This document shows, in pieces, positions 1 through 64,000 of a stretch of 64,000 nucleotides of DNA. Location: assembly GCF_024521635.1 (NCBI RefSeq), contig NW_026250403.1, positions 1 through 64,000 of the forward strand, given 5' to 3'. Below the pieces are notes generated by a model. It was not told where the DNA came from. It saw only the letters and a program-made list of their open reading frames with translations, and made no database searches. Both the position numbers and the translations under genes were made by a program. The DNA comes from Tricharina praecox. Lineage: Eukaryota. Every line of letters starts with the position of its first letter. The first letter of the stretch is position 1.

Positions 1-329
1 GGAGGGGCAGCAACTCGTGGCGTCATCTCCGCTGTAGAAATCCGATCCTGTAGTCCGTCTGAAGCTGGCGAAAGTTGACTCGGGGCGGGTTTCGAGGGTG
101 GTGGCAGATGTGATACCTTCGGCTGTTTGGGCATGACCGTTTGCTGCTGCGGCTGGGACGCTATAGAGGCGGGAGGAAGAGAAGTCCCGGTGGCGCGGGC
201 GTTGAGGTAGTCGTATGATACGCGGCTCAAACACAGTGTCTGGTGCGCAGTGAGAGCTGGCTTTGTCTGGAAGGCTTCGTCGCAGATGAGGCAAACATGG
301 ACCTTGGAAGTAGTGGGTCGGCGTGACAT
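1..329 (-). CDS. 5' part of a protein with an N-terminal C2H2/C2HC-type zinc finger (truncated by the window edge)
   Basis: ATG at 329, and the frame stays open to position 1: MSRRPTTSKVHVCLICDEAFQTKPALTAHQTLC, then Pro/Ser/Gln-rich sequence. The pattern is C-x2-C-x3-F-x5-L-x2-H-x3-C. It is absent from the ORF track because it has no stop inside the window. Confidence 0.55.
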   Translation of the reverse strand, partial: MSRRPTTSKVHVCLICDEAFQTKPALTAHQTLCLSRVSYDYLNARATGTSLPPASIASQPQQQTVMPKQPKVSHLPPPSKPAPSQLSPASDGLQDRISTAEMTPRVAAP

Positions 330-1045
330 GTCGGATGTCTGTCAGTGCGAGGTGTTGAGGCTGGTAGGAAGAGATGGGAAAAGTGGTGGGTGAAGTAGGG
401 AAGGAGGAGAGCGAGTGGGGGGAGAGAGCGAGAGGGAGGTGTGAGTTGAGCTGAAGAGGGAGTTGTGAGTTAAGCTGAAAGTGAGAGAGTTGAAATGAAG
501 CTAGTGAGCTGTTACGGAGTGTTAACTCTGGTCAGCCGAGTGAGCTGTGGTGTTGGGGGAAGTTTAGTGTGCGTTGAGAAGGAACAACCACCGGGAATCA
601 TTCCAATGCGCATCACAGATAGCACTCGCAATCAAACGTGACGGTCTGGTCTTGGCACTCTGATCACACTCTATTCACATGCAGGCACCGTATGATTAAA
701 TAAGAAAAGAAAAATCTATCATAATCAGAGTTTGACAAGTTGACCCGGAGAGGTCGAATCCCATTTTAATTGGAGCTTAGGTGAATGCATCCAACTGGTT
801 GCTATCGCCGATGTTGGGAACCACCACGGGCCCAACCTCACGTGGGTAGTTTCGAGGGTGAGTATTCGGCAGGAATCACACCGTCCAGATGGAGCACAAT
901 TCCAGTAGAAACAATAATACATTCCATTTTCATCCTCCATTTCTCCAAAAATACATCTAATAATACATGGGGCAATTTTCATAAACGAGTGTTATCCTAT
1001 ATCCATCTCCTCCTCCTCATCTTCCCCACATCAATCCGCACGCAC

Positions 1046-2609
1046 TTAGAAGGCAGGGCTAGCGTTGGTCAACAGCTGCTCGAAGTAAGCCTGGAACCAA
1101 GTTCCAGCCTCAGGAGCGGGCTTCAGGGCGTCGCTGAGGCCACAGTGGGAGTCGTAACGGGTAGCGCTGGTGTCTGAAGTACCGTCGGACTCACCTCCGG
1201 GCTTGACCCAGACGAAGGCATCGACGGAAGCGTGTCCGGTGTCGCTGGTGGGCCTCATGCCGAAGCCGGTGCCGATGGCATTGCACCAGTCACCCTGCAG
1301 GAGCTGGCCGGTGGGCTGCTTTCCACTGCGGCCCTGGTCGACGATGTGGTGGGTGTCGGTCCAGCCCTGTCCGGCGAGCGCGGCGGTGACGGCCTCGACG
1401 TAGCGCTTCTCGTCGCAGTTGGGGTTGGGGGTGGTGTATGAGGGGCTGTGAGGACGACAAGATCAGTATAAATCTCTCGAGAGAAGCGCAGAGGGAGGAA
1501 GTGAAACATACCAGGTAGCGAGCGACCATCCGTTGTAGTTAGCGACGTTGGTAGCGAGACCACGGAGGTTTGCGGGGGAACCGGCATCCTTCCAGATCTG
1601 CGCGTACAGGGTCGCGGCACCGGGAAGGTTGGCGGGCCAACCTAGCCATCCTCCGTGACCACCGTCAATGTACATGGACACGTTGGGCAGGGCGAGCTGC
1701 TTGATGGCGTAAACTGTGAGAGTCTTGTACGTCTCGGCGGCGTTGGCACACTTGGTGACACCCATGTTGGTGACCATGTTGGCCAGGGAATCGGGCTCGA
1801 TGACGAGGACGATGGGGATGTCGGAGAAGTCGAGGAGCGTCGCGCGGATCACATCGATGTACTCGGTCTTGTAGAGCGCGGCACCGCCGTTGGCGATCGA
1901 GAGTTCACCGTTGGATGCGGCGGCAGCGCAATCACGGTCGGGAAGATCGTAGACGACGAAGGGGACGATCACGTTCTTGGCGCCGGAGGCACGGACAGTC
2001 GTGAGGTAGGTGCGCATGCTCGGGACCTTGGCGCGGGTATCGCTGTACGAGTGAAGCGTTAGTTATTGCTACCATAGCTGGCGAGGGCTTTAATTTGAAC
2101 TTACAGCCAAGTGAACGAGGGGACATTGGCAACCTTTGCGGCAGCCGTGGCGAGGGCAGTCTTTCCAGCGGCGACCAGCGACGGGACGGCGATGCTGGAG
2201 ACTTCCGAGGCGTAGTAGGGGTTTGCCCACTGGGTCTTTCCGGCGAAGGGGTTTCCAGTGGCCGTGACCACGGGGGCAGAGGTAACTCCAGATGTGACAA
2301 CCGTAGTCGAGGGTCCGGCAGAAGTCGGGGTGGTCGAAGAAGGAACGGCGGTGGTGGCTGGGGCGGTGGTGGCCGCAGTGCCGGGAATACACTGGTGGTA
2401 GTCTATTTCCATATATCAGAATACGGCCTATGGTCTCGGTGATCCGAAGGATTTTTGATCAGGTACTCACAGGAATTGATGACCGAACAGGTGTATCCAG
2501 TGACACAGGTCGTGACACCGGTGTAGTTGATACCTCCACACTGCTGGTACGCACCCTGCTGGGCAGAGGCGGCAGCGATCATGGCGGCGGCGAGGAGAAT
2601 GCTCTTCAT
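1046..2609 (-). CDS. cbh2: Secreted GH6 cellobiohydrolase II with N-terminal CBM1 (~455 aa, 4 exons)
   Basis: Exons 2609-2471, 2402-2105, 2042-1512 and 1445-1046 join in frame. Signal peptide MKSILLAAAMIAAASA, CBM1 QCGGINYTGVTTCVTGYTC...YYHQC, a Thr/Pro linker, and GH6 motifs VVYDLPDRDCAA, IEPDSLAN, GHGGWLGW and WVKPGGESDG. Confidence 0.96.
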
Positions 2610-2731
2610 TTTGGAAAAAGTGACTGGACTGTTTGGTGGTCTGCGGTAGCCGGAGAGAATGAATGTATGGCTCAGTGAATGTAGTGGCTGCTGCGGATGA
2701 GGATTCAAAGTGGAACGGACGGTCCAATGAT

Positions 2732-3115
2732 CTTATATACCGTGAAGCCTACGATATAGACAAAATCAAGCCATCGCGCTCGGAGTCCATCCTCATCCGC
2801 AGGCCTCGCGCAATTCCGGGGCGAAGATGGAGTTGATCCGTCTAAGTGACGTGAGTGAGAAGTCAATGGGACGAGGGTAGGAGTGCACGTCAATTTGGGG
2901 AGACAGGGAGCGTTGAGGTAGCAGATATATTGGACCGCTAGTGGAGTACTATGCCGGTGGGCTAAATCTGCAGGAAGAATGGGCAACACCATGCGCATCA
3001 ATCTTCCGCACCTAGCATATGCGAGATTTCGGAAGAAGGAGGCTGTAGGGTAGGCGGGGTAGCGAGGCGTGAATCCGGGGACACCCTCACGTGGAGACAG
3101 GAACGCGGTGGGGGC
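2732..3115 (-). promoter_or_regulatory. Putative cellulase promoter: TATA box, XlnR/Xyr1-type site and CreA-type sites
   Basis: TATATAA on the minus strand at ~2733-2739, ~125 nt upstream of the ATG. GGCTAAA at 2960-2966. SYGGRG matches at ~2815, 2941, 3054, 3075, 3091 and 3108. These motifs are short, so some may be chance matches. Confidence 0.4.
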
Positions 3116-4893
3116 TGAGGGCGGCGAGGGCGGGCGATTTTTCCGATTATGCCGTTCCTAGAAAGTATGTAGGTAGGAGAACACCGGGAAAGCTCCCAGA
3201 AAGCCTGGCTACTAGGTAGCACCGCTGGCCGCACGTTTGCCATTTCGACTGAGATTCGGACGAGAACTCGAAAACTTCCATGCGGCGATGATAGAGAAGC
3301 CCCTCCTACTAGTCGACCAAAACCATCAGATACTGTATGCCCGACTCCCGATCATTCAAGCCACCATTCCCCCCAAGTCTATGAGACGAAATAGTTAGCA
3401 TGGTGTGGAATGCATCGCCATGGGTATACCTGGGAATATTTCCGAACACGACGGATAAACACATCGGGTGCCAGGGGCGACGGTATTACCGGGCCGTAGG
3501 ATTTCCAAAAATGTGCAGCCAGAGTCGCCGCAAAGTTGCTCCGCAAAGATCCTGCAATGATCAATAGAGGCGTTTCGTCCGGGTGATGAACGTCGAATAG
3601 CATTCTCCGCCAAGTTTAACGAAGGAAACGAATGCAGTCGTCGGCAAGGACGGGATTGCGGGATCGCGAGATTGCGGGATTGCACAGTTAATCTGGCCGG
3701 GAAAAGAAAAGTAGTGGATTATCAACGTGAGTAGTGTTCGAAAGTCTTCCGAACGGAGGCAACGGCGTGTGAGGCCGCTAGGTATGGGATAATACGTAGG
3801 TGGCCCCACCGGAGGTGAAGAAAAGGTTTCCGTGCAAGGTTAAGCAGCCAGGCACCATGCAGGAACTTCGGGTTCACGCGAGAGCCCACCCCCGCAGTTT
3901 CCCTACACCTCTATGGCAAGACGTTCCGGTCACAAGTTCGAGGTTCTGCACCGCCCGTCTTACTTAAATCGCGTCCTATTCTTCAGAGTAAGTAAGCACA
4001 AAACTTAAACGAGGTTCTTCAGCGCCCGTCGTAACGCATCGTTCTTGGCATTGATTGCATAACCTGTCCAAAACCAAAAAAAGTCGGTCCGGTGGCGGGG
4101 CGAGGCGACCCATAACCAGCCAAAGCCACAACCAACAATCCAACGTGATGCCATGACACCTTCAATTTTATGGACTGCAGTCCGGACTGGACTGCGACGC
4201 CGCGACGCGCAACTCAACCGTTCACAAGAGAAAAAACCCCCATTTATAGCGACCGTAGGAAATTTGATTTGATGCGAACGAAATAGAGTCCATATTGAAC
4301 TGAAGTCTTATAGTGATGGTTGTGGGAGTTCTCTCTCTGTACCTCCGCGCGCGCACCACAGGAGCCTCTGACATGAGTTGTGGCTGAATTCTCAATCAGG
4401 TAGTTTGTTTACGTCTTGGGAGCATAGGACGGACAGGAGTTACGCCCAAGTTTTCCTGTGCATACTTTGCCCGGCGTCGTCAGCCTCGTCCATAGCCTCG
4501 ACGATGTGCTTGATTTTGATCCCTGCACCCACCCCTGCACCCACCCCTGCAACCCTCCGTTGCTGTGACGACCTATGTAAGACGGGCGGTGCAGAACCTC
4601 GATAGTGACATGTCAGTCTGTACCTTGCATGACATGCCAACAGCCTTGCCTTGCCTTGTTCCTTCTGAGGCTTTCCGGCGGAACGACGTCGGAGAGAGGG
4701 CTATATGTCAACCGTCACTTATATGATGTGCTCACGCGTAAAACGAAATCAAGCGCGCGCGCACGTTCCATTGACAAGTCTCTCGTTCTCGTTCAACCCC
4801 AGCTAACCAACATCAAGACGCTCCGCGTTTCGGGCCGTCCTTCCATAGTCCACCCGCTCATCGCCGTCCGTCGATCCACATAACATCTGACAT

Positions 4894-6006
4894 CTACCAC
4901 TGCTCACTCTCAAAGTACTCCTTCAGCGAACGTGGTGCCTCCTCCAGCAACTATCGACAGTCAGCGTTTATTCCTCATATTTTCACACAAAAAAAAACAC
5001 GCTCTCTTACCTCGATCGCGCTCGTCAAATTCTGCTCAGCATTGGCCCCGAAATATTTATAATCACGAACCAACAAGAAATTCTCGAGCATCTCCTGCGC
5101 GATCTTCTCGTTTGGCAGGAAGCCCTTCCACACGTCCGCCGGCGGCTCAGCGTACTGCGCCTTCTTGCCCGTCACCTCCTTGAAGGTGTCGACGATCTCC
5201 TGTCCGCTCCACCAGCCACTGGCGGCGAGAACATTGGCGTTGAGGAGTTGCTCGCGGTGGAGCAGGATCGACGCCACGAATTTGCCCGTATCCGTGCCGG
5301 CCGAGAAGAGTGGGAACTTTGTGGACGCTGGAACCGGCCAGGCGAGTGTGTACGAACCATCCTCACCCTACGCATCATTGTCAGTACCTATATGCCCGAG
5401 TTGGTTTTGTTGAGATGGGGAGATTGACCTTCTGCATTGCGCTCTTGAGGTTGCTCATGTAGAAGCCGGGGACAAAACTGGTCATGGGGACGCCCAACTC
5501 GCGGATGTAGGCATCGATCTCGGCCTTGCCGTCGAAATGCTCGACATTCGGAAGTGCGCCGTTGCTGAGGGTAGTGACGTTTGGCAGTGAACTCCAGACC
5601 AAGTGTTCAACGTTGAGCTCGGCGGAAACTTCGGCGATGTTGCGTCCTTGTTTCACCTCGGTCTCCTTCGACATGGTTTCCCAGAAGTTGGTGACCGCAA
5701 AGACGGCATTCGAGCCCTTGATGGCGGTGGCCAGCGATGACTTGTCCATCAAGTCCGCCTAAAGTCAACTTGTTAGCAGTGCGCGGGATAACCGGTATGT
5801 AGGAACATAGTAGTTTTTGGGTGGGGATATACCTTGACGACCTCGACGCCCTGGTCTGCCAGAGCCTTACCGGAGGGTTTGGACGGGTCCCTAGTGATGG
5901 CGCGGATGCGGAATTGCTTCGAGAGCTGGGGGTGCCCGAGAACGGTCCTGATGACGGAACCACCCTGGTTTCCAGTCGCACCGAAGACAGTAAGAAGTTT
6001 GCTCAT
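4894..6006 (-). CDS. NmrA-like (atypical SDR) NAD(P)-binding protein (~305 aa, 4 exons)
   Basis: Exons 6006-5833, 5758-5429, 5367-5011 and 4950-4894 join in frame. Motifs VFGATGNQGGSV, RAITRDPSKP, VFAVTNFWE, HFDGKAEI and PGFYMSN. Confidence 0.92.
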
Positions 6007-6072
6007 GGCTGCTGCTGTTATTGGTTTTGCTTGTTTGTTTGTTTCGTTGTTTGTTTGGTGTAGAGCGATCGG

Positions 6073-6106
6073 AATGGTATGGTATGGTATGGTATGGTAT
6101 GGTATG
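6073..6106 (+). repeat. (ATGGT)n microsatellite in the NmrA 5' region
   Basis: About 6 tandem ATGGT units. Confidence 0.85.
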
Positions 6107-6758
6107 TTACTGAAGCTATTCGGACGTTTACGGGGGTGACGAGCTCTTGTTCTTATGCGAAGTCGAGTCCACCGAGATTCCCACCGCTCGAGATCGACCG
6201 ACGCCGCAGCAACGTAAGTGTCATCATGATATCGCCATTCAACATTTCTAAGCAGAACTTTCCGCATGTGCAGACGTGAGGAGAATCCAAACCGGCGCAC
6301 GCGAAGCCACCCAACGCACGGTGGAGAAGAGTTTCACCGGCCAACCCATGCTGCCGCCTTTCCCCGCAAAGCCCCACCGCACGAGAGTTGCCGTAAACGG
6401 CCTAGCTAGCCGTACAAGGCCGACCCTTGCTCACCCATTTAAGGCCGGCTGTCGCTCACTAAGCGTCCGTGACACGTGCAGTGCGGTCGCCAGAATTGCC
6501 CGCCGTGGGCTCGGGAGCGACCACTGACCAGTGGCGACTCACGAGTCAGTTTCGACCCAGTCCTCAATCCTGAGTAACTGCTATAGACAGCCACGGCCTG
6601 CAGGCTTCCTACCTATCTTCGGCGTATATAGGAGTCCAGACGTCGTGGATCGTGTTCCGTAGCACTCGCCGCCTCGCCCCCTCGCACGCTCGAGAATGAC
6701 TACATAAGGAAGCAGCCGTCAAACAGTCCCGTCCAGCTGCCAGCATCCAGTTGCCTCG

Positions 6759-8718
6759 ATGTCTTCTTCCGCCTCTCCTCGCCCGAGGCCTACCACAAGC
6801 TGCCTAGTCTGCCGGAAGCGAAAGGCAAGTGCCGTCACACAGACTCATCCCCCACCTCGCCCGCCCACGCGCTCCTTCAACCTTCATACTTCCTGTATAG
6901 CACTGTAGTTACTATAGACTATCTATCTTCCGTTCCTAACACTCGCTTGCCGTGTCCAGGTGAAGTGCGATCGCGTCCATCCTACCTGCGGAAAATGTCT
7001 GCAGAACGGCCTGCGCTGCAAATATGCGGCCCCGGGCACCAAGATCCGCTTCGTCGACGGCGATCCGAGCAGGCTCGCTCACCGTCCGCTGTCGAACGGC
7101 CTCGAAGATGAGCGCGAAGAGTTACAGCTTTTTCCTCCTTCACCTCTTCCTCCCCCTCCTCCGCCTCCACCTCCGCCTCAACGCTCGGGGCCGGACCCGC
7201 AATCTCTCGACGCTACGCAACGGACAGATGCCATCTTCAGCGGTGGCCGCTACCTCGGCGGTGTCTTTTGGGGGCTTGCGAATGATGGCAATCCCGTTCG
7301 TCATGGACTCCTGCTGTCCCCACTCACGCACTGACGGTACGTAGGATGATGTGCAGCGTCTGATATACGCCACTTGTGACCCATCCTCCAGCTACCTCGC
7401 CATTGACCTTGTCTTTTCCTCGTTACCGCCGCGTCACGAATGCGACGCGTATTTTGACGCCTTTCTCACCAGCATCAATCCAATCTTTCCGCTTGTCGAC
7501 AGCACATGGGTAACGCACTGCTACGCTTCGTTGTGGACGTGCACTACTGCCATCGAGTCTTCCGAGCTACTCCTCATCGTCGCAGTTCTCCACGCTGGCC
7601 ACATATGCACCACACCGGTTTCCACTAGCCCTCTAGATAACCTGTTCAAAGGTCTTCTGTCGGGCAGCACGTTTGAAAGTGCGCCAAATCTACAGCTGCT
7701 ACAGGCATTCACGCTCTACCACTCCTCGAACGTATGCGAAGCACTGCCTCTGAGTTCCTACACCTTCCTTCCGGTTGCTGTAAGGACGGCCCAGCAGCTG
7801 GGTTTACACACCGCCACCGCCTGCGACCTTCGCCGGCGTCTGTGGTACCACCTCTTGTACCTCGACGTCGAAGCCTCCATTGCCAATGGCCTTCCCCGGA
7901 TAGTGCACGAGGGGGACTACGACTGTCCGCCGCCGGTCCTCCCCGACCTCCAACCCGCCATGGCCCTCGCGCTCCAAGCACGCTGGGAGTGGACCACCAA
8001 CATGCAGCGCTGGCTCCGGCAATCGAACTACGACGCCGAGCTCGAAGCCTTCACCCTCCACTGCCGCGACCTTTCCCAGAAAGCGGCGGCGATCACCGGC
8101 GATACTTGGGCGCGCGACTTCATCCTTCTACACCCACCGCGCGCGCGCTGCGTCCTCTCCCACCGCCAGCTGCGAAAAGGCCCCTGGCGGCCGATGGCAA
8201 GCCACGAATCGCCCGTGCACGCAGCCTCGCGCGAGTTCCTGCGCACATACATCTCCCTCGCTACGGTCGATGGCTCGCCCTACCAATGGTACCTTCCGGG
8301 ACTAGTGCATCCACTACACGCCGTCATCATCCTTCTCCTACGTATGGAGCAAGCGTCTCACATACTGCTTCCGGAGTGTCCGGACAAGGCCCTACTAGAG
8401 GAAGCGTTTGCGCTAGTCGGCAACCGTGTGCTGCGCGGGCGGCTGACGCCGCAGACGGCGGGGCGCCCAAACACCGACGGAACCGTCTGGATCTACTGTC
8501 TACTCGGGAAACTGAAGCGGCGCGTGTGGAAGAAATGTGGGTGGAAAGGTGGCTGCGAGAATAGTAGGTTCTGTCTGCTGGGGATGGACGAGGACGAGAA
8601 TTTTATGGGGCATGCAGAGGATAAGATGAAAACGACAGAGGTCGTCGGTGATAGTGCTGATGGATTAGAGTTTAGCTGGGAGGAGTGGGATCAGATGGTT
8701 GAGAAGTTTTTTGTTTGA
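6759..8718 (+). CDS. Zn(II)2Cys6 transcription factor with fungal TF middle-homology region (~591 aa, 3 exons)
   Basis: Exons 6759-6824, 6960-7295 and 7345-8718. The spliced binuclear cluster reads CLVCRKRK|VKCDRVHPTCGKCLQNGLRCKY. The MHR contains INPIFPLVD, AVRTAQQLGLH and RRRLWYHLLYLD...GLP. Intron 1 has a GC donor. Confidence 0.92.
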
Positions 8719-8900
8719 TTGTGGTGGCTTTACGGACAAGAGTATCGATGATATACCAATGTATCCAGCGAAGATTTTTTGCGAAGTTGTTTCAGCTCTC
8801 CTTGAGTTCTCATTCGCACTCACACACACCTTGTGGAAAAATGAATGTAGTCACAAGGATACCATTCACGAGTTCATTTGAACTAGGTACATGATTCCCA

Positions 8901-11217
8901 TCACAGCTTAGCCCTCACCTCCCCCTCCTTCTCCACCTCCACCCGCTTCCCCACCTCAGCCTCAAACCTCGCAGCCAAGCCCAAGACGACATCGTCCATC
9001 CTCTCACCCCCCACTATAGTGACCGAGAACGGCAGTTTTACGCCGGTGGCAGCGTCCACATAAGTTCCGGCAGGAACCGCAATCGCACAGAGATCCAGGA
9101 CGTTTCCGAAGTGCGTAAACGTGCCCAGCAGGGAATTCTCGCCGATGGGATCGTTCGCTACCTCCCGCATCGTGGGGTGTGCCGGCGCCGTCGGGACGAG
9201 AAGCACGTCTATTCCCTGCGGGGAGAAGATGGCTTGTGATTTCCGCCGCAAACTATTATGTGTCGGGCGGGGTTACTCAACTATACCTATTGGTAGTGGG
9301 AGGGAGGAGGGGGCTCACCTCATCATGGAGTGTAAATCGCGGTAAACATCCTCCGCCGTTGACCCGCGTTTCTTGACCGCGGCAAAGATCTCGCGGATGA
9401 CGGGGTGCAGCTCGTCCTGATGCTGGTCCGCCCATCCCCTCGGCAGCCCGGCCAACCGCTCTGTCACAAAAGTGCCATCGTACAGTAACTTCCCCGCGGC
9501 CTCGAACACGGGCCATATACTCTGATCGCTCACGAGTTCTCCGCCCATATCCCGCATGCACTGCACCGCGGCGGAAAACAGCTGGCGGTACACGCCCGAA
9601 CACACGCTTAAGCTCTGCTCACTGGGCACAGCAAACCTAAACCCGCCCTCGATTTCAGGGAAGGCATTAACCCACCTCTTTACCGCGGGCGCATGCTTCG
9701 CCATCCTATCCCTTTTGTCAAACCCTTTTGTCAGGCGCCACAGCTTTCTCGTGCACGCCACAGTGCGCGCAGTGTACGCGATGCAGTCGAGCGACTCGCA
9801 CGCCGTCACCACGCCGCGGAAGCTAATCGTGCCCTTTGTTGGCTTGAAGCCCACGACGCCGTTGAAGCCCGCCGGGACACGGCCGGAGCCTGCAGTGTCC
9901 GTTGAGACGGCGAAGGAGGCCAGGCCCGAGCTCACGGATACGGCAGAGCCGGATGAGGAGCCGCCCGGGATGTGCGTGGCTGAGAAGGGGTTCGGTGGGA
10001 TGCCGTGGGGGGACCGACAGCCGGTTAGGCCGGTTGCTAGTTGGTCGAGGTTGGATTTGCCGAGGGGGATGGCGCCGAGGGAGAGCAGGGTTGAGACTAC
10101 GGTGGAGGAGACGGTGGGGGTGTAGGCTAGTGGGGGGCATGCGGTGGTGGTGGGTACACCGGCGAGGTCGATCGAGTCTTTGATCGAGAATGGGATGCCG
10201 TAGAGAGGAGGACGGGCTGTAGGATCTGGGAACGTTTTTTCTAGGGTTCGACAGGTTTCCGTGAGCTGGGCGAGCGGGATCAGGTGGATGAAGATGGCCG
10301 AACGCTGGGGGTGGGCGGTGATCCGCGCGTAGATGGCCCTGACCATTGCGTCCGGCGTGGTTATCCCAGATCTGTACGCTGCTGCGAGGGTGTTTATATC
10401 GAGCGAGTTTGGCGAATCGATTGACCAGTTTTGTGCCGTGGGAAGTGGTAAAAACGATGTGAGAGCCGACTTGATGGAGGAGAGAGTGCAGACGTAGCCA
10501 AACAGGCCGTCAGACCAATGGAGCATATCAAGGCTGGGCTGCTTGAATGCGGCATCGTTGTATCCGGCAGTGCACTCCTCCACCACGCCTGCACCCCCGG
10601 TTAGTTTCCATCGGCGTTGCAAGAACGGAGAGTAACTGACAGCACTGGAATCCGCGGTCATTCGCTTCCCGTACAGTGGTGCTGACACAGCATTCCGTCG
10701 TCACGCCCATCACCACCAGATGGGTCACGCCCATAGCCTGCAGCTCCTCGAGGAGGCAAGTGTTCCAAAACGCGCCCTTGCCGGGTTTATCGATGACAAG
10801 CTCATCCGGGAATGGCGCAACGAGCTCGTGAAGATCGTGGCCATGTTCGCCTCTGATCAGCAGACGGCTTCCAGGTAAACCCTCTTCTCCAATGACCTTC
10901 ACTTTCCCCGGGCTCGAAGACTGACCCACCCGCCACAGCTTGGAAGGAGGGCAGTCGCTCAGGTCTGGAGCATGGCCCTCGCGAGTATGGATGACGGGCA
11001 GTTGGAGATCGCGGAAGAGTTGAAGAAGCTGTTTGCAGGCGGGGAGGATGGCCTGGACGGCTTCTAGTTGCGTGTCTGACTGAATATCGCCAAACCCGCC
11101 TGGGAAGAGGAAGTCCCGCTGGAGGTCGATTGCGAGCAGTGCCGTTCGTGCCAGAGGAGCTTGGAAGGGAAAGGGCTTCGCCGGAATGCTGGCCGCTGCT
11201 GGAAGGTGAGGTGACAT
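8901..11217 (-). CDS. Fusion enzyme: isochorismatase-family cysteine hydrolase (triuret/biuret-hydrolase-like) plus amidase-signature domain of allophanate hydrolase type (~732 aa, 3 exons)
   Basis: Exons 11217-10641, 10588-9319 and 9252-8901 join in frame (2199 nt). The N-domain has a D-K-C triad: IDLQRDF, HTREGH, DKPGKGAF, GVTTECCVSTTVREANDRGF. The C-domain has a K-cisS-S triad: IKDSID, KSNLDQLATGLTGCRSPHG, GGSSSGS, TDTAGSGRVPA, plus LLYDGTFVTER. Confidence 0.9.
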
Positions 11218-12020
11218 CGTGAGAAATGGAAGTTTGGACTGTTGTTGAAGAAAAGGACCTGATTTCTCGGAGTTTTCACCTCAAGACTGTCTCTCGGCGA
11301 TTGATTCGTTCTCCCGGTGCGGTGATAATGATATGACGATCAAGTGTAGTTGCTTTTTTCCTGAAACTCCTATCGTGTACGGAATGCGATCCTCAATTCC
11401 CACCATGCGAGTTTTTCTCGATACTCTAGATCACCCGTCAGTCCGCGGCCGTCGCCCTGGACAATCTTCACATGCGGGTTCGAAAAAAGGAATATACGAA
11501 CGATTACTGGTTGTCTTTCTCGAGTTCGTGCAACACAGCATGATCACGATGACGGTTGTCACGATAAGCCGAAGCCCTAACCCAACTCCCTTCCCCGAAG
11601 CGACTCTGCACATGAAACCTCGCCAATACCCCCCACACTCATGGCTTTCCGTGGGGTATCGGAGGCTTTTCTAGGCCGATGGCAGCCCTGCGGGGTGCGG
11701 CCGTCGGCCCCAGGGGCCGGGCGAAGGCCATTCCACCATTCGTGGTCCACAGGTCGGCTCCGTATCGAAGTTGGTTGATGTGCACTTCCGAGTTCAGCCG
11801 TTCGGTATCAGTGTGGCTTGCTGGGAGGGACAGTATCATGGAGCCGATTGATATCAGGCCCGTTCGGACTGGGCAGCGTGGCCGGTCGAACGTCGCGGGG
11901 ATAACAAACGTGGGCATAAAACTAGGCCACAACCTCCTCGGAGCCTAACGTCCCATCTTGTGCGGTTCTCCGAAATCAGAAGACATTGCGAGCGATTATC
12001 ACCGGGTTTTACCGCACACG
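11218..12020. promoter_or_regulatory. Bidirectional promoter of the fusion hydrolase and the NCS1 permease, with GATA elements
   Basis: The ATGs diverge 803 nt apart. GATAR elements lie at 11323-11328, 11370-11375 (minus), 11562-11567, 11899-11904 and 11996-12001 (minus). CCGTTCGG occurs twice (~11798 and ~11860). Confidence 0.45.
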
Positions 12021-14013
12021 ATGAAGACGTTTCCCTCACTATCAAATCTGGCCCAGCGCGTTCGTCCCCACGTCCGTGCTAAGGTGCCGTTCAAGGTTGG
12101 CATCTACGGCACTGATCCCAGATGGAGCAATGAAGGTGCGTCTCTACCCATACATGTCTCCGACAGAATTTTACCTAATCTCCGGAATCAAAAAAGACCT
12201 GGACCCTGTCCCGGTCAAGGCTCAGACTTGGGGGGGCATAGACTACTGGGCCTATTGGACCAGTGACATGCTGGCACCCCCTCTTGCGGCTACCGTCAGC
12301 ACGTATGCAACCCCTCAATCTGTTGTGGTCGTGGCTTACAGTGACTGCTTAGTGTTATGTCGCTGGGCTTTACGGCTCGGGAGACGATTCCGATCGTGTT
12401 TTTCGGCTTCATGATCTGCAGCATCGTTGTTACATTGACCGGAAAGGTTGGCGTGGAGGTTCCATTCCCGTGGTGGTCTACAGGCTGAGAATGGGCTAGA
12501 TGGGCGCTCAATACCACGTTGCGTATCCCGTGATCATCCGTGCGTCATTCGGCATGTACGGGTCGTATCCGGCCATCATCATCCGTGGTATGTATCTCGT
12601 GTCTCCTACCTCAATGCAGTGTCTCACGATGTTCTACGCCTAGCATTCGTGGCGATGATGTGGACCGCAATCCTGTGCGTGCAAGCCGGAGGCTTCCTAC
12701 AGAACTGCATCGAGGCGATCTGGCCAGGCTTCAAGACGTTTCCGAACCACCTGCCAGCCGATGCCGGTATCGACTCGGCGGGCTTGCTGTGCTTCTTCCT
12801 GTACTGGATCTTGCAGACGCTGCTATCCATCATGCCGATCCATAAACTCCGGCTGCTGTTCCTTGCCAAAGCCATCATCGTGCCTCCTACCTTCATGGCA
12901 CTCTTCCTCTGGGCGGTTATGTAAGTCTTATCCCCCCTTCGCCATCCACGGGATTCATCTGACATCTCCCCAGCGTCACCAAGGGCGGCGGCGAGCTAGT
13001 AACCGGCAAGATGGCCCTCACGACGCCGATGGGGCCGGCGTACTCTGCGCTCACCGGACTCAACGTGATAATCGGGCTATTCTCCAGCATGGCAGTGAAC
13101 ATGCCCGACTTCGGCCGGTTCTCACGGAACCATCTCCGCGGTCCGCACCAATACTTTGCGCTGCCCATCATCGGCACCCTCGGCGCACTGACGCCGATCT
13201 TTGTCACGTCCGCTCACTCGCACATCTGGGGCGAGTTCGAATGGTACATGCCCGCGGTCATTGCGAAGTTTGATTCCCGCGCCGCGAAGTTCTTTGTCGG
13301 TGCGTCGTTCATCTTGGCTACAATTGGCAATCAGATCGCTGCTGGGTCGTTTCCGTTTTCGAATGATATCGTGAGTTGCTCCATCCACTACATTCTCCGG
13401 ACGCTCCTAGCTAACCTACCTACCTCTGCAGTCCGGTCTAGCCCCGCAATACATCAACATCTTCCGAGGCACTCTGCTCATCAGCATCTTCTGCGTGATC
13501 TCCACGCCATGGAACATAATCCGAGCCGCGTCGGGGCTGTTATCGTTCCTATCAGGCTACAGCTGCCTTATGGGCCCCTTGGCCGGAATAATCGTGACCG
13601 ACTACTACATCCTGCGCGGGGGGAAGCTCGACATCCACGAGCTGTACAACGGCACGCCGGCGGGTAAGTACTGGTACACTGGCGGGTTCAACCTACGCGC
13701 GTTTGTCGCGTTCGTGGTTGGTTTTGCGCCGACTATGCCGGGGTTTGCGCGCGCGATTGCGGGAGCGGGGAAGGTAAATGTCGGTGCAGCGTGGAAGGTT
13801 TATACCTTCGCTTGGTTGTTTGGGTTCATGGCGGCGTCGGGGGCGTATTGGGGGATTTGTACTTATATTAGCTCACTGGGTGGGAGCCTGTGTGAGGAGG
13901 CCGTGTTGCCGCCGCATGTGGAGGATGTGCTGGTCGGTGTGGATGATGATGGGAGTGCGGCGCAGGTGGATGTGGAGAAGGCGGTTAGGGTTGTGGAGAA
14001 GGAGGAGGGCTGA
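12021..14013 (+). CDS. NCS1 (Fur4/Dal4-like) nucleobase/allantoin permease (~552 aa, 7 exons)
   Basis: Exons 12021-12135, 12197-12302, 12353-12446, 12500-12587, 12644-12920, 12974-13370 and 13432-14013 join in frame. Motifs RWSNEDLDPVP..TWG..YWAYW, YHVAYPVIIRASFGMYG, NMPDFGRFS, YINIFRG, PWN and GPLAGIIVTDYY. Confidence 0.93.
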
Positions 14014-15364
14014 GGCGTGGTTGTGGCCGTGCGTGGCTGTGATGAGTGACGATTCTCCTTGTTCTGTGATGGGCTTATTTGTGCATCTGGTAGTTCGCGA
14101 TTGATCTCTTTGGAAGGCGGGCAACGCTTAGAATACTTATTTGTTAGCAATAGCTGATTTTCCCAAATTCCCGTAAAGTCTGCTCTGCTCATGGACTACC
14201 GGAAAGGTTGAGCCTTGGAACTCGGTATCCAGATGTGTCAACGTAGCCTCGCTTCGACGGTTATTGTTGTATGTATCAGGTTCAATAGCTGCTACAGTGC
14301 TACGCCGGCGTTTGATCTTTGGTCGCCTTCTACTCTCGGGATAAAACCTCAACACACGTTCCAAGCAGGCAACAGACGGTCCTACATAGATACTTGGTAG
14401 AAACCCCATCCCGAACCGAACGACAAACTATGATAGTTAATTATAACTAACCAGGAATTCCCGCATAGTCACTCACCACTGTTCCAACCTTCCAACCTGG
14501 CGATACCTGCCTAGCTACTACCTACCACTCATAGGGCTGAGCCGAATGGTACTACTCCGTGTGCTCACGTTCTGCCCGTGACCGTAACTATACTACATAG
14601 CTGGTACTGTCTTCTCTTAATTATTGGAGACTACCTCTCGTACATAGCAGAAGTCAAATGACAGTCCAAGCCAGGGTTCGAGCTCACTGCCGTTAACGGT
14701 GGAAAGCACGTGGAGGCCAACATGGAGACTTATGTTGCGATAGAGCCTCGGCCGTTCTACTATTGCAACGGCTCCCTCGCTAGTTACGGCTACCTAGCCT
14801 TCAATTGCCATCCGCGTAAATACTACCTACTCTATTTAAGCGATAACCATCCAGCCAACCACGACTACGTGCACATCACTGTGGCTCACTCGCGGCACCG
14901 ATAGTTCACTAGCGGTCTCCGCTGAAAGTTTACCGCGTGTGATTACCGCGTGACTACCGTTGTTTACTAGTACTCAATAGTACAGTAGATGATTTGGTAG
15001 CTGTCTCGGCTCCCAAGCGGTTTCGCTTCTTATCGTGGATAAAGTTCATTCATTGGCTAGGTACTCTTATCTACACCACCCCACTCCATTCTGAGTGTTG
15101 GAGTAGGGCCAGAAGAAAGGAAAAACATACCACGACCATCTAGGTACAGAAACGAATTTGCTGTCGTTCAGTACATACAATAATTATCACAATCATAGAT
15201 ATCACGACAGAAAACACTCTACAATTTCACGTAATACTTTATCGTCGGACCTCAGACTTTTTTTGATTTGACATCCCTATTTGTACAACGCAAACCGCGG
15301 TACCTCTCAAATTAACGCCCCACCATATCTATCGTACAGCAACTTTTGTGTTCAATATGGCACA

Positions 15365-16876
15365 TTAGGCTTCGGCGCTGGTGGGAGGGGTCGGCAGGGC
15401 GGCCGAGGCAACCTTCTTCAACGGCTTCTGCGCATACATGACGTACCTGTTGAACTTTGGATTAGACAGTGATTTTGTAAGGCGGCTGGGGGGGGGGGGG
15501 GGGGGGGGGGGGGGGAGGTGCACGTACTGCGGGTTCCAAACGTGAATCCTACGCTCGGAGATCTCGCGCTTAGTCGCGTCGACCAAGGCTACAACCTCGT
15601 CCAGTTGCATGCCGAGGAAACGGGTGAGCAGCGCTAGAGCGTATGCCTCGAAGCCGCTCATGGCAACGTACCACATCCATTTTCCGAGCTCCTTCTGGCG
15701 CTTGTCGAGGGGCCACAGACCGATCGGAGTCTTGTAGCAGTTCTGGACCGTGTCGACGAAGCCGGCGCCCGAGAGGAGCTCGGGCAGCTTGTGCGCATCG
15801 TTGAGAGAACGACCGGAGCGCTCCGCTGCCTTGTTGACCAGCTGGTAGTAGCGGTAAATCGCGGTTTCGGGTGTGTAGGTACCGTCGTCGCTCTTAACGG
15901 CAAAGGCGTACTCGTACAGCTCAATGTAACCACCCGGCTTGAGATGGCTTTGGAGTGGGCTGTTGTCAGCGACGGATGCTCAGGTTACACTGGGAAGTGA
16001 AACATACTTGAACGCCTGCTTGAGCAACTTTGGCCAGTCCTGGATCCCACCGGCGAGACCACGGATGTGAATCAAGTCGAAGTGGTTCTTGGGAAAGATC
16101 CAATCCTCCTCGGCGTCCTCGACCAGGATCTGGAGGTTCTGGGGAAGCCATCCCGGCTGGATCGGCGACAGGTCCGTTCCCACGACCGTGGCATCGGGGT
16201 ACATCCTGCAGGAATGTGTTCAGCGGGAATTACGCGAAAAGCCAGCTAGCAGCTAAGCTGCCAGTAGATCAACTCTTACTCGGCACAGTCGATGGCCCAG
16301 ATACCAGTACCCGTTCCAACATCGAGGATGTTTTTGGGCTTGATGACTGGGGCGAGATGGAGAGCGCCGCGCATGTGCAGCAGACTCAGATGATGCGCCA
16401 TATCCAGACTGACGGTCGGTTAGCAGAGCGAAAGATGATAGGTGAAGGGGAAGCTAGTTTACCGGTCCTGCTCAGTCTATTCGCATCATCGCCGTAGTCA
16501 ATACCGGTTGAGCGCTCGGGTTAAGGGAACAAGCAGTGGGTTATCACCTCATCGTTCGGAAGCGCATACTTGCCGGAGCGGTAAGCATGGTACCTACGAC
16601 CGTTCTCGTAGGTGTAGCTGTAGATAGACGAGGCCAGAGACGGCGTCGCAGCCTCACTACTGCGCGGTTAAGAAATCATGAAAGCAAATATGGGGGTGGG
16701 AATTTCAGCGCAGCATACTCTCCACTCTCAAAGGCAGAGTCGTAAGGATCAGAATCTTGTCCTTCGTGCTGCACGATGCAAGAGCCGCGTACGTCAGTTA
16801 CAATTCGAATTATCTTGCTTGCGCAGCAAATGAAAACACTTACCCATTCGGTGTCGACCGCAATGGGAGTCTGCAT
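15365..16876 (-). CDS. LaeA-like class I SAM-dependent methyltransferase (8 exons)
   Basis: The spliced product contains YTYENGRRYHAY, LPNDE|TEQDR|LD, ILDVGTGTGIWAID, VVGTDLSPIQP, FDLIHIR, LKPGGYIE, PIGLWP and YAQKP. It includes a 14-nt micro-exon at 16476-16463. Confidence 0.92.
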
Positions 16877-19421
16877 CTTGAGGGAGAATTGGAGCAGGTC
16901 GTGGGGAATGGAGGCCGGGAATGGAGGAGGGGAGGGGATGGAGTGGGGGAGAAGGGAGAGGGGAGAGAGAGGGCGACGAGGAGAAGGAGTGGGGGGAGGG
17001 AGGGAGAGGGTTGGTAATTGTGGTGTGATGTCGGTGGAGCAGGTGTGGAGGTTAGGGGGTGTAAGGGGGACGGGCGAGTTGAAGCAAATGCGGGGCGGTA
17101 ACTTGTAGTTGCGGTTGGCATTGTGTGTAGTTGCATTGTAGATGTAGCCGCAGCAGTTCGGTGGCATCCATTCACGTCAAGTTTCGACCCCTCCCATGTA
17201 GCTGTCAGTCAACCGCCTTAGCTTGCAGCAGCTTCTGCCCGCAGGGGGGTCCAGTTTACTACTAGTAACCGCTCCAGAGTACGCGGAGTGAGCCCCAACT
17301 AACCATCAAGCGCCCGAAAGTGACTTGTTCCCAGTACTAGGAAGTCACTACTGCTTAAGTACTCATGGGGGACCTCCAAGTGCGAGGTAAGTACTTGTAA
17401 CTGCTATGTATAAGTACTTGTTACCCTTTTCCCCGCCAGTAGGATGGATCAGCTGGATGTGCGTCGACGCAATGTATCCGCGATCGAGAAACTCGGTAGC
17501 ACACCCGCCAGATCGCACATACTGATAGGCGGGCGGAGTACTTTGGGTGGGTCCGGAGTTGTGTAGGTGACCGGGATCTAAACCTGATGGGAGCGCAGAA
17601 TTGATAGGTATCTGACCTCCCGGAATGCTAGTGATGCCACGGTCGATATCGCACCGAGTGGGGAGAAGAAGGAAAAGTAAAAGAAGAAGCCGAAGGAGAG
17701 CCAGCGCCGAGGAGAAGCGCGACCGAAAATGATGGCGCAAATCGCCTCGATGGATCTTGAGACAGGTCCAATGACAGGTCCAATAGACAACTAATAGTAC
17801 TCTGGTTACTACCAATAGTACCGTATTTACCATAAGCTCCCCGCCCGTAGCGCCACTTCAACTCTTGCAGATCTCCACCGTCTCCGCTCCGCCTCCGGTA
17901 GTTGAAGTCTCCTTTAGCTAAAACCATCTTCTTAGTGCCTACTCCACGCCAGCTGATGCGTGCTAGAGTAAAGTAGAGCGGGCTAACCCGGAAAACTCTC
18001 CAGGTTCAGCGGGACGGGACACGACACGACACGACGCGAGTGGCACGACATGACGGCAAGGGATCCCAAGATATAGTTAATCCGACTTTGCTCGAGGGGA
18101 CTCTCCTCAGGGGAGCGCAACTCATGTATCCGGGGGCCTGGCGCTCGACCGGGCCTCCAGTTCCACTGGCCACCGCCGGAACGGGCTGAAGAGCCAGCGG
18201 ATAACCCGATCAGTGGTGAACTGAGGCCCGGTAACGAACATACATACTTCCTTACCTATAGGTAAGTAATGTATGTAGGTAGGTGTGATACTACATACTC
18301 TGCATAGTTCCGAGAGTCGAGTACCTACATATTCACATACCTACTCCAGAAGAAGGAGAGCCACGGGAGGAAGCTGGCAGACGGAAGGACACACCCAGGC
18401 TCCAGAGCCCTTCCGAAGCACTTGTAGATGATACCTAGGTGCGATAATGGAGGCTGTACACTCTGACCTATGATCGGTCTCCGAATATTCCTTCTGCTCT
18501 GTAGAATCGTTGAAGTAGGTATGTATGTCCAACTGTGAGTAGGTAGGACTGAGCAAAGACCTCCTACCTATGCATAAGTACCTAGGCGGGTACATGGAGT
18601 AAGTGGAGGAGGTATGTACCGGTAGATAGTATGGTATATGCCGTAGGTCCGCGGCCCCACGTTCGCAGCCCTTCCCGGGTGACTGGCCGCAAGGCCGCGG
18701 CCGATCAGTGACCGAACGAGCAGTGCGCTTTGCGTATATACATAGGGCAAAGGATCGACAAGTCTGGCGCAGAAAATCAACGTGGGGGCATAATATTCAT
18801 TCGCATTCTTGCACGGTATGTACCGTAATAGCCTGATCCTTCCCATCCAAGCGAAAACGATCAGCATCCTCCGCCGCATCCTACATATGTATCCGGCGCG
18901 GCGCCAACGGTTGGAAGCTCCGTAGTTCGGCGCAGGGAGCTGCCGCTACTCTATGTATTATGTAGGTAATAACTAGAACCTGAAGTCTTGAAGGGGATGT
19001 ATTTGGAATGGAACCTGAAGTCGTGCAGTCCTGAAGTGGATGTACCCACGCGGTGCAGAGTAGGTATACCAACTATATCGTATCATCGCGAGACATCGAC
19101 AGATTGACAGCCGAGTGGATGATTACTATGGACATGCGCCACAATTACCGTTAGATACCGTTGCCCCGGCCTTGGGAGCGGCCCGACGGCTGGCCCAACC
19201 ACCAATCCATCCAGTTGTCCTTCCCGAACCCCATCAACCGGTTGGCCAGCTATGCTGGAATACATAGAGTGCATGCTATTACTCTAGCTACCCTAGCCCC
19301 GCAAAAATCATAACCAACCCCAGTACTCCACAGCCGTAACCCTTCAACCCCACCCCAAGAGAAAAAAAAAACTCCTACCAAAATAATTACAACTTTTTAT
19401 CCCAGAACGTCCTCCACCCGA

Positions 19422-20060
19422 CTAAAACAACATAGCCGGCCTAGCCAGCATCTTCATCTCGAGCGACGAATTCCACACGCCACAGATCCAGACCGCAATG
19501 AGTAGCTCTCGCATGCGTGCATCATCGCCGTAGCCCTCCGCCAGCTCGAGGGCCCTGACCTCCGCCTCGCCAGTTTTATACATGAACCCCCTAGCGAGGA
19601 CCTCACCAGTGACCGCGTCCTCAATAGCGTCGTGCTTAACCTTCAGCGCGGGCCTGTCCTCGCCGGTACGGAGATTCCCGAGCGGCGTGTGCAGGAACAC
19701 CAACCCGCGCTCCTTGGGCCGCGACTGGAACGCGCTGGCGACGAGGTGGTACTGCGCGCGCGTGCTGCCCGACGTCAGCTGGAAGCCGACGAACGGGAGG
19801 CGCATGATCTTGTAGACATCGCGGTAGCGCGGGAGGGAGGATGAGGAGGTGCTCGAGGTCGAGGGCACCGCGCCCGAGATGATGAGCTCTTGTAGCCGCG
19901 TCGTCAGCGGCGAGGGGATGTGGTAGCTCGGCTGCGACGACGACGTCGTGCACGTGATCAGTGTGTCGTGCGTCGACGGCGGGAGCGTGTACGTGACCTT
20001 GGTGGGCTCGTAGGGCGGCGGGTCGCGGGAGAAGATCGAAAGCGCTTTGTGGATGGACAT
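19422..20060 (-). CDS. Hypothetical protein (~212 aa, single exon)
   Basis: Strongly GC3-biased ORF starting at ATG 20060. It is predicted beta-rich with a hydrophobic terminal helix (RELLIAVWICGVW), loosely resembling Tubby-C/LURP-like fungal proteins. The family is not certain. Confidence 0.7.
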   Translation of the reverse strand: MSIHKALSIFSRDPPPYEPTKVTYTLPPSTHDTLITCTTSSSQPSYHIPSPLTTRLQELIISGAVPSTSSTSSSSLPRYRDVYKIMRLPFVGFQLTSGSTRAQYHLVASAFQSRPKERGLVFLHTPLGNLRTGEDRPALKVKHDAIEDAVTGEVLARGFMYKTGEAEVRALELAEGYGDDARMRELLIAVWICGVWNSSLEMKMLARPAMLF

Positions 20061-22239
20061 GTGCGGTCGTTTGGTTTGGGTCGTTAGGTTCCTTGTTGGC
20101 TGGTGTTGTCTGCTGTTTGCGGGGGAAGCTCTAGGTGTGAATTGCAAAGTTGCGCAGACGATGGAGGCGGCCCTTTACATAACGCTGCCGTGATGTCACA
20201 CGGGGCTGTGCAAACTTGGTTGTCCAGTGGCACAGTGGCACAATGGTCCTAGAAAAGTATTGCTTAGTCGTCTCGGCGTAGGAACACGGGCTCGGCTCCG
20301 AGACTGCACTGCCGATGTTCGCAAGAACTCCAATTCATCGCGGCAGTGGCTGGGTACCGTAATTTCTCACTCAAGAGGTATCTCAAAAGGTGTTCCGTAT
20401 CAAGCATCGTGGTCTCTGATATGAGCGACAATTCTATGACAACTATATGTTCTTATTTACTTTGCTTCCCATTCAGGCAATAACGTGTCGGCACACCAAG
20501 CACAAAAGAAACAGAACTGAGATATTATTTCCTCTTAGTCGAGTGATAGCCAGCAGCCAGAAAGAACCGCTGTCGCCAACTACTCAGGTAGATCTTCGTG
20601 CACGCCCGTTCATTCAGTCTACTCCATGCGAGGGCGGAGGCTAGACCAGTATCCACATAGGTCCATACGACGGCCCATTCTTCGCACTCCACGGTACTAT
20701 ATCTACATCAAGTAGCTACTGGTATCTATTCAACTCCAACATGACACCAGGCACAACCTCACCGGTTCGGAGAACATGCAGATACATTTCCATTACCACA
20801 AAGCAGCAAAACAATATAAACCAACTACCAGCCAAAAGGAGTAATCAATAAAAGCGGCACAAAAGCGATGCAAATAACATCCAGAAACCTCGCCAGGAGT
20901 CATTCCATCAACCAGATACACTAAAAAAAACGAACACGCCAAAATGTTCACCAAAAATAAAACGCCACAAAACATCGAAAGGAACGACAGCATAGCGGAG
21001 TGCGATAGGAACCCATAATCTCACTCGCCCTGGTGGTCATCGTCATCACGTAGAGAGTGCGCCCACGAATTGGAACGTCCGCGGTTCCGCATTTCGACGG
21101 GAGCCCTCGCCCATTCGTCCCACGCGAATTCTGGATATTCTTCCTTCACTACCAGAGCTTCTGTCTGAGAGGCGTCTTGAGAAACTTGGGGCTTCAGTGA
21201 AGCAGCTTGATGGGCCATGGAGGTTGATGGCACCGTCGTTTGCGTTATGAATTGGCCCAGCACTGTTGAGTACACCACCTGTGGAGCTCTTGGATAGGTC
21301 CTCTACGGTACAGGCAACAGCTGCGAGACTGGCTTTGTACCAGCCACTGATGAAGGCGCGTCCCCACCAACGAGCTCTAGTGATTCTGACTGTGGGTACA
21401 CGTTGCTAGAGGCCGCTCGATTCTGATTCCGAGACTCATCGGGATGGATAGGCGGCGGCGGTCGCAACTGTGGTTGGCCCTAGTACTGTTGAATCCGGTG
21501 ATGTGGATACGGGGGATTTTGTTCATTGTGACCATATTGCACTTCCTGTTCCGATCCTCGACGAAACAGTTCCGGCTGGTACCCACCTCCCTGCGGTCCA
21601 TATACCGGGTACGGGTGTGCATTTTGTTGCGCCTGGTATTGTTGCACGTTGTGATATTGATCTTGATGATGTTGGCCATGGAGGTGCTGGCTCTGTCCCT
21701 GCCAATGGTGGTTTTGGGTGTTAATCGGGCCGTTGGGGCGCATATTGCCTGAGTAATCCCAAGGAGAAATCCCGCTCTGCATGACTCCGAGTTGCATCAT
21801 TGGTGCCGATGCATTGGGCTGTGAGTAATAGGGCAAATGACCCAGCCATGGAGACGGAACCGGCTGCGGATGTTGCGTCACTAGGGCTGGTGGATTTGAC
21901 ACCAGACCGTCTCAAACGGGCAACTGACGTATGGGAAGAGAAGGAAAGGGAGGAGCAGGCAGGAATTGGTCTCCCGGTACCCAGACGATACCACCTACTG
22001 CTGCCTGAGAATCGTCCACAAATTGCAGTATTGCTGGCCGCGGGCACCAAAGAGATTGATTATTGTCTGGGGGATAGGGGACAGGAATGTTTGGTACGTT
22101 TTGGTTATAGCCATAGCCTTTCTCCGATTGCTCTCGATGCCACTTCTTTGACTTTGCGTTCGTAGGTCGTCTAGCCCTCTTTCTGGGCGGTGTAAATGTT
22201 GGTATCTCTTTGTAGGGACCTGGCGTATGACCCTGTGGC

Positions 22240-22612
22240 GTCGTATCTGTGCGATTCTTCTTCGCACGGGGATCCCTCGAAAAACCGTCCTGAGGTGGTT
22301 GAACCGCTGATTTGCTTGTAGGTCGCAGGTTAGGCTGGGTCCCGGAGTGCGACTGGAGTAAGTCTGCGGGTTGGGATGCTCGCTGAGTATCCGAAACATC
22401 GTCAGGTTGTGCTACCGGCTTAATTGTCGTATCTGTGCGATTCTCCTCCGCACTGGGATCCCTCGGAGAAACGTCTTGAGGTAGTTGAACCGCAGATTCG
22501 CTTGTAGGTCGCAGGCGAGGCTGGGTCCCGGAGTGAGACTGGAGTACGTCTACGGGTTGAGGGGCTCGCTGAGTATCCGACTTAGCAATAGGTTGTGCTT
22601 ATCGGCTTAGTT
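22240..22612. repeat. Diverged 186-bp tandem duplication (2 copies)
   Basis: GTCGTATCTGTGCGATTCT...GCTGGGTCCCGGAGTG...CTCGCTGAGTATCCGA starts at both 22240 and 22426. Confidence 0.9.
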
Positions 22613-24030
22613 GTAGACAGAGGCGTGGTTCGGGGTGAAGGCTTCGCTGCGGGCCTCGTCCCTGACCGAGGCGGCATTTCCTATGCTGCTCTTCGGGTTG
22701 CCGGTTTGGCCAGTCCAATAGCGACCCTATTCGTCAACTCAGAAGCGGGCTTCGGAGCAGGCTGAGAAGGATGTTGAAATGCCGAATCGACCATGGGCCG
22801 GCGAGCAGGATGATTATTTGGTTTCGTTGGTGCCTGGGTTATCCGTGAAGGTGAAGGCTGTGGTGTGGCTTGCGACTTGAGCTGAGCAATGTCAGGCGCG
22901 CTTGACGATCCCATGCTCGTCCCAGGCAAACGCGGAGGCGCTTTAACCAATCCTACCAGATTCTCGATCGGAGCGTCTGTCGTTGATGTTTGTGCGCCAT
23001 CAACAGGTGCAGCCTAAATACATCGTCAGTTCATACCTCTTACATTGTAATCTAGCTACTTACTCCAGAAGAAGGAATGGAGCCCTTTTTAAAAAGGTTA
23101 CCGCCACGATATTCTCATTGCGCGTTCGACTCGAATCCGAAGGGCTTGCGGGTAATGGTAGTTTCGGGAGGTGCTCGGTTGAAGTTGATCCATTGGTTTC
23201 CAAACGCGATATCTGCGAAGGAGTGACATCCATATCTCCGTTGTTGGGCTTCACTACCATGTCCCTCTGTACTGTAGTCGGCGAATGCAAAGCATGTCCT
23301 TTTATCTGCAACAGCTGCTTCTTCGTACCCAAATTCTTAAAGTCAACGAACATTCCCGGTTGGTGCTTCGCCATCCTTTTCTTTGCTTTCGCGGCCTCCT
23401 TCTGTTTTTTCTTCTCCTCCCTCTCTTTGGCCAACAATGCCTTCTTCTGGATTTTCCTTGCCTTGTTGAGACGCCTTTGACGTTGTTTTTCCAACTCTTT
23501 CTCCATAACCTTCCGCCGCTGCTCGTCGTCATTTGCCGAGTCTTCCTTGGGCGTTCCTACAAGTCTTTCCGTATCTGAGTCCGGAAGAGAATCTCCTTCG
23601 GACGCTACACTTTCAGCCTTCCTTTGCGTCATCCATTTCTTGCGCCAGATCTGCCTCCCTACTATACGAGCCTTAAGCCAATATGCTATCAACTCCAGAG
23701 GAAAATATCCTCGGGACGCTTCACTCTCAGCCTTCTTTAGCGTCATCATTTTCTTGAGCTGGGCCATAAGACCCAATGCTAACTCCCCCGACCATTCATC
23801 TTCCTCCAGTTTCTCCTCCACCGGCCGAAAACCGGCGTGTATCCGACGAATTCCCGAAGTCACTCTATCTTCCGAGTGCGGGCCTAGCAGATCCACCTTT
23901 TCCGCTTCGCGAGCAGCCTCCTCCAATTGTCCGATCAATTCTGTCGCCTCACGTAACTTCTCTGCCACCGTATCATCACCAAGATATTTCGATACAAAGC
24001 GTTTCGAGCCATCTCCTGGACAACGCCGGC

Positions 24031-24158
24031 CGCCTCCTCCATCTCACGAACAGAATTTTCCAAGGCTTTTGCATATTTCATCTCACAATACCTCTGTGCT
24101 GGTTGAGGGCTATCCGCCGTCGCCTCCTCCATCTCGCGAACAGAATTTTCCAATGCTT
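24031..24158. repeat. 90-bp-period duplication encoding ALENSVREMEEA twice (minus strand)
   Basis: CGCCTCCTCCATCTCRCGAACAGAATTTTCCAA at 24031 and 24121. Confidence 0.85.
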
Positions 24159-27100
24159 GGGAAAATGTCTTCTTACGGGACCTCTCTGCTTGTTGAGTGC
24201 TGTTTGCCACCTGGGAGAGGGCCGTTTCTTTGGTCTTTTGCTGGCGCTGTAAAGCCTTCTCCGTTTTCCAGAGAGCAGCCTTTCCCCAGTTTTTGTCCTT
24301 GACCGCTGATAATGGCCTACCCCCACTGCAATTTACTGAGATTTTCCGGTTCGGAGGCCTGAATCCCCTGGGCTGGGACCCGCGTGATTGGGGATGGGTA
24401 TTCAGTGGGTTGAGTCAGAACCGTGTCTCTGGATCCCACTTCCTGGCCGGGGAGTCGACTTGGTGTTGTGCCTGTAGATTCATCCACCGTAGGGTTCCTC
24501 TTCCCCTTCCTGTTCTTTTTCTTCGTGTTCTTCGTCTCTGTTGGTTTCATCTCCGCTCCGTCGGTCTTCTCGGGGGAAAAATTTCTGTCCGTCAGCCTAG
24601 GGATGGGGGAATATCCTGCCACCAGCTAACCCAAGAGGTTCAGAAGATTCCCGATCCCCGGGCGCTGGCTTCGTTGTCGCCTCGCTTCTTCGCCGTCAGT
24701 ACAGTACTCGACTCCAATCCCAGCCCCGCCAGCACGCTTACCAACATCTGCCCTCAATTGTGCTAGATATCCACTGTATTTCGATTCAGCCCGCTTCTTT
24801 ACCCCGCCGGCTTCTTCCAACCTTTTTCCGGTTTCCGGAAGCTGCTCACGCTTCGGAACGTGCAGAAGGTGTCTATGCGTCCCACGGGCACGATTGTTTA
24901 CACCTAAGCGGTGTGTGGCCGGTACATGCGGTCTACCGGATGGAATACCCTCGGCGGTCGTAGGATTACTGTCAATCTCCGCCATGGTCGGTGTAGATGT
25001 TCCGGATTCCGGCAGGACCGCTTCCGTGGCCGCAACGTGAGAGCTTGGTGGTAGGTTTCCCGGTGTAGGAACCGCCGCTGCAACCGCATCGACCATTGCT
25101 GAGGGAGAGGGGGCTTCCATGTCCGGAGTGGAAAAGTCCGAGGAGTCGTCCGTCTCCCTCCTCCACGGGAGGAGGTGAAGTGGTTACTGACCGGATTTTT
25201 TCCATGTCTGCAGCTGGCGAATTCGGTGAAGAGTTCGTTTCCTGGATGGCTGGCGGGGTATAGGGTTATCGTACCGGCAACAGACAAAGAGATGAGCGCG
25301 GTATGGCCGTGGATGTGGCTTTAAACGTGCTTGTATTTGTGCAATAGGGCTGGATTGCGGAAATCCAGGGTGTGCGATTGTAGATTGAGGAAACGGATGA
25401 GGAACTAGAGATGGCAAAGGACAGATGGGCGAGAGCAGGCGAGAGCGGGCCAAAGTAAGGAAGAGTGTGAGGTTTATCGTTTGCCCGGTCCATTATGGTC
25501 GTGCATGGACGGCCCCACGATGGCCATGAACGGGAAACATTTCATTACAAGATACAAGAAATCAGATAGAGATAAAGTTTGCAGCCGTCCATACAAGCTA
25601 TAAGTAAATCCTAAAGCCTCCGGAGAGGCCAAACCTGGCCTCTTTGGGTACTTTTGGATGGTCGACATCGTCGAAATCCCAAGGTTCGGATCTAAATCTA
25701 GCGAACAGTTGTCTCGGCCCTGGACTGCCTTCGGGCCCAGCCAGGTAGACCAATGGAACCTGGAGACGCTGATCTTGGCCCTGGCCTACGTTCGCAAACA
25801 ATCAGACCCAACCGCTCTACATACTTCTCGGAGATATTGTCGAGATGCTACATACGCTCCGCCAGGGCATGCCTCGCCAGCATGGTGCCACAAACACGAA
25901 ATGCCCGACCAACCCGTATTTCGGTACGGACGGCCCGGGAAGAAGTCGATTGTAGGTACGTAAGCTCTCAAAGCTTAGGTAGTCTCGAGATGGAGCATAC
26001 GAAAGAAAACTTTGACGTTTGAATAAAGTTCTCTTGATAGAAATCCGGAGAAAGTGCGAGAGTATGTATGTTTGGGGGGGATCCGCAGTTTTTTTCTTTC
26101 TTTTGGTTGATCATGATTAAGTCCGACCTTGCGTAGATCACGGTGGATCCGTATCTGTTTTGTTTTGTTTTGTTAATTATTTGGGAGGATCCCGAGTCGA
26201 AAGTGGTGTCAAAACTGGCCACAAAGAGTGATATCTCATGCAGCTCTCCCATGCGAGTCGGGGCCACGTACTCTACTCTACATACACATGTGCAAGGTAG
26301 GGAAGTAACCATGTCCTACATGCTCTACACAGTCCACGATCCAGGCACAGGACCCCCGCAATCTCGCCTCAGATCTCCCGCCATTTCACCTCGGGCAGCG
26401 CCCAGCACAAAGTTTGAGCGGCGGTTCACAGCTTGATTTACTCACATACCCATCCAGAGAGCACACAAACTTCAACTTCAACGGGACGAGCGGCCTCGGC
26501 GAGAACATGGCGCTCGACTCAGCCCCGAGAAAAAGCAAAAGGATGAGGGGGATGTGCGGGGGCAGGCAGCACGACACGCGGTCCCGAGTTCGAGCTTGTA
26601 CTACCCAGTACATGCTGTCCTCGATCTAAGATGTCAAGCGCCGTGTCCAGCGGGGATCCTCACCAGTGTGTCGCGACTCGCAAAGTTGGGACGGTGGTTC
26701 AAGGTTGTGTTGATGCGCGCAACATCATAGGTACTCTATCGACTTCGCTTGGCCTGCGGATTAGCTGTTTCAAGCAGTCCCGTCGAAACGTCCGTTGGAA
26801 CTGGAGAAGATGGGCCTGGGGTTTCAGGTGACCAGCTGTGGCGGTGCTGGTGGTTCCGATCTTGCCGTGGCGCGTGCGTGAGACAATATTTGGTTCATCA
26901 TCTGGCCAGGATGTCAAAGTTCCTCTGCCAACTAACTGCTATGGTAGGATCTGGTGGGGGCTTTCGGCGCGGGGGAGTCTCCGACACGCAAAGGCACGTG
27001 AAGTGATGATGATGAAGATTATATCTGTGCTTACGCGCACCGGTAGGCATATAGTACCTGCTATAGTGACTACCCGGTGCCTATAGTATGCCATTCTACT

Positions 27101-27740
27101 TGGTATCCTTCGAGGTCCACTCGCGGAGGAACCGTTGTTGAGGATGAAGCGAGGCGAAAGGGCAGCAAGACAGCGACGGTTCGGTCCGCCCCAAGACGAC
27201 GGGTCCGGGCCCTTTCCAGAAAGCATCATACTTCTCTCGCTCTTCGCCGGCGTCGGTGCCGTGGCATGGGGTGCCTGTGCTGATCTATGGAAACAATATG
27301 GAACAATTTCCTTTCAAATCTCCACAGCCACACTCGACCACCTGCGTGTTAGTTAGCCGCTTCATGTGTGCTCTACATACCATGAGGATGGCGACCCACA
27401 CAGCTGCGAATAATATGAATGCATGTCCGTGTGTGCTTTCTCATCGATCCACACACCCCTCGTACGGGACCCTTTCCAACATTACCATCCCTGTGAATGC
27501 CCCGTTTTACCAGCGGCGGCTCAAGAATACCAGTACCACTGTACATACCAGTCTTCACAGCGACCACTTATTTTCTATGTATACCTTGTACTTGCCTCCC
27601 CTGTGACTTCTAGATATCCATCACGCCGCTGTTCCGCTCGGTCACTCTCTGTGCGCTGTGTGCGTGCGTGCATCTCCCCACTACGCTCCATCTGACATCC
27701 TTCCCTTAGCGACAAGACTATGTTCTAATTCCATCCCAAC

Positions 27741-27800
27741 CCACCACCTCCACCACCTCCACCACCACCACCACCACCACCACTCGACCACCACCACCAC
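27741..27800 (+). repeat. (CAC)n microsatellite upstream of the PAP2 gene
   Basis: Imperfect CAC/CTC trinucleotide run. Confidence 0.8.
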
Positions 27801-28167
27801 AAGTCTCACACACCACTACCAACATAACTCAACACACAACAAACTACCCTGCCAAGTGGTGCCCGCCGAGAAAACAGAAGACAAACGCGCTTCTCCGGAA
27901 CATCTTCTTCTCACGCATCAACATTCTTCTTCTTCGACGACAGCATCGCCCGACAGACAGCCAAACCCCGACAGCAGAGTGACAACGCACAACACTCTTC
28001 TCGTTAGGACCCCAACCTCGAACACTCCGATCTTCGGTAACCACCGCCGCTGCAGTCACGCGGGCATCTATTCGCTGCCTTGCGACAACGTGCTGAACCC
28101 GAACCCGAACCCCCTACTTCGATCGCCTGTCTAGGCATCTCTTCCGAAGAACGAATCCGAGTCACAG

Positions 28168-29928
28168 ATGGTTTCTCTACCGGCAACCATATATCGGGAT
28201 AGGGGATGGAGACAGCGATGGGTGTTGTCGTGAGTTGGTCCCATCCTTATGCGGTGCTTCTGGCGAAGGACGGAAGCGAAGATCGAGCCTGAGAGAAGAG
28301 AAGAGCTGCATCGTCGTCTTGGCGATAACTCCCTCCATCTCCCCCTCCCCCTCGCTCTCACTCCCAGCTTCGGCTATTCATGCAGCAATGGCTTTACTAA
28401 CTTGGGGTTCACGGGAACAATAGATACATCTTCGACTACGTGATAATAGTGTACGTTGACCTCGCTACACCTTGACCGGCACTTCCCCCCCGGTCGCTCG
28501 TCTGCGCTCTCGCTGACGGCTATAGACTCCTCGTTCTCGGCTTCTCGGCGCTAGATCTGGCAGAACCACACCACCAGCGTTTCTCGCTCAATAATGATTC
28601 CCTTCAATACCCTTACGCCGACCCCGAACGTATCTCGCCGCTCTGGGCCGGTGTGATATCAGTTCTCTTCCCGATCATTTGCATCGCCGTATGGAGCATG
28701 GTCATCGACGGAATGTACTCGCATCACAAGCCGCCGACCAACCGGTCTAGAATACTGAGCGGCCCTTGGCAGATGAGTGATAGGCTATGGGAGATGAATT
28801 GTGGTATTCTGGGATTGGGACTGAGCGTTGCTGGAACCATTTGCGTCACGGGCGCACTCAAGAATGCGACGGGCAAGCCGAGACCGGACATCATTTCGCG
28901 GTATGTCCCCCTGGGAAAGCGAGTGCTAGCAGCGCCAAGGCTAGAACACAACTGACGCTTGGGGAACGATAGATGCATTCCGCGTGAGGGTTCGAGAAAT
29001 GCTGCCGTATGGGGTCTGGTCACATCGCAGATCTGCACCCAAACGAATCACCACGTCCTGAAAGATGGCTTCAAGTCCTGGCCTTCCGGACATGCCTCGA
29101 GTACACTCCCCCCCCCCCCCCCCCAAGAGGAAAAAAACCCCCACCTCGCATTAATACTGACAGAGCACAGCTGCATTTGCGGGTCTAGGTTACCTCTCCC
29201 TGTTCCTCGCCGGAAAGCTACACATCATGGACAACCGCGGTGAAGTCTGGAAGACGGTGATCGTCTTGATTCCGTACCTCGCCGCTTCGCTAGTCGCTGT
29301 TTCCCGTATCATGGACGCCCGTCACCACCCGTTCGATGTGCTCACGGGCGCTGCTCTCGGCCTCGGAACGGCCTGGATCTCGTACCGCCAGTACTTCCCG
29401 GCCATCTCCAATTCGCGTGCCAAGGGACGTGCATACTCCCGTCGTACTTGGGGTGCCGACACCCACGAAATGGGTGGTGGTGTCGAGCCCGTCTCCGCCG
29501 TTGAGTACACCAGTGCCTACAACCTGCGCAACATGGAGGAGGGACGCACCGCCTCTTCCGAGAGTCTGGAAAGCGAGGGAAAGACACGGAAACGGATGCC
29601 CGGTGGACAGCTTAGAGGGCCTCGACTGTTTACGGATGTGGGACAGGCACCGCAGGGACACCAGTCGGAGATCGAGTTGATTGCACCACAGCAGAGGCAA
29701 GGCAGCACTGCCGAGCTCTCGCCGAGCCGTGGGAATTGGCCGGCACAGGACAACAGCAACAACAGCAACAACAACAATATCAGAAACCATGATCATGACT
29801 ACAGGGGTAGTGTGGATATGGGAGAGCGGGCTCGGAGGGCAGACGCCGAGAGTCCGGAGAGTGCAGGGCGGCCACTGAGACTAGGGGCGATTAGTCCACC
29901 GCCCGCTGGTCAGGGGTTGGATGGATAG
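28168..29928 (+). CDS. PAP2-family lipid phosphate phosphatase (Dpp1/Lpp1-like; ~449 aa, 5 exons)
   Basis: Exons 28168-28229, 28424-28450, 28526-28900, 28973-29100 and 29171-29928 join in frame. The three PAP2 motifs are KNATGKPRP, SWPSGH and SRIMDARHHPFD. It has multiple TM segments and a disordered C-tail. Confidence 0.93.
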
Positions 29929-30884
29929 GTCTAGATGAGTGGTTGTCCGAGGGGGTCTGGGGGAGGACGTGCGCGCTTTTTTTTCTTTTTTGTTTACATG
30001 TCTGGTGATTCGATCAGGGTGGCTGGTCCTCTTTACGAGCCTTCTTTTCGCATTTCAGATGGAGTCAATTCACGATGAAACGGCAGGCTATACCTCTCTC
30101 TCTCTCCGTTCTCCCTCACTCGCCATATCTTCAATCTTTCATGTCTCGCGTACTATACCACCTTCATCCTTGGGTTCTTTTCTGTCTGTTCTAGGGTTGT
30201 TCGAGGGGTCTGTTCTTTTTTTTTCCTCCCCAAGGATTCTGTGCATAGCAATATTTGGTGATTCGAGCAAAATGATGATACATTTTCTTTCCTTTCATCA
30301 TTCCGTCCTTCCTTTCTTCTTCACTACCCAGCTATGCTGGAGTACTATATGTATGCTCTACTAGTATCAATAGGGCTGTCTCCATAGTAGAGTAAGTGTA
30401 CTCTACTCCACTTCTCGACGTCTCCAATTCCTGTTTCGATCGTGATGAAATCTCTTCAGTAAAGCAAAGCGCCTGTATGTATGTAAGGCAGGCGGCGCAC
30501 CCTCGCAAGTCCTCTTATCGTGCAGTTCGCTGCTCGCCAATGATAATGCTGCATCCCGGGCCGCCCCGCACTAAGAAAAGAAGACTCGACCGCCACCACC
30601 ACCACCACCTCACGGCACCAGGCCAAACGCGGCCTGCGGGGCAAGAGCCCTGACAACTTCTTCTTCGAGAGAAAAAGAAAAAAAAGAGAGCGATTTAACA
30701 GAGCTCGCCCGCGAATTGCTCTGCTGGGTTTTATCGGTCCGAGGAAACTCAATTCAGTTCAATTCAATTCAATTGCTCCACGCGAGACAGTTATAGAAGT
30801 GAAAGTGAGAGCTCCAGAGCCTAGAGGTGTGTTTTTCTATACCTACATTGGGCTGGTTACCCCGCTCCCATCCATTCTATTTGG

Positions 30885-30937
30885 CTGTGCTTTGTGTGCT
30901 TTGTGTGCTTTGTGTGCTTTGTGTGCTTTGTGTGCTT
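30885..30937 (+). repeat. (TGTGCTTTG)n 9-bp minisatellite
   Basis: About 6 tandem units upstream of the helicase. Confidence 0.85.
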
Positions 30938-31219
30938 GCTTTGTTGTGGGGTTGCTGCACGTTTCTTGGATTGAGCTCCAGTTCTTCCACCACCAGCAAG
31001 TCTGATCACCGCCCCCGCCCCGCAACCCTCATCTTCAACCTTCCCCGCATCAATCCCATCAACCGTCAAAGAGACGAAGAGAGTAGCAACTACTAACCTC
31101 CGCATCTTTCATCATCATCAGAACAACCCATCACACCACACCACATCATCAACGGGCCGGTCTTGCAGCAGCACATCAAGCAGCTACCTCACACGCATCG
31201 CGACCGACCGACCGCAATC

Positions 31220-34200
31220 ATGGCCGCCGTCGCTGCCTTGGACGCCGCTGCCGCGAGCACCACCCCGCAAGAGCAACTACTGGACTGGTACAGCACGCGG
31301 CACCCGTTCCGCGTGAACCTGGTGGGCGAGTACGCGGGCTCCTCGCCGTTCATAATCGACGGCGACTCGCTGCTGCGGCACATCTTCTCGGACTCGCGGA
31401 TCGACTTCTCGTCGGGCTTCCAGCTGCTGCACGCCGTCTACGCTGTCGAGCGCTTCCTCGACGACCTCACGAGGCGGAATTGTGTCTTCGATGTTGTCTT
31501 CTTCGAGCAGCATAGACGCGTGGCGGTCCCCGCGTGGAATAGGAGGGGTGCGTGGAAGTATGCGTTTGCTCGTGCGGTCGTCGTTAGGCATCTGCAGGCC
31601 CTGAAGCGGGAGGGCGATCGGTTCGTCTACAGGTTCAGGAGCGTGCGGGATGAGGAGTTTGTGGCGTGGCTGCAGGCGAGGCGGCCGTTGTTTGTGATGG
31701 CGCACGACGGAGAGGATATTCTCGAGGAGGGGATCCAGGAGGAGGTGGTGGCGGAGGGCAGCGAGTCGGCCGAGGAGTGGGAGGTCAAGGCTATGATCTA
31801 TAGGTTTATGCATATGGGACGTGGGTATAATGTGGCGCAGATTAACAGTGTGATATTCTCCGACAGCAAGGTGTGTGCGCTCTGTGAGTGTGTTGTGGAC
31901 GGGCTGCGGGAATGCTGACTTGTGTGTAGATCCTCGCCCTACTCCTCGAGGCTGGACTTCGACGTTCAGATGTCGAGTCGGGTGCCGATTCCATTGACAC
32001 GGCGATCGTCGAGGGCGTCGAGTCGGCCGCGAAGGAGCCCTTGTCGCCACTAGAGTTTGAGAACGCCGACACATTCAACGCCCGCGAACGTCTGACGATC
32101 TACACACTCATCCGATTATTCAAAAACAACTCGGAGGATGTCGCCAAGTTTGCACCGATGGCGTCCGCATACCTCCTGCACACGGCGTTCCTGAACCACC
32201 TGTCGCTCGAGGAGCGGCACCTGTATGCGTCGGCCGAGGACTTGGACGACATCAATAAGACGGCAGATGTCGATGCGTTCCTAAAGTGGTTCTACGCCGA
32301 GGCTACGAGGGTTGTCGAGGACGACGAGGCTCTGCACATGCCCGAGACTGTGCCGCTGTGCGATTTCGTCGATGGACGGCTGCTACTGAAGCTCTTGGCG
32401 CAGAAGGTCGAGGTGCCGGAGGTGGTGGCCAAGGACTTCGAGAGGCTTGCCGAAGCCGTCAAGGCTGCTGTCGAGGACGATTGCACTCTCGAAATCGCTT
32501 CGCCTGTACTTGCTTCCGTCGAGAAGGAGCTGCCCCAGCCAGAGTCGCAGGCCCTCGTTCCCATCCTGCCCTTCAGCAACCCGCTATTCGACCAGCATCT
32601 CGAGAATATCAACATCGACGTCGATGTTCTCCCAGAGGACAACGAGTTCGACGCACAGGTCACCAAAGACCAGTACCGCCCGTTCAAGGCGAAGAAGCCG
32701 TTCAAGGAGGCCGAGAAGCCCGAGGCGCCCGTAAATGGTGGTTACCGGGTGGAACGGAAGCCGATGCTGAACAAGGGTGGTCGGTTCGCGATGGTGGATG
32801 TCCTCGAGAAGAAGCAACAGGGGAAGGTCCGCAAGAAGGATCAGATTAATATGGCTTCCATGCAACGGTACGCTGCTAGTTTGTCGGACTCGCTCGACGG
32901 AAGCTTGAACCAGAAGCTCATCATCTGTGATGACGCTGTCGGCCCTGCAAAGAAGGCGGTGCAGGGACGGCCGGTGAAGGGCAGTGCCAAGAAGGTGGAA
33001 AAGGCTGAGCCGGCGCCTGCCGCTACGGGTAAGCCGGGGAAACAGGTCAAGGCCGGCAAGAAGGAGGTGGTTGGAAAGAAAGAGGTGGTTGGAAAGAAGG
33101 AAGCGGCTGGAAAGAAGGCTCCCGTCCTGTCCAAGGCGGACAAGATTAAGGCCGAGAACGCGGAGAAGGCGGTGCTCAAGGAAGCGAAGTCGCTGCAGAC
33201 ATCGTGGAGGAACCTCTGCAACGAGATCAAGATCACCAAGGATCAGGATCTCGTCATCTCCCGTCTCGACGACCACCAGAAGAAACTTGCGAGTGTTGTT
33301 CCCAAGAAGGTGGCTGACGACCACGAGGGGCGTTTCATTGAGCTCGAGGTGCGGCTTTACAAGATCTGGACGCTGCAGAAACAGTGGATCGCGATGTGCA
33401 AGGCTGGCAAGAAGGAGGATGGATACAATACTGTTGCCGTGCTCTTCGACGAGGCCAGGAAGGCGCTGCAGAGTCCGGCTCTGTTCGCCGCTGCCAAAGC
33501 CATCATCCAGAATGTCTTCGCTGGACTGGGAATTGCGCTGCCACCTGCCAAGGACATTATCCCGGTGAAGAGGACCATCAACTTCACGACCACTTGGACC
33601 GGAAAGGTCGACACCGATGAGTCCAAGCTTGGTATGTCTTCGGAGGAGTTCCAGCTGATGTACTTTGGCCTGTACATGGATCGGAACATGGATTCGGCGC
33701 CGGATGACCGTGTTCCCTTCGAGCCCGATCTCTGGCAGAGACAGGTGCTGGACGAGATCGACGCAGACAACTCGGTGTTTGTCGTCGCTCCTACTTCCGC
33801 CGGTAAAACTTTCATCTCGTTCCACGCCATGGAGAAGGTCTTGAAGGCGGACGACACTAGCATTCTCGTCTACATCGCCCCGACCAAACCGCTAGTCAAC
33901 CAGATCGCCGCAGAAGTCATCAGCCGATTTCGCAAGAATTACCGGCACGCTGGAAAGACCGTGTGGGCTATCCACAATGGAGATTACTTCACCAACAAGC
34001 CGACTGAGTGTCAGATTCTTATCACGATTCCGTCCGTGTTGTCGACCATGTTGATGTCCCCCATGAATGCCAAGAACTGGGCCCCCCGAGTCAAGCGCAT
34101 CATTTTCGACGAAATCCACTCCATCGGTAACGCGGAGGACGGTGTCGTCTGGGAGCAGCTTTGTCTGTTGACTTCGTGTCCCATCATCGCGCTGTCGGCG

Positions 34201-36766
34201 ACTGTCGGTAACGCGGATGAGTTCAGCGATTGGTTGTCGGCTACCCAGGGTTCGCTCGGTATCAAGTTGAACATGATCCAGCACAAACACCGGTACTCCG
34301 ATCTGCGGAAGTTCGTCTACCACCCTCCGAAGGCTATCGGTGCCGAGAGGTTCACCGGACTTCAGAGGATGGCGAAGTACGGACAGATCGATGGAACGCC
34401 GGGCTTGAAGACTATCCACCCCGTTGCTGCACTTGTCGACCCTACCCATGGCATTCCTGACGATTTGGCGCTGGAGCCATCCGACTGCCTTAAGCTTTAC
34501 CAGGCTATGAAGCAGGCGGCGACGCCGGAGTTCCCGATTTCTGCTGATATTGATTACAAGAAGGTTTTCGGTATCATTGGAAAAGTCATCAAGAAGGCCG
34601 ACGTGGTCCTCTGGGAAGCACAGCTGAAGGCGGTTCTGAAGGACTGGATGTTGCAGGCTGACAAGTCGCCTTTCAACAAGGTTGTCGAGCTGCTGCAGAC
34701 CAAGCAGCAGGCGACCGAGGATACGATCGATGTTTCCACAGCTTCGGAGCTCATCAAACACGAAAAGGCGCCGGAGGATCCTAGGCTCGCTAGGGAGGTG
34801 TACCAGGACTGCGATGTGGTCACACTTACACACCTGCGCGAGAAGACGCTTCCATTGCTGTCCAACCTCCATGCGGCCAACTCCCTACCTGCGCTCATGT
34901 TCTCGTACAGCCGTTCGCTGTGTGAATACATCTGCATCAACATCACCGAGCAGCTCAAGGAAGCCGAGGACCACTTCCGCCAGACGGATCCGAGATGGAA
35001 GGCCAAGATCCGCGAGTGGGAGCAGTACGTTGAGCGCCAGAAGAAGATGGGCAACAAGATGCGCAAGCCGAAGCCGGACGAGGGCATGACCAAGTCCGAT
35101 ATGGTTCGCGACCAGGCCGATACCGAGTCCAGCACGCTGGACAATTTCAACCCTGAAGACCCGCTGCCGGAGTTTTCGTTCGCCGACTTCAAGAGGTACA
35201 GTCAGTCTGAGTGGGATCAGGATCTGAAGAACTTGGAGAAGTGGGAGATGCCCTTGCAGCTGGTTGAGGCTTTCAAGCGCGGAATCGGTATTCACCACGG
35301 TGGTTTGAAGAGAGCGTACAGGCAAATGTGAGTGTACCTTCCTTATGGGAGTAGATGGATGGCATGGGCTAACTCTTGACAGCGTCGAGACTTTGTTCCG
35401 CAAGGGATACCTCCGCGTGATCATCGCTACTGGAGATTTGGCGATGGGTATCAACATGCCTTGTAAAACCGTCATCTTTGCTGGCGATCACACGCAGCTT
35501 ACCGCTCTCAACTACCGCCAGGCTGCTGGTCGTGCTGGTCGTCGTGGTTTTGATCTCATCGGAAATGTCATCTTCCACGGTGTGCCACTGGACAGTGCGC
35601 TCCGCCTCATCAGCTCCAGGCTGCCGAAGCTGCGGGGTCACTTCCCTATGAGTACCTCGCTCGTTCTGCGGCTGTGCATCCTGCTCAGCAACTCGAAGGA
35701 CTCGGAGCATGCTAAGACTACGATCAACACACTACTTCGCCAGCCTAGGCTTGTGATTGGCGCCGAGAGCAATCCCAAGCAGGTTCTGCACCATCTGAGG
35801 TTCTCGATCGAGTACCTGAGGCGGAAGAAGCTTCTTGGCGAAGGCGGCAGTCCCCTGAACTACGCGGCTATGGCAGGTCACCTCTATGCTTCCGAGAAGG
35901 GTGCCTTTGCGCTTCACACATTGCTCGTCGAGGGCTACCTGAGCACATTATGTAAGGACTTCGTGGGCGCAGACATCCGCGGCAAGGAGAAGATCTGCGA
36001 GGAGTTTATGCTGGTGCTGTCTCACCTGTTTGTTCGTCGCTACGTACAGCGTGGCCGCCACGGCGTGCGCCTACTCCCGCCGCTTCCCCAGGAGGCGCTC
36101 GACGTCATGAACGAGTGGAACGCTGAGACACTGGCTACATACACCACCTACGTCGAGACGTTTGCGAAGCAGTACTGTACCGACACCCCCGACGCCACTT
36201 TGCCGTTCTCGCAGAGCACCGTCGGTGGCAGTGGAGTGGACCCCGCCTCCGGACGCACCCGCGCTCGTTCCAACTTTGTAGCTCTCTCGGGCCACACCGA
36301 TCGCTTCGCGTCGGTTAAGGACCTTTCCTCGTCGCTCCGCTCCGGCATCTTCTTTGAGGGTTCGGCAGTCCCCTCCCTCGGCTTTGGTGGGAACGCTCGC
36401 CTCAACTCGTTCCTCCTGGACTTTTACATCCACGGCGACACCAAAAAGCTCGCCGTCGAGAACCGCGTCACCCAGGGCGTCATCTGGTACGTGCTCAAGG
36501 ACTTTTCCGACACGCTGGTGACCATCCGCAAGGGACTTATCGCGTGGATCCGCGACGGGCCCGGCGCGTACTTCGAGGTCATGTCGGGTGAGCGCGAGGG
36601 CGAGGAGGGCGTCGATGAGGTCAACGATGAGGAGATTGAGGACGAGATCGAGGAGAGCGAGATGGTTGAGGCTGAGGGTAGGCGTAAGGCTGTCACCGAT
36701 GTGCTCCGCGTCCTGAAGGAGGTCCAGGGTAGGTTCGATGAGAAGTTCAGGCCGATTTATGCTTAG
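31220..36766 (+). CDS. DDX60-like Ski2-family DExH RNA helicase (~1810 aa, 3 exons)
   Basis: Exons 31220-31870, 31930-35327 and 35383-36766 join in frame. The N-terminus NLVGEYAGSSPFIIDGDSLL...FQLLHAVYAVERFL is typical of DDX60 homologues. Helicase motifs: FEPDLWQ, APTSAGKT, DEIH, LSAT, RGIGIHHGG, GINMPCKTV and QAAGRAGRRGFD. Confidence 0.9.
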
Positions 36767-38390
36767 GATCGGATTGGGATCTTGTGCTTTCTGTGGGTTT
36801 GTGTTGTTTGTTTTTTGTGGTTGCCTTGTTACGTGCATGTTCTTTGATATGGGAAATCGAATTGTGTTGCTCGATATGTTTCTACAGTAAAGTTCTGATT
36901 GTGATGTTCTCCGTCAACTACCATCCCGCCATGGTCGAGGCCCTGTTACTAAACCGCTGTGCTCGTCTGGATCAATCTCACGTTCCTGGAATGCAAGCCC
37001 TCCTTGTATTTCGCACCTGTTTACACAGGCTCCCGGTAAAAAAAGGTTAGTTAGCCCTTTACGCCATGCAATATAATCTCCATTGATGATTGCACTCCCG
37101 GGATTCCGTGGCCACTGCCGATCTACTCTACTCGAGTAGGTAGTCTAGCAGGTAGGCAGTCCAGCAGCCTGCAGGTAGTTCCAGGTTCACCAACTGGTTA
37201 CTGCAGAGCTGTGGCAACCGGCTACTCTACCGAAATGCAGCTCCTACCGTCGAGTCGTCGACGGATTAGGATTGGTGGGGTGGAAGCTTCAAAATTGGAG
37301 GAGGACTCGAGGAGTCGAGGGGGGATCTCTGAGTGATGTAGCTAGACGGCTGAGCTTTAAATGAGTCGCCGCCTAGCCCGGGGAAGCAGGGAATGTTGCG
37401 GAACTTGGAAGTGCACTTGGAATATGTAGGATCACACGCTCACTGAGTCCTGGCCCCAAGTTCCAACAAGCGGATTCCGACGGACTGATGGGTAGGTAAG
37501 TAGCGAATGCGAGTGTTCCTGATATTTGACACCTGACACATGTGCGCACTGCGGGGAATACTGGTAGATAATAGATTGCGTTTATCACGGATCGAACGGA
37601 AACTGCCACACTTCAAAGTCGAGAGATTTCGTGGAAGTGGTGCATGTGATATCACTCTTTCGAATACCCAAGTGACGAACGATGGGGGTATTTGCTCTTT
37701 TTACTGCCTCGGTATGCACTTTGGATAGTCAGTATGCGGAAATAAATTGATATTCTCTGAGCTCTGTCCGCCGTCCACCTCAGTGGCATCGTGGACATTG
37801 AGCGGACTGGGTCGAGAGCTCTTGCAAATACACACCTACCTGTTACCTACCTACATACGTACGATTCTCTTTCCGGAGTCCGAGCTGTTCTCCCGTACTC
37901 AGGTTATGCAGCTCTGATTGTCAACTTGCCCCACAATTTTTTTGCTTTTGTTTATTCTTGGCCGCATGCGGCTATCTTGATTCTCCCCATAATAACCAAG
38001 CGTGTGACCTCCAACGGTCCAAGTTCAACCCCAGAGCCAAGCGAGTAATGGGATATAACAACCACTTCACGACAGTCTCTCCACGACGGGAAATGCGATC
38101 GATATAGCCGTACTACTAGTTAGCGACGATCGCTCACTAGTACATCCGGAATTGTGGGGAAGTGGGGTAGTGGGGTACATTGCAGGCGGGTTGTGGGGAC
38201 GCAGGAAGTTCCGGTAATTGTCCTTCGCCTGTAGACAGACATACAGTAGTTAGCACTCGTCTTGGTGGTATTAACAGCTCCTACTCCTACATAAGACACG
38301 AGATGATGCGGTACCCCATCTCGATTTCCCGAGTCCTCTGTAGACCGATTATCGATACCAGTACCCAGTCGGAGCATCCAAAAAATCAAG

Positions 38391-40097
38391 ATGGCGCTCG
38401 AAGACCTACTCCGCTACCTCCTTGCACTGCCGCGCGGCCCTCTCCTCCTCCTGCTGCCACTGCTCATACCCATCTACAAGCTTATCCGCGCGCTCGCCGA
38501 TCCGCTGCGGACCGTGCCGGGGCCTACTGTGGCGCGCTTCACTAGACTGTGGAAGCTCCGGGCGTTCTACAGGGGCGACTTTGAAAAGACCAATATCGCG
38601 CTGCACCGGAAGTATGGTGAGTAAATGATCCTGCGGTGATATTATGATGATTGGACGAGCGATTCCAATAGTGTGCACTGCGTCTAGGCAAGATCGTGCG
38701 CATCGCACCCGGAGAATACAGTATCGACGACCCATCGGCAGCCAAAGTGATCTACGGCCATGGCAACAACTTCGTCAAGGCTCCGTGGTACTACGCGTGG
38801 GGCTCTGTCGATCCTCACGCGGCCGACCTCTTCTCCGACCTCGACCCGGCACGGCACGCTATCCAGCGTCGCAAGTACGCGAGCGCCTTCTCGATGACCG
38901 CGCTGCTACAGATGGAGCAGTATGTGGACGGGTGCACGGAGCTACTGCGGCGGCGGTTCTCCGAGTTCGCGGCGTCGGGCGAGCGTGTGGATGTCGCGCA
39001 TTGGCTGCAGTGCTATGCGTTCGATGTTGTTGGGGAGTTGACGGTGGGGAAGAGGTTTGGGTTTCTGGATAGCGGCGAGGATATTTCCGGGATCATCGAG
39101 GCGATCAACAGCTACCTGCGGTACGGCGCGCATGTCGGCATCTACCGGCGGCTGCACCCGCTGCTGAGCAGGGTCAATCAGTTCCTGGCGAAGGGGAAGG
39201 AGGGCGGTTTTGCCTTCATTGCCGTCTTCACGCAGAGGCAGATCGACGAGCGGCTGTATTCCGGGAAGGAGACGGGACGACAGGACTTTCTTACGCGGTT
39301 CCTCGGACTGCAGGCGCAGGACCCCGAGAAGTTTACCTGGGCCGATGTGATGGCGGGGTGTACCACGAACATTGGTGCTGGGAGTGATACCACGAGTATC
39401 TCGCTGTCCTCGGTGGTGTACAATCTCTGGCGCCATCCTGAGTGCCTGAAGAAGTTGAGGGAGGAGCTGGATGGAAAGGTTGACGGACCCGTGTCGTTCA
39501 GGGACGCCCAGGAGTTTCCGTATCTGCAGGCCGTACTGAAAGAGGCGCTGAGGGTGCATCCCGCGACTGGGCTGCCGCTCGTCAGGGTTGTGCCGAGGGG
39601 AGGCGCGATGTTGGCTGGGCGATTCTTCAAGGAAGGGGTGAGCTGCAATCATCCGTTGTCACTCTGGTTCGTGCATCGCTGACTGGGAAAACAAATGTAT
39701 CTACTGCAGACAGTCGTCGGCATCAATTCGTGGGTTGCACATAATAACAAGGTTTCCTTCGGTGCAGACGCCGACGGGTTCCGACCGGAGCGGTGGTTGG
39801 AGAGCAAGGAGAAGTCGATGTTCATGGACCGAAATTTCTTCGCCGTAAGTTTCAACCTCTTTCGGCCCCTCGCAATTCGGCTGACCTAATAAGTTCGGCA
39901 TGGGCTCTCGTACCTGCATCGGAAAGCACATCAGCCTGATGGAGATGTCGAAGGTGATGCCCATGATTGTGCAGAATTTTGATTTCGAGTTTGAGGGGCC
40001 GTGGACGACGAAGAACCATTGGTTCGTCGCTCAGAAGTTTCGGTGTAGAGTGCTACTGCGCCGTGCGCAGGATCCAAGCGGAACGCTTCTAGGCTGA
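38391..40097 (+). CDS. Cytochrome P450 monooxygenase (pisatin-demethylase/benzoate-hydroxylase-like; ~504 aa, 4 exons)
   Basis: Exons 38391-38616, 38688-39637, 39710-39844 and 39894-40097. N-terminal TM anchor, LHRKYGKIVRIAP, AGSDTT, EALR, FRPERW and the heme motif FGMGSRTCIG. Confidence 0.95.
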
Positions 40098-41911
40098 TTG
40101 TATTGTTCCATGATCCATATGGTTGACGGTCAGGTGGTCTTTTCATAGGTCAATATATCCGTAACAATTTAAGGAACCGAGCAGGAGCAAAGGGGGCGGC
40201 GAGGGGAGCGGCAATGAGCGGCAGAGCGCTGGAGTCGCTGGGATCACTCCACGAAACCGAGAATGACAAGCATGGATCTACATACTCGCATTCCGTCCCT
40301 CCTTCCCTCCGAGTCAGACGGTAGCCGAACCGCGTGCTGAAACCGGGAATAGTGTTTCGTTTCCGTCGTCCTCCAACTTCCCAGTGCGTTGTGAGACGCC
40401 ACTTCCGGACATGGGAATGTACATTCCCATGAGAATGAGGAGATCCGTCCAGCTAGTAAAGGGCAATGTTACTGGCGCCTGGCAAACAGGTACCGCGCCT
40501 AGAAATTAAGACATGGGTGACCGGTCAAGACTCAATTGCGCTGGCCCACTGACCAGTAGTTGCAAGTTGGAACACTTTGCACCGGCTCGCCGCTCGACGG
40601 AGACCCTCCATATGCATCCGCCGGACATCCTCCGGTCCATGGTCACGAATGCTATCGCCGCTGCGGAAATCTTAGTCGCTCCACCGCTCCACCGGTGACC
40701 GGAGCCATTGGAGGTAGATACATACCGGTACTCTATGCGAGGCTGGGTGGTGCATGCATAAATATAGCCCTTTAACTACCACCCAGGTACCACCTAGCAC
40801 CGGTAGTATGTAGATTCACCAGGCTCCAGCACTCTGGAGTCCAATCTCCGCCTAAGTAGAGTATGTAGGTGCGCGGGTGGGTGTGGCGCAAATAGGGCTG
40901 CAAGGATCCTAGCCACGCGCGATCTTCACCGGGCGCGCGCCTCCCAAGAAACCTCCGGGCTATCTATGTATCAGTACGTAGCCGATAGTTACTCACTGGA
41001 AGTAGCTATTCTCCTCACCACAGCACCCGCGCGGAGCTGGTACCTATGCTAGGAAAGGCTGGGTTTGTGGTCGCCATAGTCTACCAAGGCCGTATGCGAC
41101 AATAGGTAAATCGATGTTCTCTCTCTCTCCCTTCACCGCGGCGATTCGGCCTCTTTCAGTGGCGCTGAATCCGAGACACCCAGGTATCGGTACATGGTAG
41201 GTATAGCACGCACTTCACGATTAGTTAGCGAGGAATATCCACTGACAGAGAAGAGATCAACCGAACTTATCTATGCACACTCTTTTGATTCGTCCAAGGA
41301 AGGCGCGAGACAAAAGCCGTGCCTCATCATCAAGCGCATGCGGCTGAGCCGTTGTTGTTCGGGTTCTCAGTCTCGATCGGTCGTGTGAGTGGCCCTTCGA
41401 AGTTCGTAGTCGATATTAGGTGTTGTCCGTGTTTGACTGCCCGCCCCGCTATTGGCGCAAGTATCGAGGAGGTGGCACGGTAGAGTCTGAATCAGTGACT
41501 CTGGACTTTGGACAGTGGGGCCTGGAGGGGCCAGGGCGGGATGGGATATTTTGGGCAGCTGAATGCGGGGGGCCTCGCGGATAGGGTCGCGCTGTCATAC
41601 GTAGTGATACATCCACAACCAGCCAGCCAACCAACCAGCCCACCAACCACACCAGGAATCAGCAAAAGTGTCGAATCCAATCAGCTCACGGCATTCATGG
41701 TACCTGGACAGGTGCCTGTGTTCCGGTGAGCGGCAGGTGGCGGATGCACAAGTATAAAGCACCCCTCCACCCCCCTTTCCATCTCGTCGTCAGAAACCCG
41801 CAGCAGATCCGCACAGTAACCTCGCTCACCTCATCCATCCACGAAGCGAAAAAAAATACAAGAAAACAAAAAAAAAGAACCCGATATCAAGTCGATCACC
41901 AGAACGCAAAT

Positions 41912-42490
41912 ATGCAACTCTCCTTCACCGTCGCTACACTCGTCTTCTTCGGCACCACTGCGCTGGCAGCAACAGCCGACGTCATGGGCTGGACCGAGCG
42001 CGACTGCCGCGGCGAATCGATCGGCTGCATCGGACTGAACGAGAACCAATGCTGCAGTGCGTCGCATCCCACCCTCGCTCGTGCCGCTTATCGCGCAAAT
42101 CACTAACACGCAGGACTCGTAGATTTCGGCAAAGCACTAAACGCGATCGCCTGGAACCTGCCGGCGGACACGCACGGCCGAGGATTCGCTGGCGAGGCCT
42201 GTGGCGGACAGCAGAGTGCGCCCGTTATGGGCGAGCAGTCGAATGCGTGCTACAACTATGCGGAACCGCTCAGGTCGGCGAGGTCAATAGCCGGCTCTCC
42301 GCTCAGTAAGCGGTGGGCTGGGAGGATCAAGAGGGACGGCGAGGATTGTGCCACGCCGAACCAGTACGCGTACTACGGCGACGATGGCAAACTGGTGACG
42401 AAGAAGATTACCCCGGAAAATGCGGTCGAGGTCTTTGGCTGGATAGAAAAGGGTCAGACGGACAAGCTGCACACGTTGGAAGCGTTCTAG
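41912..42490 (+). CDS. Small secreted cysteine-rich protein (~170 aa, 2 exons) with two Kex2-type KR sites
   Basis: Signal peptide MQLSFTVATLVFFGTTALA. Intron 42057-42122 (GTGCGT...CTAAC...TAG) joins in frame with the 42227-42490 ORF. It has 7 Cys and the segment SKR-WAGRI-KR. Confidence 0.8.
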
Positions 42491-43550
42491 GTGCTGGTTG
42501 GAGGTGTTCTTAGTTGGAATTGTTCCTGGTTTCAAGCGTTCTTTGGTTGGAAGCGTTCTAGGTGCTAGTCGGTCATGTATGTACGATGAGTTGGATGTGT
42601 AATGTGAATGAACTGCTATTCTGATACCCACTCTTCGCTCGTTCTCATTGCCAGTCACTCGGCCGAGAGCGATCTTTTTATGTGTTGAAACTTGAGACTG
42701 CTCCAGAAAGTTACAGCATTGACGGCAAATCATACTCTACTTTACTGGTATCGTTTGAAATTTCGTCCTATTCGTGCAACGCTCTCCCGTCTCTGACCAC
42801 TCACTCGCCGATAAGATACGAATACGAAAAGTTCCGGGTCAACTGCGACGACAGTGATTCCGTGCCGACGATAAGATACCTAGACCGAGTACACATCAAG
42901 TAGCCGGCTTCCCAACCTCTATTCTCACTCGTCCCGAGGCCCGACTGGCCTGTGGATCGGTCCGCACATATCAAGATCGACGACCGTCCGCCATGGGGTT
43001 TTTCACGACGGGGATGCATTGCTAAGAGGCTCCGTGTACTCTACTATCTACCGGTGGTGGTCTGCCAACCCCCTCTCCTCCCAAAAGTCGCTCGTGAGTC
43101 GTATGATACGATTGCGAGGCCAATTGTGCTTGCTGTGTGAGTGTACTCTTGTCAACGGGTGCTACTCATCGTCCCGCAGTTCGTCTACTCTAGTGTAGTC
43201 GATTCGGTTCTGCTGGCGGAAGTCCGGTACTGACGGGAGCGAAGGAAGAGGCGGCTTGGCGTCATCGGTGAGCACCGGAGAGGGAAGACTTTGTTGAGAC
43301 CTTGTTGGGACCCGGTAAGACCTGGTGGGACTTATGTGTTATGGGGGGCAGACCCGATGCAGACCGGATGCGGTCGTTCAATGTTTGTTTGTTTATACCA
43401 TCACTATTTCTGTTCTTCCTGTTCGTCTTGCTTTTTTCTCATCATCATAGACCTTTCAAATTGATCGCGTTTTTTTGTCTCTCACCCGTTCTTGGGTCTC
43501 GCAACGGGTGCGCCAAACCCGGATTCCTGAGTCTGATTGACGAAAAAAGC

Positions 43551-43680
43551 ACGCATACGGCGGAGAAGTACGCATACATCGGAGAAGCACGCATACGGCG
43601 GAGAAGTACGCATACGGCGGCGAAGCACGCATATATACGGCGGAGAAGGACACATGCGGCGAGAAGGACGCGGACGGCGG
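43551..43680 (+). repeat. 19-bp minisatellite ACGCATACGGCGGAGAAGY
   Basis: Units start at 43551, 43570, 43589, 43608 and 43627, then degenerate. Confidence 0.85.
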
Positions 43681-45440
43681 AAGAGACAGCGGACGGCATT
43701 CCGCCCCGACGAATCTCTGCTGCTACATACTGCTGCTGCTGCTGCTGTCGGTACACTGGCTCCGTGAGACAGCCAAACCTACGAACGCCATCTCCAGGAC
43801 CTTCGCCGCTACGAATACGCTCGTCGACTCTTGATACAGAGACACCAACATCTATCAGGCAACGTTGATCCATCGTCATCTCCCGACGAGTCAACTTTTG
43901 ACTCAAATCCGACTCCCGTAGAGTACAAGCCACCACGACGCCACAGTAAGCCCATCGGAGGGTGCGGTATTCAGCCCTGCCGCTCACCCCAGAAGATGAG
44001 ATCCCCAGCTAGCCCAGACGACTAGATTTTGAGGAGGAGGAAGTCGATCTCAACCGACTCGCTCATATTATACGTGCAGCAGCACCCCCCCACAGGACTT
44101 CCTTAGTACTTACTTAGTACGGTCCATTGAACGCCGGACTATCGCCAAGACGCCCCGGCCGGCCGGCCACTCCCGCGCACTTTGCCGGAGGAAACCGACG
44201 TTCGCCGAGATGGCGCTTCGGCTCGGAGACACGGGTAGCTATGGCTCGGGCCGGGCGACAGCAGACGTGTATACTATAAAGCGCCGGTCCAACGGATGCT
44301 TGTCTTTGGGTAGACTACGGCAGGTACGGTATTACCCATCCGAAAGTACGGGACCTATTAATTGTAACTATAGGTTCAGTTCTCGCCACTAGCTAGGTGC
44401 GTCTCTAGTTACTCTATCTACTCTACACAAAAACCATCTTCGGCACTCCTTGCGAATCCGTCGGTTTACCTACCCACCCACCTACATGCACTCGAAACAC
44501 GAAATATCACCCGCTGTTTCCGCGCTACTCCCCGTACGGACAGATACTCCACCCCAGAGTAATTACCAGTACGAGGTACTCTACACTCTGGGTAACCATT
44601 CGCCCCGGTCCGAAGCGCTTAGCCCCCACACATCTACTCTACTCTACCGCCCCACCACCAAAGCCGTGCGCAGCTCCGGCCGCGGTCGTCGTCGGTCGGG
44701 ATCGGGCCGCCACCACCACCACCACCAGTCTCCCCAGTCCCCCCCAGTTTCCCCCAGCTTCCCCCAGTTTCCCCAGCCCCCGGAATGCTAACGGTAGTTA
44801 TGCTCCCGGAATGCCCCCGGAACGCCAACGCGAACGCGAACGTGAAAACACGAGTGGCTGGTGGTGAGTCTGCGGACTCTGGGACTACCATACTCCGGAG
44901 TCTAGATAGAGGATCTGGGGATGCACCACGCGGCGCTGCTACATAACTACGGACTCGCAGGTGCAGTTGAACTACCGTATGTACCTAGGTGGTTGGCTGC
45001 CTCCCTCCGAAAAGAAGTTTCTTTTCCTCTTTCTCCCCTTCTTCCCTTCCCTTCATCCCTTCATCCCTTCACCGCGGCGCCGCCAAGGGCCTCGCTAGTC
45101 CCGTACGGCTTAGATAACCATTGGATCTTACATTTTCCGGCGAGTCACAGCGTTAGTTAGTTGGAACTTGGAACTTGGGGGAGTGGAGCGACGGAAGGGG
45201 CGACGATGCCTTGGACTGCTGCCGAGGCCGAGGTCGATGGGTGGACTCTGAACTCTGTTACTTGAGTGCTTGGCCACTGCACATTAGGTGGGTGGGTGGA
45301 TGGTGGGTGTCAACGAATGCTTGTTGCTTTTTGCCCGTGGCGAATCTGGAAGGCGACTGTTGACGATGATCTCGACTTGACTCTGCCCGACATCCATCCT
45401 GTCCCCCTGCGAAGTTTTGATTAATAAAGTGCCGTTCTCT

Positions 45441-45470
45441 GTGGTGGTGGTGGTGGTGGTGGTGGTGGTG
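45441..45470 (+). repeat. (GTG)10 microsatellite
   Basis: Perfect trinucleotide run. Confidence 0.9.
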
Positions 45471-45872
45471 CCATGAGGGCAGGGCGGGGCAAGTACTCTA
45501 CTTTACGTAGAAGTGAAAGCTTGAGGAAGGTGTGTTTTCCGGCTACCATCCCGCGTGTCACACTGTCACTTCATCGCATTGCCGAAGCGCAAACAAACGC
45601 AAACGATGTCTGTCCCGACGTCACGTCATGCCAGCCATGCACACAACAACAACCACCATGGTCCATGTATGGGAGGAATTCGCGATTCAGTTCATAAAAA
45701 GGTAGATAGATAGCACACTCATACATTAAAGTCGTCGCAGCAAACAAAAAATAACGCTTAAAACCGTAGTTTATCGCAACACCCACTACTCCACCCCGCA
45801 TCCCCTCCCCTATGTACATACAAAAACACACACCCCCCCTCAGAAATCATCCAGCTCTATGGATAAACCCGT

Positions 45873-47642
45873 CTATTTGTTCTCAACGCGAACATCGCCC
45901 TTAACGTCCTCATCGCCGGAGTCGAAGCGACCAGTCTCGATATCACCACCGTCCATACCGTTCCTCGCACGGACCTCGGCCATGACGATGGCATGGGCGT
46001 TCCAGGGCTTGACGTCCTTGCCAAAGAGGCGGTCCATATCCTCGAGGGGCACACCCTTGGTCTCGGGGACAAGGAAGTATACGTAGGGCATGGACAGGAG
46101 CATGAGCGACGCAAAGAGCAGGTACACGCCGTAGCCCATGGCCGCAAACATCTGCGGCGTGAACCGCGAGATCATGAAGTTCCAGAACCAGTTGTTGGCT
46201 GCGCAGGAGGCCTGCGTCAGTGTGCGCACGTGCTGGTCGAAGATCTCGGCGTTGATCACCCAGGGAGTGCCGTTCCATGACGGCGTGTAGAAGGCGGTCC
46301 AGAGGTAGAAGAAGAACATCGCCACGATACCGCCGGAGCTGAGTTTGGTCGTGGGGTTCTCGGCCGGCTTGGCGATCGCGATGTACGCGCCGACCGCGTA
46401 CATGCAGAGTCCACCACCGAGGGAACCGATCAGGAGCATCATCTTGCGTCCGGCGTTGTCGACAAGGACCAGAAGCCAGACCAGGGTGATCACGGTCTTG
46501 ATGACACCGAAGATACCGGTGGTGAGGAGACCGGCGGAGGTGCCGACGACACCGATGGAGCGGAAGACAGTGGGGGAGTAGTACTAATCGCGCAGTTAGT
46601 TTCTGGTGCTACGGAGGTAAGGTATGGGATTATTTGGGGGGGGTGGGGGGGGGGGGGGTGCATACGTTGATGGCGTTGATTCCGGAACCGTTCTGCCAGA
46701 TGAAGAGGGATCCTCCGAGAAGCAGACGCTTGATGAGCTGGGGGTTACCGAAGACGGCCTTGAAGGGGGCCCAGAAGCCGTCGCCGACGGTGGCGAGTTG
46801 CTCCTCGTGCTGGCGGTCCATGGCGGCAACCTCCTCGATCAGGTACTCGTGGTCGATGGGCAGGTTGCGGACCCACGACAGGTTCTGCAGCGCCTCCTCG
46901 CGCTTGCCCTTGCTAAAGAGCCAGCGGGGGGACTCGCGGATGAAGAAGCAGCCGACGGCCATGAGACCGCCGGGAATCAGCTGCACGGCGAAGGGGACGA
47001 GCCATTGGGTGCGGTCGGAAGGCATGCCCTGGTTGACACCTATTTTTCGGCAGAGTTAGCGGGATGAAGCAGCGGAGCGGGGGATATCAGAGGGAACAAA
47101 CCGTAGTTGATCCAGAAACCGACGAGACCACCGATTTGCCATCCGAGTTCGTAGAGACCGACCAGACGACCACGGATTGCGGGGGGAGACAGCTCGGCGA
47201 TGTAGATAGGCGTCAAGTTGGAAGCGCAACCGATTCCGAGACCGGCGATGACACGACCACCGTAGATGAGACCGAGACCGCGGGCGGAGTCGGCGCCCAA
47301 CATCATTGCGGCGCCGATGACGAAGATGAGACCAGCGAACATGAGACCCTTCTTGCGGCCGTACAGCTGGCCGATGGGGTAACCCATCAGCGCACCGAAG
47401 AAACAACCGGCTTGGTACGTCGACACGATGTTGGCCGACAGGAAGTTGACCTCCGTCTGCGCCATCTTGTCGAGGCCGAACTCGCGGCGGAACGAGGGTA
47501 GCGCGATGGTGCCGCCGATGAAGGCGGAATCGTAGCCGATGGTGACGGCGGCGAACGCGGCTACCGCCGACGAAAAGTAGACTCGCCAGTTGTAGACATT
47601 CTGAGGCGTTGGCCGATCTTCGACTTTGGCGAGGATACCCAT
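45873..47642 (-). CDS. qutD: MFS sugar-porter family quinate permease (~541 aa, 3 exons)
   Basis: Exons 47642-47102, 47039-46666 and 46583-45873. The N-terminus MGILAKVEDRPTPQNVYNWRVY...GYDSAFIG is characteristic of QutD/Qa-Y. Other motifs: ELSPPAIRGRL, RESPRWL, QNGSGINAINYYSP, WNGTPWVINAE and PETKG. Confidence 0.9.
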
Positions 47643-47804
47643 TGCTGCTTGCTGCTTGCTGCTGCTATGTTCTTCTTCTTCTTCTGTGATGCTCTGGGAG
47701 GGAGACCAGGTTGAGCTGCGAGGACACTGAGCGGAATGGAAAGAGGAGGGGAGCAGTCATCCTTATGTATGCGAGCGAGTGTGCTCGCGCATCCCATCCC
47801 CACT

Positions 47805-48947
47805 GGCAAAAAATCTTTCCATCTAGAGTAATTAGGTGCTGTAGCGCGGGTGAGGGTTGCAGGACTGGATGGATCCCAAAACCAGTGTGTGTCTCCCCCC
47901 AGAAGCTAGCAGCAGGGTTAGTTGGTTACCCCGGACCAACGGTGACATTCCCCACAACTTCGTCTGGATGAAGGTTTCTCCACATGGCTGGCCCACTCCG
48001 GGGGCGAGGGAGGAAGGCGGGTGGGGGGGAGGGGGTGGAATTACTCTGGTCGTCTAGCCCCCCCTCCCCCGCCCCCCAGTCGACAATTTCGCGACCGTGG
48101 GCTCGCCGTAGCGGAAGAGCGGAGGCTCGCTTGTTGCTGTTTTTCCTTTTTCCCCCATCCCTTTCCTTGGTCCCGTCAGCAGGGTTGGGGGAGGATCTGG
48201 ATTACAACTGACCGCGCAGCATGAGCGTTTCGGAGGATGGTGGTTTCCACCACTCAGGTGCGAGATAGATCGATAGCTCCGACCGAGTGGCGGATCAACA
48301 AAACGCCGCTGACCACTGTACTCTAGAGCAGCTAGCGCTGGAGGCTGGAGGATATGGAGCCCCACAGTCCGTCGACTGCCCGGGGGGAGGGTTCTGGCCA
48401 CCACCAAGCCTTTCCGCCCGCCATCTCTTATCCGGACTCGGTACATCCCGTACGTAACGAGAACTCGACTCTTCGACTCCTCGACTTAGGGTTCCTCCCT
48501 CTGGAAAAATCCCGACGGACTGCTTGTGCCGAAAGCAGTGGCCGGACCCACGATGATCGTCCTAGGTGTGTAAGTGGTTAGTCACCAAGTGACGACTCGT
48601 ACTACTGCTACTGGCATCGCTCGATTCGATTCATCTGCGCAGCGATTCGCCCTTTGAAGCAAAACATATGTAGGGCCAGACCTCGCCCTTCCAGCCGTCT
48701 GGATACGGAACCGGCGAGGTGGGTTTGAGCGTACATAACTGCGGGCAACGGGCTTCTGCGCTGCGGCGCGTTTGATGGCTGTGTAAGTACCCACTCTACA
48801 TACTTCCACATCTACGTTGGACGCATGGCACGCATGGAGAACGCATGGCGCCGCCGCGCCAGGCCTTTCTGTGGCTTTTCTGTGGCCTTTCTCTGGCTGG
48901 GCGTCTGGAGGCAGCCGAACGGGGGGCAACCGGGTAAGTCTTTTTCC
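47805..48947. promoter_or_regulatory. Candidate QA-1F/QutA-type activator binding sites in the divergent promoter
   Basis: Four 16-bp GG-N12-CC elements resemble GGRTAARYRYTTAYCC: GGCAAAAAATCTTTCC (47805-47820), GGGTAACCAACTAACC (minus, 47916-47931), GGATGAAGGTTTCTCC (47966-47981) and GGGTAAGTCTTTTTCC (48932-48947, a 14/16 match). Confidence 0.5.
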
Positions 48948-49588
48948 GCAGTGCCACAAAGTCTCGCGGCTGTTCCATGTACGGTTACTGGGTATTGGCT
49001 GGTTAGTACCATTTTGGTAAGGTAGCAGCAGCTATGCACCGCCTGGAGGCTTGGCCGTGTAACTTCGCGCCCCAGATCTGATCCGCGTCCACCCTCCCTC
49101 ATCCATGATGCATCTCACACGAGCACAAGCACGAGCACAAGCAACATTCTGCTCGAAACCACCCCACGGTTCCCCGGATTCCAGGAACACGCACCCCCGT
49201 GAATGCGGGGCCTGGAGAACCGTGTCCGCGGCGCGCCCCTGGTTCCCCCGCATTCATCAAGTCGTCGGACATACGCGAACCCCCGGATTCTTTATCCCTA
49301 TCTACGGTATTCCTCGTAATTGGTGGAATCCATGGGAGGGGGCTGTTACGGCTTTCCAGTTTCCAGTGGCGTGTTCGTGATGCCCAGCCTTGAAGTATGA
49401 TACGACACCTATAGCAAGAGTATGCTTGGTTGGTTGGATACGTGGAAGAGCACTGCCCGTGAGGTGATGGGAGTTTCCATATCACATTGCCCCCGCACAC
49501 GCATCCTCCTCCTCGTCCACTAGATCACTGTGCGATTGTACGGATAATCCCGATCACGATCTTCATCTTCATCATTACCATCGTCATC

Positions 49589-50764
49589 ATGTCTTCGCAA
49601 GCCACCATAAACATCGTAGGTTCACAGTCTCACGATTGGCCCGTACCAAGCGCATTCTCGTGAACTGACGATACCCCGCAGACCGTGATCGGAGGCGCCG
49701 GTCTGATCGGCCGACGGCACGTAACGCACGTCCTCGACGAGCCGATGACGACGCTGTGCTGCATCGTCGATCCGACGCCCGCGGGCGCCGCCCTCGCGGC
49801 CGAGCTCCAAATCCCCAATTACCCCTCAGTGGAAGCACTGGTCGCCGCGCGCAACGCCGGCTCCCTCACCGTCGATGCCGCGATCGTCGCCACGCCCAAC
49901 ACCACGCACGTGCCGCTGGGCCTGCTCTGCATCGACAACGACATCTCGGCGCTAGTCGAGAAGCCGATTTCCATTGACGGGGCGTCGGCGATCTCCTTGC
50001 TGCGCGCGGCGGAGCGCGCGCAAGCCCGCGGCTCCACCGCTCGCGTCCTCGTCGGACACCATCGAAGACATAACCCGTATATACGCGCGACGAAGAAGGC
50101 GCTCGACGCCGGGGTGCTGGGCAGGCCCGTCGCGTTCTCGGGCGCCTGGACGCTGCTGAAGGATGCGAAGTACTTTGATGTCGAGTGGCGCAGGAAGAAC
50201 GGCTCTGGCGGCCCGATCCTGATCAATATGATCCACGAGATCGATAACCTCCGATACCTCTTTGGCGACGTCGAGCGGGTCTATGTCGAGCGCGGCAAGG
50301 AGACGCGTGGCTACGAGGTCGAGGAGACGATTGTCATGACCCTGAGGTTCGTGTGCGGCTTGGTCGGCACGTTTGTCCTCTCGGACGCGGTCGCGTCGCC
50401 GTATAATTGGGAGTCCGCGTCCGGCGAGAACCCGTTGATCCCGAAGACCGGGCAGGCCGTGTACACGATCATGGGCACGCGCGGGTCGATGACCGTGCCT
50501 GAGCTAAGGAGGTGGCACTACGACGGGCAGGGGGCTGAGGGCTCGTGGTTGACGCCCATGGCGATAGACGATAGCCTCAAGAGCGAGATCGACGATGTGC
50601 CGCCGTTTACGCTGCAGCTTAGGGATCTGGTCGCTGTGCAGAGGGGCGAGAAGGAGCCCACGTGCTCGGGTGTCGAGGGTTGTAAGAGTCTCTTTGTCGT
50701 CGAGGCTATCACGAAGAGCATGGAGACGGGTGTGCCGGTCATGGTGGAGAAGCCACAGTTGTAG
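49589..50764 (+). CDS. qutH: Gfo/Idh/MocA oxidoreductase, QutH-like (~369 aa, 2 exons)
   Basis: Exons 49589-49615 and 49682-50764. Motifs GGAGLIGRRH, ATPNTTH, LVEKP, VLVGHHRRHNPY, GGPILINMIHEID and SPYNWESASGENPLIP. It lies head-to-head with a QutD-like permease; the symbol is inferred from family plus context. Confidence 0.85.
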
Positions 50765-51569
50765 ATGGGGTGTACCTAGATGTCAGAGCGGAGATACCCA
50801 AGTATGTAGAGTGTGTTGTGAAGAGAAAGACACGATGCATGGACATCGGCACGCGTAGATCCCGACGCGCCTCCGTAAAGCACTCTGCCTGCTGCCCAGT
50901 GACCAGTGCCCACCGCCCAATGCCCACGCCTACCACCCACTGCTCACTGCTCACCACCCACTGCCCATTGCTGACTGCCCACTGCCCACCGCGCTCCCAT
51001 CGGCAACTAATTCCTCACGAGGACAACAGCCTGATATGTATACCGTAGTCAGTACTCCCTGTAGAGGACTGGTACGTACCGCCCACAACGCCTGTTGCAG
51101 TAACACATTCCAGTACCCATCCATCACCATCCGCACATCATCCGCACATCCGGCGGCCTGTTTACAGTTTGAGGTTCGCGCCACCAGCGACCACATGGCA
51201 CACACGTGGCATGTGCATAAGTACTCTACTCCACACAAGCATCAATTTCCGTGCACGCATAAGTCGTCACGGTCGGTGAGACGTTGGGCCCTGCGGTGAC
51301 CGGTCCCTGCGGAGTCGCGAGTTCGCGAGCCCTAGAATTCCGCGATTTGTCGGCCGTGTGTGCACTGTGTGGTGTGGTCACTCTGGTGTGAGTGCCCGTA
51401 ATCGTATCGCCAAGAAAACGTGGATGCGACGTGCGTGCGTGCTCCCTCCCATTCTCAGCCGCCCCACGCGAGTAACCATGTTCCGATCGCCGAGATCAGA
51501 GACAAGACAGAGTCCGTTCTGCGAGCACTGGCTGGCTGGCACATGGCGCGCGCCCTGCCTCTGCCTCTA

Positions 51570-51720
51570 CCTCCTCCTCCTCCTCCTCCTCCTCCTCCTC
51601 ATCGTCAGGGATGTGGGGACGAAGACAACGACCACGACCACGACCACGACCACGACAACGACCATCGGACAACAACGGACAACCGACAACGACCAACCGG
51701 CAACCGACAACGAACAACGA
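51570..51720 (+). repeat. Compound microsatellite (CTC)n / (ACGACC)n / ACAACG-like
   Basis: Simple-sequence runs in the 5' region of the RING gene. Confidence 0.8.
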
Positions 51721-52753
51721 ACAGCGAAGTCCGAGCCCGCCTCTCCCCTCCTCCTCCTCACTGGTCCAGAGGCAGTACTTCTCTATAGAGGATCAACCAA
51801 GCTCGACAACGACGACGACCAAACAGCTCAACTCGGCATAGCATGAGCAAACCCGTTCCCGGAATTCTTCACAACGACAACCTCCACCACCGTCCCACAA
51901 TAGCGACCCGATAGATTCACCCGCCCCCGAACCGTCTGTATGTAGTGCCCCGTACCCCCGCCCCACCCGCCCCCCCCCCCCCCCCCCGTATCGCACGCGC
52001 ATCACGACGGACTGACACCATACCTACAGACCACACACACACAAACACGCATATCGGTATACCTACCTGCAGACAGAGAGAGACATCGCGAGATCTACCA
52101 TAGCTCTACTTCCCCTCCCCCACGAAAAGCGCTGCGTCTCGACTCTGTTTCTTCTTTTCGTCCTCTCCTCCTCCTTCTTCTTCTCCTCCTCTCTATCGTG
52201 CTTCCGCTTTAGCTTCTTCTCCTCCTCCTTCTTCTTCTCTTCTTCTTCCCTTCGCTCCCACGCGACAACTCATCGCAAGCATCTCTTCGCTTCGACTTCT
52301 CCTTTTCGTCAGCCAACCGAATCGAACCACCACTACTATCCCCACTTATATGATCTCCAATATCATTTTCGTTTCGGATATAGCCCACCAGCAGCGATTG
52401 ACCCTTAGGCACAGTTAATAGCTGCTTACTTTCCACCGAGACCCTTCGCCGCCATGCGCTTTCGTCGGCACCTCTTACTATAGGTATAGATCGACAGCCC
52501 GCAGCGAACCCACCCACGTTTTTGTTGTTTCGGCGCCTTTCTTTTCTGTCGGTCTCCCGGAACACCTCTGCTATACTAGTACCACTCTACCAGCACCGCA
52601 CAGCAAGCAAGCATCATCGTCAGGAAAACCCTCGTCCATAGTTACTTCTTACCTTCCTCCTTTCACTCTTTGCATCTGCAAACCCAACATCTCCCTCCCC
52701 CAGTGCGTTTATCCGCCAGCAACCCAGCCGATCGCATCCCAACCACCACCACT

Positions 52754-54600
52754 ATGGCCACATCTGTGATCGAAAAAGAGCTAACATGTTCTGTGAGTAC
52801 CTACATACATATTTGCTTGCTTGCTTACCCAAGTACTTACCACATACCCAAAAAAACACCCCTCCCTCCCTCCCCACCCCTCTTCCATTTGCGTGCTTCC
52901 CGCCCATACCCCTCGCAGCTTGCTAACCGACGGGCCCGAGATCAAAACAGATTTGCACAGAACTGCTCTTCGATCCAGTCACATTTCTCAATTGCTTACA
53001 TCACAACTGTGGTGCTTGCGCGAAGCGCTGGTTTGGCTCACAGGCACACAATCCGCCGACATGTCCGGTATGCCGCCGGTTAGTCAAGAGCGCGGGTGTG
53101 TCACCCATCGTGGTCAGCATCCTTGCCGACTTTCTGGAGCGCTTTCCGGACCGCGGCCGGACGCCGGAGGAGATGGACGAGATGCGCGGCGTGTGGAAGC
53201 CCGGGGAAGAGCTATTGCCGCCGTCAGCGCGCGCGGCCGGCGGTGAGGGAATTGTGGAAAGGAGGATGGTCCTCAGGAATAGCGGGAATGTGGGAATGCA
53301 GAGGGTGCGGCCGCCGCCGCGGAGTAACAGCGATTATCCGCCAAACTCGATGCCGCTGCAGTACGGTGGCGAGAGGGGGATGAATCTGATGCCGCCGAGT
53401 CCGAGGCTACTGACAAGGCTGCTCTCACCGCCTCCCGAGGAGGTGCTGCCGATACAAATATATCACAATCCGCCACGACACCGTCCGAGGTCACCCGTAC
53501 GCGCGGCACTACCGTTGGCCGCACGACGTCCCTCCATACCACCGTCCGCACTACCGTCGACGGTTTTGGAGATCCTCCACCGGGGCATCTCGCCTATCAT
53601 CATCACTTGCGACCACTGCACCCGGCGCCTCGACACCGCCGTACACCTGGAGTGCTCAACATGCCCGCTCTTCCACCTCTGTCTACGATGTTTCCGCGCT
53701 GGACGTACATGTCCCTCTCCCAACCACTGCCTGACACGGCAGAAACTCATCTCGTCCTGGCCACGGCGATACCTTCAAGTCGGCATATTCTGCGACGTCT
53801 GCGATGGCTGGCTCGACGAAGACCGCAACGGCGGCGCACGGGTTGATGCTATGTTCTGGCGCTGCAACTCGTGTAACGACAGTCGGGGATGGTCCTACTG
53901 CACACGGTGCGTCCAGCGCGGGTGGAACTGCACACACGAGCTCGAAATGTGGAGCAACAACCGCACCACCTCCTCGGGCACCCTCATCCGGGGCAGCCCA
54001 CGGCTCCCGACGCCCTCGCTCGACCCCATCGGCGCCGCTTCCGGCCTCCTCGGCAGCGGTTACACACCCTTCCTCTTCCTTACCGCCGTAGCCTGCACGC
54101 TGTGCAAACTCGCGATCGGCGAGCAAAACTCACAGTGGCTCCACTGCTTCGGCTGCCCCGAACCGCACGGCGACCTGTGCACGACCTGCTTCTACAATCT
54201 CCACCGCACGTTCCCCTCGCCCACGCGCAGCCTCCACAGCTTCTACACGTGTCCGCGGGGGCACGCGATGGGCGTGCTCGCACAGCACGGAAAACGCGTG
54301 CTCCACCGCGGCGTATTCGCACACGCACCGCGGCCGCGGGCGCCCGAGTGGATTCGCGGTGGAGGCGGTGGAAAAGCGGTTGCGGTGCGCGGGCACTGGC
54401 CCGAAGAGGAGGATGCGTCGTGCGATGGCGATGACGCGCGCAAGTGGGGGAGAGGCCAGTGGCTGTGTTTCCCCGCCGGGGCGGAGGTGTTGGACGTGGC
54501 GAGCGCGTTTGTGAGCGAGGATAGGCGTGTCGAGTGGTTCTGGGGGAGTTACTCGGGGGTCGGGGGGTTGTTTCCTGGGGAGTATGTGGCGCACGTGTAG
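52754..54600 (+). CDS. RING-finger protein with ZZ-like zinc fingers and a C-terminal SH3-like domain (probable E3 ligase; ~562 aa, 2 exons)
   Basis: Exons 52754-52792 and 52951-54600. C3HC4 RING: LTCS|ICTELLFDPVTFLNCLHHNCGAC...TCPVCR. Three CxxC-rich ZZ-like units. The C-terminus AVRGHWP...LCFPAGAEV...WFWGSYSGVGGLFPGEYV is SH3-like. Confidence 0.88.
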
Positions 54601-55204
54601 ACGTGGTTACGTGGGTTGGCGTTGGTGGGAGGTGCGTGGTCGAGGTGCGTGGTCACGGGTGTGTCGTGTCGTGTATGTAAAATAGTATAGGTAGTGGCTT
54701 GTGGTGCGGTAACTTGAGCGGTTGTCATCCTGTGTTGTCGTGCTTTTGTGACGTTAGTCCTCTCTACTCTATCGACCTAGAACCAGAGTAGAATAGAGTA
54801 GTGAGCGCCCACTCATCCCCGGATTCGGTGCGATGAACTGATTGGTGGGAGAAATCTCCACCACCTATGGTAGGTATCTACGCCAACACCAACAACCAGA
54901 CGCATCTTGACGACAGTGCTGGCGGGGATGAGATTGAAAGTGACGTACTGGCAGCAGGTTGTGAGAGGGGGAGATATCAGATTCCAGTTGTAATCGATCT
55001 GAGCGGTGGGGGTTCCCCACACGGGGTCTTGCTATGTACTATACATACCAGGTATATAGAGCACAGAATTTGTTTTTAATGCTTGATTCTTGCCGTAGAC
55101 CCGGAGCTAGGGCCGGGGCCGGGGCCGGGGCCGGGGCCGGAGAACTACACTTCCGTGAAGCCTGAGAACCCCACGGCGACGGTGGATGGGCGGGTATGTG
55201 CATA

Positions 55205-55302
55205 CCAGTACATAGCAACACCGGTACATAGCAATACTTGTGCATAGCAGTATCGGGACATAGCAATACCGGTACATAGCAACACCGGTGCATAGCAATA
55301 CC
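55205..55302 (+). repeat. 16-bp minisatellite CATAGCAAYACCGGTA (6 copies)
   Basis: CATAGCA recurs at 55211, 55227, 55243, 55259, 55275 and 55291. A (GGCCGG)n run precedes it at ~55110-55140. Confidence 0.85.
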
Positions 55303-55435
55303 GTGCCGTATGTACCGTACCGTATATACTGCAGAGATATCTGATACGGTACTGCAGACCGCAGACCGCAGATCTAGAGATACCATGATGGCCTACCTAT
55401 AGTGCTCTACGGCAGTCGACAGAATTGATCCGTCG

Positions 55436-56167
55436 AACGGGAAATTCAACGTCTTGTCCGTCTGTGGATCCGCGATCGGGCCCTCTGCAGGCGTCGAGTT
55501 TGCAGGTGTCGAGTTTGCAGGTATCGGGTCTGCAGGTACCGGAGGGGGAGGGTGATGTATTCGGAGGTATTTAGATGTGTAGGTAGGTGGGGGCGTAGGC
55601 ACTTAGGTGGGTGTGTAGATCTTCAGTCCGCGGGTTACGTACGGATATCGGCATCGATTGGGGGGTGGAGGTGGTGGTTGAGTGCCGAAGGTCGGTCCGT
55701 AGGTACCCAAGTAAATGCAGTATCTACAGTATGTTTTACAGTATCTACGTACATCGTGCATTGTACATGATAGCAATAGCAGCAGCATCAGTGGCGGAGG
55801 AGAAGAAACGGGAAATTCAACGCCTTGTCCGTTTGTGGGTCTGCATGTACCGGGGCTTACAGGCACCGGCGGAAGATGGTGATGTAGGTATCCGGAGGTA
55901 GTTACTTGAGTACTTGGGTATGTGAGTACATACCTGGTAGGATTGCAGGTAGGTTTCTAAGTAGGTGTGTAGATAGTAGGTGTGAAGATCTTCAACCCGC
56001 AGGGTACGGTTATCGGCAGTGATGTAGGCTAGGTAGAGTATCATAGGTCTGTACTGGGTATCCAAGCAAGTACAGTATACAGTATCTACATTATCTACGT
56101 ACGTTGTGCATTATACATGATATCAACAGCAGCAGCAGCAATGGCGGAGGAGGATGAAAAACGGGAA
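55436..56167. repeat. Diverged ~360-bp tandem duplication (2 copies plus the start of a third)
   Basis: AACGGGAAATTCAACG.CTTGTCCGT at 55436 and 55807. Both copies share AGATCTTCA..CCGC.GG and TACATGATA.CAA.AGCAGCAGCA.CA.TGGCGGAGGAG. AACGGGAA recurs at ~56160. Confidence 0.85.
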
Positions 56168-59100
56168 GGGAAGGGAAGGGATCCCATGCGGTATGTAGGG
56201 CCGCAGGGATACGGGCTGCCGGGGCTAACTTGTGGGGGTGAATCGGCATCCGATCGCTGGTGACGGAGGATTCAAGCGGGGCACGATGGTTAGTTCATCG
56301 TTGCGTTGCGTTGCGTTGCGGGAGAGGATGTGGGGCCGCTGCGGCCACTGGGGACGGGCTGCTTGGACTTGGGGCGGCCCGGACGGGTAGCACGGAGCGG
56401 GGTGATCTACTCGGATTTCATGGTGTATATGTTGTCAGTAGGTGCTTACGTGGGTACTCTATGAGGACGTGGGCGTGGGCGTGGGCTACGGGTAGGATAG
56501 TGGCGGGTAGACCATTGCTTACCTAAATCCAACTGTGGAGCTACCGATACTATACAGTATCTACAGTACCGGCATCTGTTTACACCGACACCATCACTCC
56601 TCTCCTCGATCAAGATAACTGAATATTACTTGTTACTATCATCCGGAGAAACGTTTTGTCCGTACTACTACCCAGCACTACTATCCACCGTAGCCGCTGG
56701 TCCCTGGTCCCTGGCGTCGATTGCGTGCCGTGGTCCGAGCGTGCCGCAGAGTAGGAGCTGGGGAGTACGTACTCGAGTCACTAGTCGTGGTCGTGGACGT
56801 GGGCCGGAGTGGGCCTGCGCGGGCCATCTACATGTATACTCGGAAACCTTATGTACTTATCTTGTACAGTATGTAGTTACTCTAGTAGTAACTACTGCGG
56901 TTGATACTATATAGTAGTACGGGTCAACTATATTCCGGCCAATTCCCCTGCAGCACATACCGGTAGTTGCTGCACCCTACAACCTAGGAAGGTAGGTAGT
57001 AATCCAAACACTTGTGCCACGGCGCAGGGGGGGGGGGGGGGGCAGTAGTGAAAGAAGGCCAACGAGGAGGAGATGTTGAAGTACATAAGAAGGTACATAG
57101 GGACGGGAGAATAGTTTTCCTGGAGTAGGTAACTCCCCACACAACTCCCCACGTACTTACATACCTATAGTAAGGTGTGTAGTAGTACCGGCCGGTTCTG
57201 TGTGTTCCGATTGCCTGGGTCTATATACTCCAGACCTTTCGGTCTGGGCGCGGGAGGGAGGCGGCCGGGTGTGTATTCGAGCGGATGCGGTGGCGGTGGT
57301 GTGATGCGGATCCAAGACTTTACGGATCCGAGACTCGGGGGTTTCGGGCTCGAGAAGGAGGAGGTCGGCTTCATTCCAGAGGGGAGTACTTGTTACTGCC
57401 GGTAGTGGGTATTCGCTTCCTTCACGCTGTAGCCTGCGGGCCGCGAGAAGACTGAAGCCGAACTTCGGGGGACTGGGCTGGGCTCGGCTGGGCTGGGCTG
57501 GGTTTCCCCAGATAGGTACCTAAGCCAGTACCTACCTGGTATCCGTACGAGCGGCTGGCATCAAGCATGCATAGTAGCAGAACCTGGAGACTCTATGTTT
57601 TCGTATTCATGTGTTTCCATGTTTTCGTTTTCATGTGTTTCCATGTTTCCGTGGTTGTGTTTTCGTTTACGTATAGTGCCGGTGAATAACCGACGATGTT
57701 TGCTTTTGCTTGTTTCTTGCACGCCATGCCACGCCACTCGGATCATGGATGCACCACTCGGATCATGGATGCACAGCAAGTAAGGTTCCCCCATCCCCTT
57801 TATGTACCTCCCCCGGATCTGGGTGACTGTGGTGCAGTGTGGTGCGGGGTGTGCGTTCGCGAATGTGATTCCGCGGTACCGGTACTGGTCTGAATGTACT
57901 TATGCATACATACTTTGGAAGGGCGTGCATGCGTTGACTACTTGCTTCCTCTTGAAACAATGGTGGCCTCGTCCGGGGCTTTCCGGATGGGATGGCTATG
58001 ACTGTGAGGCTTGCGTGGGGTTGCATCTGCGACTCCGGGGCACAGATTGATACTTACTTGTTAGCACTTGACCGGTAGTGTCCATCGTGGCGGGTTGACT
58101 ACGCGGGACAACGAAGGCCGTGAATACTTGCTAGCACAGCAAATATCCGGGCGGGCTTCTCCATAGCTATAGCCCGCGATGAAAGAGAAGGCAGTGGTGG
58201 CTGGCGGCTTGGACAATGTACACCTCCAGCGAACAGCATGCGAGCTCTCGAGAACTTCTGACGGCGACGGAAAAGTTTGTCTGGCTGGCTGGCGAATTCC
58301 ATGGTTATTCCCTGGTACCTAGCTTTCTACTTTTCTGCCGCCGTGTACAGTACGTGTAGCGGGTTTCCCCGCGGCCGCAAAACACGAACCGAAGACTCAC
58401 GTACCGCACCTAGTCTGTAGATAGGTGGATGAGATTTCTCCCCATCTGCACAGGCGATCATTCGCACGCCGGAAAATAAACTTCCGCTGCGCTGATTGGT
58501 GGAAATAGCTGTGGCGGCGGCGGGCATGGTCCGTGCCGCTCGACTGTCGAGTGTTTGTAATGGTACGGCACGCCATCGCCAGTGGCGATAGGGCGATGCA
58601 CTGGCGACACCGGGGCATATCCAATAATATGTACAAGTATGTACCTAGATAGAGTATGGAGTAGAGTAGTGTGGGGAACCCCGGCTTGTAAGTTGTGGAG
58701 TAACTACCATGCCATGATACTCGGCCGAAGTTCCCCGCGTAATACTGGTACGATACGTCGACACGGTTCTCGCTGTACAGTGTGGGGAAAGCCCACGTCG
58801 CGAGTCGCGCATGGATCCGTGCGGTTCAGATTTCTCGCACAAACGACAGGCGCAACTTCCTGTCGGGACTCGGAACGAGTCAACAGCCGATGGAGTTCCG
58901 GGATCCCGACGTGTCGCTGGTGGGATGCGGATGCATATGTACCGGTATAACTTTATCACACGAGGGACAAGCCAAAGAGGGGCAGCGAGATCGGAGTCGC
59001 GGGATCACGGCTGCTCCTGCTTGGTTCCGAACCGTGGCCGCGTGAGCAGGTCTTTTGCTGTCACTCGGAGCGACCTGATTTGGTGAGGTGACTTCTATAT

Positions 59101-62100
59101 ACAGTTCTACAGTTCTAATACAGACTGTTCTACTACCCAGTAGAATCAGTCGCTACGAGAATCGGGATGATAACATTTCGGGTGCTTGAGTGGTATCATC
59201 TACGGGTAGATGGCCGCTGTGGTACTCCATTGTGCCTCGACAACTTGTCAGAAATTCAGAATCCGGGATGATACCAGTAACTTGTCGTGATTCGTGAATG
59301 ACTGATTTTCCGGGTGAATGGGCACACCACCTACAACCTACTATTCTACTAGTAGTCTAGATAGGTACCGGTGAACCTGTAACCCCCATCCCCTCGCCTC
59401 CTCCTGCATACCCCGCCACATCCCGAAACGCCTTAAACTGTAAACACCAGGGCTGGGCAGAATAGAAACATGAACCTACGCCGTACGGTAGTATCAGGGA
59501 TTCCCGCAGTACTAACCTAGCGATAGAGTACCTAGAAGAATTAGGGCTGAGCACCGTAGCTGGTCGTAACTGACAGTACTCGTGCGAAAAGTGTTATGAC
59601 TCCGGGGACTATGGGTATGTGTTACCGGTTGTTAGGGCGGTGGGTAGACTGAGTAGGTGTTGAGGGAGCTCAGTCTGTCTTTCGTCGGTCGATAATGGTG
59701 GTTCCAGACTTGCAGGGGAGATTCTACCTGGTATAGCGAAGAATTGCCTCGACTACTAGTCGACCTGTGTGAGTCCTCGGTCCTCTCACTCGACCCACTT
59801 CCAATTTCCAACGCTCATCTCCTTAGCACCGAGTCGAAGAGTCGATGACCAACGGGAGTTCCTCTCAGCTTCAACAGCAATGATCCTACCGCACAGCGAT
59901 GAGTTGCACCTTGCTCTAGGTAGGAATGAATTCTGAAGTCTCTTTCTCGATTGCAGCTTTGGTTCTTGGTTCTTTCCTTTGCATAGGTGTGTCATCACGG
60001 ATTATCCAAGCCATGACAAGACGCACTTCGCGTAACCAACTCGAGACAGCAACCCCCCTCCTACGGACCTATCAAATCAACAGTCATCGAACCTCTCGGC
60101 CGGAGGCCCGGAGTGACCAGTCGAGTGCTCGACCATGCTCGGCATGTTCGACATGCTCGCCCATGCCTAACGTTCGGATCGAACATGCGCATCATTGTCA
60201 ATGACTCGGCGTTTCGCAGGAGCCTACCGGAAAGGGATGTGCATGGCTGGGACAGCCTCCAGCAAACGCCATCACGGAACGGAAAACCGTTGAGGCGGGA
60301 ATACGACTCACGACTCACCAGCGTTCGTATGCGGAATCTTTTCGACTCCACTTGCGGCTTCGAAGTTCAAAGTTCAAAGCTCGAAGACGTTGCTGGTTCC
60401 ACTGCAGTAAAGCAAGCAAGCGTTTCAAACAGCTGAAAACGTCGACCTGGGCGGCTGCATGTGGCGTGTGTAATGTGCGATGTGCGATGATGTACGTACC
60501 GTGTACATACGTGCCCGTTCGCATCTGGCCGTGACTCGTGAGGTGTAGATACGATGGATGGATGGATGCCTACAGTCTGCGCATGATACCTATCGTATCG
60601 CATGGTATCGTATCGTGCACAGGGTGGGCTAGTTACATCGGGGGAAACCGCGGGCCAGCTAGCTTGCAAACAAATCCCCAGCCTTGCCCACCCGTCATGC
60701 GCCAGGTTCCGCCGTCGTGAGACATCACGGCTCCTGTCCCTATGTACTCTGTGTATCCAGGAAGTTTGTAGCGGGACGGGGCGGGACATCTGGACTCTGT
60801 CTGCTTCCACGCGCCGCCAGGTGCCTCCATGCTCCGTCGGCTCGGCTCAACACCACCAGTCTGAGCGCTCGCGGCTCTGACGGTCTCACGGTCGCAGTTG
60901 CACGTCGAGCTCATCCGAAACATACATACTTCGCATAACTAGTCATCCCGGCGCTACAGCGCCGATTGGCTGGCTGGCTGGCTGGCTGGCTGGCCTGCTC
61001 GTGAGCATTGAGGAGTCCTGCGGCTGTCCGATGTGTATCTACTAGCTGTGTGGTATGTACGCGATGCTCGCTGACGTCGACGCAGCCTTATGTACGTATG
61101 TGCGAGTAGATACACACGCAGCACAGCACGCTCCAGGCAGCAGGCAGCAAGCGGCAAGCCAGACAACCATCGCAGCGGCCATGGGGAAAGTGCAAACGGC
61201 AAGCCCAAGCCGGCTCGCAAGGCTGGACAGTGGACCGGCCACCGCACACCGGAACTGGCGGCCACGCTTGGCCGCCGCCTCGATAGACAGGCACCACGGT
61301 TCGGAGCAGGCTACGAGAGTATTCTCGTGATCACTTCGAGCCGGCGGCCACGGTGTCGGGTCGGTAGGGACAGCCTGTTCCATTCGTAGGCGGGCACTGT
61401 ATTCGTTGGCGACATGCGACGAGCTCACTGCTCACTGCTCACTGCTCACTGCTCACTGCTCCATCGATACCCGAACGCATGCTCTTTTTCTGCCGTTTCC
61501 GCCTTGTCTGCTCTTTGCTCTGCTCTGCAGCATTTCCGCCCCCATCACTATCCGGATGAAAGGCCTTCGATGGGGTGGGAGGGGGGGGAGAAAGAAAATA
61601 ATGCAGAGAAGCCGCGGATGCAGTTTTGCCACCGCCACTGCCACGCGAGTAACCACCGCCACGGCGACGGGACAGCGCTCTTCCTTCCTTCTTCCACTTC
61701 CGTTCTCTGTGCTTGCGATTTTCTGCCTGTTATCGGAGTCCTAGTTACTGCTAGTAAGCAGTAGGTGGTCACTAACTGCTATTGGTGCCTCCACCTCACT
61801 GGCCGGCCACCCAGCCAACCATCAGCCGCGAGCCGACCGACCGACCGACCGACCCCCGCCGCCGCCGCCACCGCAGACCACAAACGCTCTGCAGAGGCAG
61901 AGGCCAGCAACGCCGTCCACCGGACCCCCTTCGACCGGTGGTTTCTGGCAGCGAGCTCGAGCTCGAGCCGGGCTGGCCGTGACGGGATGGAGCACCTGGA
62001 GTACCTACTAACCGTGTAGTTACGTCGCATGCGAAATCTACTCTGCTCTGGAGTCTAGAGTTCAGCGTAAGTGAGATGGGGCCGACCCCATCACATTTTC

Positions 62101-63636
62101 CTTGGCAGCAATGCACAGTGATGGCTGGAGATTGGAGCCGAGCAAACGGCTCCATGTACCGGTATGTATGCCCGCCTCCCCTCCCATCTCATCCGCGAAT
62201 CGAACCAACTCGAAGGTTCATCCCCTGCAGCCGAGCCGAGCAAACACCTACATACTGAGGGAGCGCTGGGATTGAGGCGGCTTGGTGATGCCGGGAGCGG
62301 CGGAGTGGAGGGACCTTGAGTTGATGGCGCGTGTTCACTGTTGGCAGGAGAGACCGCGGAGGGACCTCGGTAGATAGCGTTTTGGCGGTGTGGCCGCATT
62401 GGACCCGATGCGGTCGGCCAAACGTTGGCTTGTTTTTCTATCGTTTCTATTCTGTTCTTGTCTTGTTCATCCTGTTCGTTCTGTTCATCGTCTTCGTCGT
62501 CATCATCATCGCCATAGACCACCCACACGATCGATCAACCTTTTTGTCCAATCCCGTTCTTGGGTCTCCCAATTACCAACCTATGCCCGCCTCCCCGCCT
62601 CCGCTCCCACCCGTCCGCGCACCGATCGAATTCGAAGCTTCATCTCCCCCCTCCCATCCCATCCCCTCTACTGCACGTCGAGGAGTTGCTTCACCGTACA
62701 TACAGCACCGTCGAGCAGCTTGTGCAGGTACAAACCCCCTTGGGCCTTCACACGCCCTTTGCATGCATACATGCACGCATAGTTACAGGCATCTCGTGTG
62801 TGTCGGCGCCACGCAAGTTCCAACCGGCGAATTCCCGGCTTGGCGCAGCGGCGAGTGGTGGCTGTGGGTGGCAGCCGATGGGGCTAACCCGCTTGCGGTC
62901 CAGGCTGCAGATCGATCCTTGGCATGGGGGATCACCCGTCGAGGGATGTGCAAGCGAGTGGATTTTTCCCGGGTATGGTTTTGTTTGTTTCCAGCGGCGG
63001 CGGTGGGGGAGGTGGTGGAGGCAGTGGCCTGCTGGAAACGTACTCGACGTACATACATGCGAGGCTTGCGATGCTCTGCACTCATCAGCAGACGTGGTCG
63101 TTTCCGAAGTCGGCGTGGAGCGGGAGGAGGAGAGGAGCAGGAGGAGATGGGGAGTGGTGGTTCGTGCGGGGGATCGCATCGCGTGACCGTGGGGTCGCTG
63201 CATGCGGAAAGTCCAGACGACATGCGGGCCCCACTAGGCAGTGGGATGGCCAAGTACATCTGTACGGTATTCTCACACCACACATACGCACACCCCACAT
63301 ACACATACACACATATCTACACATACACACATATCTACACATAGACATACACACGCACGGATACAGAACAGAAAGAGGGAGAGAGAGACCGCGGCGGCGG
63401 ACAGCTCCCATGGCTATCCCGGCTGCACGCGGCTGCCGGTGCCGAATCACCGTGCTCGTATATGCTCGCCGCGCTGTGTGCTATGGGACATACGGTAGAT
63501 ACGGTACTCGACGTCGAAACCCGCTTCGATGTGGCGCAAGGTGGAAGGTGGAAGCTCGTGGAGAGCTAGGTACTCTGCGTATACCAAGCTTTGTTCGGCA
63601 GGCAGCAGGCAGACGACCAACCAGACGCAATGTCGC

Positions 63637-63705
63637 AGGCAGCCAGACGAAGGCAGCCAGACGAAGGCAGCCAGACGAAGGCAGCCAGACGAGGGCAGCC
63701 AGACG
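63637..63705 (+). repeat. 14-bp minisatellite AGGCAGCCAGACGA (5 copies)
   Basis: Near-perfect tandem units at 63637, 63651, 63665, 63679 and 63693. Confidence 0.9.
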
Positions 63706-64000
63706 TTGGGGAGGGGAGGATCATAAGTATCATATATGGCAGCTCGATACAGCATGGCGTTCGCTCATCTTTCTGCTTCTACAGCTCCCCTCCTCCTGCT
63801 CATCGCTCATTGCTCAGTGCTCACTCTCCCCACTACTAGGTACGGACAGCTCAATCGATCCATCCTCCTTCCCCTCCTCTTCTTCCTTCTCCTCCTCCTA
63901 CCTCATCCCACCTCCTCCTACCTCCTTGCATCGTCGGATCCGTTCGGCGTATGTAATGTTTACCGGAAAGTGATCGGGTCGAGCTCGGCCACTAAGCTTA

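Follow-up and report, generated by a model that had tools for sequence, protein, structure and literature searches.

A widespread and apparently uncharacterised two-gene module in fungi, a candidate for ureide use, and a third, different gene as its candidate regulator

Urea fertiliser brings triuret and biuret into soil, the oxidation of urate is presumed to be a further source, and bacterial breakdown of both compounds has been described. A 64,000-nucleotide stretch of the Tricharina praecox genome (contig NW_026250403.1, positions 1 to 64,000; hereafter the window) raises the question of whether four closely packed genes, encoding an NmrA-like protein, a Zn2Cys6 transcription factor (TF), a cysteine hydrolase-allophanate hydrolase fusion and an NCS1 permease, form a self-contained cluster for such compounds, as a preliminary description of this DNA had proposed. 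Our analysis shows that the pairing of the fusion with the NCS1 permease is beyond chance, whereas the four-gene grouping is not, and points to a two-gene module in fungi, widespread and apparently uncharacterised, that would handle ureides and is accompanied by a third, different candidate regulator. No study of the fusion, of the pair or of this recurring TF was found in the open-licence PMC and bioRxiv literature.

The four genes, with their strands, family names and spacing as first described, were confirmed by domain searches and spliced contigs (Table 1). Their translations contain no internal stops, the stop codons of the TF and fusion genes, earlier placed about 180 nt apart, are separated by 182 nt, and the spliced TF of the window is identical to the T. 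praecox protein P0212. All 13 of the 13 modelled coding introns, including intron 2 of the TF gene (7296-7344, from RNA contigs), and the leader intron of the fusion are skipped in contigs of runs X1 and X2, which are spliced though no run is on record as RNA, and all four genes are therefore transcribed. Run X5 gave next to nothing, and contig depth cannot rank the four genes and carries no claim of co-expression.

Table 1. Genes and candidate regulatory elements of the locus, in positions of the window
Feature	Positions	Strand	Basis or remark
NmrA-like Rossmann protein, 305 aa, 4 exons	6006-4894	-	Pfam NmrA, spliced contigs
NmrA-like gene, exons	6006-5833, 5758-5429, 5367-5011, 4950-4894	-	
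Zn2Cys6/Fungal_trans TF, 591 aa, 3 exons	6759-8718	+	Pfam, spliced contigs
TF gene, exons	6759-6824, 6960-7295, 7345-8718	+	intron 1 is GC-AG
Cysteine hydrolase-allophanate hydrolase fusion, 732 aa, 3 exons	11217-8901	-	domain matches, spliced contigs
Fusion gene, exons	11217-10641, 10588-9319, 9252-8901	-	
Intron in 5' leader of fusion transcript, 76 nt	11426-11501	-	contigs of X1 and X2
NCS1 permease, 552 aa, 7 exons, distinct Fur-related orthologue group	12021-14013	+	
NCS1 gene, exons	12021-12135, 12197-12302, 12353-12446, 12500-12587, 12644-12920, 12974-13370, 13432-14013	+	
Shared divergent promoter/5' leader region, fusion-NCS1, 803 nt	11218-12020	.	
HGATAR sites in fusion-NCS1 intergenic region	11323, 11370, 11562, 11996		
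Recurring GCCGACGG site, CC[G/T]ACGG	11701-11708	-	candidate Zn2Cys6 binding site

The conserved core of the locus is the divergent pair formed by the fusion and the NCS1 permease. Scanning with a degenerate motif taken from the hydrolase domain's end, which sampled the fusion subfamily only, brought up 61 metagenome loci; these encode the hydrolase domain in 61/61 cases and form 29 groups at 85% nucleotide identity. An NCS1 gene lies head-to-head with the fusion at a distance of 0.6-1.3 kb in 36 of the 39 loci that extend 2.5 kb or more upstream (22 shorter loci are left out of this count, and the exceptions are L030, L063 and L034), and in 22 of 24 informative sequence groups, a proportion that leans positive because a group was counted as informative if it had enough room or if the gene was present. 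In named genomes, the accessions of the two proteins follow one another in six of six species for which both were looked up (Wilcoxina, Trichophaea, Geopyxis, Zopfia, Patellaria and Lophiotrema), and their locus tags do so in Rusavskia. Judged by their nearest named proteins, the groups fall in the Pezizo-, Dothideo-, Eurotio- and Lecanoromycetes, and the closest relative, L042, shares 78% nucleotide identity over the pair. Together with the GATA-rich promoter described below, these counts bear out the earlier proposal that hydrolase and permease are linked as a divergent pair. An exact-pattern motif scan of genome contigs for prokaryotic fusion-type domains returned 16 loci, none of which encodes such a domain, although a scan for exact patterns is no proof of absence.

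The remaining two genes fared differently, as a synteny check of the four proteins finds fusion and permease together but, at the 61 loci, never the TF or the NmrA gene beside them. In tblastn searches neither protein was matched at any of the 61 pair loci, 26 of which, in 17 groups, have at least 4 kb on the TF/NmrA side; a profile of nine window-TF homologues gave two weak matches to the pair loci, both to another TF, and the NmrA protein gave none with phmmer. At L042, no TF end was found within 741 nt downstream. Among 8000 scored candidates there are at least seven homologues of the window TF; those with a named source come from Tricharina and Pyronema, and none from Wilcoxina, Trichophaea or Geopyxis, where the pair is present. 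As such, the TF and the NmrA-like gene of the window are probably bystanders of the pair, and their suggested roles as dedicated regulator and co-regulator are not supported. It is a different Zn2Cys6 factor that flanks the pair elsewhere, in 14 of the 17 loci with both flanks of at least 2.5 kb, which corresponds to 13 of 14 groups; over all 61 loci the count is 26. The three well-flanked loci that lack it are Tuber-like. In Pezizomycetes this recurring TF is unlinked to the pair, and its single close relative in the T. praecox genome (50-56% identical) lies on contig C20, with P450 and pectate lyase genes as neighbours; it is a candidate orthologue. Both factors carry generic names only in Pfam and Atlas, and they may be related to Dal81/TamA. 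A Pyrenula gene model fuses the recurring TF with the permease.

The shared promoter was studied in 23 intergenic regions, that of the window and a single representative of each group. They contain 113 HGATAR sites, compared with a mean of 48 in shuffled sequences (63 being the highest of 200), at a density of 5.7 per kb as against 2.7 in 34 flanking stretches, coding DNA included; the 752-nt spacer between the NmrA and TF genes holds one. The word CC[G/T]ACGG occurs in 18 of the 23 regions, compared with 3.7 in shuffles (highest 9), a contrast to be read with the fact that it was picked post hoc among many words and from related regions. It is present in the window, in L042 and in the Tuber-like L028, and is kept in loci without the window TF; at its genome rate, the 8-mer has a chance of about 7% of occurring in 803 nt. 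We regard it as a candidate for the site of a putative Zn2Cys6 factor.

The first domain of the fusion (approximately residues 11-225) is isochorismatase-like, with the triad D31, K144 and C177. Its best solved relative is TrtA (6XIX, E 7e-48), followed by the BiuH enzymes of Rhodococcus and Rhizobium (1e-36), and the BiuH model NF050097 scores 173 bits (cut-off 370, for a query that stops 35 residues short of the domain end) as against 53 for RutB and 31 for nicotinamidase. Residues were surveyed in 267 near-complete domains (264 proteins). Of these domains, 52 share Trp201-Ser202 and are taken as the subfamily; TrtA numbering was transferred through the TrtA-type domain of the algal protein P0002 and an alignment to 6XIX that covers TrtA to about residue 182. 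In this numbering D24, F29, F35, E72, K129, K132, E160, C162 and Y187 are kept in 52/52 subfamily domains. The fusion itself has D31, K144, C177, F36, E80 and K147 for the TrtA triad and contacts D24, K129, C162, F29, E72 and K132, and F42, E175, Y202 and an Ala at position 134 for the TrtA-discriminating residues F35, E160, Y187 and A134. Other TrtA positions have changed: Gln202 is S218 in the fusion, in a register that is ungapped in many homologues, N41 is Thr/Asp here and Gly in 40/52 (with no Asn among the listed residues), I205 is Leu in 52/52, and position 39 is Gln in 51/52 (L39Q). All but one of the BiuH-defining residues fail as well, with Y35, Y41, D160, T187, V205 and Q202 absent. 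According to the excerpted text of PMC7948467, Gln202 of TrtA, contributed by the partner subunit, binds the substrate at its far end and determines triuret/biuret binding, and N41Y or Q202E leaves less than 10% of the activity. In the fusion, the residue after S218 (Q/E/D) may partly substitute for Gln202, and Gln46 may act as a stand-in. A structure predicted from a 12-row alignment, with a mean pLDDT of 55 and the Gln202 loop below 50, was set aside. In a midpoint-rooted tree of 60 rows (14 of 74 TrtA-type, 12 of 59 BiuH-type, 17 fusion-type, 12 of 13 sister-type and 4 of 4 Glu/Arg-type domains plus the C39 gene, without the Herbaspirillum TrtA), the fungal domains form one branch (100/98) that is sister to the TrtA type and apart from the BiuH type (100/99), and the sister fungal branch carries mostly Tyr at 202. 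Since the triad is kept while Gln202 and Asn41 are lost, we liken the domain to TrtA yet place it outside TrtA; judged by its residues, it is an enzyme that would work like TrtA without being a member of that family.

The second domain is the amidase domain of an allophanate hydrolase, with K329, S403 and S427 and without the C-terminal domain of AtzF. It matches 4CP8 with an E value of 2.5e-75, was aligned to 4CP8 and 4GYR, and reaches 362 and 320 bits with allophanate hydrolase models as against 173 for the next amidase. The exons were scored apart (362 + 92 bits) and stay below the whole-protein cut-off of 487/511 bits, and the model match stops at position 456 of 600, the C-terminal domain being absent. 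In 39 of 39 complete fusion proteins the triad is present together with Y562 and R570, and the catalytic residues of both domains are thus intact; we take these five to be the Lys-cisSer-Ser triad of AtzF with its Tyr and Arg for the carboxylate, a match of assumed positions and checked spacing. With TrtA, BiuH and AtzF as nearest solved relatives in structure-sequence matches, the enzymatic kinship put forward in the preliminary description holds. In the excerpts of PMC3944691, the C-terminal domain of AtzF is dispensable for activity and the isolated amidase domain equals the complete enzyme in hydrolysing biuret, an activity measured at 50 mM, so the amidase step on biuret may be slow; a reference title in PMC5770610 says that the biuret activity of truncated AtzF supports growth. 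Given that truncated AtzF splits biuret, the gap left by a missing BiuH would be closed, perhaps slowly.

The permease has the NCS1 fold (PF02133), keeps the Trp of TMS3 (Trp141, for Trp117 of Mhp1) and the Asn of TMS6, and is 30% identical to a canonical Fur paralogue on contig C94. Based on the pocket residues of Mhp1 and FurE in the excerpted texts of PMC13390362 and 10.1101/2022.03.28.486045, it has Leu145 and Gly351 in place of the ring-binding Gln (Q121, FurE Q134) and Asn (N318, FurE N341); in the alignment, Q121 is Leu in 53/59 rows, N314 is Gln in 58/59 and N318 is Gly in 55/59. The label of a Fur4/Dal4-type carrier therefore stands for the fold but not for the binding site, which is non-canonical. 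The lost ring-binding contacts suggest a fit to a chain-like substrate, and name none; as a precedent, the excerpts of PMC13390362 describe an NCS1 protein that takes up a compound without a ring.

Searches of the T. praecox genome found no urea amidolyase (the next amidase stands at 34%, and the urea carboxylase model matched with its two ends only), and urease is present, which argues against a role of the amidase in urea use. Canonical biuH and atzH were not found by sequence searches, and a search for atzD gave no match, its control being likewise silent. The only near paralogue of the first domain, on contig C39, has the BiuH-type residues Y35, Y41 and D160, whereas positions 202 and 132 hold Glu and Arg; it is probably guanylurea-hydrolase-like, and it might, acting in trans, take on the hydrolysis of biuret.

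Here we propose a two-gene nitrogen-scavenging module for linear ureides of the triuret/biuret type, in which the ureide would be imported and one polypeptide would carry out its full deamination, a reading that we consider about evenly balanced between right and wrong. Under nitrogen limitation, an AreA-type GATA factor and a Zn2Cys6 factor would switch on both genes, the latter here being probably the product of the unlinked C20 gene and not the neighbouring TF. The permease would import the ureide by proton symport through a pocket remodelled for a chain, not a ring, and the Cys-Asp-Lys domain would free the terminal amide nitrogen as ammonia. The N-carboxy product would then shed CO2 unaided, leading from triuret through carboxybiuret to biuret, and the amidase domain may take biuret to allophanate and on to ammonia and CO2. 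Because this domain is proposed to hydrolyse both biuret and allophanate, no separate BiuH would be needed.

The same two genes and the same chemistry might instead serve another natural ureide, such as oxalurate, another product of urate or guanine oxidation, or a longer or substituted carbamoylurea, for which the pockets of enzyme and permease would have been remodelled together. We hold this to be a real, though clearly less than even, prospect. It would account for the fixed changes of the enzyme (Q202S with W201, L39Q and the loss of N41) and for those of the permease, for the different residue at position 202 of the sister fungal branch, and for a module that spans four classes, beyond the "some fungi" to which a single statement in the excerpted PMC7948467 extends trtA. 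In an extension of the same idea, to which we give the same prospect, the permease and the fused double hydrolase, with a Zn2Cys6 factor of their own, might form an unrecognised nitrogen regulon in four sac-fungal classes for a natural ureide outside the range of the enzymes and transporters described so far, the matching changes of both pockets being the mark of a new substrate that one polypeptide would take to ammonia. However, no single candidate ureide is singled out by our analyses, all contact residues at the scissile end are kept along with F35, E160 and Y187 of TrtA, and the amidase signature is retained, the only substrates given for allophanate hydrolases in the excerpts of PMC3944691 being allophanate, malonamate and biuret.

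Two further readings depart from the triuret/biuret module in other directions. That the four genes are a regulon after all, with the neighbouring TF as activator and NmrA as co-regulator, perhaps through a recent local capture, we judge unlikely: the tight packing and the spliced contigs of all four genes in the same two runs would fit it, and the unlinked recurring TF of Pezizomycetes leaves room for a replacement regulator, but the two genes are missing from the pair loci, including the TF from L042, TF homologues are scarce among the scored candidates, with none from Wilcoxina, Trichophaea and Geopyxis, the NmrA-TF spacer is poor in HGATAR sites, and the promoter motif persists where this TF does not. 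It is very improbable, in turn, that the pair handles a non-ureide amide, either a product of pyrimidine or nicotinamide breakdown or a toxin to be disarmed, and does not serve to supply nitrogen. The isochorismatase-like and NCS1 families are indeed broad and the RutB and nicotinamidase models match weakly, yet the far higher BiuH score, the place of the domain beside TrtA in the tree, the lead of the allophanate hydrolase models over the next amidase and the GATA-rich promoter all speak against it.

Should the triuret/biuret reading hold, the module found in truffles, lichen fungi, black yeasts and Pleosporales would add a fungal route, and a one-protein pathway, to those described, and would give a function to an NCS1 group and a TF that are both orphans at present; with a substrate other than triuret, it would instead indicate a natural nitrogen source without an assignment. 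With the route by which Herbaspirillum sp. BH-1 and Rhizobium degrade triuret, as excerpted in PMC7948467, the fungal module has in common a TrtA-like enzyme, an allophanate hydrolase and an importer, with the same triad and most pocket residues. That bacterial pathway comprises TrtA, TrtB, BiuH, AtzF, an ABC transporter and a GntR regulator, whereas here there is one fused polypeptide without an adjacent BiuH, Ser replaces Gln202, Gln replaces Leu39, Asn41 is lost, the importer is of the NCS1 and not the ABC type, and control would be by Zn2Cys6 and GATA factors. BiuH (6AZO, 6XJM) shares the fold family and the triad, and its allophanate product would suit the fused amidase, but the fungal domain lies on the opposite side of the tree and far below the BiuH cut-off. 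AtzF (4CP8) and the allophanate hydrolase part of yeast urea amidolyase (5I8I) share the amidase domain, its triad, the Tyr and the Arg, whereas the fungal protein lacks the C-terminal domain and has a cysteine hydrolase, not a urea carboxylase, as its partner. The algal BiuH-TrtA proteins P0002 and P0024 are likewise eukaryotic fusions with a TrtA-type domain, but they keep the canonical TrtA and BiuH residues and have no amidase, unlike the fungal fusion. Finally, the permease shares the NCS1 fold, the TMS3 Trp and the TMS6 Asn with A. nidulans FurA, FurD and FurE, yeast Fur4 and Dal4, and Mhp1, and differs from Fur-type permeases and Mhp1 in that the Gln of TMS3 and the Asn of TMS8 are replaced.

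In the sister fusion family (P0236, P0238, P0239, P0241, P0243, P0246-P0248 and P0251), the cysteine hydrolase is retained and the Lys-cisSer-Ser triad of the amidase is degenerate. Its named members are the yeasts Sugiyamaella and Dipodascopsis, which we presume to possess a urea amidolyase; if this is true, the allophanate step would be redundant in these yeasts, consistent with decay of the triad. The triad is intact in the Clonostachys protein P0233, and is gone from P0234 of Aspergillus californicus.

Among close homologues, Ser replaces the catalytic Cys in the gene model of P0014 (Sphaerosporella) and P0065 carries several pocket changes; these altered pockets possibly reflect decay or model error. 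One basidiomycete, Meredithblackwellia eburnea, likewise has the fusion (P0250), with Ala at position 202 (TrtA numbering).

The spacer between the fusion and the NCS1 permease gene (window 11218-12020) is covered end to end by RNA contigs. The 5' leaders of the two genes appear to meet near 11590-11600, although the contigs cannot fix the starts, and with this boundary two upstream ATGs would lie in the fusion leader and five in the permease leader.

Elsewhere in the window, the N-terminal stretch of the GH6 cellobiohydrolase resembles a cellulose-binding module, and the one exon of the methyltransferase-like gene that was searched had no Pfam match.

Coordinates of additional features in the window and on contig C39 of the same genome
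Feature	Position	Strand	Remark
GH6 cellobiohydrolase	window 1046-2732	-	
Short tandem repeat	window 6064-6115		upstream of NmrA gene
Polyproline run	window 7135-7184		within Zn2Cys6 TF
Methyltransferase-like gene	window 15365-17100	-	read by eye
PAP2 phosphatase	window 29161-29925		
DDX60-like helicase	window 31097-36763	+	PIN-like, DEAD, Helicase_C
P450	window 38672-39679		
Sugar transporter	window 45876-47756		
GFO/IDH oxidoreductase	window 49664-50761		
RING protein	window 52927-54597		
Stand-alone cysteine hydrolase gene (loci L002/L003)	G000:C39:1313569-1314560	-	

The stand-alone cysteine hydrolase gene on C39 adjoins an Argonaute gene. Its product has the BiuH-type residues Y35, Y41 and D160, yet combines them with Glu202 and Arg132, and we take it to be guanylurea-hydrolase-like.

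Follow-up and report, generated by a model that had tools for sequence, protein, structure and literature searches.

Which ureide a fungal protein consumes when it joins two enzymes of a bacterial pathway and skips the one between them is the question raised by a gene of Tricharina praecox. The gene is located in a 64,000-nucleotide stretch of contig NW_026250403.1 (positions 1 to 64,000 of the forward strand, hereafter the window) and encodes a cysteine hydrolase of the triuret hydrolase (TrtA) and biuret hydrolase (BiuH) kind, fused to an amidase of the allophanate hydrolase (AtzF) type. According to the original prediction, the BiuH required in bacteria on the way from triuret to allophanate is not encoded here, and either the N-terminal domain has a new or dual specificity or the amidase takes the labile carboxy-intermediate directly.

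Gene structure, family and neighbours of the fusion

The fusion protein of 732 amino acids is encoded on the minus strand by three coding exons. Exon 1 (10641..11217) specifies residues 1-192 and the first base of Cys193, and includes D31, Q46, K144, E175, C176 and C177 (Pfam PF00857); exon 2 (9319..10588) carries the end of the cysteine hydrolase (Y202, W217, S218, L221), the linker and the bulk of the amidase (K329, S403, S427, Y562, R570), and exon 3 (8901..9252) supplies the amidase end with H663 and the stop codon, without the AtzF C-terminal domain. Pfam recognizes Isochorismatase and then Amidase in the product. The 52-nt intron that had been predicted to fuse two open reading frames was located at 10589..10640 on the minus strand (GT-AG, with a GTCAGT donor, an ACTAAC branch-like site and a CAG acceptor); 33 GT/GC-AG pairs would open the frame here, and the contigs match only 10640-10589. 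The predicted length of ~732 residues also held, but it needs a second, previously unnamed GT-AG intron of 66 nt (9253..9318, minus strand), one of three GT/GC-AG candidates that kept the frame open to the stop and the one that gave 732 amino acids. All the sequence motifs cited in the prediction are present in the translation, and both catalytic triads (D31/K144/C177 and K329/S403/S427) are intact, as are Y562 and R570 of LLYDGTFVTER.

Two public runs, from separate studies, each contain one contig with both splice joints, skipping 52 and 66 bases; they are the two of four examined runs that covered the fusion, and their kind, 'RNA?', is a guess, yet contigs that skip 13 GT/GC-AG-type segments over four adjoining genes are hard to take as DNA. 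No run registered as RNA contained the gene, and the absence of coverage in two soil metatranscriptomes carries no weight. An arrangement of two separate genes is ruled out by the single contigs with both joints and by the occurrence of both Pfam domains in 52 of the 120 top-ranking long N-domain relatives. In two of the four related fungal loci read (L025, L028) intron 1 lies at the same codon and in the same phase; the other two (L026, L029) are intronless at this site. The fusion gene is real, expressed and conserved. The contigs also reveal a 76-nt intron in the 5'-UTR (11426..11501, minus strand), and the spliced leader (11281-11600, minus strand) contains two upstream ATGs with frames of 31 and 41 codons, the latter sharing the frame of the main ORF and stopping 21 codons ahead of it.

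The fusion is not a peculiarity of the T. praecox genome and represents a wide fungal family of ascomycetes and at least one basidiomycete. Its named members, which carry generic annotation only, belong to the Pezizomycetes, Dothideomycetes, Eurotiomycetes, Lecanoromycetes, Sordariomycetes, Orbiliomycetes, early-branching yeasts and one basidiomycete, the nearest relatives being those of Wilcoxina, Trichophaea and Sphaerosporella. Among the best 150 representatives, judged without species names, none with the family motifs was clearly a prokaryotic protein. The remaining matches of the N-domain search are mostly two-domain, tandem BiuH-TrtA proteins of green and other algae (P0024, P0002, P0019, P0046 and others), and some relatives of the algal type harbour extra domains: AH_C in P0064, an amino-acid-kinase domain in P0236 and a 2OG-Fe(II) domain in P0289. 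An AlphaFold2 model of the Wilcoxina orthologue P0005, which is 78% identical to the window protein over exon 1, reached a pLDDT of 92.5 and a pTM of 0.92; it matches AtzF amidase domains as well as TrtA, with a superposition of 1.3 Å and a TM of 0.96 over the TrtA chain. Complex prediction with the separated domains of P0005 scored 0.16 against a mark of 0.32 and weighs neither way, and the ESM Atlas yielded generic isochorismatase/biuret clusters only.

Divergently from the fusion, an NCS1 (PF02133) permease of 552 amino acids is encoded by a gene with six introns (12021..14013, plus strand). The shared head-to-head region (11218..12020), where transcript contigs meet or overlap near 11589-11600, contains the two upstream ATGs and four HGATAR sites; the count of five GATA sites in 914 nt against 1.6 expected (p 0.026) was given no weight, because one of them sits within the permease coding sequence. 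Convergent with the fusion is a gene for a Zn2Cys6/Fungal_trans transcription factor of 591 amino acids (6759..8718, plus strand, two introns), whose first intron (6825-6959) is of the GC-AG type and splits the Zn2Cys6 cluster. A metagenome scan, in which the best 80 of 605 stretches were kept, gave six fungal fusion loci, five of them distinct. Of the four loci whose flank reaches at least 2 kb, three (L025, L026/L027 and L029, but not L031) have a divergent NCS1 gene upstream of the fusion, and a Fungal_trans gene, non-orthologous to that of the window, adjoins the fusion in two of the five distinct loci (L026/L027, L028). We infer that the Zn2Cys6 gene belongs with the fusion cluster. The NmrA-like gene at 5.0-6.1 kb, searched with one exon as query, had no match among the 80 related loci and was left out. 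It is counted with the ordinary neighbours found at 1.4-2.0 kb, 5.0-6.1 kb, 29 kb, 32-37 kb, 39 kb, 47 kb and 50 kb, which encode a GH6 cellulase, the NmrA-like protein, a PAP2 phosphatase, a DEAD-box helicase, a P450, a sugar transporter and a Gfo/Idh/MocA oxidoreductase.

The permeases of the window and of L025 (695-2796) are up to 89% identical in parts, against 50-55% for the fusion enzyme, and share the atypical motifs MWTAILC and GNQIAAG. The latter stands where Mhp1 and the L026 permease show TN...N, the Asn residues of which have a binding role. Between the NCS1 gene and the fusion, L026 (6121-7233) and also L027 harbour a 2OG-Fe(II) oxygenase gene (best PDB matches 9OVH and 6JYV), which could possibly provide an oxidative step feeding the pathway; a similar oxygenase fragment (L075:3-299) lies upstream of a bacterial-type atzF. 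In bacterial loci, trtA-cupin-atzF and biuH-atzF are gene neighbours (L056, L078, L063), which offers a plausible origin of the fungal fusion. At L030 (2-1808), a Gln-bearing BiuH-type domain is located ~140 bases upstream of an atzF.

The cysteine-hydrolase domain and its specificity site

The N-domain has the IHL fold with the Asp-Lys-Cys triad D31/K144/C177 and, as had been predicted, is closer to TrtA (6XIX, 163.8 bits) than to BiuH of Rhodococcus (141.4 bits) or Rhizobium (126.8 bits). In a tree of 52 rows, with groups labelled by motif, the reference TrtA itself absent, domains shorter than ~210 residues excluded and the fused, TrtA and BiuH groups thinned, the fused N-domains form one clade (SH 99) apart from both the BiuH types (98) and the family of a second hydrolase of this genome, encoded on contig C39 (100). 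The fused clade lies on the TrtA side, with a weak SH of 84 for its nesting within TrtA, and a FastTree of 154 rows concurs with this placement. The phylogeny thus puts the N-domain outside BiuH. Joining the fused N-domains with BiuH was rejected by the AU test (p-AU 0.018); the orthologue P0005 scores 193.8 bits against the BiuH model NF050097, the cut-off of which is 370. Similarity to RutB is low (47 bits to 8BKD vs 164 to TrtA; TIGR03614 53.6, cut-off 378). Nor is the domain GuuH-like, as it has Ser in place of Glu at the Q215 site and lies off the BiuH side; the guanylurea hydrolase GuuH we take to be a BiuH-branch enzyme with Glu at this site.

Within the active site, conservation and change are divided between the two halves of the pocket. 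Over 99 aligned family rows, the proximal pocket (TrtA numbering) is retained almost throughout: D24, F29, K129 and T158 in 99, E72, K132 and C162 in 98. In one row, from Sphaerosporella, Ser stands in place of the catalytic Cys. The second shell of TrtA type (F35, A134, E160, Y187) corresponds to F42, A149, E175 and Y202 of the window protein, F35 being kept in 92 rows, E160 in 99 and Y187 in 88, and the A134 position being Ser in 64. The distal pocket is rebuilt. The residue that corresponds to Q202 of TrtA and Q215 of BiuH is Ser218, the S of WSDGLFG, in an ungapped alignment to 6XIX, although with a shift by one residue Q202 could instead align with the variable Q/E/D at 219. Family-wide, this site is Ser in 87 rows, Tyr in 6, Ala in 4, Phe in 1 and Gln in 1; A201 has become Trp (87), V161 Cys (99), I205 Leu (99) and L39 Gln (97), and N41 is gone. 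Of the substrate-binding set Q202, N41 and I205, the window protein accordingly has S218, no Asn and L221. By comparison, Gln is kept at the specificity site in 80 of the 81 readable algal tandem domains. The BiuH features Q215, Y47, Y53, D173 and V174 are all absent.

Q202, together with the second-shell N41 and I205, is reported to decide between triuret and biuret in TrtA (PMC7948467). The suggestion of a new or dual specificity is supported as far as the specificity residues are concerned, with Q202/Q215 to Ser218 as the key change. The lid of the fusion family contains a near-invariant Gln (Q46 in the window protein), which is a candidate compensation and may stand in for Q202/Q215; the equivalent lid residue of BiuH, M51, belongs to a mobile active-site loop, and V174 lines the pocket (PMC5806882).

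The amidase domain and the rest of the genome

By both sequence and fold, the best matches of the amidase are AtzF/AH structures (4CP8, 4GYR, 4ISS). Its amidase-signature Lys-cisSer-Ser triad (K329, S403, S427) is accompanied by the Y562/R570 pair, presumably the substrate anchor of AtzF-type amidases. It scores 361.7 bits as AtzF and 142.5 as AtzE, for which the cut-off is 461; a score of AtzF grade so far above AtzE does not favour carboxybiuret as the amidase substrate, and the proposal that the amidase takes the labile carboxy-intermediate loses ground accordingly. The fusion reaches 459 bits with the NCBIfam allophanate hydrolase model, the cut-off of 487 including the C-domain. The predicted lack of this AtzF C-terminal domain was borne out, none being found elsewhere in the genome either. 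It is no longer a puzzle, because truncated AtzF467 equals the full-length enzyme in biuret-assay activity (PMC3944691) and 10 of 66 AtzF frames of bacterial type end at a similar length. The 93 fungal amidases nevertheless constitute a clade of their own versus those 66 frames (SH 94) and differ from them at conserved sites (N331S, F376L, P565T, W566F, Y661F, N663H). A GTDB scan with the amidase and rather poor patterns brought no match of AtzF grade, only weak ones with 30-46% identity and E values of 1e-30 or poorer.

In 92 of the 99 family rows the amidase triad and the Tyr/Arg pair are intact. In the other seven (P0199-P0203, P0211, P0193), including five named Saccharomycotina yeasts and Aspergillus californicus, the amidase triad has decayed and that of the N-domain has not, and all seven read A/S-[Y,Q,F]-D where others read W-S-[Q,E,D]. 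Decay in yeasts would be expected if the fused amidase were redundant with an allophanate hydrolase, and urea amidolyase occurs in all 7 Saccharomycotina species in Table 2 of PMC3073912; the argument is weak, as the yeast genera with decay are absent from that 2011 survey and the decayed rows are close kin that also differ at 201-203. It also speaks against the argument that one decayed row is A. californicus and that the amidases of Clonostachys and Ilyonectria (Hypocreales, with relatives that have urea amidolyase) are intact. The decayed domain is still near full length in the yeast and A. californicus members and might represent a pseudoenzyme or scaffold.

The genome was searched exon by exon, and the results are lower bounds. 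One urease was found, and the only AtzF-grade amidase found is that of the fusion. Urea carboxylase (CT domain), DUF1989/CgdAB, guanidine carboxylase, AtzH and AH_C were not found in these searches, nor was a match to a TrtB-like cupin (one cupin query). The statement that no BiuH is encoded holds for the window and, for a canonical BiuH, for the genome, but not for BiuH/TrtA relatives at large: contig C39 harbours a stand-alone, BiuH-branch hydrolase of 242 amino acids (L002:1333-2117, minus strand, one intron), around which no related neighbour genes were found. This paralogue has the BiuH-type Tyr at F35 and N41 and Asp at E160, together with Arg at BiuH K145 and Glu at Q215, and scores 268 bits against the BiuH cut-off of 370. 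Its wide fungal family, found in both Asco- and Basidiomycota, presumably resembles guanylurea hydrolase; at the Q215 site 116 of the 120 relatives listed have Glu, and K145 is Arg or Lys. Both changes cripple the Rhizobium enzyme, K145R being inactive and Q215E lowering kcat/KM from 149742 to 115 (PMC5806882), so that the gap in the pathway seems functionally real. As judged from sequence, the fused N-domain is the sole candidate for an allophanate source found in the genome.

Candidate substrates and comparison with known systems

That the fusion is, in broad terms, a nitrogen-scavenging ureide module is very probable. As to its chemistry, we tentatively prefer, at somewhat less than even chances, a retuned TrtA that deaminates biuret, and probably triuret too, and passes allophanate to its own amidase. 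The neighbouring NCS1 permease would import a small linear ureide; Cys177 would attack the terminal ureido carbonyl with departure of ammonia, as the intact triad and proximal pocket suggest, and the AtzF-type amidase would turn allophanate into ammonia and CO2. Such a descendant of TrtA, its distal pocket rebuilt by the six changes described above (at Q202, A201, V161, N41, L39 and I205), could be a triuret-plus-biuret generalist making allophanate without a separate BiuH; a natural generalist is described in PMC7948467, where generalists are suggested to be favoured if a single such gene is present. We infer the substrates here and below, as well as the role of Q46, whereas gene structure, splicing, family, residue pattern, tree and neighbours are observed.

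In support of biuret, the proximal pocket is kept and the changes hit residues that decide between triuret and biuret (PMC7948467); moreover, the amidase is AtzF-like and the genome searches revealed no other source of allophanate. The reading is weakened by the retention of F35, E160 and Y187, as F35Y, Y187T and N41Y each left TrtA with <10% of its activity and gained it no biuret activity (PMC7948467), and by the departure of the amidase from the 66 bacterial-type AtzF frames at conserved sites. One must also bear in mind that Ser218 should hurt biuret binding unless Q46 substitutes, because Q215A lowered kcat/KM of Rhizobium BiuH ~420-fold (PMC5806882).

The family-wide loss of the distal-amide Gln and the new set of pocket residues could instead point to a different ureide, which we regard as possible, if rather doubtful. 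The N-domain would then deaminate a urea with an acyl or ring substituent, derived from the oxidation of purines or pyrimidines, such as oxalurate or malonyl-urea, and along a route of the same doubtful standing the N-carboxy product would decarboxylate to an omega-carboxy amide (oxamate, malonamate), to be cleaved by the amidase via its Tyr/Arg carboxylate anchor. Malonamate is a listed AtzF substrate (PMC3944691), and the conserved amidase substitutions, the GNQIAAG motif of the window NCS1 as against TN...N, and the oxygenase between permease and fusion in L026/L027 are consistent with this; however, no new basic residue that could hold a distal carboxylate was recognized, the oxygenase occurs at one of five distinct fungal loci and is absent from the window, and the bacterial relatives of both domains occupy triuret/biuret operons. 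It is likewise doubtful, though conceivable, that the family constitutes a third TrtA/BiuH specificity class, in which the Gln would have moved from the C-terminal loop of the partner subunit to the lid helix, and which would open an undescribed ATP-free fungal route to nitrogen from a natural ureide of purine oxidation, neither biuret nor triuret, brought in by a dedicated, atypical NCS1 importer.

A strict triuret hydrolase, with the amidase bridging the gap via 1-carboxybiuret or biuret and then allophanate, with or without channelling, seems unlikely. The TrtA-side position and the retained E160, F35 and Y187 would agree with it, as would the lifetime of carboxybiuret (~20 min, PMC7948467), the measurable biuret activity of AtzF (PMC3944691), the action of the homologous amidase AtzE on carboxybiuret, a genome with no match to a TrtB-like cupin (one query) and a urease to mop up urea, and the predicted joint placement of the two domains in the Wilcoxina orthologue (pTM 0.92). 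Against it, Q202 binds triuret as well, so that Q202E lost >95% of TrtA activity (PMC7948467), the amidase scores as AtzF (361.7 bits) and not as AtzE (142.5), and data on the K. lactis urea amidolyase spoke against channelling of allophanate (PMC5770610). Finally, it is most improbable that nothing is missing, with the fusion combining TrtA and AtzF and the C39 gene, unlinked to it, serving as biuret hydrolase: the BiuH-side tree position and the Tyr and Asp residues of C39, and the presence of both genes in Tuber melanosporum, Trichophaea hybrida and Sphaerosporella brunnea, are set against its R145 and E215, its subthreshold BiuH score and its location on another contig.

A 'stand-alone' amidase unlinked to urea carboxylase was noted in Stagonospora nodorum, Cochliobolus heterostrophus and Mycosphaerella graminicola by Strope et al. 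2011 (PMC3073912). It is probably the fusion gene, as Parastagonospora nodorum and Bipolaris proteins among our matches are fusion members, an identification made by species rather than by accession. In the available text of PMC3073912 the word 'isochorismatase' has 0 occurrences, the N-domain is not described and no function test is reported. The accessible part of PMC7948467 refers to trtA-type genes in some fungi, mycorrhizal ones included, and makes no mention of a fusion. Our literature search found no description of the fusion, though one may stand in Robinson 2018, Aukema 2020 or Tassoulas 2021, or in the supplementary alignments of PMC7948467. If the preferred reading is true, the orphan 'stand-alone' allophanate hydrolase of filamentous fungi from 2011 would be explained as an enzyme carrying its own upstream partner, and nature would have answered the question of the TrtA paper as to how triuret and biuret specificity interconvert (PMC7948467). 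It would further show whether fungi of soils, mycorrhizas and lichens and those associated with plants draw nitrogen from biuret, triuret or a related product of purine oxidation, and it might yield a single-gene enzyme for the full removal of biuret, a plant-toxic fertiliser impurity.

The best solved relative of the N-domain is TrtA of Herbaspirillum sp. BH-1 (6XIX/6XJE, PMC7948467), with which the window protein shares the triad, F29, F35, E72, K132, A134, T158, E160 and Y187. It differs in Ser at Q202, the loss of N41, Cys at V161, Trp at A201, Gln at L39 and Leu at I205, and in being joined to an amidase, fungal, with introns, and without an adjoining biuH or trtB. The hallmark of TrtA is an activity with triuret 10^4-fold above that with biuret. 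BiuH of Rhizobium (6AZO) and the generalist of Rhodococcus Mel (6XJM; PMC5806882) share the fold, the triad, K145 and F41, and the fused amidase would act on the product of BiuH; the fusion, however, is without Q215, Y47, Y53, D173 and V174. Like AtzF and the AH domain of Dur1,2, it keeps the Lys-Ser-Ser triad and the Tyr/Arg pair, but it departs from AtzF in lacking the C-terminal domain, forming its own clade and carrying several conserved substitutions. Unlike the fusion, the bacterial trtA-(cupin)-atzF and biuH-atzF operons and the algal tandems keep the Gln and usually comprise both TrtA and BiuH types. By its residues, the fusion behaves as a TrtA/BiuH-plus-AtzF module, yet falls outside both TrtA and BiuH at their defining Gln.
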